Shown here: one piece after another, positions 1 through 64,000 of the stretch
Layout of the letters: each line of letters begins with the position of its first letter
Numbering within the stretch: position 1 is the first letter of the stretch
Assembly: GCA_002269645.1 (NCBI GenBank)
Contig: NIVC01000717.1
Span: 1 to 64,000 of the forward strand
Direction: 5' to 3'
Length of the DNA: 64,000 nt
Origin: Macrostomum lignano
Taxonomy: Eukaryota
The notes under the pieces: generated by a model
Told to the model about the DNA's origin: nothing
The model's database searches: none
What the model saw: the letters and a program-made list of their open reading frames with translations, nothing else
Program-made: the position numbers and the translations under genes

Positions 1-552
1 AAAAAAAAACTACTCCTTGCTCCTGATTGCTAGTTTCCCTCTAACAAGTTCATAGAAAATTGGTGAATGCTTTCCATCATTTCCGAGACAATTTTCCAAT
101 TACAAGACTTGCAGAGCGCGCCATTATGAAAAAAGATACACAGTGGAATCACCCTTTTCCTTTATGACGACTCGCCCCTTCTGACAATTCTTAGCCCACA
201 GAGGCGGAGCAGTGGCAGATGCCACCCTTAGAAAGCCCTTTTTGGTTGCATGAGCAAAGAGGCAGACAGAAACAGCAAAAGTGGCCAATTTTGAGTTTTC
301 AGATTTTTTCCAAGCAAAATAAAAGGCCCTTTCCAGCCTCCTTGAATTGCTGCATTCAAGAAAAAGCAGAATTTCTGCAACCCACATCCAGATGTTGCCA
401 CTTCTGCCTTTGCCTGGATCCCAGCGTGCGTTTATCCCATGAAATTGGGCCATTATTAGCGGGTACCGATTACTAGGTGGTTACTTCGGGCGCAGCTTTC
501 AACGTACTGGAGAATCCAAGCAGTTTGCAATCACTACAGGGATGAGAATGGA

Positions 553-2322
553 TGGATCTCATGGATACATAGGGATAAAACTGGATCTCACGGGGATAAA
601 AACTAGATATCATGGGGATAAATCTCATAAGGATGAAAATGTATTTCATAGGGATTAAAATCGATCTCAGGGATGAAAATGGATCTCATAGGGATAAAAA
701 TGGATCTCATAGGGATAAAACTGCACCTCATTGGGATAAACTAGATCTCATGGGGATAAAAACTAGAAATCATGGGGAATAAATCTCATAGGGATGAAAA
801 TGGATCTCAGGGATTAAAATAGATCTCATTGGAATTAAACTGGGTCTCATGGGGATAAAACGGGATATGATGAGGATAATTATGGATCTTATAGGGATAA
901 ATATGAATCTAATAGGGACAAAATGGATGCCTTAAGCGATAAAAATCGATCTAATAAGGAAAAAAGTATTATAGAGATAAAAACGGCTATTATAGGGATA
1001 AAATGGTTCTCATTGGGATAAAAATGGATCTCATAAGGATAAAAATGGATCTCATAAGGAACAAAAATAGATCTCAAAGTGATAAAACTGGATCTCACAT
1101 GGATAAGAATGTAAGAATGGATGGATCTCAGGGATCTCATTGGGAGAAAATTGGATCTCATAGAGATAAAACTGGATCTCATAGCGATAAAACTGAATCT
1201 CATAGGGATAAAACTGAATCTCATAGGGATAAAAATGGATCTCATAAGGATAAAAATATATCTCATAAGGAACAAAAATAGATCTCATAGTGATAAAACT
1301 GGATCTCACATGGATAAGAATGGATGGATCTCAGGGATCTCATAGGGATAAAACTGGATCTCATAGGGATAAAACTGGATCTCATAGGGATAAAACTGGA
1401 TCTCAAAAGGACAAAAATGGATCTCATAGGGATAAAACTAGATCTCACATATATAAGAATGGATGGATTTCATGGATCGCATTGGGATAAAACGGGATCT
1501 CATAGGGATAAAACTGAATCTCATAGTAATTAAACTGGGTCTCATGGGGATAAAACGGGATCTCATGAGGATAATTATGGATCTTATAGGGATAAATATG
1601 AATCTCATAGGGACGAAATTGATGTCTTAGCGATAAAAATCTATCTAAAAGGGAAAAAATCTTATAGGGATAAAATGAATCTCATAGGGATAAAAATGGA
1701 TCTCATAAGGACGAAAATAGATCTCAAAGTGATAAAACTGGATCTCACATGGATAAGAATGGATGGATCTCAGGGATCTCGTAGGGATAAATATGGATCT
1801 CATAATGATAAAACTAGATTTCATTGGGATGAAACTGGATCTCATTGGGATAAAAATGGATCTCATTGGGATAAAATTAAATCTCATTGGGATAAAAATG
1901 GATCTCATTGGGATAAAATTAAATCTCATTGGGATAAAAATGGATCTCATTGGGATAAAAATGGATCTCATAGGAAGGTCTCATAGGGGTAGAACTACTG
2001 TAGATGTCACAGGGATAAGAATGGATTGATCTCATAGATCTCATTGAGATAAAACTGGATCTCATAGGTTTAAAACTGGATCTCACAGGTTTAAAACTGG
2101 ATCCCACAGGAATAAAGATGAATCTCATAGGGATTACAGTGGATCTCACAGGGATAAAGTTGAATCTCATAGGAATAAAACGATCTCATTGGGATAAAAC
2201 TGGATCGCATAGTGATACAACTGGATCTCATGGGGATACAACTGGATCTCATGGGGATACAACTGGATCTCATGGGGATACAACTGGATCTCATGGGGAT
2301 ACAACTGGGTCTAATTGGGATA
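553..2322. repeat. Degenerate 21-bp minisatellite (GATCTCATAGGGATAAAACTG)n
   Basis: Tandem unit visible directly. The 7-aa periodic ORFs (DLIGIKL, MRSSFIP) are its translations. Confidence 0.92.
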
Positions 2323-2782
2323 TGAGACAGTTCCAGTTTTTTTGCTTTAAACCCTAGCCGAGTTTTCGAGCAAAGCACCTCTCTTTCCCATCTTTGTGAG
2401 TCAAACTCAAAATCGATCCGATCCCTTTTTCCTGCACAGCACCTACGCCTAGGCTGGGGTCTCCTATGCTTGCTCTCCTCCTGAGATGGAAGCCTTGGTT
2501 GCTCCTCACCTCTTGGCGTGCGGAGTCGCGTGAATCATCGCTGAGGAAAGAAGAGTTGAGGGGGTGCATGGGCAAGGCCAGCTACATGTGGGTCCGTCCG
2601 TCTGACCCTGAACCCCGCAGCCCCCCATGCTCTGCATGAGTAAATTGTATATGGTATATATGTAGGCCGAAGCATACTGTACATCGGGTATACAAAGATA
2701 TAGTGAAGCACAAGAAAAGAAAATCGTTGAGGCGCCAGAAACCTGTGTGTTTATTGAGGCGCCAAAAAGGCTTTAGTTTAAG

Positions 2783-3486
2783 GTGGCGCCAAGTGACTGT
2801 ATAGTTTAATAAGTGGTGGCGCCAAGTGACTGTATAGTTTAATAAGTGGTGGCGCCAAGTGACTGTAGGTTAATGTGCCGCCAAGTGACTGTAGGTTAAT
2901 GTGGCGCCAAGTGACTGTAGGTTAATGTGCCGCCAAGTGACTGTAGGTTAATGTGGCGCCAAGTGACTGTAGGTTAATGTGCCGCCAAGTGACTGTAGGT
3001 TAATGTGGCGCCAAGTGACTGTAGGTTTATGTGGCGCCAAGTGACTGTAGGTTAATGTGGCGCCAAGTGACTGTAGGTTAATGTGGCGCCAAGTGACTGA
3101 TGTAGCGCCAAGTGACTGTAGGTTAATGTGACACCAAGTGACTGTAGGTTAATGTGGCACCAAGTGACTGTAGGTTAATGTGGCGCCAAGTGACTGTAGG
3201 TTTATGTGGCGCCAAGTGACTGTAGGTTAATGTGGCGCCAAGTGACTGTAGGTTAATGTGGCGCCAAGTGACTGATGTAGCGCCAAGTGACTGTAGGTTA
3301 ATGTGACACCAAGTGACTGTAGGTTAATGTGGCACCAAGTGACTGTAGGTTAATGTGGCGCCAAGTGACTGATGTGGCGCCAAGTGACTGTAGGTTAATG
3401 TGCCGCCAAGTGACTGCAGGTTAATGTGGCACCAAGTGACTGTAGGTTAATGTGGCACCAAGTGACTGTAGGTTAAATGTGGCTCC
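2783..3486. repeat. 26-bp minisatellite (GCGCCAAGTGACTGTAGGTTAATGTG)n
   Basis: Direct tandem copies with a GGCGCC core. Confidence 0.93.
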
Positions 3487-3787
3487 AGAAATTGTTGTTT
3501 TCTATTGGTTTTGAAGTTCAATTCTGTGAATTTCATTAGCCAATGTCACCAGTTGTGGACATTATAGTTTTGGGATAAACCTTGGTCAAATAAAGAGCAT
3601 TCGTGGCTCGATTTTGTATCAAATATTTATGCCTGGCATTCTGAAATCAGGGCTGGAATTTTTGCACGGGTAGTTTCTGGGTTGCAGGTTTAAAATCGGG
3701 AACACCAGCAACTTTTAATGTGATGTTCGTTTCCATTTTGTTTTTTACCTGTTCACTGCCTTCTTTTTCTCCATTTGCTGTTTCAAC

Positions 3788-5058
3788 CCTGTCAGGTCGC
3801 TGTCTCTCCTCTGTCACAGGTCACTGTCTCTCCTCTGTCACATGTCACTGTCTCTCCTCTGTCACATGTCACTGTCTCTCCTCTGTCACAGGTCACTGTC
3901 TCTCCTCTGTCACAGGTCACTGTCTCTCCTCTGTCACAGGTCGCTGTCTCTCCTCTGTCACAGGTCGCTGTCTCTCCTCTGTCACAGGTCACTGTCTCTC
4001 CTCTGTCACAGGTCACTGTTTCTTGTCTCCTCTGTCACATGTCACTGTCTCTCCTTTGTCACAGATCACTGTCTCTCCTCTGTCACAGATCCACTGTCTC
4101 TCCTTTGTCACAAATCACTGTCTCTCCTCTGTCACAGAGGCACTGTCTCTCCTCTGTCACATGTCCCTGTCTTCCTTTGTCACATGTCACTGTCTTCCTT
4201 TGTCACAGATCACTATCTCTCCTCTGTCACAGATCCACTGTCTCTCCTCTGTCACATGTCACTGTCTCTCCTCTGTCACAGGTCACTGTCTCTCCTCTGT
4301 CACAGGTCACTGTCTATCCTTTGTCACATGTCACTGTTTCTCCTTTGTCACAGATCTCTGTCTCTCCTCTGTCACAGAGGCACTGTCTCTCCTCTGTCAC
4401 AGGTCACTGTCTCTCCTCTGTCACAGGTCACTGTCTATCCTCTGTCACAGGTCACTGTCTATCCTCTGTCACAGGTCACTGTCTATCCTCTGTCACAGAG
4501 GCACTGTCTCTCCTCTGTCACAGAGGCACTGTCTCTCCTCTGTCACATGTCCCTGTCTTCCTTTGTCACATGTCACTGTCTTCCTTTGTCACAGATCACT
4601 ATCTCTCCTCTGTCACAGATCCACTGTCTCTCCTCTGTCACATGTCACTGTCTCTCCTCCGTCACAAATCACTGTCTCTTCTCTGTCACAGGTCACGGTC
4701 TATCCTGTGTCACAGGTCACTGTCTCTCCTCCGTCACAGGTCACTGTCTCTCCTCTGTCACAGGTCACAATCTCTCCTCTGTCACAGGTCACTGTCTTTC
4801 CTCTGTCACAGGTCACTGTCTATCCTCTGTCACAGGTCACTGTCTATCCTCTGTCACAGGTCACTGTCTATCCTCTGTCACAGGTCACAATCTCTCTTCT
4901 GTCACAGGTCACTGTCTCTCCTCTGTCACCGGTCACTGTCGCTCTTCCGTCACAGGTCACTGTCTCTCCTCTGTCACAGGTCACTATCTCTCCTCTATCA
5001 CAGGTCACTGTCTCTCCTCTGTCACAGATCACTGTCTCTCTGTCACAGGTCACTGTCG
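3788..5058. repeat. 24-bp minisatellite (CACTGTCTCTCCTCTGTCACAGGT)n
   Basis: Direct tandem copies. They give 8-aa periodic ORFs in three frames. Confidence 0.93.
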
Positions 5059-5197
5059 CAGCTGCTAACTTAGCTTTAAGCTAACTATGGTTCAGTTTTG
5101 ACTCTCAGAGCCTGAAACAGATGTCTGCATTACATTCTATTCCTTTGATACACTCCGTGCTTCTCTTGGTCCGCAAAACATTTTCAGGTTTCTTCGA

Positions 5198-6450
5198 ATG
5201 CCAAAGCACAGGCAAAGTAAGTTAGCAACGTCTTGTATATGCGAGTTACTGGATTATCTGGATTAATAACCAGCGTTAGTACTACATGTATAATAGGTTT
5301 AGGACTTTAGCTTTAGGTTGTCTCTGTCTAGCAGCAGCAGAAGCAACGGCTAAAACTGAGTATTTTACCTCGCTCTCTTAATGGTTCCCACAACCAGCAC
5401 AACTAAAACCTTTATTAAAACCCAGCAAGCTTTAGTTCTATATATCCACCTCCCACTCCCACAGTAAAACCCACCCGGCACAGTCTTTCCGGTCCCAACA
5501 TTTCTAAAACAGTAGTGAGTGTCGTTTAATATCGCCATTTTTCTTCTCTCTCTCTTTGTATAAAGCTGCATATGCATAAAGTGAAGCGGAGGCCCTGCTT
5601 GTGTGCAATGTTGGGTTAGTATTGTGTGGGAGTTGGGTTATAGAATGTAGTGTTTGTATGGCCTGCTTCAGTAGGGGGGAGGTTAGCTGTAGGTTCAGAT
5701 CTATTTGCTTTCTAGACTACTGCAAGGGCAAAACGGACGGCAAGGCGGGAGGGCAGTTGTAGGAGGACAAAGCTTTGGGTCAAATACCCACCCCCCAGCG
5801 CCAGCCAACCGCCCTGCTCCCCCCGCCCGGGTTTTACGCCCCCAACGGCACATTGTACGGCCGGCCCAAGTGTACAGGGGCAACCCCCGCGCGCCCCCCT
5901 ATCCAATCTACAGAGTCTTTCCTTATCGGAAAGCCCCCCACACAGCCAACCCCCTCCCTCCGCGACCCCGACCCAAAACACGAGGGGAGAGGAGAGAGGC
6001 CGGGCCGTCCCTATAAGGTAAAGGCAAGGCTGGCTAAAACTATAAAACATTTTGGGTGCTTCTCTCTAATACCATACCATATAGGACTGAGTGCTGTTTT
6101 CCGCCCTGCCTTCTACCTAAAAACTGTTTATTCTATTTCCTATTCAATAATATAAATAATTGTTACTACTTACTACTAAAGAAATCAGTTGAATTTAACA
6201 AAGTCGATCTTCAGGTCATGATACCAGCGCATTTTATATTCAAACGCCTAGCAGCGGCGTTATTGGTGAGTTATTTAGACCCTATTTTATTTAGAAATTA
6301 TTTTAATTTTTTAAATTAAATTGTTAATATTTTATTGATTTTGCTACAGAGCTAGCAAACGTTAGCGCAGCAGCCGAGTGGCTGCAACATCTGAATAGCG
6401 CCGCAACCTCTACTGCAGCGGATTACGGCTCCACTCGTTTATCTAATAAG
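5198..6450 (+). CDS. Candidate 5' coding exons of the RNF38/44-like gene: 5198-5216, 6215-6265, 6351-6450 (MPKHRQ-S-HDTSAFYIQTPSSGVI-E-LANVSAAAEWLQHL...RLSNK)
   Basis: Each exon has a canonical AG/GT (donors GTAAGT 5217, GTGAGT 6266, GTAAAA 6451). Phases 1,1,0 join into one open frame that continues into exon 11591. No homology support for this N-terminus. Confidence 0.45.
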
Positions 6451-7148
6451 GTAAAAAATTACTTATTAATCATACCTAGTATTAGTATTAGCTAGATTAC
6501 TTATAGTTATCCATACGATGTACTCATATTTTTAAACCTACTACTATAGTCGATATTTTCTTATATCTATTTCTTATTATTTGTACTTTTATTCACACAT
6601 CAATATGGCTTAGTATGTATATTATAATATAAAACATACGAGACTGTATAGTATATAATATTGTATGAAGACTGTTTAAGAGCCCTTCCTTCTCTCCCAT
6701 GTCCTTCGACATTCTCTCTTCTCCTTGCCTGACCTGCATCTTCTTACCAGGCTTATATACTTTGTGCCTGCCTTAGTAGATCTTACTGCGTTTCAGCCTT
6801 TAGCTAGGCCTGCTTACCATGCGAGCGTGTATTTATGCAAGCCTGCCTAAGTAATGGCTTATATGGCTGCTCTGCATGCAACTTGCTTGACTTGCCACCC
6901 TGCTTCTCTTTGGTTCTGGCTCTTCTCTTCCTTCACAACCCAGAACCTATTGTAGCACCGGTTTGCTATTTTCAAGGTTCAAAGGACCCCGTGGGCAATG
7001 TTAGAAAGGCTTCGCTGCCTTTGGATAGTTAAGGTTATAAGCCGAACTGAAGACTTGATGTTGATATCATGCCGTGCAGAGCATGCGGAGAACTTGTTCA
7101 CACGCACGCCATCTTCTCTTCATTTATCTAGCTATAGAAACTAGAAAC

Positions 7149-7775
7149 CCACCAAGAGACAGGGGCACCCACCAAGAGACAGGGGCACCCACCAAGAGAC
7201 AGGGGCACCCACCAAGAGACAGGGGCGCCCACAGAGACAGCTAGGGGCACACCAAGAGACAGGGGCACACCAAGAGACAGGGGCACCCACAGAGAGACAG
7301 GGGCGCCCACAGAGACAGCTAGGGGCACACCAAGAGACAGGGGCGCCCACAGAGACAGCTAGGGGCACACCAAGAGACAGGGGCGCCCACAGAGAGACAG
7401 GGGCGCCCACAGAGACAGCTAGGGGCACACCAAGAGACAGGGGCGCCCACAGAGAGACAGGGGCGCCCACTAAGTGACAGTGGCGCCCACCAAGAGTCAG
7501 GGGCGCCCACAGAGACAGCTAGGGGCACACCAAGAGACAGGGGCGCCCACAGAGAGACAGGGGCGCCCACAGAGACAGCTAGGGGCACACCAAGAGACAG
7601 GGGCGCCCACAGAGAGACAGGGGCGCCCACAGAGACAGCTAGGGGCACACCAAGAGACAGGGGCGCCCACAGAGAGACAGGGGCGCCCACTAAGTGACAG
7701 TGGCGCCCACCAAGAGTCAGGGGCACCCACCAAGAGACAGGGGCACCATCCATGAGGCAGGGGCACCCACCAAGA
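7149..7775. repeat. 20-22-bp composite minisatellite (CCAAGAGACAGGGGCGCCCAC / AGAGACAGCTAGGGGCACA)
   Basis: Alternating tandem units with a GGCGCC core. Confidence 0.9.
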
Positions 7776-8234
7776 AATAGGTATGAGTATGAGTTAAACT
7801 GATAGCCCACTCACCATTACGATTATACTATTAGTATTACATATAGTATACTCGTACATGTTACATTTTCACATATACTTAGGTATACTTAGATTAGCCA
7901 AAGCCTGTGTGCAAGCTCCTATACCTTCTTTACTTTAGTTCCTTCCTCTCTAATCTAAATCCTCTCTTCTTCATTCCCACTCTATGCAAAGCCTTCACTT
8001 CTTTTTTTATAGTCAGGCACGCAATATATAGCTAGTAGGATGGGATTGGGAACTCCCAAGTACCCAACCTAGTGCTATTCTCTCCATCCCCTCAGTTACT
8101 ATATACTGCATTCCATGCATATAATATGACAGACTCAAGCTTTAATCTATATTTGAAGTAAAGCAACCGAGTATTTTTCGCTACTATATTTTCATAGCTT
8201 CCAAATTTCACTGGCATTCAACGTCAGCTATTGA

Positions 8235-8800
8235 CCCTACCCTACCCCTCTCTCTGTCTTTACATCTGTCTCTACCCCTCTCTACCCTTCTCTCTACCCC
8301 TCTCTACCCCTCTCTACCTTCTCTCTACCCCTCTCTACCCTTCTCTCTACCCCTCTCTACCCTTCTCTCTACCCCTCTCTACCCTTCTCTCTACCCCTCT
8401 CTACCCTTCTCTCTAACCCTCCCATCGTCTTCTCAACATCTCCCTCTCCCTCCGTCTCCCTCTCTCTGTCTCCTTCGTCTTCCTCTCCCCTTCCTCTGCA
8501 TCTCACTTTTCTTCTCTCCTCCCTGTTTCTCTCTCTCTCTCCCCCTCTCCTCTCTTCCTTTCCCTTTTCTACTTCTCCACCTGTACCTCGCCCCCTCCCT
8601 CCCCCTCCTACCCCTCCTCCTCTCTCTCCCTCCTCTACATTTCCCGCTCTCTTCTTCTTCTACCTCTCACTCTCCTGCCTCTCCCTCTCTACATCCCTCT
8701 CTCCCTCTACCTCCTCCTCGCTTCCTCTATTCCCCCGTCTACCTTCCCCTAACCTCTCCTTTTCCCTCTCCCTCTCCCTCTCCCTCTCCCTCACTCCTTA
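8235..8800. repeat. Pyrimidine-rich low-complexity tract with (CTCTCTACCC(C)T) units
   Basis: Almost pure C/T sequence. Confidence 0.85.
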
Positions 8801-9584
8801 TCTCACCATTTACCCCATTCCTCTTAAGTCTCTTAATCTCCGTCTTCGTGTTTCTTTCATTCTACTGGGCCATCCTGTCATTCACTCTTGATAAGAATGA
8901 TGGAGCTCAGATTTAAGCTCATAGTGTCGTGACTGAAAAAGGTATTTCGGAAATTTCCAAATATGTCATAGTCGATATACCTTTAAATGTGTCCTCTCTC
9001 AATTCTATTCTTATTCAATACTTTGTCTCACTTTTTGTCTTGGAAGAAGCATGCACAATACAGCTTGAGGGTGCACTGAGGGTACCCATGCCAAACAGAT
9101 TCTATTCAGTATAAATAGCTTGAGGGCACCAAGCAAACCCTTCAATCTTACAGCTAAGACAGAGACCGACTGACCCTTTCTTTCTTCTTAAGTCCAATTT
9201 TGCTTATTGCTTACTGATACTGCCTACTATAGGCTAGGCTGTGGGACCCCATATTTGTGGTACCGTGCCGTGCCATTATTACGAGGCCATGCTAATGCTA
9301 GATAGCACAGCACGGGGGCAAACAAATGTTCAAATGCGCGCAGTTTGCTAGCTAAGAAATTGGTCTCTTACTGTCTACTCACTACTTGGACAGTGAAGTT
9401 GGCTCGGATTTCTATGGGTATTATCAAAGCCCCTGCTATCCACCCGGTGACCCTGAAGATTTCCATTTATAAATTCCTTACCCTTCACTCTACTCTCTGC
9501 TCCATTTTTTAGCGTAGCTTATTAAGCCACCCACCAACACACGCACATTTGCACTGAGTTTACTCTTGCTCTTGGGATTGTTAG

Positions 9585-10120
<536 letters not shown>

Positions 10121-11061
10121 GATACATAGGTAAGGTAAAAACCTGGTCAGTAATTTTGTTACTTAGCGATAAGTCCAGTTGATTGCAAGGCAGTATTACG
10201 AGACTCTTTGTTCTCTCTCTCTCTTGTTCCCCAAGTAAGTAATCCTATTCATTGCTACCCACATTCTCACCCTCTTCGTCTCCTATTTCTGCTGCAATCT
10301 AAACCCGAGGGCCCGGCCTCTCGGGTTTAGTGCTGGGTGTGTGGGCTGTGTGGGTTTTATCACAGGGACGGAGGGTGATTCACAATTCGCGTTCGCTCAC
10401 GAGCGGGACGGGAGTGAAGGGGGGGGGGAGTTACCCTTGCATCTGCAGCCTTGCCTGGGCAGAGCCTGGCTTTGACGTTTGACTGAGAAAAATTGTACCC
10501 AAACCAAGCCACGCCTCGCTCTGGGCTGTTCATTCATTAGGAGGGCTAAGAGCGCCCTGTCAGGAATGGGTACCCGCATCTACTTACTTCCCAAGCAGCT
10601 GTCTTTGTTTACGCGCACCACGGGGGTTTCTCCCCCCAATTTTTTTAAGTATCCCTGTTTCCCTACGGCCTCCCTCTTGCCTTGGTTCCCTGTTTTGCCC
10701 CATAAATTCTGTGCTTAGACCACAAGTCTTTGTTCTTCCCAGCTAAAAAAAGAGTTTCAATCCCAAATCTATTGCAATGTCTGCACTGTTCGGGCGGGGG
10801 CGGTGGTTTGACAGGTTCGCTCTGGTGCTCCCAGTTTGTCAGTCTTTATTCGGGAATTTCCTTATTTAGTCAAGAAGGAAACGGACAGTTTGTGGTGCAG
10901 TTTCAGTGCAAACTCTGGAGCTTTGCTAAATTTATAAATTTCCCATAAGTCTGCATTTCCGTCTTGAGCTATGGGCAATCCCGAGTTTTATTGGCAAATT
11001 GAAGTCAAAAATAATTTTCATATTATCTCGTCCGTCTGTCTGTCCGTCTGTCTGTCTGTAG

Positions 11062-11095
<34 letters not shown>

Positions 11096-11131
11096 GTCTT
11101 TCTGTCTGTCTGTCTCTATGTCCGTATGTCC

Positions 11132-11174
<43 letters not shown>

Positions 11175-11187
11175 GGGGGGGTCTCTA

Positions 11188-11234
<47 letters not shown>

Positions 11235-11507
11235 GTCTTTCTGTCTTTCTGTCTGTCTGTCTCTATGTCCGTATGTCCGTCTGTCTGTCTGTCTGTCTGT
11301 CCGTCTGTCTGTCTGTATGTCTGTCTGTCTTTTTCCCTCTGTCTGTCTGCCTGTCTGTCTGCCCGACTATCTGTCTGTCTGTCTGCCTGTCTGTCTGTCT
11401 GCCTGTCTGTCTGTCTGCCTGTCTGTCTGTCTTTTTGTCCCTCGGTCTGTTTGCCTGTCTTCCTCTATTTCTCCAGGTATTTTAATCAATAACAGATAAA
11501 CAAAGTG
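10121..11507. mobile_element. Interspersed non-coding element, copy 1 (GC-rich body plus internal (TCTG/TCCG)n microsatellite)
   Basis: Near-identical to 27647-29163 from the GATA-tract edge to ...AACAGATAAACAAAGTG. No credible protein encoded. Confidence 0.8.
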
Positions 11508-11590
11508 AGTTTAGTCTGGAGTATTCCTGCATAGCCTTGTTCTCATGAATAACTATCCCGCTTCTAATTCTTATTTTATCCCCTTAACAG

Positions 11591-11745
11591 TCTGGCACTG
11601 AGACTCCACCTTTACGTAAGCGCCGGCGAGTGTCATCAAGCAATGCGGCTGCCGCTGCTCAATCATCGGAGGACAGAAGCCAGCTCAGCAGTGCATCTCA
11701 GCAACAGCAGCAGCAGCAGCAGATCTATTCTCAGCAGCATGGAAG
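11591..11745 (+). CDS. Internal exon of RNF38/44-like gene (SGTETPPLRKRRRVSS...QQHG), with NLS-like basic motif
   Basis: TTAACAG acceptor and GTAGGT donor. The phase-2 end (AG) joins T at 14317 to give AGT in the RING frame. PLRKRRRVS resembles the SPKRQRLS motif of RNF38/44. Confidence 0.7.
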
Positions 11746-13469
11746 GTAGGTACTCATTTTTAGTCCAGTTGAGTCTACCGCACTTGCTAGCTACTACTAA
11801 AAGTAGTTCGTGTCATTTTTTTGCGCCTCGTGTTGCAAGACAAAATGCTTTCTTTGGTTTTGTAGCAATTGAACACAGGAAATTTCGATTTTCGAAAGAC
11901 TGTGTTCCCTGAACGCCTTTAATTTGAGTAAATAGTCGAAATAGATCTGATAGTTCAGACTGCAACGTGCCGCCCCTTTCCAATTTTATTATTCGGATAA
12001 TTTATCATTTTATGGTATGCATTATATTGTCCAAGATGCTCTTTTATACAACATAAATTGTATATAGCAGCTGAAAGCCTCCAAATTCGCGTTGAGGGCT
12101 TTGCATTGCCTATTTCTATAAACTATATATACATAGTATACAAAAATATTATAGTGTTGTATATAATATAGAATAGCTTATAAAATTCCTTTGTTGATTG
12201 TCTACAATTAAAATACTTGAGTACAAGGCGAGAGAATTATATTATCGTGGAAGCTGGGAAAGCCATAAATTCTTAAAAATCCTGAATTTTTCCTATTTTT
12301 TATCTACTGACTGACTGACTGCCATTAGGAAAAGGAACAAAACTCCAAATTGGCTGGAAGCACGTTGTGAAATAAGGAAGGAAGCCTTAACTTAAATAGT
12401 CAGTCAGTTCAGTCTAGCTTAGCTGTATTCACGTGTCCTCGAATCGGGTTTACAAGCCAAATGCTTTACTGTGTATAGGCCTGTGTCTTGCCTGTAATTC
12501 AACCTAGTTCTTTGTTTCGCGTCATAGACTGTATCGTCATAATTTTTCTCAATTAAGAAATTATTGGTTGGATTGGAATTCCGAAACAGAAAGGACCACG
12601 AATAGGAAACTGCTAGTTTTTTAAATTAACGAATAAATCAATTAACGTATTTTATTTTTACTATAGCAGATTTAGTATATTCGCTATATGGAATCCTATA
12701 TTAAAGTGGAACAGTTAGAGTATATATACTTTGTTAAGTTTATATAAATGTATTGCAGCCTTACTGCATTACTCACCCTGCATGACCTGCGCGGGTTGTG
12801 TTTGAGGGGGGATCCCCGTTGCTCTACCCCGCCTCCACCCCTTATTCTCGAGTAGACGCGCTGTGTTCTGAATGAAATCTATTTTTAGATACGCTTTGTC
12901 AGGCACTGTAAATTGAGGGATTTCCCGCCATTGGGTATTCCACTACAACAGTCTCTCCACCCCATCTACTGTACAGTAAGATTGGAATGTTCATTTGTGA
13001 CTCATGACCCAGTCGTGGCCATTTAGAACTTCCACCCCAAATCAGCCCGGCGCGCACCCCAACCCCCACGCCTTATCTTAACTAGCCCCCACCACCCCAT
13101 TGCCGTAGCGGGCGTAGCGTACGCAGCGCGCACGCTCCCCGTCCTTTCAGCGGGCTAGGCAAGCGCGCTTTTAGGGGAAGACCGGACCCCGACTCCACCC
13201 GTATAACCCCATGCGGAAAGTGGCTGTGTCTGTGGGCTTAGTACGGTAATAATACGGTCCCATTTTAGATTAGCAAAGGGGCGGATTATTCATCCTTCTC
13301 TTCCCCACCCCCACCGCAGCCTCAACTATTACACATGCAGGGCGCACCTCCCCTTCCACTCCCAGCAGTGAGCGTCATGCTATGCTTTGCCCTCAGCCCC
13401 TACGGTCACGGCTGGTGGTTCCCAACCAACCCCTTGCAGGGGTGGGGGGCACCGCCAGATGCGCGCGCA

Positions 13470-13475
13470 TATAAA
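13470..13475 (+). promoter_or_regulatory. TATAAA box at the end of a GC-rich island (13020-13470), 89 bp upstream of the nested ORF
   Basis: Motif and position only. Confidence 0.3.
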
Positions 13476-13563
13476 TTCCTTGCTCCTGAGAGGGGAAACA
13501 AATCCTAGAAAGCGTCCAGTCAGACTAATACTAGTCAAATAAGCCGAGTTTGCTTGAAACGCC

Positions 13564-14244
13564 ATGCCGCTACTGCAGCAGTCGGAAAGTCGGGCATGGC
13601 AGCACGCTTATCGATGCATCAGCGACTCAGTTACGCAGCTGCTGCTGGCCACTCGATGCAATAGCAACAGGTTACTAGCGGCAGCAGCAGATTCTACTGC
13701 TTCAGCAGCAGCAGCAGCCGCCGCCGCCGCCACCGCCGCTTTACATTTCCTTTGGTCGCCTCCAGATCGACAAATCTTGTTTGTCGATTATATGCTACCC
13801 TTAGCAACCGTGAACAGCGCTAGTAGTATTAATCCGCACAGTCTGACAGCTTTATTTGATCGTCTGTTAGACGCATTCTATGATCACTTTGTGGCCTGGG
13901 CGATGCCCTTGATCCGACGGGGTGCCTCACCAGCGAGTTCAACAGTCAGCACCGATGATGAAGGAGACTTCAACAGTGTTGACGCATTTAGCGAGGAAGC
14001 GGTCTTGGCTGAGTTTGTCGCTAAGCACAGGGCAGATCTAGCAGCTACTAGGCAACAGGCCCGCCTATTACTGCGCTGCGTTCCTCTGCAAGCAGCCGCC
14101 GGCTCTGGCGTCAGGCTGCTTCTAGCCCGCTTAGCAACTACTTATTGCGACCAGTTGAATGCTAGATTGATGCTGCGGCAGTTGCAGTCGCACCTGCGAC
14201 ACAGGAGAAGGGATAGGTGCTGCTCTAATCTATGGAATTATTAG
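13564..14244 (+). CDS. Intronless 226-aa ORF of unknown function nested in the last intron of the RNF38/44-like gene
   Basis: ATG-to-TAG ORF in non-repetitive, coding-like sequence. It has a poly-Ala run like the host gene and amphipathic helical segments. Confidence 0.55.
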   Translation: MPLLQQSESRAWQHAYRCISDSVTQLLLATRCNSNRLLAAAADSTASAAAAAAAAATAALHFLWSPPDRQILFVDYMLPLATVNSASSINPHSLTALFDRLLDAFYDHFVAWAMPLIRRGASPASSTVSTDDEGDFNSVDAFSEEAVLAEFVAKHRADLAATRQQARLLLRCVPLQAAAGSGVRLLLARLATTYCDQLNARLMLRQLQSHLRHRRRDRCCSNLWNY

Positions 14245-14316
14245 AAGCCTGTAATCAAGCTTTAACTAATCAAGTTTACTAACTTTGTTCAAAACAACCG
14301 TACATACTCATTTCAG

Positions 14317-15163
14317 TTCTCACACCAGAAGACGAGTTGCAGCAGCAACAGCCGCAGCCGCCACAGCAACAGCTTCATCGTCTTCTGCTTCCGGCGACGC
14401 TGCTTCAGCTGGTTCTGCTTCTTCAGCAACTGTGCCAAACCCAAATGGACCTGCACGTGTACCGTACCGCCTGCCGCAGCACCAGCAGTTGAACAATCCG
14501 ATGGCTCCTGTTGCTGCTCAGCGGCAGATTCTGCATCCGACCCGACCCGAAGGCCGCCAGCAGCCGCCGCCGCCGCCGCCGCCGCCCCCTCCGCCACGTC
14601 AGCAGGCTGCACCGATGAGCTTCCAGCAGACAGCGGCCAGCATGGCTTACCAGCATCAGCACCATCTGACTGGAGCAGCCAGCTCAGTTTACCACCTGCC
14701 ATTCCCTGCTCACCAGCATCATCACCAGTTCTACCAGCCTCCAACCTGCTACCTACCCGGAACTCATCATCAGCAACAGCAGCATCAGCATCCGCATCCG
14801 CATCATCACTCGGTGGCCGCTGCTGCCGCTGCCGCCGCCGCTGCAGCAGCTGCTTACTGCCCGCCATACTGCTGCCTTCACCATCAGCAACAGCATCAAC
14901 AACAGCATCAGCAGCAGCCACCGCCGCCGCCACCTCCGCCAGCCCCCTACCCTGGATTCCTACTGCACTTCCTAGCCATGCTTGATCATCAACAGCAGCA
15001 ACAGCAGCAGCAACAGCAACAGCAACAGCAGCAACAACAGCAACAGCAACAGCACACTGCTCGCAGCCATCACCCGCAGCAACAAGCGTCATTTTACATG
15101 CCTCATCATCATCAGCAGCAGCAGCAACAGCAGCGTCAACCGCAGCAGCCGCAGCCTCATCAT

Positions 15164-15197
<34 letters not shown>

Positions 15198-15499
15198 GAG
15201 CCTCCGCTACAAACAATATGGACAGCCTGCTCCATCTGGCTGCTCAAATTGGCGACAACAACAAGCCCAGAGGCATGCACCGCTCCGAGCTTGACAGCTT
15301 GCCAACTTACCGCTTCGTTGCCCCTGGCAACCAGTCCAGCTGCGTTGTGTGCATGTGCGACTTTGAGCCTCGCCAGCAGTTGCGCTCGCTGGCCTGCGGT
15401 CACGAGTTCCATGTCCGATGCGTGGACCGCTGGCTGCGGCACAATCGCACCTGTCCGGTGTGCCGCGCGGACGCAGCTAAAGGCCATCAGTCTGCCTGA
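14317..15499 (+). CDS. RNF38: Terminal exon of RNF38/RNF44-like RING-H2 E3 ubiquitin ligase
   Basis: CVVCMCDFEPRQQLRSLACGHEFHVRCVDRWLRHNRTCPVCRADA and NMDSLLHLAAQIGDNNKPRGMHRSELDSLPTYRF match the RNF38/44 C-terminus. TTTCAG acceptor at 14311-14316; AATAAA at ~16115. Confidence 0.9.
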
Positions 15500-16309
15500 C
15501 TCACTGACTGACCAGTGTGTTTTCTCTGTATTCCTAGCTGCTTTTTGTAAGACTTATTGTAAAACTACTGAGTTGCCGTGACGAATTAAACAAAATTATA
15601 AATATATAGTATATTTTTCTTATTATTGCTGCTGCCAAAAACATTAACTAATTTGCTTTTTTGTGTACACGATTGAATCTATCAGTTATATTATATTTAT
15701 TATTATATACTATGCACAAATCAATACTGCAATAGTTCCCAAATAAAATAGACTTTTGTACACACTGCTACTGTCCTTAATCTCATGTGTGTTTGTGTGT
15801 GTGGTTGCCTACCCACCATTAAGCTGTTAATTGAACTTTGCGCCAAAAAAGACATCTTCAAACGCCAATGGTTCTTTGTGACACTTACAAATTAGTAAGC
15901 TTTATCTGTTTAAATTGTGTTTGAACTCCCAAATTTGTGTTTGTTATTGCTTGCTGCTGTTTTTTTCTGCTTCTAAAAGCATCCCAATCTGTCTTTTTTG
16001 TAGTATCTGTTCCCGGCTTTTGTTGCCTGTTCCTTTTGTTTAATATATTCGTTTTTACAGTTTCCTATTGTACAAAATTTTTATTTTGCATTACAATATG
16101 CGAAATATGCGAAGAATAAATAAATAATCACAATGCAAATTGTTGTCCAGATGGCAACTGTTGCTGCCTGTTTGACCCGCGGCGTCCCTGGGGCAGTCAG
16201 CTTCTTCATTATGCCGAGAAAATCAATTGTATTTGCTTCTTTTGGCGTTATTTCATTTGGGTTTATTTAGCTCATATAAGTAACAACAATTTAGACTTGG
16301 CTATCCACT

Positions 16310-19300
16310 GACACCCTCCCAAATCCTCAGTTGCTGGGCCAGCCTCCCAGATCCTCAGTTGCTGGGCCACCAGCCTCCCAGATCCTCAGTTGCTGAGCCA
16401 GCCTCCCAGATCCTCATTTTCTGAGCCACCAGCCTCCCAGATCCTCAGTTGCTGGGCCACCAGCCTCCCAGATCCTCAGTTGCTGAGCCAGCCTCCCAGA
16501 TCCTCAGTTGCTGGGCCACCAGCCTCCCAAATCCTCAGTTGCTGGGCCACCAGTCTCCCAGATCCTCAGTTGCTGGGCCAGCCTCCCAGATCCTCAGTTG
16601 CTGGGCCAGCCTCCCAGATCCCCAGTTGCTGGGCCAGCCTGCCACATCCTCAGTTGCTGGGCCACCAGCCTCCCAGAACCTCAGTTGCTGGGCCAGCCTC
16701 CCAGATCCCCAGTTGCTGGGCCAGCCTGCCACATCCTCAGTTGCTGGGCCACCAGCCTCCCAGAACCTCAGTTGCTGGGCCAGCCTCCCAGATCCTAAGT
16801 TGCTGGGCCACCAGCCTCCCAGATCCTCAGTTGCTGAGCCAGCCTCCCAGATCTTTAGTTGCTAGGCCAGCCTCCCAGATCCCCAGTTGCTGGGCCAGCC
16901 TGCCACATCCTAAGTTGCTGGGCCACCAGCCTCCCAGATCCCCAGTTGCTGGGCCAGCCTGCCACATCCTCAGTTGCTGGGCCACCAGCCTCCCAGATCC
17001 TCAGTTGCTGGGCCAGCCTCCCAGATCCTCAGTTGCTGAGCCACCAGCCTCCCAGATCCTCAGTTGCTGGGCCAGCCTCCCAGATCCTCAGTTGCTGAGC
17101 CAGCCTCCCAGATCCTCGTTGCTGGTCCACCAGCCTCCCAGATCCTCAGTTGCTGAGCCACCAGCCTCCCAGATCCTCAGTTGCTGGGCCAGCCTCTCAG
17201 ATCCTCAGTTGCTGAGCCAGCCTCCCAGATCCTCAGTTGCTGAGCCAGCCTCCCAGATCCTCGTTGCTGGTCCACCAGCCTCCCAGATCCTCAGTTGCTG
17301 GGCCAGCCTCCCAGATCCCCAGTTGCTGGGCCAGCCTCCCAGATCCTCATTTGCTGGGCCAGCTTGCCACATCCTCAGTTGCTGGGCCAGCCTCCCAGAT
17401 CCTCAGTTGCTGAGCCAGCCTCCCAGATCCTCGTTGCTGGTCCACCAGCCTCCCAGATCCTCAGTTGCTGAGCCACCAGCCTCCCAGATCCTCAGTTGCT
17501 GGGCCAGCCTCTCAGATCCTCAGTTGCTGAGCCAGCCTCCCAGATCCTCAGTTGCTGAGCCAGCCTCCCAGATCCTCGTTGCTGGTCCACCAGCCTCCCA
17601 GATCCTCAGTTGCTGGGCCAGCCTCCCAGATCCCCAGTTGCTGGGCCAGCCTCCCAGATCCTCATTTGCTGGGCCAGCTTGCCACATCCTCAGTTGCTGG
17701 GCCAGCCTCCCAGATCCTCAGTTGCTGATCCACCAGCCTCCCAGATCCTCAGTTGCTGGGACACCAGCCTTCCAGATCTTTAGTTGCTGGGCAACAGCCT
17801 CCCAGATCCTCAGTTGCTGGGCCAGCCTCCCAGATCATCAGTTGCTGGGACACCAGCCTTCCAGATCTTCAGTTGCTGGGACACCAGCCTCCCAGATCCT
17901 CAGTTGCTAAGCCAGCCTCCCAGATCCTCAGTTGCTGAGCCAGCCTCCCAGATCCTCAGTTTCTGAGCCACCAGCCTCCCAGATCCTCAGTTGCTGGGAC
18001 ACCAGCCTCCCAGATCCTCAGTTGCTGAGCCAGCCTCCCAGATCCTCAGTTGCTGAGCCAGCCTCCCAGATCCTCGTTGCTGGTCCACCAGCCTCCCAGA
18101 TCCTCAGTTGCTGGGCCAGCCTCCCAGATCCTCAGTTGCTGGGCCAGCCTCCCAGATCCTCATTTGCTGGGCCAGCTTGCCACATCCTCAGTTGCTGGGC
18201 CAGCCTCCCAGATCCTCAGTTGCTGATCCACCAGCCTCCCAGATCCTCGTTGCTGGTCCACCAGCCTCCCAGATCCTCAGTTGCTGAGCCACCAGCCTCC
18301 CAGATCCTCATTTGCTGGGCCAGCTTGCCACATCCTCAGTTGCTGGGCCAGCCTCCCAGATCCTCAGTTGCTGATCCACCAGCCTCCCAGATCCTCGTTG
18401 CTGGTCCACCAGCCTCCCAGATCCTCAGTTGCTGAGCCACCAGCCTCCCAGATCCTCAGTTGCTGGGCCAGCCTCTCAGATTCTCAGTTGCTGAGCCAGC
18501 CTCCCAGATCCTCAGTTGCTGAGCCAGCCTCCCAGATCCTCGTTGCTGGTCCACCAGCCTCCCAGATCCTCAGTTGCTGGGCCAGCCTCCCAGATCCTCA
18601 GTTGCTGGGCCAGCCTCCCAGATCCTCATTTGCTGGGCCAGCTTGCCACATCCTCAGTTGCTGGGCCAGCCTCCCAGATCCTCAGTTGCTGATCCACCAG
18701 CCTCCCAGATCCTCAGTTGCTGGGACACCAGCCTTCCAGATCTTTAGTTGCTGGGCAACAGCCTCCCAGATCCTCAGTTGCTGGGCCAGCCTCCCAGATC
18801 ATCAGTTGCTGGGACACCAGCCTTCCAGATCTTCAGTTGCTGGGACACCAGCCTCCCAGATCCTCAGTTGCTGGGCCAGCCTCCCAGATCCTTAGTTGCT
18901 GGGCCAGCCTCCCAGATCCACAGTTGCTGGGCAACCAGCCTCCCAGATCCTCAGTTGCTGGGCCAGCCTCCCAGAGTGTCAGTTGCTAGGCCAGCCTCCC
19001 AGATCCTCAGTTTCTGAGCCACCAGCCTCCCAGATCCTCAGTTGCTGGGACACCAGCCTCCCAGATCCTCAGTTGCTGAGCCAGCCTCCCAGATCCTCAG
19101 TTGCTGAGCCAGCCTCCCAGATCCTCGTTGCTGGTCCACCAGCCTCCCAGATCCTCAGTTGCTGGGCCAGCCTCCCAGATCCTCAGTTGCTGGGCCAGCC
19201 TCCCAGATCCTCATTTGCTGGGCCAGCTTGCCACATCCTCAGTTGCTGGGCCAGCCTCCCAGATCCTCAGTTGCTGATCCACCAGCCTCCCAGATCCTCG

Positions 19301-19460
19301 TTGCTGGTCAACCAGCCTCCCAGATCCTCAGTTGCTGGGCCAGCCTCCCAGAGTGTCAGTTGCTAGGCCAGCCTCCCAGATGCTCAGTTGCTGGTCCACC
19401 AGCCTTCCTGCAGATCCTCAGTTGCTGGGACACTAGCCTCCCAGATCCTCAGATTCTGGG
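16310..19460. repeat. 28/31-bp minisatellite (GCCAGCCTCCCAGATCCTCAGTTGCTGG +/- CAC) with higher-order blocks
   Basis: Tandem units. A distinctive variant block recurs at ~17727 and ~18691. Confidence 0.93.
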
Positions 19461-20084
19461 CCGCCGACGAATAGGCAATAAAAATGATTCAGATTTAGCA
19501 TGTACATTTGCCACTACCGCAGCTGATAATCCACCAGCTTTTGACTAGCTGCTGCGTTGTCACACAAAATATTACCATCATGGCTTAGTCACACTGCTTA
19601 CTACACAAAGCGTAACGCATAGGATATATCAGTTGAATGAGTCGAGGAAACTCCTGTGCTAAAAATAGAACAAATGCTGCGCAGACTACAGTTGGGGGGT
19701 CGCGTATTGGTTTATAGCAGTGAGTCACAGGGGCCGGGGGGCTGTCTCAGTACTGCAGGTCTAGGGAATTCGGATGAATGGTCTTGAATGGGCCTTGTAG
19801 CAGTAGCTATGCTATATTACCATACTGACATTATTAGTATGCACTGCGCAGTGTTGTGCGTGTAGGAAGGAACCAATATGCTGGTTCGAGTTGAATAATC
19901 CTGAAAGGGTAAGGAAACAGAAAGATGGATGGGACGGACAGATGCTGTAGGCTCTAATAGAGAATAATTATAGTTGGAGCTAAAAATAGAATTTCGTCAT
20001 AGATTGTACTTGGAGTGGGGCATCGACAGTAGGACAAAGGCTAAAGCCCGTATGGTTAGACTAATCTCTGTGATTCAGGCATGC

Positions 20085-20620
20085 GTTAAGGAGAGGAGAG
20101 AAGATTAAAATGTAGGAGAAAGAATAGAGAGTCGAGAAGAGAATGCAGACGAAACAGGAGACAGGAGAGAGGTGAGCAGAGAGAAGTGAGTGGAGAGAAT
20201 AGAGTGGAGAGAATAGAGTGGAGAGAATAGAGTGGAGAGAGGAAAGAGGAGAGAGAGGAGAGGGGAGAGAGAAGAGAAGATAGGGGAGACGGCAGAGAGG
20301 AGAGGGGTGAGGGAGAGAGGATAGTGGAAATAGAAGAGGGTTAAGGGAAGAGAGGAGAGGGGAGAGGGGAGAGAGGAGAGGTGAGAGGGAGAGGGGAGAG
20401 AGGAGAGGTGAGAGGGGAGAGAGGAGAGGTGAGAGGGGAGAGAGGAGAGAGCAGAGAGAAGAGACTAGAGGGCAGAGATGTGAGGGAAGAGAAAACAGAG
20501 AAGAAAAATATGAGGCGAAGGAGAGAATGAAGTGAGAAGAGAGAGGAAAGAGAAAAGAGAAAAGAGAGAAGATAAGGGAGGAGATCTTAGAGGTGAGAGG
20601 GAGAGTGAAGAGAAAGTGAT
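20085..20620. repeat. Purine-rich (GA) low-complexity tract
   Basis: Almost pure A/G sequence. Confidence 0.85.
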
Positions 20621-21173
20621 GCGGGGACACCAGTAATCCGAAGATCATACATGTACTTGAGATTAAATTATTAAAGTTTCCAAGAAATCGCAATTTTAGG
20701 CAGTCCCAATGTCATTGAAATGATATTTCATCAGCACAGGGCACTGGCACATGGATCCGCTATACTCGTTTACTGCTCATTAATCTTTTCGCAAATTTCA
20801 CATTCTGTCTTTATGGTTCATGCAATCATGAAGTGAAGAAAGTTCTTTATCAGATATTTGTGTTTTTTTTCTGTTCCAAAAGTAGCTGTTTACCACGAGG
20901 GTTACGAGGGTAAGCGGCCATGCAGTGACAGCTGCAAGTGACATGTAAAGCTGGAAGGTTGCAAGAGTCACCTGATTACTGTCACTTGTGGTGAACCAAA
21001 TTTTTCGGAGGCTACTTAAGTGGCGTAATAAGTGGCTTTTTTGCTCATGAGAGCCGAGTTGGGCAAACTTACTCAAACCTGCGATTGGTTGGCACCAAAT
21101 ACTCCGGTAAGAACGCGAATCAACTTTTTACGAGCTAATCCAGTTATTTTTTCATGCATAAGGTATTCTTCGT

Positions 21174-22120
21174 CAGGTGAAGTCCCTGTCTAACAGGTAA
21201 AGTCCCTGTCTAGCAGGTGAGGTCCCTGTCTAGCAGGTGAAGTCCCTGTCTAGCAGGTGAGGTCCCTGTCTAGCAGGTGAAGTCCCTGTCTAGCAGGTGA
21301 GGTCCCTGTCTAGCAGGTGAAGTCCCTGTCTAGCAGGTGAGGTCCCTGTCTGGCAGGTGAGGTCCCTGTCTGGCAGGTGAGGTCCCTGTCTAGCAGGTGA
21401 GGTCCCTGTCTAGCAGGTGAGGTCCCTGTCTAGCAGGTGAGGTCCCTGTCTGGCAGGTGAGGTCCCTGTCTAGCAGGTGAGGTCCCTGTCTAGCAGGTGA
21501 GGTCCCTGTCTAGCAGGTGAGGTCCCTCTCTAGCAGGTGAGGTCCCTGTCTAGCAGGTGAGGTCCCTGTCTAGCAGGTGAGGTCCCTGTCTGGCAGGTGA
21601 GGTCCCTGTCTGGCAGGTGAGGTCCCTGTCTAGCAGGTGAGGTCCCTGTCTAGCAGGTGAGGTCCCTGTCTGGCAGGTGAGGTCCCTGTCTAGCAGGTGA
21701 GGTCCCTGTCTAGCAGGTGAGGTCCCTGTCTAGCAGGTGAGGTCCCTGTCTAGCAGGTGAGGTCCCTGTCTGGCAGGTGAGGTCCCTGTCTGGCAGGTGA
21801 GGTCCCTGTCTAGCAGGTGAAGTCCCTGTCTAGCAGGTGAGGTCCCTGTCTAGCAGGTGAAGTCCCTGCCTAGCAGGTGAGGTCCCTGTCTAGCAGGTGA
21901 GGTCCCTGTCTAGCAGGTGAAGTCCCTGTCTAGCAGGTGAGGTCCCTGTCTGGCAGGTGAGGTCGCTGTCTACCAGGTGAAGTCCCTGTCTAGCAGGTGA
22001 GGTCGCTGTCTTAACAATCAAACAGGTAAAGTCCCTGTCTAACAGGTAAAGTCCCTGTCTAGCAGGTGAGGTCCCTGTCTAACAGAAAAGGTCTTTGTCT
22101 AACAAGTAAAGTCCCTGTCA
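21174..22120. repeat. 20-bp minisatellite (GTCCCTGTCTAGCAGGTGAG)n
   Basis: Homogeneous tandem copies immediately upstream of ALP1. Confidence 0.95.
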
Positions 22121-22335
22121 AATAAGTAAAGGTCTGTAGACGTTAGGTAGTCAAAAATTCGCAAGTAACTTAATGGATGTTAAATTTGGTTCTTCTCAAA
22201 TAAACTTAGTTTCAAGAGTTAGATTAAAGCTCGATTATAGTACTGTTAGTATACATGTAGGTATAGTAATCCGCGGTTGCAAGAATACGCCTTCAAATTT
22301 CCTATTAACACTTGCTTCAGAAAAGAGGGAAGACG

Positions 22336-25300
22336 ATGCAGGATCAAAGATCAACAAGAGGACTACTCCTAGCGGCCTTGTTTCTGCTGACAATATTCTC
22401 AAACGAAGTGAGTTGTAAGCAGCCAAAGCTCTATCCGCAACCAAACTACGAAACTAAGGAGTACTGGACCAGGTGAGTCGTTTTGCAGTTCCTTCTAGCC
22501 CCAAATGAATATGGCCGAGCACGGCGTCTACATGTGGATGGTGTCCAGATGTCGCGCATATTCTTGAGTCTCCCCTCGTCCCCAGGGATGCCCAGCAGTC
22601 CATGGACCGGGCCTCGCGGGTGCTGCAGCAGCTGCGCTACTCCGCCAAGAACGTCATTCTGTTTATCGGCGACGGCATGGGCGTCAGCACGGTGACAGCC
22701 GGCCGGATTCTCAAAGGCCAGCTCAAGAACTCGTCGGGCGAAGAGGCGTCGCTTGCGTTTGACGAGTTCGATCATGCAGGACTGATCAGGACGTACAACA
22801 TGGACAGGCAGACACCCGACAGTGCGTCCACTGCGACCGCCTTCATGTGCGGTGTGAAGACAAACGGCTACATGCTTGGGGTGAACCAGGATGCAAAGCT
22901 GGGCAGCTGTTCGACTTACGATAGCCGACAGCACGACGTGGTGTCGTTTCTGAAGTTCGCCTCCGAGCAGGTGAGCGTCCAGAGCGGTATTCTTGTAGGG
23001 TTTTTGGGATGATTGTTGTAGGGTTGTTGGGATGATTGCTGTAGGGCTGTTGGGGTGATTGTTGTAGGGTTGTTGGGATGATTGTTGTAGGGTTGTTGGG
23101 ATGATTGTTGTAGGGTTGTTGGGATGATTGTTGTAGGGTTGTTGGGATGATTGCTGTAGGGCTGTTGGGGTGATTGTTGTAGGGTTGTTGGGGTGATTGT
23201 TGTAGGGTTTTTGGGGTGATTGTTGTAGGGCTGTTGGGGGTGACTGTTGTAGGGTTGCTGGGGTGATTGTTGTAGGGCTGTTGGGGTGATTTTTCTGGGT
23301 AATTCTAGCTGGATAGCTCTCTTTCTCTCCCTAATCTCCTCTTCAGGGCAAGGCCACTGGTGTGCTCACCACGGACCGCCTGACGGGCGCAACACCAGCC
23401 CCAGCCTACGCCAGCTCCGTCAGCCGCCAGTGGCAGGACGACACCGACCGAAACACGGACGACTCGAGCCCGGACTCGCCTGAGCAGCGACGCCGTTGCC
23501 CCGACATCGCCACCCAGCTGGTCGATCGGGCCGTCAATTTCACCGTCCTAATGGGCGGCGGTCGGCTCAAACTGCTGCCAAAAAATGTCACCACAATGGA
23601 CCAGTTTGGCGGTGTTCAGGTGAACGGCACACGCTCCGACGGCATCAATCTGGTGGAGCGCTGGAGCAGCTTGCAGCGGCAGCTCGGCCGGCGCCCAGTC
23701 TACGTGGAAACAGCCGACGAGCTGAGAAATCTTCGTGCAGATCAAGCTGACTCAGTTCTGGGTCTCCTATCAACCGAGAAGATGCGGTATCACTCGACAA
23801 ATATTCGTTCTGAGGGTTACCGTGAGCCCAGCTTAGCCGATATGACTCGGAAAGCTCTGGAAGTTCTGCGCAAGAATTCCAACGGTTTCGCTCTGATGGT
23901 TGAGGGCGCCCGAATCGACAGCGGTCACCATGCCAACCAGGCCCAGCGGGCTCTCTACGATGTCCTAGCATTCGACGAAGCTGTCCAAGTGGCTACTGAG
24001 ATGACTAGCATTGAGGACACCCTGATAGTTGTGTCTGCAGATCATAGTCACGTTTTCACTATCGGTCACTATGGTTACAGAGGCCAGCCTATTCTTGGAA
24101 AGATGGTTAGCAAGAGTAGCGACGGCTCGCTGCAGTACGAAGTGGCTCCCGACAACATTGAGAAGACCGTGGCCAGCTACAGCGATGGGCCGAGCGCCAA
24201 GCCGAATCAGCCGCGACCGAACATCACTGAGGATGTGCCTGAGGAGAAGGAAAAATACAGGTGACTGCCTTGGATGCAAAGTGGTAGAGAGGCGCCAAAA
24301 CAGACACAGAGAGAGGCGCCAAATCAGACACAGAGAGGCGCCAAAACAGACACAGAGAGAGGCGCCAAAACAGACACAGAGAGAGGCGCCAAAACAGACA
24401 CAGGGAGAGGCGCCAAATCAGACACAGAGAGAGGCGCCAAAACAGACACAGGGAGAGGCGCCAAATCAGACACAGAGAGAGGCGCCAAATCAGACACAGA
24501 GAGAGGCGCCAAATCAGACACAGAGAGAGGCGCCAAATCAGACACAGAGAGAGGCGCCAAATCAGACACAGAGAGAGGCGCCAAATCAGACACAGAGAGA
24601 GGCGCCAAATCAGACACAGAGAGAGGCGCCAAAACTGACTCGAGAGAGGCGCCAAAACAGACACAGAGAGAGGCGCCAAATCAGACACAGAGAGAGGCGC
24701 CAAAATTGACTCAGAGAGAGGCGCTAAAACAGACACAGAAAGAGGCGCCAAAACTGACACAGGGAGAGGCGCCAAAACAGACACAGAGAGAGGCGCCAAA
24801 ACAGACACAGAGAGAGGCGCCAAAACTGACACAGGGCCGGAGAGGTGCCAAAACTGACTCGAGAGAGGCGCCAAATCAGACACAGAGAGAGGCGCCAAAA
24901 CAGACACAGAGAGAGAGGCGCCAAAACAGACACAGAGAGAGGCGCCAAAACAGACAGAGAGAGGCGCTAAAACAGGCGCAGAGAAGGCGTCTAATCCAGG
25001 CATACTTACGACAGAAATATCTACACGGATCAAGCGGCTCTCACAAAGTGCTATCTTACTAAAACAAAAATTCCCTACCCTTTAATATTCCCAGATACCC
25101 AGCCCTGGTGCCGCGCCATTCCGAGTCGCATTCAGCCGAAGACGTGGCGCTATTCGCTCGGGGCCCGGGCGCCCACCTGTTCCAAAGCGTGCACCAGCAG
25201 TCCTACATTGGTCACGTGATCATGAAGGCCGGCTGTCTCGGCTGGTATGCTCGGACTGGAAATTGTCTGCAAGACCCCGAGTCTGCCACCAGTGCGGCAA

Positions 25301-25404
25301 CTGTTGATCCCCGCACTACCGCGAATGGTGCGACATCGACTGGTTTGAGCAAAGCTGCTTTGTCAATCGTTTTGTGCTGTCTCATGCTGTTGCAGCAACT
25401 TTAA
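22336..25404 (+). CDS. ALPL: Alkaline phosphatase paralog 1, 4 exons (22336-22472, 22586-22970, 23347-24260, 25095-25404; 581 aa), signal peptide and GPI-type tail
   Basis: Motifs AKNVILFIGDGMG, PDSAST, TGATP, EGARIDSGHH, ADHSHVF and ESHSAEDV. All GT-AG junctions are phase-compatible and the total of 1746 nt is divisible by 3. Confidence 0.93.
23005..23290. repeat. 23-bp minisatellite (GGATGATTGTTGTAGGGTTGTTG)n in ALP1 intron 2
   Basis: Direct tandem copies. Confidence 0.9.
24285..24985. repeat. 22-24-bp minisatellite (GAGAGAGGCGCCAAA(T/A)CAGACACA)n in ALP1 intron 3
   Basis: Direct tandem copies with a GGCGCC core. Confidence 0.92.
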
Positions 25405-25519
25405 TATTGTTTACCTCATCTCAATTCAGACTTGACATGAATCTATTATGGACTGATTTTGATTTTAATTTGACTTCTGTTAAAATAAGCTTAAGATTTA
25501 AGGCTTCATGATTCTGATA

Positions 25520-25943
25520 GAGCGGAGAGGCAGATTCTCAAGGAGTCTGAGTGAGTGATGGAGCGGAGAGGCAGATTCTCAAGGAGTCTGAGTGAGTGAT
25601 GGAGCAGAGAGGCAGATTCTCAAGGAGTCTGAGTGAGTGATGGAGCGGAGAGGCAGATTCTCAAGGAGTCTGAGTGAGTAATGGAGCGGAGAGGCAGATT
25701 CTCAAGGAGTCTGAGTGAGTGATGGAGCAGAGAGGCAGATTCTCAAGGAGTCTGAGTGAGTGATGGAGCGGAGAGGCAGATTCTCAAGGAGTCTGAGTGA
25801 GTAATGGAGCGGAGAGGCAGATTCTCAAGGAGTCTGAGTGAGTGATGGAGCGGAGAGGCAGATTCTCAAGGAGTCTGAGTGAGTGATGGAGCAGAGAGGC
25901 AGATTCTCAAGGAGTCTGAGTGAGTGATGGAGCGGAGAGGCAG
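25520..25943. repeat. 41-bp tandem repeat, ~10 copies (GAGCGGAGAGGCAGATTCTCAAGGAGTCTGAGTGAGTGATG)
   Basis: Period 41 from 25520 to 25930, with no spacers. Confidence 0.93.
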
Positions 25944-26399
25944 GTTTAAATTCTATAATAAGGTTACTGTCTGCTAAAAACATGCACGTTGAAACTTGCA
26001 CCCGTAAATTTTACCAATTTTTTAACGTTTTCATGGTTTTATTCGCCTTGCTTATCGCCCTGTTAAAATTTTAAAATACAGTCGAAGAAACGAGCAACCG
26101 AAAATAGAAAAGCTACATATTTCAAAACGTTTGCGGTTTAATCAAATTATTTTTAACCAAATCAAAAGAAAAAATAATGAAAGTAAAGTCAAGAGAAAGA
26201 TAGCATTTTCGCCTATCTATGTATCACGCACCTAAAAATGATAAAGAAGTGGTGACTGAAATGAAAACTATTAAAAGATTTTTTGAAACGCCTTAAAAGA
26301 GAAGAAATGAAATTCAAAATTAAGTGTCGGATTCACCATACAAGCAAATATATGGAGATTGGTGAGAATTTTCTGTACCATTTGGTCCTGAGCAACCAT

Positions 26400-27105
26400 A
26401 GATACTTCACTGGATACATCACTGGATACATCACTAAATACTTCACTAGATACTTCACTAGATACTTCACTGGATACATCACTGGATACATCACTAAATA
26501 CTTCACTAGATACATCACTAGATCCTTCACTAGATACTTCACTGGATACATCACTAAATACTTCACTAGATACTTCACTAGATACTTCACTAGATACTTT
26601 ACTAGATACTTCACTAGATACCACACTAGATACTTCACTAGATACCTCACTAGATACTTCATTAGATACTTCACTAGATACTTCACTAGATACTTCACTA
26701 GATACTTCACTAGATACTCCACTACATACTTCACTAGATACTTCACTAGATACTTTATTAGATACTTCACTAGATACGTAATTAGATACTTCTCTAGATA
26801 CTTCACTAGATACTTCACTAGATACTTCACTAGATACTTCACTAGATACTCCACTAGATACTTCATTAGATACTTCACTAGATACGAAATTAGATACTTC
26901 ATTAGATAGGTAATTAGATACTTAACTAGATACTTCACTAGATACTTCACTAGATACTTCACTAGATACTTCACTAGATACTTCAATAGATACTTTACTA
27001 GATACTTCAATAGATACTTCACTAGATACTTCAATAGATACTTTACTAGATACTTCAATAGATACTTCACTAGATACTTCAATAGATACTTTACTATATA
27101 CTTAG
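26400..27105. repeat. 12-bp minisatellite (TAGATACTTCAC)n
   Basis: Direct tandem copies just upstream of ALP2. Confidence 0.93.
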
Positions 27106-27180
27106 ACAGATAAACACTTTTTGTTGCAGAATAAATCAAAGAACTTCTGGCGGAAGAAACTTTTTAACATTTACTTTAAA

Positions 27181-32415
<5,235 letters not shown>

Positions 32416-32659
32416 CATGGCTATAAATCACACCACTTCGAATCCCTTCAGTTCAATTTTGACGTGTTTAATTAGGACACCGTCAGCAATGATGATTCAG
32501 AATGTTTCAATCGATATTAACAAATATTGATAAAAACCGAAGAAAAAAACATTTTTCTGCTGTTTAAAGCTTCACTTTTTCTAATATTGCTGCTACCATT
32601 TATACGCACTGATAGCAACATAATATTAATAATTGATTACACCTGCCCTAATGGGCGCC

Positions 32660-33385
32660 GTAGGCACTCATTTTGGCGCCCCGCAGGCACTCATTTTGGC
32701 GCCACAGGTACTCATTTTAGCGCCGCAGGCACTCATTTTAGCGCCCCAGGCACTCATTTTAGCGCCGCAGGCACTCATTTTAGCGCCACAGGCACTCATT
32801 TTAGCACCGCAGGCACTCATTTTAGCGCCGCAGGCACTCATTTTAGCGCCACAGGCACTCATTTTAGCGCCACAAGCACTCATTTTAGCACCACAGGCAC
32901 TCATTTTAGCGCCGCAGGCACTCATTTTAGCGCCGCAGGCACTCATTTTAGCGCCACAGGCACTCATTTTAGCGCCACAGGCACTCATTTTAGCGCCACA
33001 AGCACTCATTTTAGCACCGCAGGCACTCATTTTAGCACCGCAGGCACTCATTGCCTCATGGTTTTTGGTACCCGCCGCGCCCAACCCCACCCACCCCCCA
33101 GCCCCAGGCGATTAGGGGGGGGGGCCGCGGCCCCCGGCCCCCCTCCTGGCTACGCCACTGGGGGGCGGTATGTTCATGGAGGAAACGTTCGATCAATTCA
33201 ATATGAGATCAGTGACTACGGCGCTAAAATGAGTGCCTGCGGCGCTAAAATGAGTGCCTGCGGCGCTAACATGAGTGCCTGCGGCGCTAAAATGAGTGCC
33301 TGCGGCGCCAAAAGTGGCAATGGCATAAGGCATGGCCAGCCAGACCAACCCGGCCCCCCAATTGAAATTCCTGGCTACGCCACTG
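32660..33385. mobile_element. Composite non-autonomous DNA-element remnant: 21-bp (GCACTCATTTTAGCGCCGCAG)n in both orientations plus two CCTGGCTACGCCACTG termini
   Basis: Array on + at 32665-33050 and inverted at 33220-33312. The identical 16-mer occurs at 33145-33160 and 33370-33385. Confidence 0.55.
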
Positions 33386-33997
33386 CCGCCCCCACACTGG
33401 TCGTATTCCTCATAGTGACATTAATGTACCTTGTATTGCTACAGGAGCCCTCTTTAATGCAAATATTGCGCTCATATCTACACATATAGGCTGTATAGGC
33501 AACATCAATGTCCTTCTCAATAGCCTTCAAGTATTCCGCTTTTAGAGCTGTCTTTGGCTCAATGATTTCAAGATGCAGCTCCACATCAGCTAGTTTAAGC
33601 TCCATCATTGTATGTTCAGCTCCTGTCCAAATTCCTTAATCTCGATCATCTCTAGTCAACCTAGAGAGTTGAAGCTGAAAGTTAATTGTCAATCGATTGA
33701 AGCTACATGTATTACGGAAATCACTCATAAATATCAAGGGTACAAAAATATCTACGGACCTAAACAGTGGATTATCAAACAATTTTTTAAACAGTAGGAA
33801 TCAAACTGATTACTTCAAATTATGCTCAGCAACATCAAAAATTCGCCATTACAGAAGATTCCGTCTGTGGTAGCCACTTTTTAGAGTGCAGGTAAAGTTT
33901 CTCTCAACCTTTGCGAGTGACGCAACTCAGCTACGCCGCGGTAGACTTGAGTTGAGGAATGAAGTGGGGGGAGCGATGTGAATTATCGCTATGAATG

Positions 33998-34280
33998 ATC
34001 GATAACAGGAACCGGACAGTGTACAGCGCCACTGTCCAAGGCATCAACGAATGGTAAGAAGTGCGAATGGCGGCTCCAGCTTTCGTGATCTACCTCACCA
34101 TCTCGTACAACCGGCTCGTCAGGCCCGAATGGCTCAATGCCTTTAAGCCCGTTGACAGCGTCGAGTGCAACCGGGTGAGCCTGACAGAGTCGATCGTTCT
34201 CCATCGCCAGCTTCCTCTGCAACGCTCGAGTTGTCAATCAGTTGAACAATCGTCTTGTTATCTGCGAGGTCGAGGTCGAA
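33998..34280 (+). pseudogene. Pseudogene of the F-type-lectin-fold exon (paralog of 35296-35687 and 43694-44085)
   Basis: TVYSATVQGINEW*EVRMAAPAFVIYLTI...ECNRVSLTE aligns to both intact paralogs. It has a TAA at 34055-34057, a later frameshift/deletion, and no PAN exon seen. Confidence 0.85.
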
Positions 34281-34902
34281 CGAGTATTTCGAGTACAACA
34301 AATTTCTGTGGAAAACTGAGAAATTCTTCATCAGTAGCCTGCTATACCAAATGGGAAAGCACCCTTTCTTTGCCTCATCAACAGTCGGTTGGAAATAATA
34401 TTTAAACTGTGTGATAAACGCAAACACTTAATAAAAATCTCTGCAGCAATTGACAACGATAGATTGACTCATGTCCTGTTGGCTCTTCATGCCTGTCCAT
34501 TAAATCGAGAGCTCCATATTTGCTGAGTTTTGCAACCCAGGCAACTTCTTCACTTCTACTTCAAGTTAACTAGTTAAGGTGTCATAAGCTAGAGGAATAT
34601 TTCCCACCTACCCATGCTGAAGCGCTTCTGAAGTTGACAGAAGCATCTAACACTGAGGCATCACGTAGGAACTAGAAAGCTGTTAGGTAAACTTGACAAG
34701 CACTCTATCAAGTCTTAAAAATCATTTAAAATCATTATTTGTCAAGCACTGAAATTCGTCACTCAATTGGAGTGGCACCATAGGATGCGATAAGTCTATT
34801 TATTTGAGGTAAAATAATCGAGCGAAAGACGGCGGTAGAGAGCGGAGATTCCGGGATCTGGCAAAAAACACAAACTTAACGCCTGACGAAAGCAAGCAGC
34901 AA

Positions 34903-35687
34903 ATGGTGCAAGTTAAGGTGCAGTGGACCAGTCTGCTGCTAAGTCTGCTGGTGCTGACGGTGATCCCTATAATTTTAGGGTTCACTTTCGAAATTGTCAC
35001 GAAGGACGGCTTGAAGAGTCCGGCGTCGATGAGCACTATGTCAGGTATTACCACCATAGAATGTTCTGTGAAGTGTGCTCAAACACCTGGTTGCTATGGT
35101 TTCTCCTGGCTACATGGCCTGTGCCGATTTTTTAATTCGAGCTCATTCTTCGTGAGCCTATCGTCCAGTTCTTCGAAACTTTCGGTTTACAAACTGGGTG
35201 AGTCAGGAGTCGATCAGTTGTCTCAGTGACCCTGAATATAACTAGTCGGTGTCATAAATCTTGAACTCAAATCAGAAATTGAAACATCTTTTCAGTTAAT
35301 GCCAATAAGAAACTGAGTCTAGTTGGCTGCAAAAACAGTGCCACTCGCCAGTCGTACGTCTGCACCAAAGCCATGGACGGTAACAGAGAGCAGAACGATG
35401 TGAGTTTTTGTAGTGTTACCATGCGGTCCTCTAACCAGTGGTGGGAGGCCCAACTGTCCGCTCCATCGCAGGTCGAATACCTCACCATCTACAACCGGAT
35501 TAAAAATGCCGAGTTGCTCAACACCTTCAACTTGCTGGTTGACGGCGTCGAGTGCAACCGAGTGAACCTGACGGAGCCGTTCTCCATCGCCAACTTCGGT
35601 TGTAACGCTTTCGGCAGCAAAGTTCGAGTTGTCAATCAGTTGTACACTCATCTCATTCTCTGCGAAGTTGAGATCTACGGTTACTAG
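34903..35687 (+). CDS. Secreted PAN/Apple + F-type lectin (FTP/F5-8 type C fold) protein A, exons 34903-35197 and 35296-35687
   Basis: Signal peptide; C-x3-C-x4-C-x7-C PAN core; MDGN...WWEAQL...IYNR...LILCEVEIYG. Phase-1 GTGAGT/TTCAG intron. Confidence 0.85.
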
Positions 35688-36133
35688 CGACATCATGTGC
35701 AGCATCGAATTAACCTGATAACTTAGTCAGAGAAGACAAACTGTTGAGAAGTGCCTAGACTAACTGATTGTGAGCATATAGGCACTGGGTTTTCTGCTGG
35801 TTCAAAATCATCGTCTTGAATTCGTGCCACAGAGACGATTTAAACAAAATACACTGCTTGAGTCTGTTCAAGCGTCAGCATGCCAAAATGTTTCATCCAG
35901 AAGTTAATTACTCGATGCTAAGCCGGAGCCGCTTACGACAAATACTTCTTTAGTGGTTGAACAAATCATCCTTTTTAGCAACAACAAATGTGCAAGCTAG
36001 CACTCATAGTAGCAACTATAGAAACTGAAGAAAAAAATGCAGCAAAAAATAAATTAACAAGCAGCATAGCATTGCAATTTCATATTCAGATGTAAAAAAT
36101 AAAGAGAAAGCCGAAAATCAACATGTAGGTTTT

Positions 36134-36171
36134 TACGACGCGTTTCGCACACCAAGGTGCATCGTCAGGTA
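36134..36171 (-). ncRNA. Minimal type I hammerhead ribozyme of the Penelope-like element (PLE) type
   Basis: Minus strand reads UAC-CUGACGA-U-GCAC(CUUGGU)GUGC-GAA-ACGCGU-C|GUA: complete core, 4-bp stem II, palindromic stem III, GUC triplet and 3-bp stem I. Confidence 0.75.
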
Positions 36172-36329
36172 TATCGTTTGAAACGTAGGTGTGACTTTGA
36201 CTTACTTGACTTAGCTGCAGGGCTGTCCCGGAGGGGACACAGCGGGAAGGCGCGGGCGCCCATTCCGCTAATCCCTGAACGGCCGACGCGTCGCTATGGA
36301 CGGAGGGTTGGCGCCGCCCAGGGAGGTCC

Positions 36330-39300
36330 CCAGTGTCGCCAGCAGCTATAGTGCTCTCAGGAAAGGAGAGTTCAGCCCTGCGGGTGGCCCGAAGGTAGCG
36401 CATGAGCTGATTAAAGTTTTCGGGTTTGCACGCTTCAGTAATAGATGTGTGTGGCCCGAGGTAAGTGAGTCTGGCCCGCGTGAAGGCGGGACAGATGCTG
36501 ACGAAATGCTCAGCGGTTTCGTCACCTGAGTTGCAGAAACTACAGGTGGCGTTGGTGGCGTTGCCCTGCAGGTACTGGTGCCTGGAGAAGCAGCCGTGAC
36601 CAGAGAGGGTCATGGTGGCAGCCCGGATGTCTCTGCGCGAGAGGCGCAAGAGGAGCTTCCGGAGCTGGTGAGAGGGCTGAGGGACAGCGCCTCTGGATTG
36701 CCTGCAGTTCGTGCGGTTCGCCCAAGTCGAGCGGTGCTGAGTCCTGATCCACGCTTGATGCGCGAGTCGATGACACAGCCAGGAATCGGGACAAGAGGTT
36801 CGGGGCCGAGAGAGGAGCCGGAGGCACCAACTTTTGCAAGGGTGTCAGCCAGCTCATTTCCTCGGATCCCCACATGCCCGGAACCCACTTAAGGGTAATT
36901 TTGTTGGCGGAACCCAACACTTGAGAAGTTTGATACAGTCGAGGACTGTAGCAGAGTTGGTGCTGCAGCCACTGATGGCGTGCAAGGCAGCTTGGCTGTC
37001 CGAATGGAAAATGATGTTCTTGCCAATAACGCCAGTGGCGAGAAGCTCTGCAGTGCAGGAGCTGATGGCCAGAACTTCATTTTGGAAAACACTGGAGTTG
37101 ACCCCAGTGTATTGAGCGTGGGTAGCGATGACCCTCCCGTTCAGAAAGATTCCAACACCAAAGCCGGTGTTGGCTGACTGCTTAGAACCGTCGGTGTAGC
37201 AATGAAGCTCACCAGGGTTCCATTGGTCATTGATGTTATCGCGCGAGTCGATAGCTACGGAGTAGCGCTGTCTCAGGTTGAGCGTTGAGGCAATGCCATC
37301 GGTGAAGACGCGATTGGCCTGACACTCGTTGAGAAAGTTGAGGCACAGGTCGCTATGCGGGACAAGGTTCCGCTTAGCAGGTGCTCTCATGTAAATGAAT
37401 TTGACGCCGGCATCAATTAGACGCCGCGTCGTTCTAGCCGCCTCACCCCTGACGAAGAGGTCAAGAGGCGGTAGATTAAGGAAGGCCCCCATGCCAGCAA
37501 AGGGCGTGGACCTGGTGGCGTTGCAGATGAGCCTACACGCTCTGCCTTGGATCGTGTTGAGCAGGTCTGCATGGCTTTTGACCTGGGTAGCGCTAACCCA
37601 GACAACAGAGGCGTACGTAATGGCAGGTCTAACTACGGAAGTATAGATCCACCAAAGCCGCTTTGGGGATAGACCCCAAGAAGTGCCAAGTGCTCGTCGG
37701 AGCTGGGCCAGGATGGCTGAGGCACGCTTGGCTTTTGCTTTCACGTGGAAGGACCAGTTGAGCCGGTGGTCAAGTGTGACCCCGAGACATCTGGTCTGGT
37801 GCGCGAAGGCAATATCTCTGCCGTAGAGCTGCAGAGGACGTATGTTCCAGCGTAGTCTGCTGGTAAACATAATGGCAACGGTTTTGGGCTCAGAGAGTTC
37901 CAGACCATTGTCATTGGCCCAGGATTCTGCTTTGCGGATAAAGCTCTGCATCAGATCCCTGAGCGTGCTGGGAGACGGTCCTGCCACAATGGCCGTGACG
38001 TCATCAGCATACCCGACTTTGAAGACGGGGTCGGGTCGGGAGTCACTCAAAAGAGCGTCCATGACCAGGTTCCAGAGCGTCGGGGTGAGGACTCCGCCTT
38101 GGGGTCCACCCTTACAGACTCTGGTGGAGGCAGTTTGCCCAAGAAGTTGGGCAGTGACCGTACGGTTGGAGATCATGTACATGATCCACCGTATGAGGGT
38201 AGCATGAGCTTTGCGATTTTGAAGGGCCCTCTGAAACGCTTCAAAGATAACGTTGTCGAAGGCGCCAACAATGTCAAGAAAGAGAGCCAGGGCGTAACCG
38301 TCACCCAGTACCGCCCGTTCAATCTTCTCGACAATCGCATGCAGGGCGCTGTCAGTCGACCTCCCGGTACGGAAGGCGTGCTGATTATTGCTGAGGGGCA
38401 TCGCTGTCAGCTCGCAGGACAGCAGCCGCCAGAGAATAAGCCTCTCAGTGAGCTTAAGCATTGCTGACGTTAAGCTAATAGGCCGAAGGCCTTGACGCTT
38501 TGGTAGTCACCCTTCCCAGGTTTGGGAATAAAGACTACCCGAGCTTCAGTCCAGCATTTGGGAACGTATCCCAGCTGGATAGAGGCCCGCATAAGATTGC
38601 GGGTGAGTCTCAGGAACGAGGGTATCTTGGCTGCTTCACGAAGGAGAACAGGGTAGATACCATCAGGTCCAGGAGATTTGAAGGGTTTGAAGGTTCTGAC
38701 CGCACGAGCGATTAGGTCTTCAGTGACAATGCCCGCCGCTAGGGTGGCTCCATCCATCGAATGGTTGGGCTCCGGTCTAGCAGTAGGTACCCTCGGGAAG
38801 AATGTGCTAAGCATATGCTGAAGCACTTCTTCAGGGTCTTTAGTAAGAGAGCCATCATCTTTTTTGATCATGGCTAATTTGGACATTTTGTCCATTGTAA
38901 GGGCCTTGACAAGCCTAGAAGTAGGTCTGTCTTGATCCAATTCATTGCAGAATTGGCGCCACTTACATTCCTTGGCCTTGCGCACTTCAGATTTGAAATT
39001 GCGGGAGGCTTGCCGGAAAAGCTCCATGTCCTCCGGGTTTCCGGTCTTCATGGCACGGCGATGAAGGCTTTTGGCCTTCCGCCTGAGTTTCCCCAGCTCC
39101 GGGTTCCACCACGGCGCCGAGGTCTTGCCTTTGTAGGCGCGAGCAGGACAAGCCGCTTCGTAGGCTGCAATAATGCAACCTGTCAGCGTCTCAGCCATAT
39201 GATCCACATCCTCGCAGGTCTCAATCGGACGTAAGTCCGTGAGTTCCTGCAGGTGCAGATCAAGGGCAGCCTTGTAGGCCGCCCAATCAGTGTTGCGGAT

Positions 39301-40026
39301 ATTGCGCTCCAAGTGATCGGAGACTGGGTTTTAGTGTCCGCGATGTTAAAGGCGATAAAGCAGTGGTCAGACAGGGAGGGCTCCTCAGACCAGACTCTCC
39401 ACTCCTCAACTCTGTCAAAGAGTCTTGGGGTAACGAGTGTGGCGTCGAGGACCTCGGTCCATCTGCCATTATTAAAGGTAGGAGTGCTGCCGCGGTTGCA
39501 GAGCATGAGGTTTGTGTTAGAGATGAGGGCCAGAAGCTCCTCTCCTCTAGTGTTGGTATCTTTGCTGCCCCAGTGCTTGTGATGCGCGTTGAGGTCGACC
39601 CCTAAGCACAACTCAGCGTTCTGGGACTCGCAGTACTGCGCAAGGCGCAGTAAACTCTCAGGAGCAGGGTCTCTGTCACCTGGGATATAAACCGAGGCAA
39701 CAAGACACGTACGCGGAGAGAAATGATTAGATTGGATGACGCAAAGGTCTCCATCAGAGAGATCAGTCCTCAGCCAAGCCTGGAGATGGCTAGCAGCGAG
39801 GATAGCCGCTCTAGGGCGGCTGTTCCCCGGGCCACACACAAAAATCAGAGTAGCCAGAGGGAATGTTGGGCAACTTACCGTTGCGCATCCAGGGTTCCTG
39901 GATCAGGATGAGGCCTGGCCTGTACAGCTCAGCAATCTTCATCAGATTTACTGACGCAGATACGCAATGCTGTAAATTAATTTGCAGACAGAATGTCGCT
40001 CCTTTGGCAGCGTGGAGCTTAGTCAT
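36330..40026 (-). CDS. LINE ORF2 (apurinic endonuclease, reverse transcriptase, RNase H, C-terminal CCHC), split by at least six frameshifts in this sequence
   Basis: EN: QINLQH, LIQEPW, GVDLNAHH.WGS, SDH. RT: KSPGPDGI, QHAFR.GRST, LDIVGAFD, GPQGGVLTP, GYADD, LGVTLD. RNase H: YTDGSK, DSQAAL, WVPGHVGIRGNELAD. Zn finger: CSFC...ETAEHFVSIC. Confidence 0.9.
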
Positions 40027-40059
40027 ACTGTATTAAATGCAATGTCTGGCTAGAGCCCA

Positions 40060-41619
40060 GGGCCATCAAGGAGACTTGGACAACAGATCGTCCTCGTCCC
40101 AGGCCGCTGGGGCTTGACTGGGAGATGGGAGTTGGTCGACGTCCATGGCCTCCTCACCCCCACCGGCCCCCCAGCAGAGTCCTCAGGCTCCGATGACAGG
40201 ATGGAGGAAGCTTCCTCATCTGCATCTTTACCTTCAGACCCCACCAGGGTGGCCGAGGAGAGCTCGGATTCCGAAGACCCGGCCTCGTCCTCAACTCCTT
40301 CTCCGACTAGCAGGTTTGGTTCCCGGGGCTTGGCCGGAGCCGTTACCGCGGTCGCCGAACTGCTGCTAGCAGAGGGGCGAGACGCAGCTTTGGCTTTGGG
40401 ATCGGCTTGCGCCTTTCCTTGGGCCTTAGACTGCGCCCCGCTCTTGCCGGAGATGCCGGGGTTGGCAGTAGCCTTCCTTTGGCAGACTTTCCTCGGCGCA
40501 TCTTGAGCTTGAGGGCACCCAGCTGGAAAGAGGATCCATTAGGGTACCGACTCGCCCAAGTGCTGGAAAGGCCGAGGACAATTGAGTTGCCCGTCTCCCC
40601 CCTGCGGACTCGGCGGTGAACACCAGTCCACTAGCAGGGAGGTCGGGGTTCAGACGCAGTAGGACCCGGCGGATAACGTCTGGTCCAGCTGCGGTGCTCC
40701 TAGCAGGGACAAAGACCTGATAGGGTATTGTCTTTGGACGCTGGCCCTCGCGAAGAAAAAGAGCTCCGCCAAGGTCAGCATCCAAGGAGACCGTCGGTAG
40801 CCGCTTGAGCCGAGCGTCCTCCTCGCTGCTAGGAGCAATAAGAACGAATGTGCTTCGCAGCACCATCCGCTCAACGCCGATGGAGATTCCCTCCTCGACA
40901 GTCAGCCCAATCAGATAGGAGTCAACAGCACTCCACACTTTTTGAAGCTGATCAGTGGTCCAGTCCTGGTCGCGACCTTGGATGATCACTCCCGGGATTT
41001 TGGCCTTGACCTTCGCCGCAAAGGTAGCTCCCGAAGGAACCTCCTTGTTGGCAGTGGCCATTTGTTGCGCCGTGGTTTCGGCCTCAGCAGCCGCGGCAGC
41101 ATCTCCAGGGAGCGCCGCCGCTGAACTACTGGAGCTTCCACCGGCCGGCCCGCCTGGTTGCCTTGGGACTCCAGTCGCTTCAGCATCCATGGTGGACGCC
41201 GCCGCTTTGGCCCCCGCAGCTCCCTGCTTGGCCTGCCTTTTGGTGCGTTGTTTAGCGCGTTTGCGCTCAAGCCGAGCCCGCTGAGCTTCATCGGATCTGC
41301 CAGATTTGGCCGGTCCTTTAGGCTCAGAGCTCGCGGTTCCCTTAGATCCACCAGCGGAGCTGGCAGGTCTTTGGGCATTTTGAGTTTGGTAGCTCTGGTC
41401 GGATCTGCCAGCAGAGCCAGCCGGTCCTTCCTTTGCCACAGTTGAATCAGTCGGTTGGGATCTGCCAGCAGGGCCGGCCGGTCCTTCGGACTGAGGTTGG
41501 GGTTTAGAAGGGTCCCCGTCCCTAGAAAAAGCTTGGTTATCCATAGTCGGCTCGAAGGCCATGATAAAAGGTTGGTGGGCTACCCTCAAAGGGGCGCGGT
41601 ACCCACCCGGCCGCTCCAC
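40060..41619 (-). CDS. LINE ORF1 (low-complexity N-terminus, basic region), with frameshifts
   Basis: Long ORF upstream of ORF2 inside the TSD-bounded element. No clear zinc knuckle seen; the end coordinate is approximate. Confidence 0.65.
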
Positions 41620-41837
41620 CTGACCGGGCAGTAGGCCAATAGAACCCTCAAGGCTGGCCCGACACCAGGAGGGGGACCGCTTGCGACCGGACTACTCCCC
41701 GGCCTTCCAGCCCATCGGCACGGTCAACACCTTAGGCATTAGAGAGTACGTTGAGTAGTACCACGGCCTGCAGGTTGGCGAGCCAGACCCGCATACCCAA
41801 ATTCGGCCGAAGCCACTGGATAGGGTCGCCAGCGCCG

Positions 41838-42078
41838 GAGCCCAGTCTGTCCAGCAGCCCTCGGGTCTGCCTTGAACACACGCGGGGACGAGTACCCTGG
41901 GTCGACTTGCGAGACAGCGTGGGGGGGTCTGCGGCTGCCAGAGGCAAATAGAGGGTGCAGACCTACCACCGGCCTTGACCTGCCAAAGATAGGGGCAAGC
42001 GTGAAGCATCGCAGACCGTAGCCCATAGGCCTAGTCTGTCTCATACTTCACTGGCGTGCTGAATACACCTTCGCGTGC
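41838..42078 (-). ncRNA. HDV-like (nested double pseudoknot) self-cleaving ribozyme at the LINE 5' end
   Basis: P1 GCACGCG (42078-42072) pairs with CGCGUGU (41884-41878), with a G1-U wobble. P3 GGG/CCC encloses L3 UACUCGU. P1.1 AC/GU. P4 GCAG-A-CC(CGAG)GG-CUGC. Catalytic C at 41849 in CAGAC. P2 GACCCA/UGGG(C)UC. J1/2 is 168 nt. Confidence 0.8.
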
Positions 42079-43280
42079 AACGTAGGTGTGAGTAAAGCGA
42101 ATTTATAAATTTTTGTCAATGAAACAAATGTAGCTGGTATAAATTCGATTGACTCACACCATTCATTTCAGTTAGGATGGAGGTGAATGGGGGGAACCCT
42201 CAAAAAGTGACAGGTGCAGCCATAAATCATCAAATTTCAATACATTTTTTATATGAGTTTTAGCAATGCTAAGTAAAAAATCAGCATGAAATCTCATAGA
42301 ATTCACTTCATGGAAATCTCATGTGACTTATCGCAAGCCAGCATACCAGATGGCCGATTAAAACCTTGACGTCTGATGATTTGGTGGTATGGAAAAGAAA
42401 AAAATCATGAAAGAGAGAGGAATATTAATATGAAAGACAAAGGGTATAAAAGAGGTAATAAAAAAAGAAGAAATGAAAGAATGGGAAAGATAGGGAAGAA
42501 TATAATCCCAACTGGCCATAGTGAGTACAGAACAGAGGAAAGAGCTCATGTGCCCTCATATCAGTGCGAGGGCTGTCCGAGTACTGGGTACTCAGAAGTC
42601 CCAGGTCGTTTCCCCTTGACTCATCAAATGATTCATCCCACCTCATCACTGCTTGTTCACCTTCGCGTTACGTCCTCAGGCTCTCAGGCGTGACGTCCGT
42701 TTTAAACCTCGTATCTCCCCAAGCTATTTTGCTTCCGTCACGTGACCTATTGCGCAACCCTAGGATTTTATAGGTCGTCTACGCACATGACGTCACTTGG
42801 CTGCCAAACGACGCCATTCAAGGAATGGTCAAGGCCACTTTGTTCTCATATCATGCCTGTGATTTTTTATTAAAGACAGTGGCTGTGTGCACCCTGGCGC
42901 ACTTTAAGCGACATTGTCACACAACCGGCGAGAGGCATTGCTGCCCATTCCACCGACTCCCCTGAGCAGGCACACAAGCGCAAGGATACGTACGCAGTCA
43001 TACGCACAGGCACACACTCACACAGGAGTTTACAGCGGCCCTAACTTTACTTTATTTATCGTCAGGCATGTACACTGTGCCTTGGAGGTTGGCCTTTCAA
43101 GGGCATTACAAGCAGATCCAAGCTGAGATTGGCAACGAAGTTTTGGTTGGTTATTCCCGCAGCCAATCGCTTTGTCATGAAAGAATTTTCATAAATCAAT
43201 AAATAATGAAGATTGCTTCTGAGCCCTAGGTTTCCACAGCTACCAGAGACAGAAGCAGTTGCCCAAATCCAGCCTCCAGC

Positions 43281-44085
43281 ATGTATTGCCAAACTGTTGA
43301 GCACTTTCTACCCCTGCTGCTGCTGCTGCTGCTGCTGCTGACTGCCAGTCCACCAGCGGCTGGCTTCACCTTCGAAATCGTGGGATCCGAGAGCTCATCA
43401 GCACCTGCGAGCATGAAGTCTGTGGCTGGCATAAGTAACTTGGACTGCTCGGTGAGGTGTGCTCAAACAGACGGCTGCAGCGGATTCTCCTGGCTGCAGA
43501 GTCTGTGCCAGCTGTTTGAATTGAGCGCCTTCTCTGGCACCTGGCTGAGCTCGCCACCCTGCGAGATCTTCAAGAAGATAGAAGAGCCGGCAGCTGCTAC
43601 CAGTAAGGAACGAAACGTCACATGGCGTACAGTTTTATCTTGGTCTGGTAAACCTTGAAGCTCATTCACAACTCTGGCTACTCGTTCCCGCAGGTTCTTC
43701 GCCCGCCAACATAAAAAAGTTGAAAATTTCCAGCTGCCAGCACAGCAATACCTACGCTAGCTATTACTGCACAATCTCTATGGACGGCAACAGGGACCAG
43801 ACTGTCTACAGCGCTACTGTAAAAGGCATCGGCGAATGGTGGGAGGCGCGGCTGGCCGCTCCAGCTTTCGTGGCCTACCTCACCATCTACAACCGGCTTT
43901 CCAGTGCTAGTTGGCTCAACAAGTTCAACCTGCTGGTTGATGGCGTTGAGTGCAACCGAGTGGACCTGACGGAGCCGTTCTCCATCGCCAACTTCACCTG
44001 CAATGCTTTCGGCAGCGCAGTTCGAGTTGTCAATCAGCTTAGCAATCATCTCGTTATCTGCGAAGTTGAGATCTACGGTTACTGA
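43281..44085 (+). CDS. Secreted PAN/Apple + F-type lectin-fold protein B, exons 43281-43602 and 43694-44085
   Basis: Same architecture and phase-1 intron as protein A. The C-terminal LLVDGVECNRV.LTEPFSIANF.CNAFGS.VRVVNQL...CEVEIYGY is nearly identical. Confidence 0.85.
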
Positions 44086-45210
44086 GACGTCAAGGTCGTG
44101 TCAAATGAATAACGGATCAACTTCATCCCGAAGCTGCAAAATCTTACTTTTTTATACAACTATAAAACTGACATAAATTAGATTTTTACTCTTAAACAAC
44201 TCTTTGAAGATGAATTTGAAATTTAGGACTTGTAGAAAAATAGATAAGTAGAAATTGTTAGCGACTCAGAAAAAATAAACGCTGGAAATACCTTTCTTGT
44301 TGAACCGCATCAAATCAATCAAGTTTGAGTAATTAATGCTGTTTTCGAACCCACCGCCGACCACAAAGACTCGACGGCTACTCCAGCCCTGTATTCGCTC
44401 TCCAGTTTCCAGTAAAAAGTGGAAATCTATTCACAACAACAAAAATGTTTGCTTGGTTGGGAAATTCAAGCTAAGAACGACACTGTGGAGAGAATTGCAG
44501 AGGTCCCGCCTCTTGACTGGTCGGGTCCCTGTTGCTAGAGCCTTACTTTCGAAGAAAGAACTACAATGAAGGGCAGGAAAAGTGGATTTAAATACTTTCA
44601 GTGGTGATCAAACCTGTTAAAAGTTCTCTATAGGCCCTTAGACTGGAAATTTTTTGGGTCTGCTTTTGTTTGAATCCACAGCAATCTACTCGTAGTCGCT
44701 TTTAGAGTTATTAGCTCAGCGAGATTGGCATGGCTCTTAGTCATGAGTAGCCTTCGCTTAACCCTCATTTCTGAGCTGCAGCTCCGCATCCTGCCCGTGC
44801 CCGGTTGCCCGTGCCTTTAGTCTCCGTCTCCCCAGAGTCCGCTCCGTCTGCTCCTTGTTCTCGACATTCATTTGTATTTTTTCCTCACATGACCAGCTTA
44901 GGCTTGTCCAGTCTGCGAGTGCAATAAAACATGTTTACCAAACTTCCTTGGTCGAGTGTATTTTTTACATGTCTGTGCCAAGGACCTAAGTATCGCAACT
45001 TCTTGCTTCTGGCTCAAGGATTCAAAAAAACACCTGATGTGTCAACTCTAGCATATCGGTTTCGCGTGAAGATTGTTCCATTAGGCTGATATAAGTTTTG
45101 TCTCTGCTCTGGCTTGATGGAGCTCTGGAGCTCTGGAGCTTCAGCCCAAGAACCCCAATCCTCCTGATCACTCGCTGTTCAGAGACTAATAGCGTTCTGT
45201 TCAGCCCACC

Positions 45211-47520
45211 TTAACCATGAGCGGGCGGATGGCCCGATTTCGGGTCATCCCGCCAGCACCGAAGCGAACGGCTGCGCGTTTGTAAAAGTCAATGGGAAAT
45301 CAGTCATCATCTCAGCACACCCGTTCCCGACGGGAATGGCCCGATTTCGGGTCAGTGTCTAAGAATGTTGCAAATAGTAGATGACGCAAAAATGAGAATT
45401 ATTAGCTTAGATATGTCACACCTGTAATTTTAATAATTCGTTTATAATAAAACTACTGTGGAAGTTTTTTAACAAAACTGCAAAAATTTATTGTACGAAG
45501 TAAGCTTGTTCCCAATGAAGCCGGAATAGTCTAATTACATGACTTATAAGGGACAATTTCCAAGTAGGAAAAGATGTAAACACTGGAGCATCTGTAAGAC
45601 ACGAGTAAGCAGGATGGTACAATGAGTAGGTAGGTAGGTAGTTAGGTAGGTGGTTAGGTACATTTGGGTAGGTGATGAAAGGGAACGGCCAGTTAAGGGA
45701 TTGTGCCTGAATAGGAGACTCAGAACTGTGGTACATGCACTTGCACGGGACTGCAATAGAGCCGAAAAATTCATACACGAATAATGCAACGCATAACAAT
45801 TCAGTGAATAACGAACATTAACATCAACAAAAATTCGAATACGTAATAACGATTTTGATTCATCTAATGGTTTGAAGGTAATAAAGCTAATAGCTAATAG
45901 TTAGTGCGAGAGTGCCAGTGTGAAAAACAGGCACCTAGGCAAAGGGCTGGAACTCCCGGGCAGGCTTCGCAAACGAATGTAGTCTTCTTGACCTGGCCAG
46001 CTGCATAGCACACACGACATCTTTTGTGTGGTCGGACCTGGTCTTCCGATTCTTGGAGCCTTGCTTGGTGAATGGGCGTCAGCACCATCTCCTCCGCCAA
46101 TAGCAAGAGCGCCAGCACCACCTGGTGTAGGTCCACGTCTCCTGGCAACCCCAGCGTCCTCCACAAGTCTCTTTATTGCCAGCCTCAGAAACTGCAGAAA
46201 GGTCTTGGTGCCACCTGACTGTCGGTAGATCATCCACGAGTTCTGCACAAGCATCGCAAGAAGATGAAATCCCATATTGTGGAACCAGCGCATGCTCTTT
46301 CGGTTCGCGAGGTACGGGTGCATTGAGGCATCCAAATGGTCAATCCCGCCCATACTGGAAGAATAGGCAAGCACGCTAGCAGGCTTTTGCACTACCGCGA
46401 CGGTTGCGTTGAACCTGAATGCATTCTGCCTTGCCCGCCGTGTCCAGCAAATACAGGGTCTTGGTGCCGCTTTGCTTCCTGTCGACAAATTTACACGCTA
46501 AGAGGTCACCTGAACGTGCGAATGCAGATGAAGTTGGGTGGATGTTGACAGCCTGCAAATCAGCGGGAATGCCGCGATCCTTTCGCACCGTCCCAGCCAG
46601 CAGCGTATCGTGTTGCAGCAACCAATCGACCAGCCGGCGTGATGTAAACCAACTATCAGTGAACACATGATGTCCGAGATGGAGGAGACCGCGGCACAGC
46701 TCTGCCACAACTCTCACGCTCATACTCATGCCTTGACATCCGAGTCGTTCACCAAACTGTTGATTAACCTCAGGAGACGTGTGGATGACGAAGTTCCATA
46801 AATGACACAACGGAGACACGACAGGAGCTGCTTAAATCGGTCTCTTGATAGAGAGAAAGGCTTGGAAAGAAACGGGCAGTGAAAGATCAGGTCGGTTGAC
46901 CAGTAGCTGGCTATTTCTGGCTTCTTGTCGACTCCCATGAGCAGCACAATGCCCACCAACTTTCGAGCTTCATTAGTGGAGCAATCACGCCAGTTTAACA
47001 CCAGCTTCGGTACAGCATCCTGAGTCTCTGCCTCCTGAAAGATCTTCCAGGCTTTTGCGTTGGTCCATCGGCTAATATCTTCAAACAGTTGATCCGTCAG
47101 AAATAGCTTCAGGAAAGCTTCTTCGTTTCCATCCGCAGCATGTGGAGAATGCCAATCAGGTCGTGCACCGGGCTACCGAGGAATTCAGGCAAGGCTGATG
47201 GTCGATTATCAGTGTCAGCTTGAACCATGTGCCACTCACCAACGTGTTCGACTCCTGGGTTCTCTACCTCATCTTCAAACTCATCAACGGCCTCGTCAGC
47301 AGTTGAGTAATAGCTAGACGAATTAGCTGACTCCGAACTCGCACCAGAATCCATGGTTTGTTGATAAACGATTAGTTTGAATGGATCTTGGAAACTCTAT
47401 GCTAGAACTCTATGGAATGCATTTGACTTAACAGCTCCCGACGTCTACGGTTGTGAAAGTTAGACTAAGAAAATTTGTCTGATTTGTCTATGGCCCGATT
47501 TCGGACCAAGCCGTCGGGAC
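45211..47520 (-). mobile_element. Defective piggyBac DNA transposon (transposase remnant ~47354-45894)
   Basis: TTAA at 45211-45214 followed by CCATGAGCGGGCGG. Transposase motifs FTDSWFTS and MGGIDHLD plus the C-terminal CRVC...CEAC...C..C..WH. Frameshifts and an internal deletion; outer TIR on the right not found. Confidence 0.88.
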
Positions 47521-50500
47521 TATGGCACATTATGTTACTTATGGCACATTATGGCACATTATGTTATTTATGGCACACTATGGCACACTATGTTACTTAT
47601 GGCACACTATGTTACTTATGGCACACTATGGCACACTATGGCACATTATGTTACTTATGGCACATTATGTTACTTATGGCACACTATGGCACACTATGGC
47701 ACATTATGTTACTTATGGCACATTATGTTACTTATGGCACATTATGTTACTTATGGCACATTATGGCACATTATGGCACACTATGGCACATTATGTTACT
47801 TATGGCACATTATGTTACTTATGGCACACTATGGCACACTATGTTACTTATGGCACACTATAGCACACTATGGCCCATTATGTTACTTATGGCACATTAT
47901 GGCACATTATGTTACTTATGGCACATTATGTTACTTATGGCACACTATGGCACACTATGGCACATTATGTTACTTATGGCACATTATGTTACTTATGGCA
48001 CATTATGTTACTTATGGCACATTATGTTACTGCACATTGTGTTACTTATGGCACATTATGTTACTTATGGCACACTATGGCACACTATGTTACTTATGGC
48101 ACACTATGGCACACTATGGCACATTATGTTACTTATGGCACATTATGGCACACTATGGCACATTATGTTACTTATGGAACATTATGGCACATTATGGCAC
48201 ACTATGGCACATTATGTTACTTATGGCACACTATGGCACACTATGGCACATTATGTTACTTATGGCACACTATGGCACACTATGGCACATTATGTTAATT
48301 ATGGCACATTATGGCACACTATGGCACATTATGTTACTTATGGCACACTATGGCACACTATGGCACATTATGTTACTTATGGCACATTATGGCACATTAT
48401 GGCACATTATGGCACACTATGGCACACTATGTTACTTATGGCACACTATGGCACACTATGGCACATTATGTTACTTATGGCACATTATGGCACACTATGG
48501 CACATTATGTTACTTATGGAACATTATGGCACATTATGGCACACTATGGCACATTATGTTACTTATGGCACACTATGGCACACTATGGCACATTATGTTA
48601 ATTATGGCACATTATGGCACACTATGGCACATTATGTTACTTATGGCACACTATGGCACACTATGGCACATTATGTTACTTATGGCACATTATGGCACAT
48701 TATGGCACATTATGGCACACTATGGCACATTATGTTACTTATGGCACATTATGGCACACTATGGCACATTATGTTACTTATGGCACATTATGGCACATTA
48801 TGGCACACTATGGCACATTATGTTACTTATGGCACACTATGGCACACTATGGCACATTATGTTACTTATGGCACACTATGGCACATTATGGCACACTATG
48901 GCACATTATGTTACTTATGGCACACTATGGCACACTATGGCACATTATGTTACTTATGGCACATTATGGCACACTATGGCACATTATGTTACTTATGGCA
49001 CATTATGGCACATTATGGCACACTATGGCATATTATGTTACTTATGGCTCACTATGGCACACTATGGCACATTATGTTACTTATGGCACACTATGGCACA
49101 CTATGGCACATTATGTTACTTATGGCACACTATGGCACACTATGGCACATTGTGTTACTTATGGCACATTATGTTACTTATGGCACACTATGGCACACTA
49201 TGTTACTTATGGCACACTATGGCACACTATGTTACTTATGGCACACTATGGCACACTATGGCACATTATGTTACTTATGGCACACTATGGCACACTATGG
49301 CACATTATGTTACTTATGGCACATTATGGCACACTATGGCACATTATGTTACTTATGGCACATTATGGCACATTATGGCACACTATGGCATATTATGTTA
49401 CTTATGGCTCACTATGGCACACTATGGCACATTATGTTACTTATGGCACACTATGGCACACTATGGCACATTATGTTACTTATGGCACACTATGGCACAT
49501 TATGGCACACTATGGCACATTATGTTACTTATGGCACACTATGGCACACTATGGCACATTATGTTACTTATGGCACACTATGGCACACTATGGCACATTA
49601 TGTTACTTATGTCACATTATGGCACACTATGGCACATTATGTTACTTATGGCACATTATGGCACATTATGGCACACTATGGCACATTATGTTACTTATGG
49701 CACACTATGGCACACTATGGCACATTATGTTACTTATGGCACACTATGGCACACTATGGCACATTATGTTACTTATGGCACATTATGGCACACTATGGCA
49801 CATTATGTTACTTATGGCACATTATGGCACATTATGGCACACTATGGCATATTATGTTACTTATGGCTCACTATGGCACACTATGGCACATTATGTTACT
49901 TATGGCACACTATGGCACACTATGGCACATTATGTTACTTATGGCACACTATGGCACACTATGGCACATTGTGTTACTTCTGGCACATTATGTTACTTAT
50001 GGCACACTATGGCACACTATGTTACTTATGGCACACTATGGCACACTATGTTACTTATGGCACACTATGGCACACTATGGCACACTATGTTACTTATGGC
50101 ACACTATGGCACACTATGTTACTTATGGCACACTATGGCACACTATGGCACATTATGTTACTTATGGCACACTATGGCACACTAAGGCACATTATGTTAC
50201 TTATGGCACACTATGGCACACTATAGCACATTGTGTTACTTATGGCACATTATGTTACTTATGGCACACTATGGCACACTATGTTACTTATGGCACACTA
50301 TGGCACACTATGGCACATTATGTTACTTATGGCACATTATGGCACACTATGGCACATTATGTTACTTATGGAACATTATGGCACATTATGGCACACTATG
50401 GCACATTATGTTACTTATGGCACACTATGGCACACTATGGCACATTATGTTACTTATGGCACACTATGGCACACTATGGCACATTATGTTAATTATGGCA

Positions 50501-53500
50501 CATTATGGCACACTATGGCACATTATGTTACTTATGGCACACTATGGCACACTATGGCACATTATGTTACTTATGGCACATTATGGCACACTATGGCACA
50601 TTATGTTACTTATGGCACACTATGGCACACTATGGCACACTATCGCACTCTGGCACACTATGGCACACTTTGGCACACTATGGCACATTATGTTACTTAT
50701 GGCACATTATGGCACACTATGGCACATTATGTTACTTATGGCACATTATGGCACATTATGGCACACTATGGCACATTATGTTACTTATGGCACACTATGG
50801 CACACTATGGCACATTATGTTACTTATGGCACACTATGGCACATTATGGCACACTATGGCACATTATGTTACTTATGGCACACTATGGCACACTATGGCA
50901 CATTATGTTACTTATGGCACATTATGGCACACTATGGCACATTATGTTACTTATGGCACATTATGGCACATTATGGCACACTATGGCATATTATGTTACT
51001 TATGGCTCACTATGGCACACTATGGCACATTATGTTACTTATGGCACACTATGGCACACTATGGCACATTATGTTACTTATGGCACACTATGGCACACTA
51101 TGGCACATTGTGTTACTTATGGCACATTATGTTACTTATGGCACACTATGGCACACTATGTTACTTATGGCACACTATGGCACACTATGTTACTTATGGC
51201 ACACTATGGCACACTATGGCACATTATGTTACTTATGGCACACTATGGCACACTATGGCACATTATGTTACTTATGGCACATTATGGCACACTATGGCAC
51301 ATTATGTTACTTATGGCACATTATGGCACATTATGGCACACTATGGCATATTATGTTACTTATGGCTCACTATGGCACACTATGGCACATTATGTTACTT
51401 ATGGCACACTATGGCACACTATGGCACATTATGTTACTTATGGCACACTATGGCACATTATGGCACACTATGGCACAATATGTTACTTATGGCACACTAT
51501 GGCACACTATGGCACATTATGTTACTTATGGCACACTATGGCACACTATGGCACATTATGTTACTTATGTCACATTATGGCACACTATGGCACATTATGT
51601 TACTTATGGCACATTATGGCACATTATGGCACACTATGGCACATTATGTTACTTATGGCACACTATGGCACACTATGGCACATTATGTTACTTATGGCAC
51701 ACTATGGCACACTATGGCACATTATGTTACTTATGGCACATTATGGCACACTATGGCACATTATGTTACTTATGGCACATTATGGCACATTATGGCACAC
51801 TATGGCATATTATGTTACTTATGGCTCACTATGGCACACTATGGCACATTATGTTACTTATGGCACACTATGGCACACTATGGCACATTATGTTACTTAT
51901 GGCACACTATGGCACACTATGGCACATTGTGTTACTTCTGGCACATTATGTTACTTATGGCACACTATGGCACACTATGTTACTTATGGCACACTATGGC
52001 ACACTATGTTACTTATGGCACACTATGGCACACTATGGCACACTATGTTACTTATGGCACACTATGGCACACTATGTTACTTATGGCACACTATGGCACA
52101 CTATGGCACATTATGTTACTTATGGCACACTATGGCACACTAAGGCACATTATGTTACTTATGGCACACTATGGCACACTATAGCACATTGTGTTACTTA
52201 TGGCACATTATGTTACTTATGGCACACTATAGCACACTATGTTACTTATGGCACACTATGGCACACTATGGCACATTGTGTTACTTATGGCACATTATGT
52301 TACTTATGGCACACTATGGCACACTATGTTACTTATGGCACACTATGGCACACTATGGCACATTATGTTACTTATGGCACATTATGGCACACTATGGCAC
52401 ATTATGTTACTTATGGCACATAATGGCACATTATGGCACACTATGGCACATTATGTTACTTATGGCACACTATGGCACACTATGGCACATTATGTTACTT
52501 ATGGCACACTATGGCACACTATGGCACATAATGTTACTTATGGCACATTATGGCACACTATGGCACATTATGTTACTTATGGCACATTATGGCACATTAT
52601 GGCACATTATGGCACACTATGGCACATTATGTTACTTATGGCACATTATGGCACATTATGGCACATTATGGCACACTATGGCACATTATGTTACTTATGG
52701 CACATTATGGCACACTATGGCACATTATGTTACTTATGGCACACTATGGCACACTATGGCACACTATGGCACACTAAGGCACACTATGGCACACTATGGC
52801 ACACTATGGCACACTATGGCACACTATGACACACTATGGCACACTATGGCACACTATGGCACAATATGGCACAATATGGCACACTATGGCACACTATGGC
52901 ATACATGTACACTATGGCACACTATGGCACACTATGGCATACACTATGGCACAACTAGGGCACACTATGGCATAGTATGGCACAACTAGGGCACACTATG
53001 GCATACACTATGGCACACTATGGCACACTATGGCATACTATGGCACAACTAGGGCACACTATGGCATACTATGGCACAACTAGGGCACACTATGGCATAC
53101 ACTATGGCACACTATGGCACACTATGGCATACACTATGGCACAACTAGGGCACACTATGGCATACACTATGGCATACTATAGCACACTATGGCATACACT
53201 ATGGCACATTATGGCACATTATGGCACACTATGGCACATTATGTTACTTATGGCACATTATGGCACAATATGGCACATTATGGCACACTATGGCACATTA
53301 TGTTACTTATGGCACACTATGGCACACTATGGCACATTGTGTTACTTATGGCACATTATGTTACTTATGGCACACTATGGCACACTATGTTACTTATGGC
53401 ACACTATGGCACACTATGGCACATTATGTTACTTATGGCACACTATGGCACACTAAGGCACATTATGTTACTTATGGCACACTATGGCACACTATAGCAC

Positions 53501-56500
53501 ATTGTGTTACTTATGGCACATTATGTTACTTATGGCACACTATGGCACACTATGGCACATTGTGTTACTTATGGCACATTATGTTACTTATGGCACACTA
53601 TGGCACACTATGTTACTTATGGCACACTATGGCACACTATGGCACATTATGTTACTTATGGCACATTATGGCACATTATGGCACACTATGGCACATTATG
53701 TTACTTATGGCACACTATGGCACACTATGGCACATTATGTTACTTATGGCACACTATGGCACACTATGGCACATTATGTTACTTATGGCACATTATGGCA
53801 CACTATGGCACATTATGTTACTTATGGCACATTATGGCACATTATGGCACACTATGGCATATTATGTTACTTATGGCTCACTATGGCACACTATGGCACA
53901 TTATGTTACTTATGGCACACTATGGCACACTATGGCACATTATGTTACTTATGGCACACTATGGCACACTATGGCACATTGTGTTACTTATGGCACATTA
54001 TGTTACTTATGGCACACTATGGCACACTATGTTACTTATGGCACACTATGGCACACTATGTTACTTATGGCACACTATGGCACACTATGGCACATTATGT
54101 TACTTATGGCACACTATGGCACACTAAGGCACATTATGTTACTTATGGCACACTATGGCACACTATAGCACATTGTGTTACTTATGGCACATTATGTTAC
54201 TTATGGCACACTATGGCACACTATGTTACTTATGGCACACTATGGCACACTATGGCACATTGTGTTACTTATGGCACATTATGTTACTTATGGCACACTA
54301 TGGCACACTATGTTACTTATGGCACACTATGGCACACTATGGCACATTATGTTACTTATGGCACATTATGGCACACTATGGCACATTATGTTACTTATGG
54401 CACATTATGGCACATTATGGCACACTATGGCACATTATGTTACTTATGGCACACTATGGCACACTATGGCACATTATGTTACTTATGGCACACTATGGCA
54501 CACTATGGCACATTATGTTACTTATGGCACATTATGGCACACTATGGCACATTATGTTACTTATGGCACATTATGGCACATTATGGCACATTATGGCACA
54601 CTATGGCACATTATGTTACTTATGGCACATTATGGCACATTATGGCACATTATGGCACACTATGGCACATTATGTTACTTATGGCACATTATGGCACACT
54701 ATGGCACATTATGTTACTTATGGCACACTATGGCACACTATGGCACACTATGGCACACTAAGGCACACTATGGCACACTATGGCACACTATGGCACACTA
54801 TGGCACACTATGACACACTATGGCACACTATGGCACACTATGGCACAATATGGCACAATATGGCACACTATGGCACACTATGGCATACATGTACACTATG
54901 GCACACTATGGCACACTATGGCATACACTATGGCACACTATGGCACACTATGGCATACTATGGCACAACTAGGGCACACTATGGCATAGTATGGCACAAC
55001 TAGGGCACACTATGGCATACACTATGGCACACTATGGCACACTATGGCATACTATGGCACAACTAGGGCACACTATGGCATACTATGGCACAACTAGGGC
55101 ACACTATGGCATACACTATGGCACATTATGGCACATTATGGCACACTATGGCACATTATGTTACTTATGGCACATTATGGCACAATATGGCACATTATGG
55201 CACACTATGGCACATTATGTTACTTATGGCACACTATGGCACACTATGGCACATTGTGTTACTTATGGCACATTATGTTACTTATGGCACACTATGGCAC
55301 ACTATGTTACTTATGGCACACTATGGCACACTATGGCACATTATGTTACTTATGGCACACTATGGCACACTAAGGCACATTATGTTACTTATGGCACACT
55401 ATGGCACACTATAGCACATTGTGTTACTTATGGCACATTATGTTACTTATGGCACACTATGGCACACTATGGCACATTGTGTTACTTATGGCACATTATG
55501 TTACTTATGGCACACTATGGCACACTATGTTACTTATGGCACACTATGGCACACTATGGCACATTATGTTACTTATGGCACATTATGGCACATTATGGCA
55601 CACTATGGCACATTATGTTACTTATGGCACACTATGGCACACTATGGCACATTATGTTACTTATGGCACACTATGGCACACTATGGAACATTATGTTACT
55701 TATGGCACATTATGGCACACTATGGCACATTATGTTACTTATGGCACATTATGGCACATTATGGCACACTATGGCATATTATGTTACTTATGGCTCACTA
55801 TGGCACACTATGGCACATTATGTTACTTATGGCACACTATGGCACACTATGGCACATTATGTTACTTATGGCACACTATGGCACACTATGGCACATTGTG
55901 TTACTTATGGCACATTATGTTACTTATGGCACACTATGGCACACTATGTTACTTATGGCACACTATGGCACACTATGTTACTTATGGCACACTATGGCAC
56001 ACTATGGCACATTATGTTACTTATGGCACACTATGGCACACTAAGGCACATTATGTTACTTATGGCACACTATGGCACACTATAGCACATTGTGTTACTT
56101 ATGGCACATTATGTTACTTATGGCACACTATGGCACACTATGTTACTTATGGCACACTATGGCACACTATGGCACATTGTGTTACTTATGGCACATTATG
56201 TTACTTATGGCACACTATGGCACACTATGTTACTTATGGCACACTATGGCACACTATGGCACATTATGTTACTTATGGCACATTATGGCACACTATGGCA
56301 CATTATGTTACTTATGGCACATTATGGCACATTATGGCACACTATGGCACATTATGTTACTTATGGCACACTATGGCACACTATGGCACATTATGTTACT
56401 TATGGCACACTATGGCACACTATGGCACATTATGTTACTTATGGCACATTATGGCACACTATGGCACATTATGTTACTTATGGCACATTATGGCACATTA

Positions 56501-59500
56501 TGGCACATTATGGCACACTATGGCACATTATGTTACTTATGGCACATTATGGCACATTATGGCACATTATGGCACACTATGGCACATTATGTTACTTATG
56601 GCACATTATGGCACACTATGGCACATTATGTTACTTATGGCACACTATGGCACACTATGGCACACTATGGCACACTAAGGCACACTATGGCACACTATGG
56701 CACACTATGGCACACTATGGCACACTATGACACACTATGGCACACTATGGCACACTATGGCACAATATGGCACAATATGGCACACTATGGCACACTATGG
56801 CATACATGTACACTATGGCACACTATGGCACACTATGGCATACACTATGGCACACTATGGCACACTATGGCATACTATGGCACAACTAGGGCACACTATG
56901 GCATAGTATGGCACAACTAGGGCACACTATGGCATACACTATGGCACACTATGGCACACTATGGCATACTATGGCACAACTAGGGCACACTATGGCATAC
57001 TATGGCACAACTAGGGCACACTATGGCATACACTATGGCACACTATGGCACACTATGGCATACACTATGGCACACTATGGCATACTATGGCACACTATGG
57101 CATACTATGGCACAACTAGGGCACACTATGGCATACACTATGGCATACTATAGCACACTATGGCATACACTATGGCACATTATGGCACATTATGGCACAC
57201 TATGGCACATTATGTTACTTATGGCACATTATGGCACATTATGGCACACTATGGCACATTATGTTACTTATGGCACATTATGGCACATTATGGCACATTA
57301 TGGCACACTATGGCACATTATGTTACTTATGGCACACTATGGCACACTATGGCACATTGTGTTACTTATGGCACATTATGTTACTTATGGCACACTATGG
57401 CACACTATGTTACTTATGGCACACTATGGCACACTATGGCACATTATGTTACTTATGGCACACTATGGCACACTAAGGCACATTATGTTACTTATGGCAC
57501 ACTATGGCACACTATAGCACATTGTGTTACTTATGGCACATTATGTTACTTATGGCACACTATGGCACACTATGGCACATTGTGTTACTTATGGCACATT
57601 ATGTTACTTATGGCACACTATGGCACACTATGTTACTTATGGCACACTATGGCACACTATGGCACATTATGTTACTTATGGCACATTATGGCACATTATG
57701 GCACACTATGGCACATTATGTTACTTATGGCACACTATGGCACACTATGGCACATTATGTTACTTATGGCACACTATGGCACACTATGGCTCATTATGTT
57801 ACTTATGGCACATTATGGCACATTATGGCACACTATGGCACATTATGTTACTTATGGCACACTATGGCACACTATGGCACATTATGTTACTTATGGCACA
57901 TTATGGCACATTATGGCACATTATGGCACACTATGGCACATTATGTTACTTATGGCACATTATGGCACACTATGGCACATTATGTTACTTATGGCACACT
58001 ATGGCACACTATGGCACACTATGGCACACTAAGGCACACTATGGCACACTATGGCACACTATGGCACACTATGGCACACTATGACACACTATGGCACACT
58101 ATGGCACACTATGGCACAATATGGCACAATATGGCACACTATGGCACACTATGGCATACATGTACACTATGGCACACTATGGCACACTATGGCATACACT
58201 ATGGCACACTATGGCATACTATGGCACACTATGGCATACTATGGCACAACTAGGGCACACTATGGCATACACTATGGCATACTATAGCACACTATGGCAT
58301 ACACTATGGCACACTATGGCACACTATGGCACACTATGGCACAACTAGGGCACACTATGGCATACACTATGGCACACTATGGCACACTATGGCATACACT
58401 ATGGCACACTATGGCGTACTATGGCACAACTAGGGCACACTATGGCACAATATGGCACACTATGGCACACTATGGCACACTATGGCACACTATGGCATAA
58501 TATGGCACAATATGGCACACTATGGCACAATATGGCATACTATGGCACAACTATGGCACAACTATGGCATACTATGGCACAACTATGGCACAACTATGGC
58601 ACAATACGGCACAATATGGCACACTATGGCACAATATGGCATACTATGGCACAACTATGGCACAACTATGGCATACTATGGCACAACTATGGCACAACTA
58701 TGGCACAATACGGCACAATATGGCACACTATGGCATACTATGGCACACTATGGCACACTGGCACACTATGGCACACTATGGCATAATATGGCACAAAATG
58801 GCACACTATGGCACAATATGGCATACTTATGGCACAACTATGGCACAACTATGGCATACTATGGCACAACTATGGCATACTACGCACACTATGGCATACT
58901 ATGGCGTACTATGGCACAACTATGGCACACTAAGGCATAATATGCCACTATGTTACACTTATGGCACATTATGTTACACTTATGGCACATTATGTTACAC
59001 TTATGGCACATTATGTTACACTTATGGCACATTATGTTACACTTATGGCACATTATGTTACACTTATGGCACATTATGTTTCACTTATGGCACATTATGT
59101 TACACTTATGGCACATTATGTTTCACTTATGGCACATTATGTTACACTTATGGCACATTATGTTACACTTATGGCACACTAAGGCATAATATGCCACTAT
59201 GTTACACTTATGGCACATTATGTTACACTTATGGCACATTATGTTACACTTATGGCACATTATGTTACACTTATGGCACATTATGTTACACTTATGGCAC
59301 ATTATGTTACTTATGGCACACTATGGCACATTATGGCACAACTATGGCATACTATGGCACACTATGACCCAATATGGCACACTATGGCACAACTATGGCA
59401 TACTATGGCACACTATGACCCAATATGGCACACTATGGCACACTATGGCACACTATGACCCAATATGGCATACTATGGCACACTATGACCCAATATGGCA

Positions 59501-60017
59501 CACTATGGCACATTATGTTACACTTATGGCACACTAAGGCATAATATGCCACTATGTTACACTTATGGCACATTATGTTACACTTATGGCACATTATGTT
59601 ACACTTATGGCACATTATGTTACACTTATGGCACATTATGTTACACTTATGGCACATTATGTTACTTATGGCACACTATGGCACATTATGGCACAACTAT
59701 GGCATACTATGGCACACTATGACCCAATATGGCACACTATGGCACAACTATGGCATACTATGGCACACTATGACCCAATATGGCACACTATGGCACACTA
59801 TGGCACACTATGACCCAATATGGCATACTATGGCACACTATGACCCAATATGGCACAACTATGGCATACACTATGGCACACTATGGCACACTATGGCACA
59901 CTATGGCACACTATGGCATACTATCGCACACTATCGCACTCTGGCACACTATGGCACACTATGGCACACTATGGCATATTATCGCCCACTATCGCACTCT
60001 GGCACAATATGGCATAC
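47521..60017. repeat. ~12.5-kb satellite built from 10-bp TATGGCACAC/TATGGCACAT and 9-bp TATGTTACT words, with ~1.9-2.0-kb higher-order repeats
   Basis: Direct. Near-identical ORF translations recur at an offset of 1917 (53484/55401, 54155/56072). Confidence 0.97.
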
Positions 60018-61820
60018 AAAGCAAATTTTCTGACTGTGGTAGCTTGTAACAGAAAGATATCAACACACACACTGTATGGCCTGAGCCACTACATTCGAAA
60101 ATTACAGATTTATAATCTGAAACTGTAACACCTGCAACACTATCGCAGGAGAATGATCTTCGCTATCTATATTGTCAACAAGTGCACAGCAGAGGGCAGA
60201 GAGATGGTTGGTTTGAGGTTAGAATGTACGAGGATTCCTGGGCCCGCTTCGCTTAAGGTTGTCTAACGCTTACCGTTCGTGCCCGCCTGCGCCATTTTTT
60301 TAACTGGCCGGACCAATCCACTCTGCTTAGTCTACTTTAAGTGCTGAGCTGGGTGGGGCCTTTTAAGCTAAAGTTCTTCGACTGTGACCTCATTGTAAGC
60401 AATAGTTTAAATGGACATAGTGCTATAGGTGCCAGCACCAAGGAGACGTGGAGACGAAGCCCTAGTTTGTACGAGCGTATCTTCGTTTCGTCGACTTTTT
60501 GCCAAGCCTAAATGTGCGCCCCTTGAAGTAAGCGCTCCTTATAGAGAAGCTTGACTCTACAGTTCAACAGTCGACATATCGTGCGTAAATGAAAAGTAGC
60601 TTGTAATTACAGCACAAACTAATTATTTACTTTAAAAAATATCCTTATGATGCATTGCTCTTCTCCGATTGAGCTATGCGGAATACAACTGGAAGTCACC
60701 GCGCTGGCATCGAGGAGCATCAGAAGTGACTCACCCGTGCAAAATTCCGTCGTCCGCCGATGTATCTGACATACGCGACGTCGACACGTCGACTGAATCT
60801 CGGCGTAATTTAAAAGTGCTTGTTGGCCATCAACGTCAGACAGTGGCTGCCTCGATAGGTGACCCAAGCCGAAATCAGTTGCGGAGCTGCATGTACTAAC
60901 CACAGCAAACAAAGCTTAGCTTTGTATTTTTATCATTTTTATCGTTTATTCATCGTTCGGCATGCAAATTCAATTGTCTTGGGGGTTGGCCTTCAAGGCC
61001 GTTAATTACAGAGCCAAGCCGAGATTCCAAACTAGCTATAGTCTCAAATTAATGTGACTGCACTTGAAATCGAGCCTTGGCCAACCACTGGACTACGGCC
61101 CCATCGGGCCCAAATCCCCATCGGGCCCCAATTACGGCCCCAAATTTTACATTCCTTACAGAACCAAATTACTGCTTATAATAGTTGCACGCAAAGATAC
61201 AGAAGATTACTCTTCTGGCTATTCTTCAGATAATCGCACTCAGTGATCATTGAAAAGCGTTAATTATTTGTTTTTACTTCAAAGTACATTCGCAAACTTT
61301 CGACATGGAAAGCGTCAGTTTATTTCATGAGAACTTTAAACTGAATAACGAATATTTTACGCAATTTTAAGGGATTCACAGTGTTGTGTCAAACTTTCTT
61401 GTTAGCAAAAATATAGCTATACTATACTAAAAATACCTGTTAATTCATTGTCTCTTCTTATATGCAATTATCAGATAGTAGCCATAGCCGTAAATAGAAC
61501 TGGATAAACGTACCAACATACAATATTAATTAGAAAAATTCATTAAAAAGTGTACATATAGTAGGTACTGATAATAAAAAATAGTTAAAACAAACTTGTT
61601 TAACACTGGATAATTACAACCTATAGTAAAATCTTTTAGCAATATAGGTACGTAAAAACAATCAAGTTACAGAGAACTGACCTCTCAACCAAAGCTTAAG
61701 TTACTAATTTTTTAGGACGCATTAAATAAAAGTACATGTTTTTTAAAAAGGTCTTGCGTAGTTCACCTGATTAAATGTTTTTACCGTGATTATAAATAAG
61801 TTATCGATTTACACGTGATA

Positions 61821-62171
61821 TCAACGCCTCTCAACAAGTTGAATCAACCGATCCAACTTTGCTTCAACGTCGTTGATCTGCTTGCGTCGACGTTTTGACT
61901 GCAGCTTCAGGTTGACGAGCTTTGCTTCGATGCCGGTCGAGTCCGACCGCTTTGAAGTTGCCGCCGATCGAGTCCGGCCCAGCGAATCGATGCCTCGCTT
62001 TACAGCCGCGAAGTTGTTGTCGGCGCGAGCCTGCACTCCGTCCGGGTCGCTGTCGGCGTCCACAATCCCACGAGTCAGATATCTTCGACCGAACCGTCGG
62101 AACTGCTTGGCTTGAAACTTCAGGAACTGGGTGTACACTTTCGGATAATCAGTCTGACTGTACCACCAGTT
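61821..62171 (-). CDS. Terminal exon of TRPM-like channel (C-terminal coiled coil: IEAKLVNLKLQ...VEAKLDRLIQLV)
   Basis: CCTTGCAG acceptor, phase 0, and a heptad pattern typical of the TRPM tail. A candidate 33-nt phase-0 exon lies at 62351-62319. Confidence 0.65.
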   Translation of the reverse strand, partial: NWWYSQTDYPKVYTQFLKFQAKQFRRFGRRYLTRGIVDADSDPDGVQARADNNFAAVKRGIDSLGRTRSAATSKRSDSTGIEAKLVNLKLQSKRRRKQINDVEAKLDRLIQLVERR

Positions 62172-62735
62172 CTGCAAGGCAAGGGCCAACATTTAAGTTA
62201 AACAGGCTAAATGCATCTTAATTAATAGTGTGTGCTCAACGTTCATTTAGTATGCAGCAGAGAGAAACAGAGAGCGGATAAACAATAGCTTTCAAATAGT
62301 TTAAAAAGCTCTTCTTACCTGTTTAAGAGCAATCCATAGTTTACATATTAGCTACAATAGAATCTTGCGCTGCTACGTATGCAGAGAAAATTTTGTATTA
62401 CCACTTCAAAAGTCTCTTGCTTCTCTTGAAGATGACAATATCAGACACGCGTCTACTGGTTTGTGGAAAGTATATATCGGCAATGCAAAAAGCTTGCACG
62501 CGGCAGGTAAAGGAAGTATAGCATAGAATTTCTGCTCAGCCTAGCTAATGGGTGTATTTTAGCCTTAAGGCAAAGCCAATTGAAGAAGTCTAGGTGTCAG
62601 AGACCCGTCCTGGCAACATCATCTGGGTTCGAGTTCACTTTTGACAGCGGAAAACAAAGTTGAGTTTGGAGGTGTTAGAGAGTGTTAAAGGATGAATATA
62701 CATTTTAAATGCTTTAAAAAGCGACTGACACTTAC

Positions 62736-64000
62736 CGTGCTCTTACTGTAATGCTCGACATTTTGTAGTGCATCGCGAAATGACCAGTAAATGTAGAAAA
62801 GTCCGACGAAAATCGCATAAATCACATAGATTGGTGACGGGACGGCGCACATCCGGTTGCACTCAACCAGCATGTCGAAGTACATTCTTCTCCAGACTAT
62901 CTTGGACTTGCTGGCAATTTTGCTCACTCTCAGGCTAAACAGTGCAATCAGTAGATTAACCATGACGATGTTAACCAGCAGAAGGAATACAAACATGAAG
63001 CAGTTGTAGAACGCATCACTGCCTTGGTCATAGGCCATGGAGCCGATTTCATACCCAGTAAGGTTGGTACTGTTCACGCTATTAAATTTAATCTCGTCGA
63101 AATTAGTGAACATTAGCTTCAAGGGAAGCGTAAACACCTGGACAAGCGACAGCCAGTAGTTCGCTCCCGCTGGAACAGGGAACAGCAAGTGAAAGAAGAA
63201 AATCCCGAAGGAATATATCACAATCAGAATTACTGACAGAAACGGTAGCAGGTCCAGAAGTAGCAGTTGAACCAGCATCATAACCATGGGCCCCGTCTTC
63301 TCAAAGAATGTCAAAAGTGAAATCAGACGAATTCCCCAAATTAGGAAGCTGGCAGCTGTGAGCATTCTACCGGAGTAGTCTTTATAAAGCAGAACGCCTA
63401 GAAAACCAACAAAAAAAGAGGCCGCACTGGCCAATTCTAGCCAAGAGAGTGCTCTGTTGGTGCTCGAGAAGGGCAGGGAAGACCTGAATATTACACGAAA
63501 AGCCAACTTGAAATGATTTGAAATTCCATAGACAGCGAAGGCATACATCAAAACTTGATCGTAAATATACGTATTACTAGACAATGAATAAGCTTCATTC
63601 CGTATCGGAATTCCAATACTAAATAAAGACAGCAAGATTAAAGCTAACACATCGGACGCGCAGTACGAATAAAACTTTGCACGTGGTGAAGCGGCTGGAT
63701 ATCTCTCTAGCCAAATAATACCGACACCACTCTTAACGTCTTCATCGTTAGGCAGCAGATCCCTAGTCAGACTGCTGTGCCGGTTCTTCCATTCCGTGTC
63801 GGCCAGCTTGGTCATGCACTCACTGACAAACAGCTCATCACAATCAGCTTCCAGCAGCAGTCGCACAGTTGTGCACGGCTCAATAGCATCCTTCTTAGTC
63901 TCGCCAAGCATGCCCGACGTCGGGTGCACACAGGTGAACTGCGGGCCGCTACTTTTTGGCTCCATCCGGCCGCAAATATAGTCGAAGAGCAGTTGCTGCT
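62736..64000 (-). CDS. Large exon of a divergent TRPM-like cation channel (pre-S1, S1-S6, TRP helix); gene continues beyond the window
   Basis: IRLISLLTFFEKTGPMVMML (S4-S5 linker), FLLVNIVMVNLLIALFS (S6) and KIVWRRMYF...VPSP (TRP domain). GTAAG donor, phase 0, at 62735. Confidence 0.85.

Follow-up and report, generated by a model that had tools for sequence, protein, structure and literature searches.

Background

HDV-like ribozymes are known to free LINE RNAs from co-transcripts. In R2 they carry J1/2 inserts of 216-498 nt, with P1-P1' separations ranging from 23 to more than 700 nt, and large HDV-like ribozymes owe their activation to structured J1/2 domains. HDV conserves a G1.U37 wobble, and J4/2 opens with the catalytic C in both CPEB3 and HDV. 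Minimal hammerheads of the type found in Penelope-like elements (PLEs) occur, according to surveys, mostly as dispersed single copies that are probably related to truncated PLEs. The PLE hammerhead families of S. mansoni have longer helices and a D. virilis variant has a helix I of 2 bp. Single PLE minimal hammerheads do not cleave in vitro. PAc, the Poseidon PLE hammerhead of Anolis, needs its own protein, and the PAc study saw no RNA-seq reads starting or ending at the presumptive hammerhead cut. In retrozyme RNAs, ligation by RtcB of 5'-OH termini with 2',3'-cyclic phosphate termini is established.

Here we explore a locus of Macrostomum lignano at which a LINE has a HDV-like fold at its 5' end and a hammerhead motif just beyond its 3' end, in a 64-kb window (the whole stretch of DNA analysed). 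The initial annotation had suggested that a read-through transcript could be excised as a unit of ~5.9 kb and circularised, or else that the LINE family inserts preferentially beside PLE hammerheads. We consider it probable that the locus reflects ordinary transposon nesting in repeat-rich flatworm DNA, that the adjacency of the two motifs is coincidental, and that no two-ribozyme device for excision and circularisation is present.

Methods

A strict hammerhead descriptor was built from published features of PLE minimal hammerheads, and a relaxed one was also used. Both the HDV-like and the hammerhead descriptors were written or tuned after the motifs had been seen. Backgrounds were obtained from block-wise dinucleotide-shuffled windows and from dinucleotide shuffles of the 516-nt 5'UTR (n=20,000). 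Rfam matches were considered at the gathering score or at E<=10.

Results

Structure and decay of the LINE

The features of the locus are collected in Table 1. Both LINE ends are marked by an exact 13-mer that occurs at two places only within the 64-kb window, and this 13-bp TSD points to insertion by target-primed reverse transcription. The first three nucleotides of the 3' TSD copy (TCA) could equally be the last AAGTCA tail unit, i.e. priming microhomology. Matches to Pfam Exo_endo_phos_2, Exo_endo_phos and RVT_1, together with the TSD and a 3' simple-repeat tail, identify an APE-type LINE; its homologues carry RVT_1 and RNase_H, the best matches being Macrostomum lignano proteins with 79-86% identity. 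The RNase-H-bearing I, LOA or Nimb-like groups are candidate clades. For ORF1 the Pfam search found no domain; two M. lignano UniRef proteins match short stretches of it at 92-93% identity. In three-frame translation ORF2 is broken, as its reading frame shifts several times and meets at least one stop codon (TAG), hence this copy is dead. The surroundings of the LINE consist of satellites and other transposon debris.

Table 1. Positions of the LINE, its predicted ribozyme fold and the neighbouring hammerhead motif
Feature	Window positions	Strand	LINE nt	Description
Non-LTR retrotransposon (LINE)	36195..42078	-		5,884 bp, full-length but inactivated; TSD marks both ends
LINE layout		-		5'UTR (nt 1-516), ORF1, ORF2, 3'UTR, (AAGTCA)-type tail
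5' TSD copy	42079..42091	-		TCACACCTACGTT (+ strand: AACGTAGGTGTGA); exact 13-mer
Predicted HDV-like self-cleaving ribozyme	41795..42078	-	1-284	Predicted cut 5' of G at 42078
P1 5' strand	42072..42078	-	1-7	GCACGCG; G1.U201 wobble
J1/2 peripheral domain	41903..42071	-	8-176	169 nt
Catalytic core, 5' half	41876..41902	-		From descriptor and constrained fold
P2			177-181 with 280-284	ACCCA with UGGGU; 5 bp
P3			182-184 with 192-194	GGG/CCC; 3 bp, all G-C
L3			185-191	UACUCGU
P1 3' strand			195-201	CGCGUGU; P1 of 7 bp
P1.1				G202-C187 and U203-A186; 2 bp
P4	41807..41864	-	215-272	Stem ~14 bp, one bulge, branched tip
J4/2 and P2 3' strand	41795..41806	-	273-279, then 280-284	CCGAAUU, then UGGGU
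ORF1	40426..41562	-		378 aa, ATG at 41562
ORF2 region	36270..40026	-		APE, RT, RNase H, C-terminal Cys/His region (zinc-knuckle-like); 3' limit approximate
3'UTR and tail	36195..36290	-		Blocks CAGGGRTTAGCGGAATGGGCG and CCCTGCAGCTAAGTCAAGTAAGTCA common to metagenome relative L001
3' TSD copy	36182..36194	-		TCACACCTACGTT; exact 13-mer
Solo PLE-type minimal type-I hammerhead motif	36134..36171	-		From descriptor and published hallmarks
Hammerhead helix I	36171-36169 with 36136-36134			3 bp
Hammerhead core C3-A9	36168-36162			CUGACGA; extra U at 36161
AUG in hammerhead	36162-36160
Hammerhead helix II	36160-36157 with 36150-36147			GCAC/GUGC; loop CUUGGU
Hammerhead G12-A14	36146-36144
Hammerhead palindrome	36143-36138			ACGCGU
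Hammerhead C17	36137			Predicted cut after C17

A HDV-like fold at the LINE 5' end

No HDV-like fold was found by a scan that limited the P1-P1' distance to ~70 nt, because of the 169-nt J1/2 insert. Once this limit was removed a complete nested double pseudoknot in the canonical order was obtained for LINE nt 1-284, with P1 (7 bp; published rule 6-7 bp), P2 (5 bp; rule at least 5 bp), P3 (3 bp, equal to the rule), P1.1 and P4. As the initial annotation had placed it, the modelled fold lies on the LINE sense (-) strand with P1 starting at the first base after the TSD. The predicted cut at the first P1 nucleotide thus coincides with the LINE 5' end and is accompanied by a G.U wobble. L3 has its U...G positions, U185 and G190, which we take to stand at the HDV U20.G25 wobble in a comparison with HDV and CPEB3 residues. 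J4/2 begins with a C, and by analogy C273 or C274 is the candidate catalytic C. The constrained fold predicts that J1/2 closes into a multibranch domain (-62 kcal/mol). A second GCACGC is present inside J1/2, at nt 20-25. No further copy of the 5'UTR was recovered for comparison.

It is unlikely that one or both motifs of the locus are chance matches to permissive descriptors, devoid of catalytic ancestry. On the HDV-like side such a reading draws on several observations: the core descriptor alone gives ~0.5 matches per shuffled 64-kb window, the descriptors were tuned on a sequence already seen, and the HDV-like descriptor yields no such fold in two 45%-identical relatives (L002 and L003), whose leaders are unrelated. 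Neither do the Rfam HDV, CPEB3 and drz models match over 41700-42250; this makes the assignment less secure but does not refute it, and the 169-nt J1/2 and the long P4 may defeat such compact models. The descriptor has a single match in the window, at LINE nt 1. Against chance, P1 there pairs 7/7 with the first seven nucleotides of an element whose start is set independently by the TSD. Among the 20,000 shuffled 5'UTRs the core arose in 53, and the core plus P1 at nt 1 in just 1. Features that the descriptor did not require fit as well, namely the G1.U wobble, CAA after P1.1, the long P4 and CGAAU in J4/2. The coincidence of the modelled start with the TSD-defined 5' end speaks for ribozyme ancestry, and by comparison with other LINE ribozymes the long J1/2 would be normal.

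A solitary hammerhead motif in the flank

The motif near the LINE 3' end reads CUGACGA-U-GCAC(CUUGGU)GUGC-GAAA-CGCG-UC on the - strand. Its core is complete (C3-U-G-A-N-G-A9, G12-A-A14, the A15.1-U16.1 pair and H17) and three PLE hallmarks are present: the extra U at 36161, the G-C closing pair and the ACGCGU palindrome. The strict descriptor found this one site in 128 kb (both strands), with no second hammerhead in the 64-kb window, and matched in 0 of 200 block-wise dinucleotide-shuffled windows; the relaxed descriptor gave 0.06 matches per shuffled window. This, and an embedded AUG at a spacing like that of PAc, speaks against a fortuitous look-alike, in whose favour is the lack of a match at 36134..36171 to the Rfam hammerhead models. 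The short reading frame initiated by this AUG stops after 9 codons.

As had been annotated, the motif is on the same strand as the LINE and C17 lies 58 nt beyond the LINE 3' end, just outside the TSD. The motif starts ~10 bases past the TSD. It follows that the hammerhead belongs to the host flank and was not copied with the LINE. No PLE RT or GIY-YIG coding sequence was detected within ~3 kb downstream or 5 kb upstream, and neither a PLE pseudo-LTR placement nor a tandem or paired arrangement was seen in the flanks and the 64-kb window. From its motif features we infer that the hammerhead would have a PLE origin, as the sort of motif that 5'-truncated Penelope-like elements, or non-autonomous derivatives of these, leave behind.

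The helices are short. Helix I has 3 bp, and helix II has 4 bp and, beyond a bulge, one further pair, against an expected 4-5 and 6-8 bp; these lengths fall below those of the S. mansoni families but inside the range of the D. virilis variant. Helix III has 2 bp closing a 2-nt loop. As modelled, a monomer has no means of forming helix III, and neither helix I nor helix III is long enough for it to be active. The initial annotation remarked that minimal hammerheads cleave poorly as monomers, and single copies are published as inactive in vitro. The predicted lowest-energy fold of the region puts the hammerhead core nucleotides in another hairpin (z-score -0.2).

Relation between the two motifs

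These properties bear directly on the proposed circular RNA. In a read-through RNA the HDV-like ribozyme would cleave at nt 1 and the hammerhead, itself activated in trans via dimerisation or a PLE protein, would cleave after 36137; the resulting 5,942-nt RNA would be circularised by RtcB. The motifs are on the same strand and in the right order, the ACGCGU palindrome could pair in trans with another copy, and the chemistry invoked is sound: HDV-type cleavage leaves a 5'-OH, a 2',3'-cyclic phosphate is left upstream of the hammerhead cut, and RtcB joins such ends in retrozyme RNAs. We nevertheless regard this scheme as extremely unlikely, given a helix I of 3 bp, a helix III impossible in the monomer, no partner within 64 kb, a core sequestered in the predicted fold, inactive single minimal hammerheads in vitro and, in the PAc study, no read ends at the presumptive cut. 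Moreover it would concern a single locus with a dead LINE copy and a hammerhead outside the mobile unit. Excision and circularisation thus found no support.

In a broader variant the LINE would sit in sense inside a PLE pseudo-LTR and be transcribed by read-through from the PLE promoter; the HDV-like ribozyme would free the 5' end and a trans-activated PLE hammerhead (by dimer formation or PLE protein) the 3' end, with release of an RNA of ~5.9 kb that RtcB could ligate, or alternatively the family would, genome-wide, home to regions with PLE hammerheads. Such two-ribozyme release, if true, would be the first retrozyme-like circRNA from two different ribozyme classes. We hold this variant, with either outcome, to be very unlikely.

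Adjacency on the same strand within 60 nt, for one LINE and one hammerhead in 64 kb, has a rough chance of 0.1-1%, an estimate that varies with how much non-satellite DNA is counted. It is therefore unlikely a priori, which leaves room for a target preference. The LINE family might prefer a sequence or structure of PLE pseudo-LTRs or of hammerhead-bearing repeats, so that its copies would often lie beside PLE hammerheads. One candidate target would be the foot of a 23-bp inverted repeat adjoining the hammerhead: this repeat, of 23 nt and 91% complementary, shares its outer 7 nt with the TSD. The metagenome relative L001 can be aligned to the LINE in its 3'UTR and tail, which in L001 ends AAGTCA, and at each of the two 3' junctions available the sequence runs tail-TCA-(A)CAC, a hint at a short preferred primer site. 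On the other hand the L001 flank is unrelated to that of the LINE beyond a few junction bases, and its ~220 nt, adjoining the only related 3' end recovered, contain no CUGANGA box and no hammerhead. The target sequence occurs nowhere else in the 64-kb window. RNase-H-bearing APE LINEs are not generally known to be site-specific. We therefore judge targeted insertion quite unlikely, and the suggestion of preferential insertion beside PLE hammerheads is not borne out.

Nesting by chance, our preferred reading, would unfold as follows. An RNase-H-bearing APE LINE would carry a HDV-like ribozyme as its first 284 nt, and this would cut the LINE RNA from upstream read-in transcripts at nt 1, leaving a 5'-OH, as for R2, L1Tc and other LINEs. 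By target-primed reverse transcription the element entered DNA that already held a solitary hammerhead, landing ~10 nt upstream of it; the hammerhead belongs to the target DNA and not to the LINE, and the LINE copy decayed after insertion. As regards target choice, the comparison covered one related flank, that of L001.

Comparison with known systems

Both motifs belong to known types, and no sign of joint action was found. In a literature search, no publication connected Macrostomum with ribozymes. The LINE fold shares with HDV, CPEB3 and R2 the nested P1/P2/P3/P1.1/P4 layout, and with HDV-like LINE ribozymes the predicted cut 5' of the nucleotide with which both P1 and the element begin. The G.U wobble at the cut, a 7-nt L3 with U...CG and a C opening J4/2 are common to HDV-like ribozymes as well, and a long J1/2 insert is found in R2 of silkmoth and honeybee. 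It differs in its short P2 (5 bp), in a U-A pair that takes the place of a G-C in P1.1 and in giving no match to the Rfam HDV-family models; the host here is a free-living flatworm, and the carrier is neither R2 nor ingi but an APE element bearing RNase H.

The hammerhead has the CUGANGA / GAAA / UH core and short helix I of the PLE minimal hammerheads (Cervera and de la Pena 2014), and the same palindromic 15.2-16.2 segment with 2-nt insert (ACGCGU), suited to dimers. As in Poseidon PAc, an AUG stands where stem II starts and the cut follows 26 nt downstream. Its helix II of 4 (+1) bp is, however, shorter than the usual 6-8 bp, its helix I has only 3 bp, and neither a PLE ORF nor a pair of pseudo-LTRs nor a second copy lies nearby.

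Retrozymes are short non-coding tandem repeats of about 170-1,000 nt with an identical hammerhead at both ends, whereas the LINE locus is a single 5.9-kb coding one with two unrelated ribozyme classes, one motif lying outside the mobile unit; neither a short non-coding tandem unit nor identical hammerheads are found at it. The Perere-3 LINEs of Schistosoma mansoni carry a twister variant, a family without a match here in region 41700-42250 (Rfam). While the class thus differs, the fold here being HDV-like, both are flatworm LINEs whose 5' end lies at the ribozyme cut, a predicted one here, beside the TSD.

The LINE and its relatives

An exact 13-bp duplication (TCACACCTACGTT on the minus strand), whose only two copies in the window are 42091-42079 and 36194-36182, is the target-site duplication (TSD) of a non-LTR retrotransposon, hereafter the LINE. 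Exo_endo_phos_2, Exo_endo_phos and RVT_1 were found in its pieced-together translation, in which RNase H motifs DGS...E...D can also be read; RNase_H is present in its homologues. The copy is dead, since translation of ORF2 runs into a TAG stop and needs several frame changes. An ORF2 fragment is 79-86% identical to M. lignano UniRef proteins, and the ORF1 search returned only two M. lignano UniRef proteins, which lack a contig and have segments of 92-93% identity. These identities place the DNA in M. lignano or in a species very near to it. Neither the window ORF nor the M. lignano UniRef proteins have a record among the sequence collections searched for further copies. There, a pattern of two 3'UTR blocks had only two unrelated chance matches in metagenomes, and the ORF2 C-terminus as a protein query had none. 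No paralogous empty site occurs in the window, the sole match being the host-exon repeat.

Related LINEs were identified on three metagenome contigs. That of L001 (JGI metagenome, sample 3300038379) is 59% identical to the window LINE at the protein level. Near-identical 3'UTR blocks TTAGCGGAATGGGCG and CCCTGCAGCTAAGTCA are shared between L001 2430-2512 and window 36195-36290, as is an AAGTCA-type tail, which suggests that the reverse transcriptase may recognise a conserved 3' element. L002 and L003 are more distant relatives (45% amino-acid identity) and their contigs stop at the LINE tail, so neither provides a flank. They have in common a conserved 5' leader (about 80-160 in L002 and about 72-150 in L003) that differs from that of the window LINE. 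It opens with a 7-bp hairpin; a second 7-bp helix, CUGCAYG/CRUGYAG, has compensatory changes and GGGCAAAGCC after it. Neither Rfam models nor the HDV descriptor match this leader, which could be a structured 5' element of another kind.

Genomic surroundings

Exons with PAN and discoidin similarity flank the LINE on either side, on the strand opposite to its own, and a decayed piggyBac-type transposase is found nearby; the LINE is therefore in antisense orientation between exons of the host, in an island rich in transposons. The flanking exons are duplicates (83% identity between 35439-35695 and 43837-44092). This eukaryotic window is very repeat-rich, with kilobase arrays of 4-, 10-, 20- to 28- and 39-41-bp repeats and a few gene fragments. 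The arrays include a 12.5-kb satellite at 47521-60014 (10-bp unit TATGGCACAT, 39-bp higher-order period), a long 28-bp-unit array at 16315-19462 and numerous runs of tetranucleotides (GTCT, TAGT, AGAT, ATCA, GTTA). Two alkaline-phosphatase ORF fragments separated by microsatellites are found at 23362-24264 and 30669-31565 on the plus strand (Pfam E about 1e-64 each), a RING-finger ORF at 14285-15499, and a 426-aa ORF that lacks a Pfam match near the window end (62685-63965, minus strand).

Features of the LINE, the two ribozyme motifs and the flanking exons and transposase. LINE coordinate n corresponds to window coordinate 42079 - n.
Feature	Position	Strand	Description
LINE	42078..36195	-	5,884 bp; bracketed by TSD
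P1	LINE nt 1-7 with 195-201	-	GCACGCG / CGCGUGU; G1.U201 wobble
J1/2	LINE nt 8-176	-	closed, stable domain in predicted fold
P2	LINE nt 177-181 with 280-284	-	ACCCA / UGGGU
P3	LINE nt 182-184 with 192-194	-	GGG / CCC
L3	LINE nt 185-191	-	UACUCGU
P1.1	LINE nt 202-203 with 187-186	-	G202-C187, U203-A186
J1.1/4	LINE nt 204 onward	-	UCAA at start
P4	LINE nt 215-272	-	about 14 bp
J4/2	LINE nt 273-279	-	CCGAAUU
Hammerhead	36171-36134	-	UAC-CUGACGA-U-GCAC(CUUGGU)GUGC-GAAA-CGCG-UC^GUA
Duplicated exon pairs	34813-35684 and 43230-44082	+	PAN and F5/8-type-C (discoidin) Pfam similarity, weak, below threshold
piggyBac-type transposase, decayed	45904-47396	-	DDE_Tnp_1_7; three stop-free segments

An HDV-like fold at the LINE 5' end

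The first HDV descriptor, in which P1-P1' separation was limited to about 70 nt, had no match because the insert is long. Rfam gave no relevant match either, whether the whole window was scanned at gathering score or the two LINE ends at E<=10; for the HDV-like fold the same insert may be the cause. With P1-P1' distance unrestricted, the descriptor was matched at one site in the whole window, the LINE 5' end. A fully relaxed descriptor gave thousands of matches and was uninformative, and plain MFE folding of both LINE ends did not discriminate.

The core descriptor alone is permissive, with about 0.5 matches per shuffled window. When the 516-nt 5'UTR was dinucleotide-shuffled 20,000 times, the core was found in 53 shuffles, the core with some P1 partner in 15, and the core with P1 at nt 1 in a single one. 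The partner in the 7-bp P1 coincides precisely with LINE nt 1-7, the 5' end of the LINE being fixed independently by the TSD, and this position is the decisive point for the fold. We consider it quite likely that the LINE begins with an HDV-like ribozyme. GCACGC occurs as a direct repeat on the minus strand (42073-42078 and 42054-42059, LINE nt 1-6 and 20-25), and through the copy at nt 20-25 an alternative P1 of only 6 bp could arise, and with it another cleavage site, 19 nt inside the LINE.

Two other candidates were rejected. An alternative P1 that starts 3 nt inside the TSD (GUUGCA/UGCGAU) has a poor P2, a 10-nt L3 and no J4/2 match. A twister variant, an idea taken from Perere-3 of S. mansoni, gave no twister match.

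A minimal hammerhead motif beyond the 3' end

As claimed in the initial annotation, the LINE is bracketed by the HDV-like fold and a hammerhead motif with its cleavage site after 36137, 58 nt past the tail. The residue at 36137 is C17, and it is 44 nt past the TSD. Minimal hammerheads of Penelope-like elements (PLEs) have four listed features that arise without being imposed by the searches, the fourth being covariation within families. The three open to testing in one copy are all present, including the G10.1-C11.1 pair and palindromic 15.2-16.2 / loop 3. A descriptor with the PLE features has this motif as its sole match on both strands of the window and had none in 200 block-wise dinucleotide shuffles (0.06 per shuffle for a relaxed version). 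An extra U creates an AUG (A9-U-G10.1) at 36160-36162 on the minus strand, the cleavage site being 26 nt from the A of this codon, and its frame stops after 9 codons. The geometry is that of PAc, the Poseidon PLE of Anolis, where the ORF begins at stem II and the hammerhead cuts 26 bp downstream. On these features, the shuffle result and the PAc-like spacing, the motif is taken to be a genuine PLE-type relic. PLE coding remnants (RT, GIY-YIG) were not found in its flanks, nor was a second hammerhead motif in the 64 kb.

A short helix I is typical of PLE minimal hammerheads; here it has 3 bp and, with the points that follow, limits what the motif could do. Helix III would have 2 bp around a 2-nt loop and would thus be formed solely by dimerisation. 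In the predicted lowest-energy fold the core residues belong to a different hairpin (z = -0.2), and Rfam hammerhead models give the motif no score. In published work, single minimal hammerheads showed no in vitro cleavage and that of PAc needed its own protein. The hammerhead is predicted to be inactive when alone.

Coincidence, circularisation or targeted insertion

The initial annotation proposed that a transcript cut by both ribozymes could be excised and circularised. The end chemistry it invoked is correct (a 5'-OH after HDV cleavage and a 2',3'-cyclic phosphate after hammerhead cleavage), and RtcB does circularise ribozyme-processed retrozyme RNAs. Joint function is argued against by the hammerhead being target DNA outside the mobile unit and predicted inactive alone, and by the LINE being dead. 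The one related junction, at the 3' end of L001, continues into about 220 nt of unrelated flank that has no CUGANGA box. Most likely the conjunction is a coincidental nesting of a LINE with an HDV-like fold beside a hammerhead.

Same-strand adjacency within 60 nt has, by our own estimate, an a priori probability of 0.1-1%, and for this improbability a target preference of the LINE is kept as a less likely reading. TCA(A)CAC follows the tail at both known LINE 3' junctions (window and L001), which hints at such a preference. So does a 23-nt inverted repeat directly upstream of the LINE (42085-42107 and 42138-42160, 91% complementary, 30-nt spacer). The TSD overlaps its outer 7 nt, so insertion took place at the base of what could form a hairpin or cruciform. 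The repeat itself could be a MITE end or a piece of a pseudo-LTR. Coincidental nesting is still the preferred reading, and the pairing of the motifs would be biologically important only if they were associated genome-wide or a back-junction were detected, in which case LINE biology would be linked to retrozyme-style circRNA biogenesis.

Comparison with known ribozymes

The hammerhead is a further PLE-type motif of the dispersed kind and has, like Poseidon, an embedded start codon. If the HDV-like fold is confirmed, ribozyme-defined LINE 5' ends would reach a macrostomid flatworm and an RNase-H-bearing APE LINE, and such ribozymes, when J1/2 is long, are missed by covariance-model scans. The fold agrees with the published rules on each of the points compared. 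HDV-like ribozymes cut at the first P1 nucleotide, have a P1 of 6-7 bp, a P2 of at least 5 bp and a variable P4, conserve G.U wobbles both at the cut site and between U20 and G25 of L3, and have their catalytic C as first J4/2 residue. The long J1/2 likewise has counterparts in R2 ribozymes, where J1/2 loops measuring 216-498 nt are known and P1 and P1' can lie more than 700 nt apart, and in large HDV-like ribozymes with structured J1/2 domains.

Follow-up and report, generated by a model that had tools for sequence, protein, structure and literature searches.

A predicted large HDV-like ribozyme at the first base of a non-LTR LINE in the flatworm Macrostomum lignano

Results

The LINE and its surroundings

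The window analysed here is a stretch of 64,000 nucleotides of Macrostomum lignano DNA (assembly GCA_002269645.1, contig NIVC01000717.1, positions 1 to 64,000), and all positions given for it below are counted from its first base. Its minus strand carries a decayed full-length LINE of 5.9 kb, with G42078 as the first base and 36195 as the last (Table 1). The genes near this element are host genes, namely two fragments of alkaline-phosphatase paralogues on the plus strand, ~7 kb apart (23362-24264 and 30669-31565, Pfam E ~1e-64 each), and a RING-finger ORF at 14285-15499. On the other side of the LINE there is a 12.5-kb satellite array (47521-60014) made up of ~1,266 copies, with ~79% matches, of the 10-nt unit TATGGCACAT; the array has a higher-order period of 39 and contains long spurious ORFs in several frames.

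Both ends of the LINE are fixed by a perfect 13-bp target site duplication (TSD), and the base that follows the duplication differs between the two sides (G42078 versus T36181). A short tandem replaces the poly(A) tail at the 3' end. One of the related elements described below, L002, terminates in a trinucleotide microsatellite, and this LINE group therefore has at least two members with simple-repeat tails. Directly upstream of the LINE is an imperfect inverted repeat (42085-42160) with 23-nt arms that are 91% complementary and 30 nt of spacing. Because the left arm of this repeat overlaps the TSD, the LINE must have inserted into an arm of a hairpin-forming element, which is possibly the end of a MITE. 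The same inverted repeat produces the sole weak Rfam matches near the 5' end of the LINE, which are miRNA-like.

ORF1 of the LINE has no Pfam domain. ORF2 has Pfam matches to Exo_endo_phos_2 (PF14529), PF03372 and RVT_1 (PF00078), and its layout comprises an AP-endonuclease, a reverse transcriptase (RT), an RNase H-like region, recognised by colinearity with relatives that bear PF00075, and a C-terminal CCHC motif. Judged by its sequence, with ORF1 upstream, an ORF2 of this AP endonuclease/RT/RNase H-like type, a TSD and no LTRs, the element is a non-LTR LINE, and we assign it to the AP endonuclease/RT/RNase H LINEs as a whole rather than to any one clade such as LOA, I or ingi. The best UniRef matches of its proteins (ORF1 and fragments of the RT) are to proteins of M. 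lignano at 79-93% identity. ORF2 is broken at four places, by frameshifts near 39835-39818, 39354-39330 and 38494-38485 and by a premature stop near 36856-36845, and this copy can therefore no longer serve as a coding element. No further copies of the LINE were found within the window.

Table 1. Features of the LINE and of the predicted ribozyme at its 5' end (window positions)
Feature	Position	Strand	Basis or remark
Decayed full-length LINE	36195..42078	(-)	13-bp TSD flanks, Pfam domains, colinearity with L012, L001 and L002
TSD, 5' copy, TCACACCTACGTT	42079..42091	(-)	perfect 13-bp duplication
TSD, 3' copy, TCACACCTACGTT	36182..36194	(-)	perfect 13-bp duplication
3' terminal tandem, TAAGTCAAG then TAAGTCAAAG	36195..36213	(-)	replaces poly(A) tail
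ORF1	40426..41619	(-)	first ATG near 41562
P1, 5' strand GCACGCG	42072..42078	(-)	descriptor match; predicted cut immediately 5' of G42078
J1/2 peripheral domain, 168 nt	41904..42071	(-)	folding prediction
P2, 5' strand GACCCA	41898..41903	(-)	descriptor
P3, GGG with CCC, enclosing L3	41897-41895 with 41887-41885	(-)	3 bp
L3, UACUCGU	41888..41894	(-)	gives A41893 and C41892 to P1.1
P1, 3' strand CGCGUGU, then P1.1, 3' strand GU	41884-41878, then 41877-41876	(-)	
Option 1, P4, compact interrupted 9-bp hairpin	41850..41875	(-)	-9.1 kcal/mol
Option 1, J4/2 CAGAC, then P2, 3' strand UGGG	41849-41845, then 41844-41841	(-)	candidate catalytic C41849
Option 2, 3' half	41795..41864	(-)	excludes option 1; second descriptor solution

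The ribozyme core

An earlier reading of this DNA from its letters alone (the sequence-only reading) had proposed that the 5' end of the LINE encodes an HDV-like ribozyme. We searched the window with a descriptor that was written for this analysis and is our own approximation of an HDV-type descriptor. It required a 7-bp P1 starting with G-U, a 3-bp P3, an L3 of 6-9 nt, two Watson-Crick pairs in P1.1, at least 4 bp in each of P4 and P2, C-N-R-A in J4/2 and a J1/2 of up to 250-300 nt. The predicted ribozyme occupies the first ~240-285 bases of the LINE on the minus strand, and its G1 falls at 42078. Two independent routes, the descriptor and the TSD, thus lead to the same first base for the element. 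Both the descriptor and a base-by-base reading find the strands in the order of a nested double pseudoknot (P1-P2-P3-L3-P3'-P1'-P1.1-P4-J4/2-P2'), and no core helix is broken in this copy.

Everything that the sequence-only reading had drawn was recovered. The 7-bp P1 with its G1-U wobble, the P3 GGG/CCC, the L3 UACUCGU, P4 and CAGAC all lie on the minus strand at the positions given for them, as does the J1/2 (42071-41904, indeed 168 nt), and the cut that it predicted coincides to the base with the TSD boundary, the descriptor G1 being 42078 and the 13-bp TSD ending at 42079. P2 had been drawn as GACCCA/UGGG; both strands are present, but pairing is limited to the 4 bp of CCCA/UGGG. P1.1 consists of A41893-U41876 and C41892-G41877, so the A-U pair claimed for it is real, but the description of this P1.1 as uncommon does not hold, as it is within the range of 1 or 2 bp seen in known members (PMC3185411). 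The seven base pairs of P1, closed by the wobble G42078-U41878, have a duplex energy of -10.4 kcal/mol. L3 is 7 nt long, with U at position 1 and the pattern C.CG.

The overall minimum free energy (MFE) of the region is unremarkable (z = -0.04). Forcing P1 and P3 on 42078-41780 gives -120.5 kcal/mol versus -122.7 kcal/mol for the unconstrained MFE, and because this costs just 2.2 kcal/mol, a figure that excludes any credit for the pseudoknot helices P2 and P1.1, the ribozyme fold is energetically competitive. Folded alone, J1/2 is predicted to form three hairpins, with the ends of the domain joined by a weak helix, CAGC/GCUG. Structured J1/2 domains have been described in large HDV-like ribozymes, and the closing helix agrees with the 'pinch' of their peripheral domains (PMC4908430). 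The sequence-only reading had pointed to long J1/2 inserts in R2 ribozymes, and the J1/2 loops of silkmoth R2 do measure 216-498 nt (PMC3774820).

Chance rates of the fold

In 842 kb of real DNA the background of the descriptor is ~2e-5 matches per position. On both strands of the window (128 kb) it returned three start sites besides 42078, of which 12962 and 12840 were judged to be chance matches from their AT-rich context and 14919 solely from its atypical L3. Unrelated LINE loci (714 kb) gave 16 matches, seven sense and nine antisense, with no strand bias. When the 379-nt 5' UTR was shuffled with dinucleotides preserved, a match at base 1 arose in 18 of 200,000 shuffles (9e-5), and in 2 of 200,000 (1e-5) if C.CG was also required in L3. 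The 17-nt core of P2, P3 and L3 has 18 chance occurrences in prokaryotic genomes, none of which has P1.1 together with P1 and J4/2-P2, and it has no matches in viral contigs.

Because the TSD fixed the boundary independently, the coincidence of fold and boundary is significant at ~1e-4 to 1e-5, and together with the completeness of the fold it supports the proposal that the LINE begins with an HDV-like ribozyme. A GC-rich 5' UTR could resemble a ribozyme by chance, given that the background of the descriptor is non-zero, with three further sites in this window, and that the 3' half of the fold carries little information. For any one prespecified base, however, the expected rate of a match is 2e-5 to 9e-5, and ~tenfold lower with the L3 motif, and we regard chance resemblance as extremely unlikely.

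Two exclusive solutions for the 3' half

All solutions for the 3' half share the cut site, P1, P3, L3 and P1.1. P4, J4/2 and P2 can be drawn in two incompatible ways, both of which are returned by the descriptor. In option 1, P4 abuts both P1.1 and C41849, J4/2 fits C-N-R-A, and P2 (CCCA/UGGG, 4 bp) has an energy of -5.2 kcal/mol. In option 2, P4 is a long hairpin (41864-41807, -26.3 kcal/mol), J4/2 is CGAAUU with C41805 as the candidate catalytic base, and P2 is ACCCA/UGGGU, with its 3' strand at 41799-41795, five Watson-Crick pairs and an energy of -6.9 kcal/mol. The long hairpin sequesters the CAGAC-UGGG of option 1 and leaves a J1.1/4 of 11 nt. If more of the 3' context is included, the strands 41871-41862 and 41791-41781 can pair as a third, long-range helix that competes. 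P2 is short in either option. The combination of CNRA and UGGG occurs three times downstream, and the 3' half is for this reason low in information and ambiguous.

Option 1 is geometrically the more canonical, because its P4 is flush with P1.1 and C41849, and it is transcribed first and is complete ~45 nt earlier than option 2; option 2 is thermodynamically favoured. The sequence-only reading had named C41849 as the catalytic base. This cytosine does lie in the J4/2 CAGAC that follows P4, but it is not unique, as C41805 competes with it. On the predicted folds both are candidate catalytic cytosines, and C41805 is a serious alternative. A ribozyme with the same cut site that used C41805 (in CGAAUU), the hairpin 41864-41807 as P4 and ACCCA/UGGGU as P2 would gain the more stable helices (-26.3 versus -9.1 kcal/mol for P4, -6.9 versus -5.2 kcal/mol for P2) and a J4/2 that reads CGAA, the classical J4/2 sequence of HDV-type ribozymes. 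It would have to stack P1.1 and P4 coaxially across a J1.1/4 that, at 11 nt, is long for such stacking, and to form after the compact, flush P4 had been completed and in competition with the third helix. We give the use of C41805 a minor but appreciable probability.

The two exclusive halves might also act as a switch during transcription. C41849 and its compact P4 would be made first, and the much more stable downstream hairpin would then swallow CAGAC-UGGG and offer C41805 and CGAA, so that cleavage would occur in a short kinetic window and the RNA would later refold into another 5' UTR structure, which might serve, for example, protein binding or an IRES-like, cap-independent translation of ORF1. 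We consider such a switch quite improbable. If it were real, it would operate in LINEs of free-living flatworms, a lineage for which the use of HDV-like ribozymes is not yet known.

Rfam models and related elements

The sequence-only reading had named descriptor and Infernal searches as the means of checking the fold, and the two gave different answers. Our descriptor finds G1 at 42078, whereas Infernal with the Rfam models, which include HDV_ribozyme, CPEB3, drz-agam-1 and drz-agam-2-2, gave no ribozyme match at the gathering score over the whole window, at E<=10 over 41700-42200, or on the core alone. How much the Rfam result weighs can be judged from a related element, L012 (OFEL01000276.1). 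This is an intact metagenomic LINE with DUF4780 in its ORF1 and with endonuclease, RT and RNase H in the same order in its ORF2 as in the window LINE, and the two ORF2 proteins are colinear at 30-42% identity. At the apparent 5' end of L012, where an AT-rich flank turns GC-rich, there is a compact HDV-like ribozyme (1220-1352) with P1 GGUUGGC/GCCGACU, L3 CUCCACGAG, P1.1 GG and J4/2 CUAAGG. Its L3 contains CACG, and C.CG is thus common to the L3 of L012 and that of the window. From the same start base, this ribozyme scores 18.2 bits with the drz-agam-1 model (gathering score 37) and 13.7 bits with HDV_ribozyme (gathering score 50), and because these scores are below threshold it is probably unannotated.

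Since the L012 ribozyme itself gets just 18.2 bits where 37 are needed, the negative Rfam result on the window LINE is weak evidence. The Rfam models are narrow and insensitive to divergent LINE ribozymes, and a 168-nt insert hampers detection further. Taken at the level of its predicted fold, L012 provides a positive control for the descriptor and shows that HDV-like ribozymes are indeed employed by LINEs with this layout. It was the only locus with a convincing ribozyme among 80 metagenome loci that were collected by their endonuclease domain and are mostly LINEs, at 31-46% identity. Sense and antisense matches balance at these loci, and the set gives no ground for calling the ribozyme general in this group.

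Searches with the ORF1, RT and linker proteins found, besides UniRef proteins, relatives for which DNA is available, all at no more than 45% identity except P0005, which is 59% identical to the window LINE over the RT/RNase H region and lies on a 2.7-kb contig that is too short to reach the 5' end. Of the relatives with DNA, L001 and L002 come nearest, at 42-45% identity across the RT. No HDV-like fold was found in either by the strict descriptor or by Rfam, at 5' ends whose true positions are uncertain in both, and relaxed descriptors gave hundreds of matches, which were uninformative. A possible long-range pairing of the first bases of these two elements, examined by eye, is not conserved between them. 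L001 (78-330) and L002 (71-320) share a conserved 5' UTR that has covarying hairpins (UGCACG/CGUGUA in one versus UGCAUG/CAUGCA in the other, and AGUUGA/UCAACU versus GGCUGA/UCAGUC) and no recognisable ribozyme.

The 5' UTR of the window LINE might likewise be structured and yet not cleave, either as the relic of a mutated ribozyme or as an internal promoter, an IRES or a structure bound by the ORF1 protein, with the element's 5' end set by transcription initiation. The covarying hairpins of L001 and L002, which come without a recognisable HDV fold, and the negative Rfam result are compatible with this, and point mutations in the core would be plausible in a copy that has a premature stop as well as three frameshifts. 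In L1Tc, moreover, promoter and ribozyme share the same 77 nt (PMC3185411). All the core helices are nevertheless intact in the window copy, and a promoter or an IRES leaves unexplained why exactly the first 7 nt should pair beside an HDV-type P3/L3, P1.1 and CNRA (p ~1e-5). A non-cleaving 5' UTR therefore seems to us rather unlikely.

Discussion

On the modelled structure, we consider it probable that members of this LINE family begin with a genuine large HDV-like ribozyme that is predicted to cut at G1. HDV-like ribozymes are known at the 5' ends of R2, R4/Dong, baggins, RTE and L1Tc/ingi elements (PMC3774820, PMC6765202, PMC4035085), and for R2, RTE and L1Tc/ingi the literature agrees in this with the sequence-only reading. 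Our full-text literature search found no paper that ties M. lignano to an HDV-like 5'-end ribozyme.

Co-transcription and cleavage, which we infer, would proceed as follows. The LINE would be transcribed within a longer read-through transcript, in which its first 7 nt would pair with 41884-41878 as P1, and the double pseudoknot would arise as P1 nests with P3/L3, P1.1, P4 and P2. A cytosine of J4/2, either C41849 or C41805, would then catalyse the cut immediately 5' of G42078, and this would free an RNA that starts exactly at the first base of the element and carries a 5'-OH. Target-primed reverse transcription to the very end of this RNA would give a copy that starts at G1 between 13-bp TSD flanks, which is why full-length copies would begin at G1. 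The same model is established for R2, R4/Dong, baggins/RTE and L1Tc (PMC3774820, PMC6765202, PMC3185411, PMC4035085).

In R2 and R4/Dong (Eickbush and Eickbush; PMC3774820), as proposed here, a non-LTR element is freed from a co-transcript by the ribozyme at its 5' end, and the likeness extends to the same double-pseudoknot core, the possibility of a very long J1/2 and the L3/P3/P1.1 block as the conserved part. R2 and R4 differ in that they are site-specific, have one ORF and a restriction-like endonuclease, and reside in rDNA or repeats, whereas the window LINE lies at a dispersed site and has two ORFs, an RNase H-like region and an endonuclease of the AP type. Furthermore, many R2 ribozymes cut upstream within the 28S sequence, while the cut in the window LINE is predicted at the first base of the element itself.

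The ribozymes of drz-Agam-1 (RF01787) and of baggins/RTE (PMC6765202) belong to dispersed LINEs of insects, lie at the exact 5' end and do not need upstream sequence. L012, with its ORF2 laid out as in the window LINE, matches drz-agam-1 weakly. The window ribozyme has no match to RF01787 and departs from the drz-Agam-1 type in its J1/2 (168 nt versus ~10 nt), its P3 (GGG/CCC), its 7-nt L3 and the A-U identity of one P1.1 pair.

L1TcRz of ingi/L1Tc (PMC3185411, PMC4035085) also lies at the very start of its LINE, which has AP endonuclease, RT and RNase H. Its P1.1 is a single pair, and the P1.1 of the window ribozyme is likewise reduced. Sequence downstream of the L1Tc ribozyme can refold and attenuate it, and the hairpin that sequesters CAGAC-UGGG in the window could act alike. 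L1TcRz differs in being compact (77 nt), in doubling as the Pr77 promoter and in having a protist host, and it is without sequence similarity to the window ribozyme. Among flatworms, non-LTR elements of Schistosoma mansoni carry twister variants (PMC8501958), which are also self-cleaving ribozymes of a LINE for 5' processing but belong to another ribozyme class with another fold.

The window ribozyme is thus well supported as a fresh example of a 5'-end trick that is already known, and not as a new kind, and because HDV-like ribozymes had been found at the 5' ends of several LINE clades the general picture is unchanged. If it is active, HDV-like 5'-end processing would extend to a dispersed family of AP endonuclease/RT/RNase H-like LINEs in a free-living flatworm that serves as a regeneration model and whose genome is very rich in repeats. 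Work on structure and function would gain another natural HDV-like ribozyme that has a large J1/2 and an A-U pair within P1.1, and the ribozyme would serve as a precise marker of full-length copies. An active ribozyme would also mean that the LINE could spread without a promoter of its own, riding on the transcripts of its host or of neighbouring sequences.
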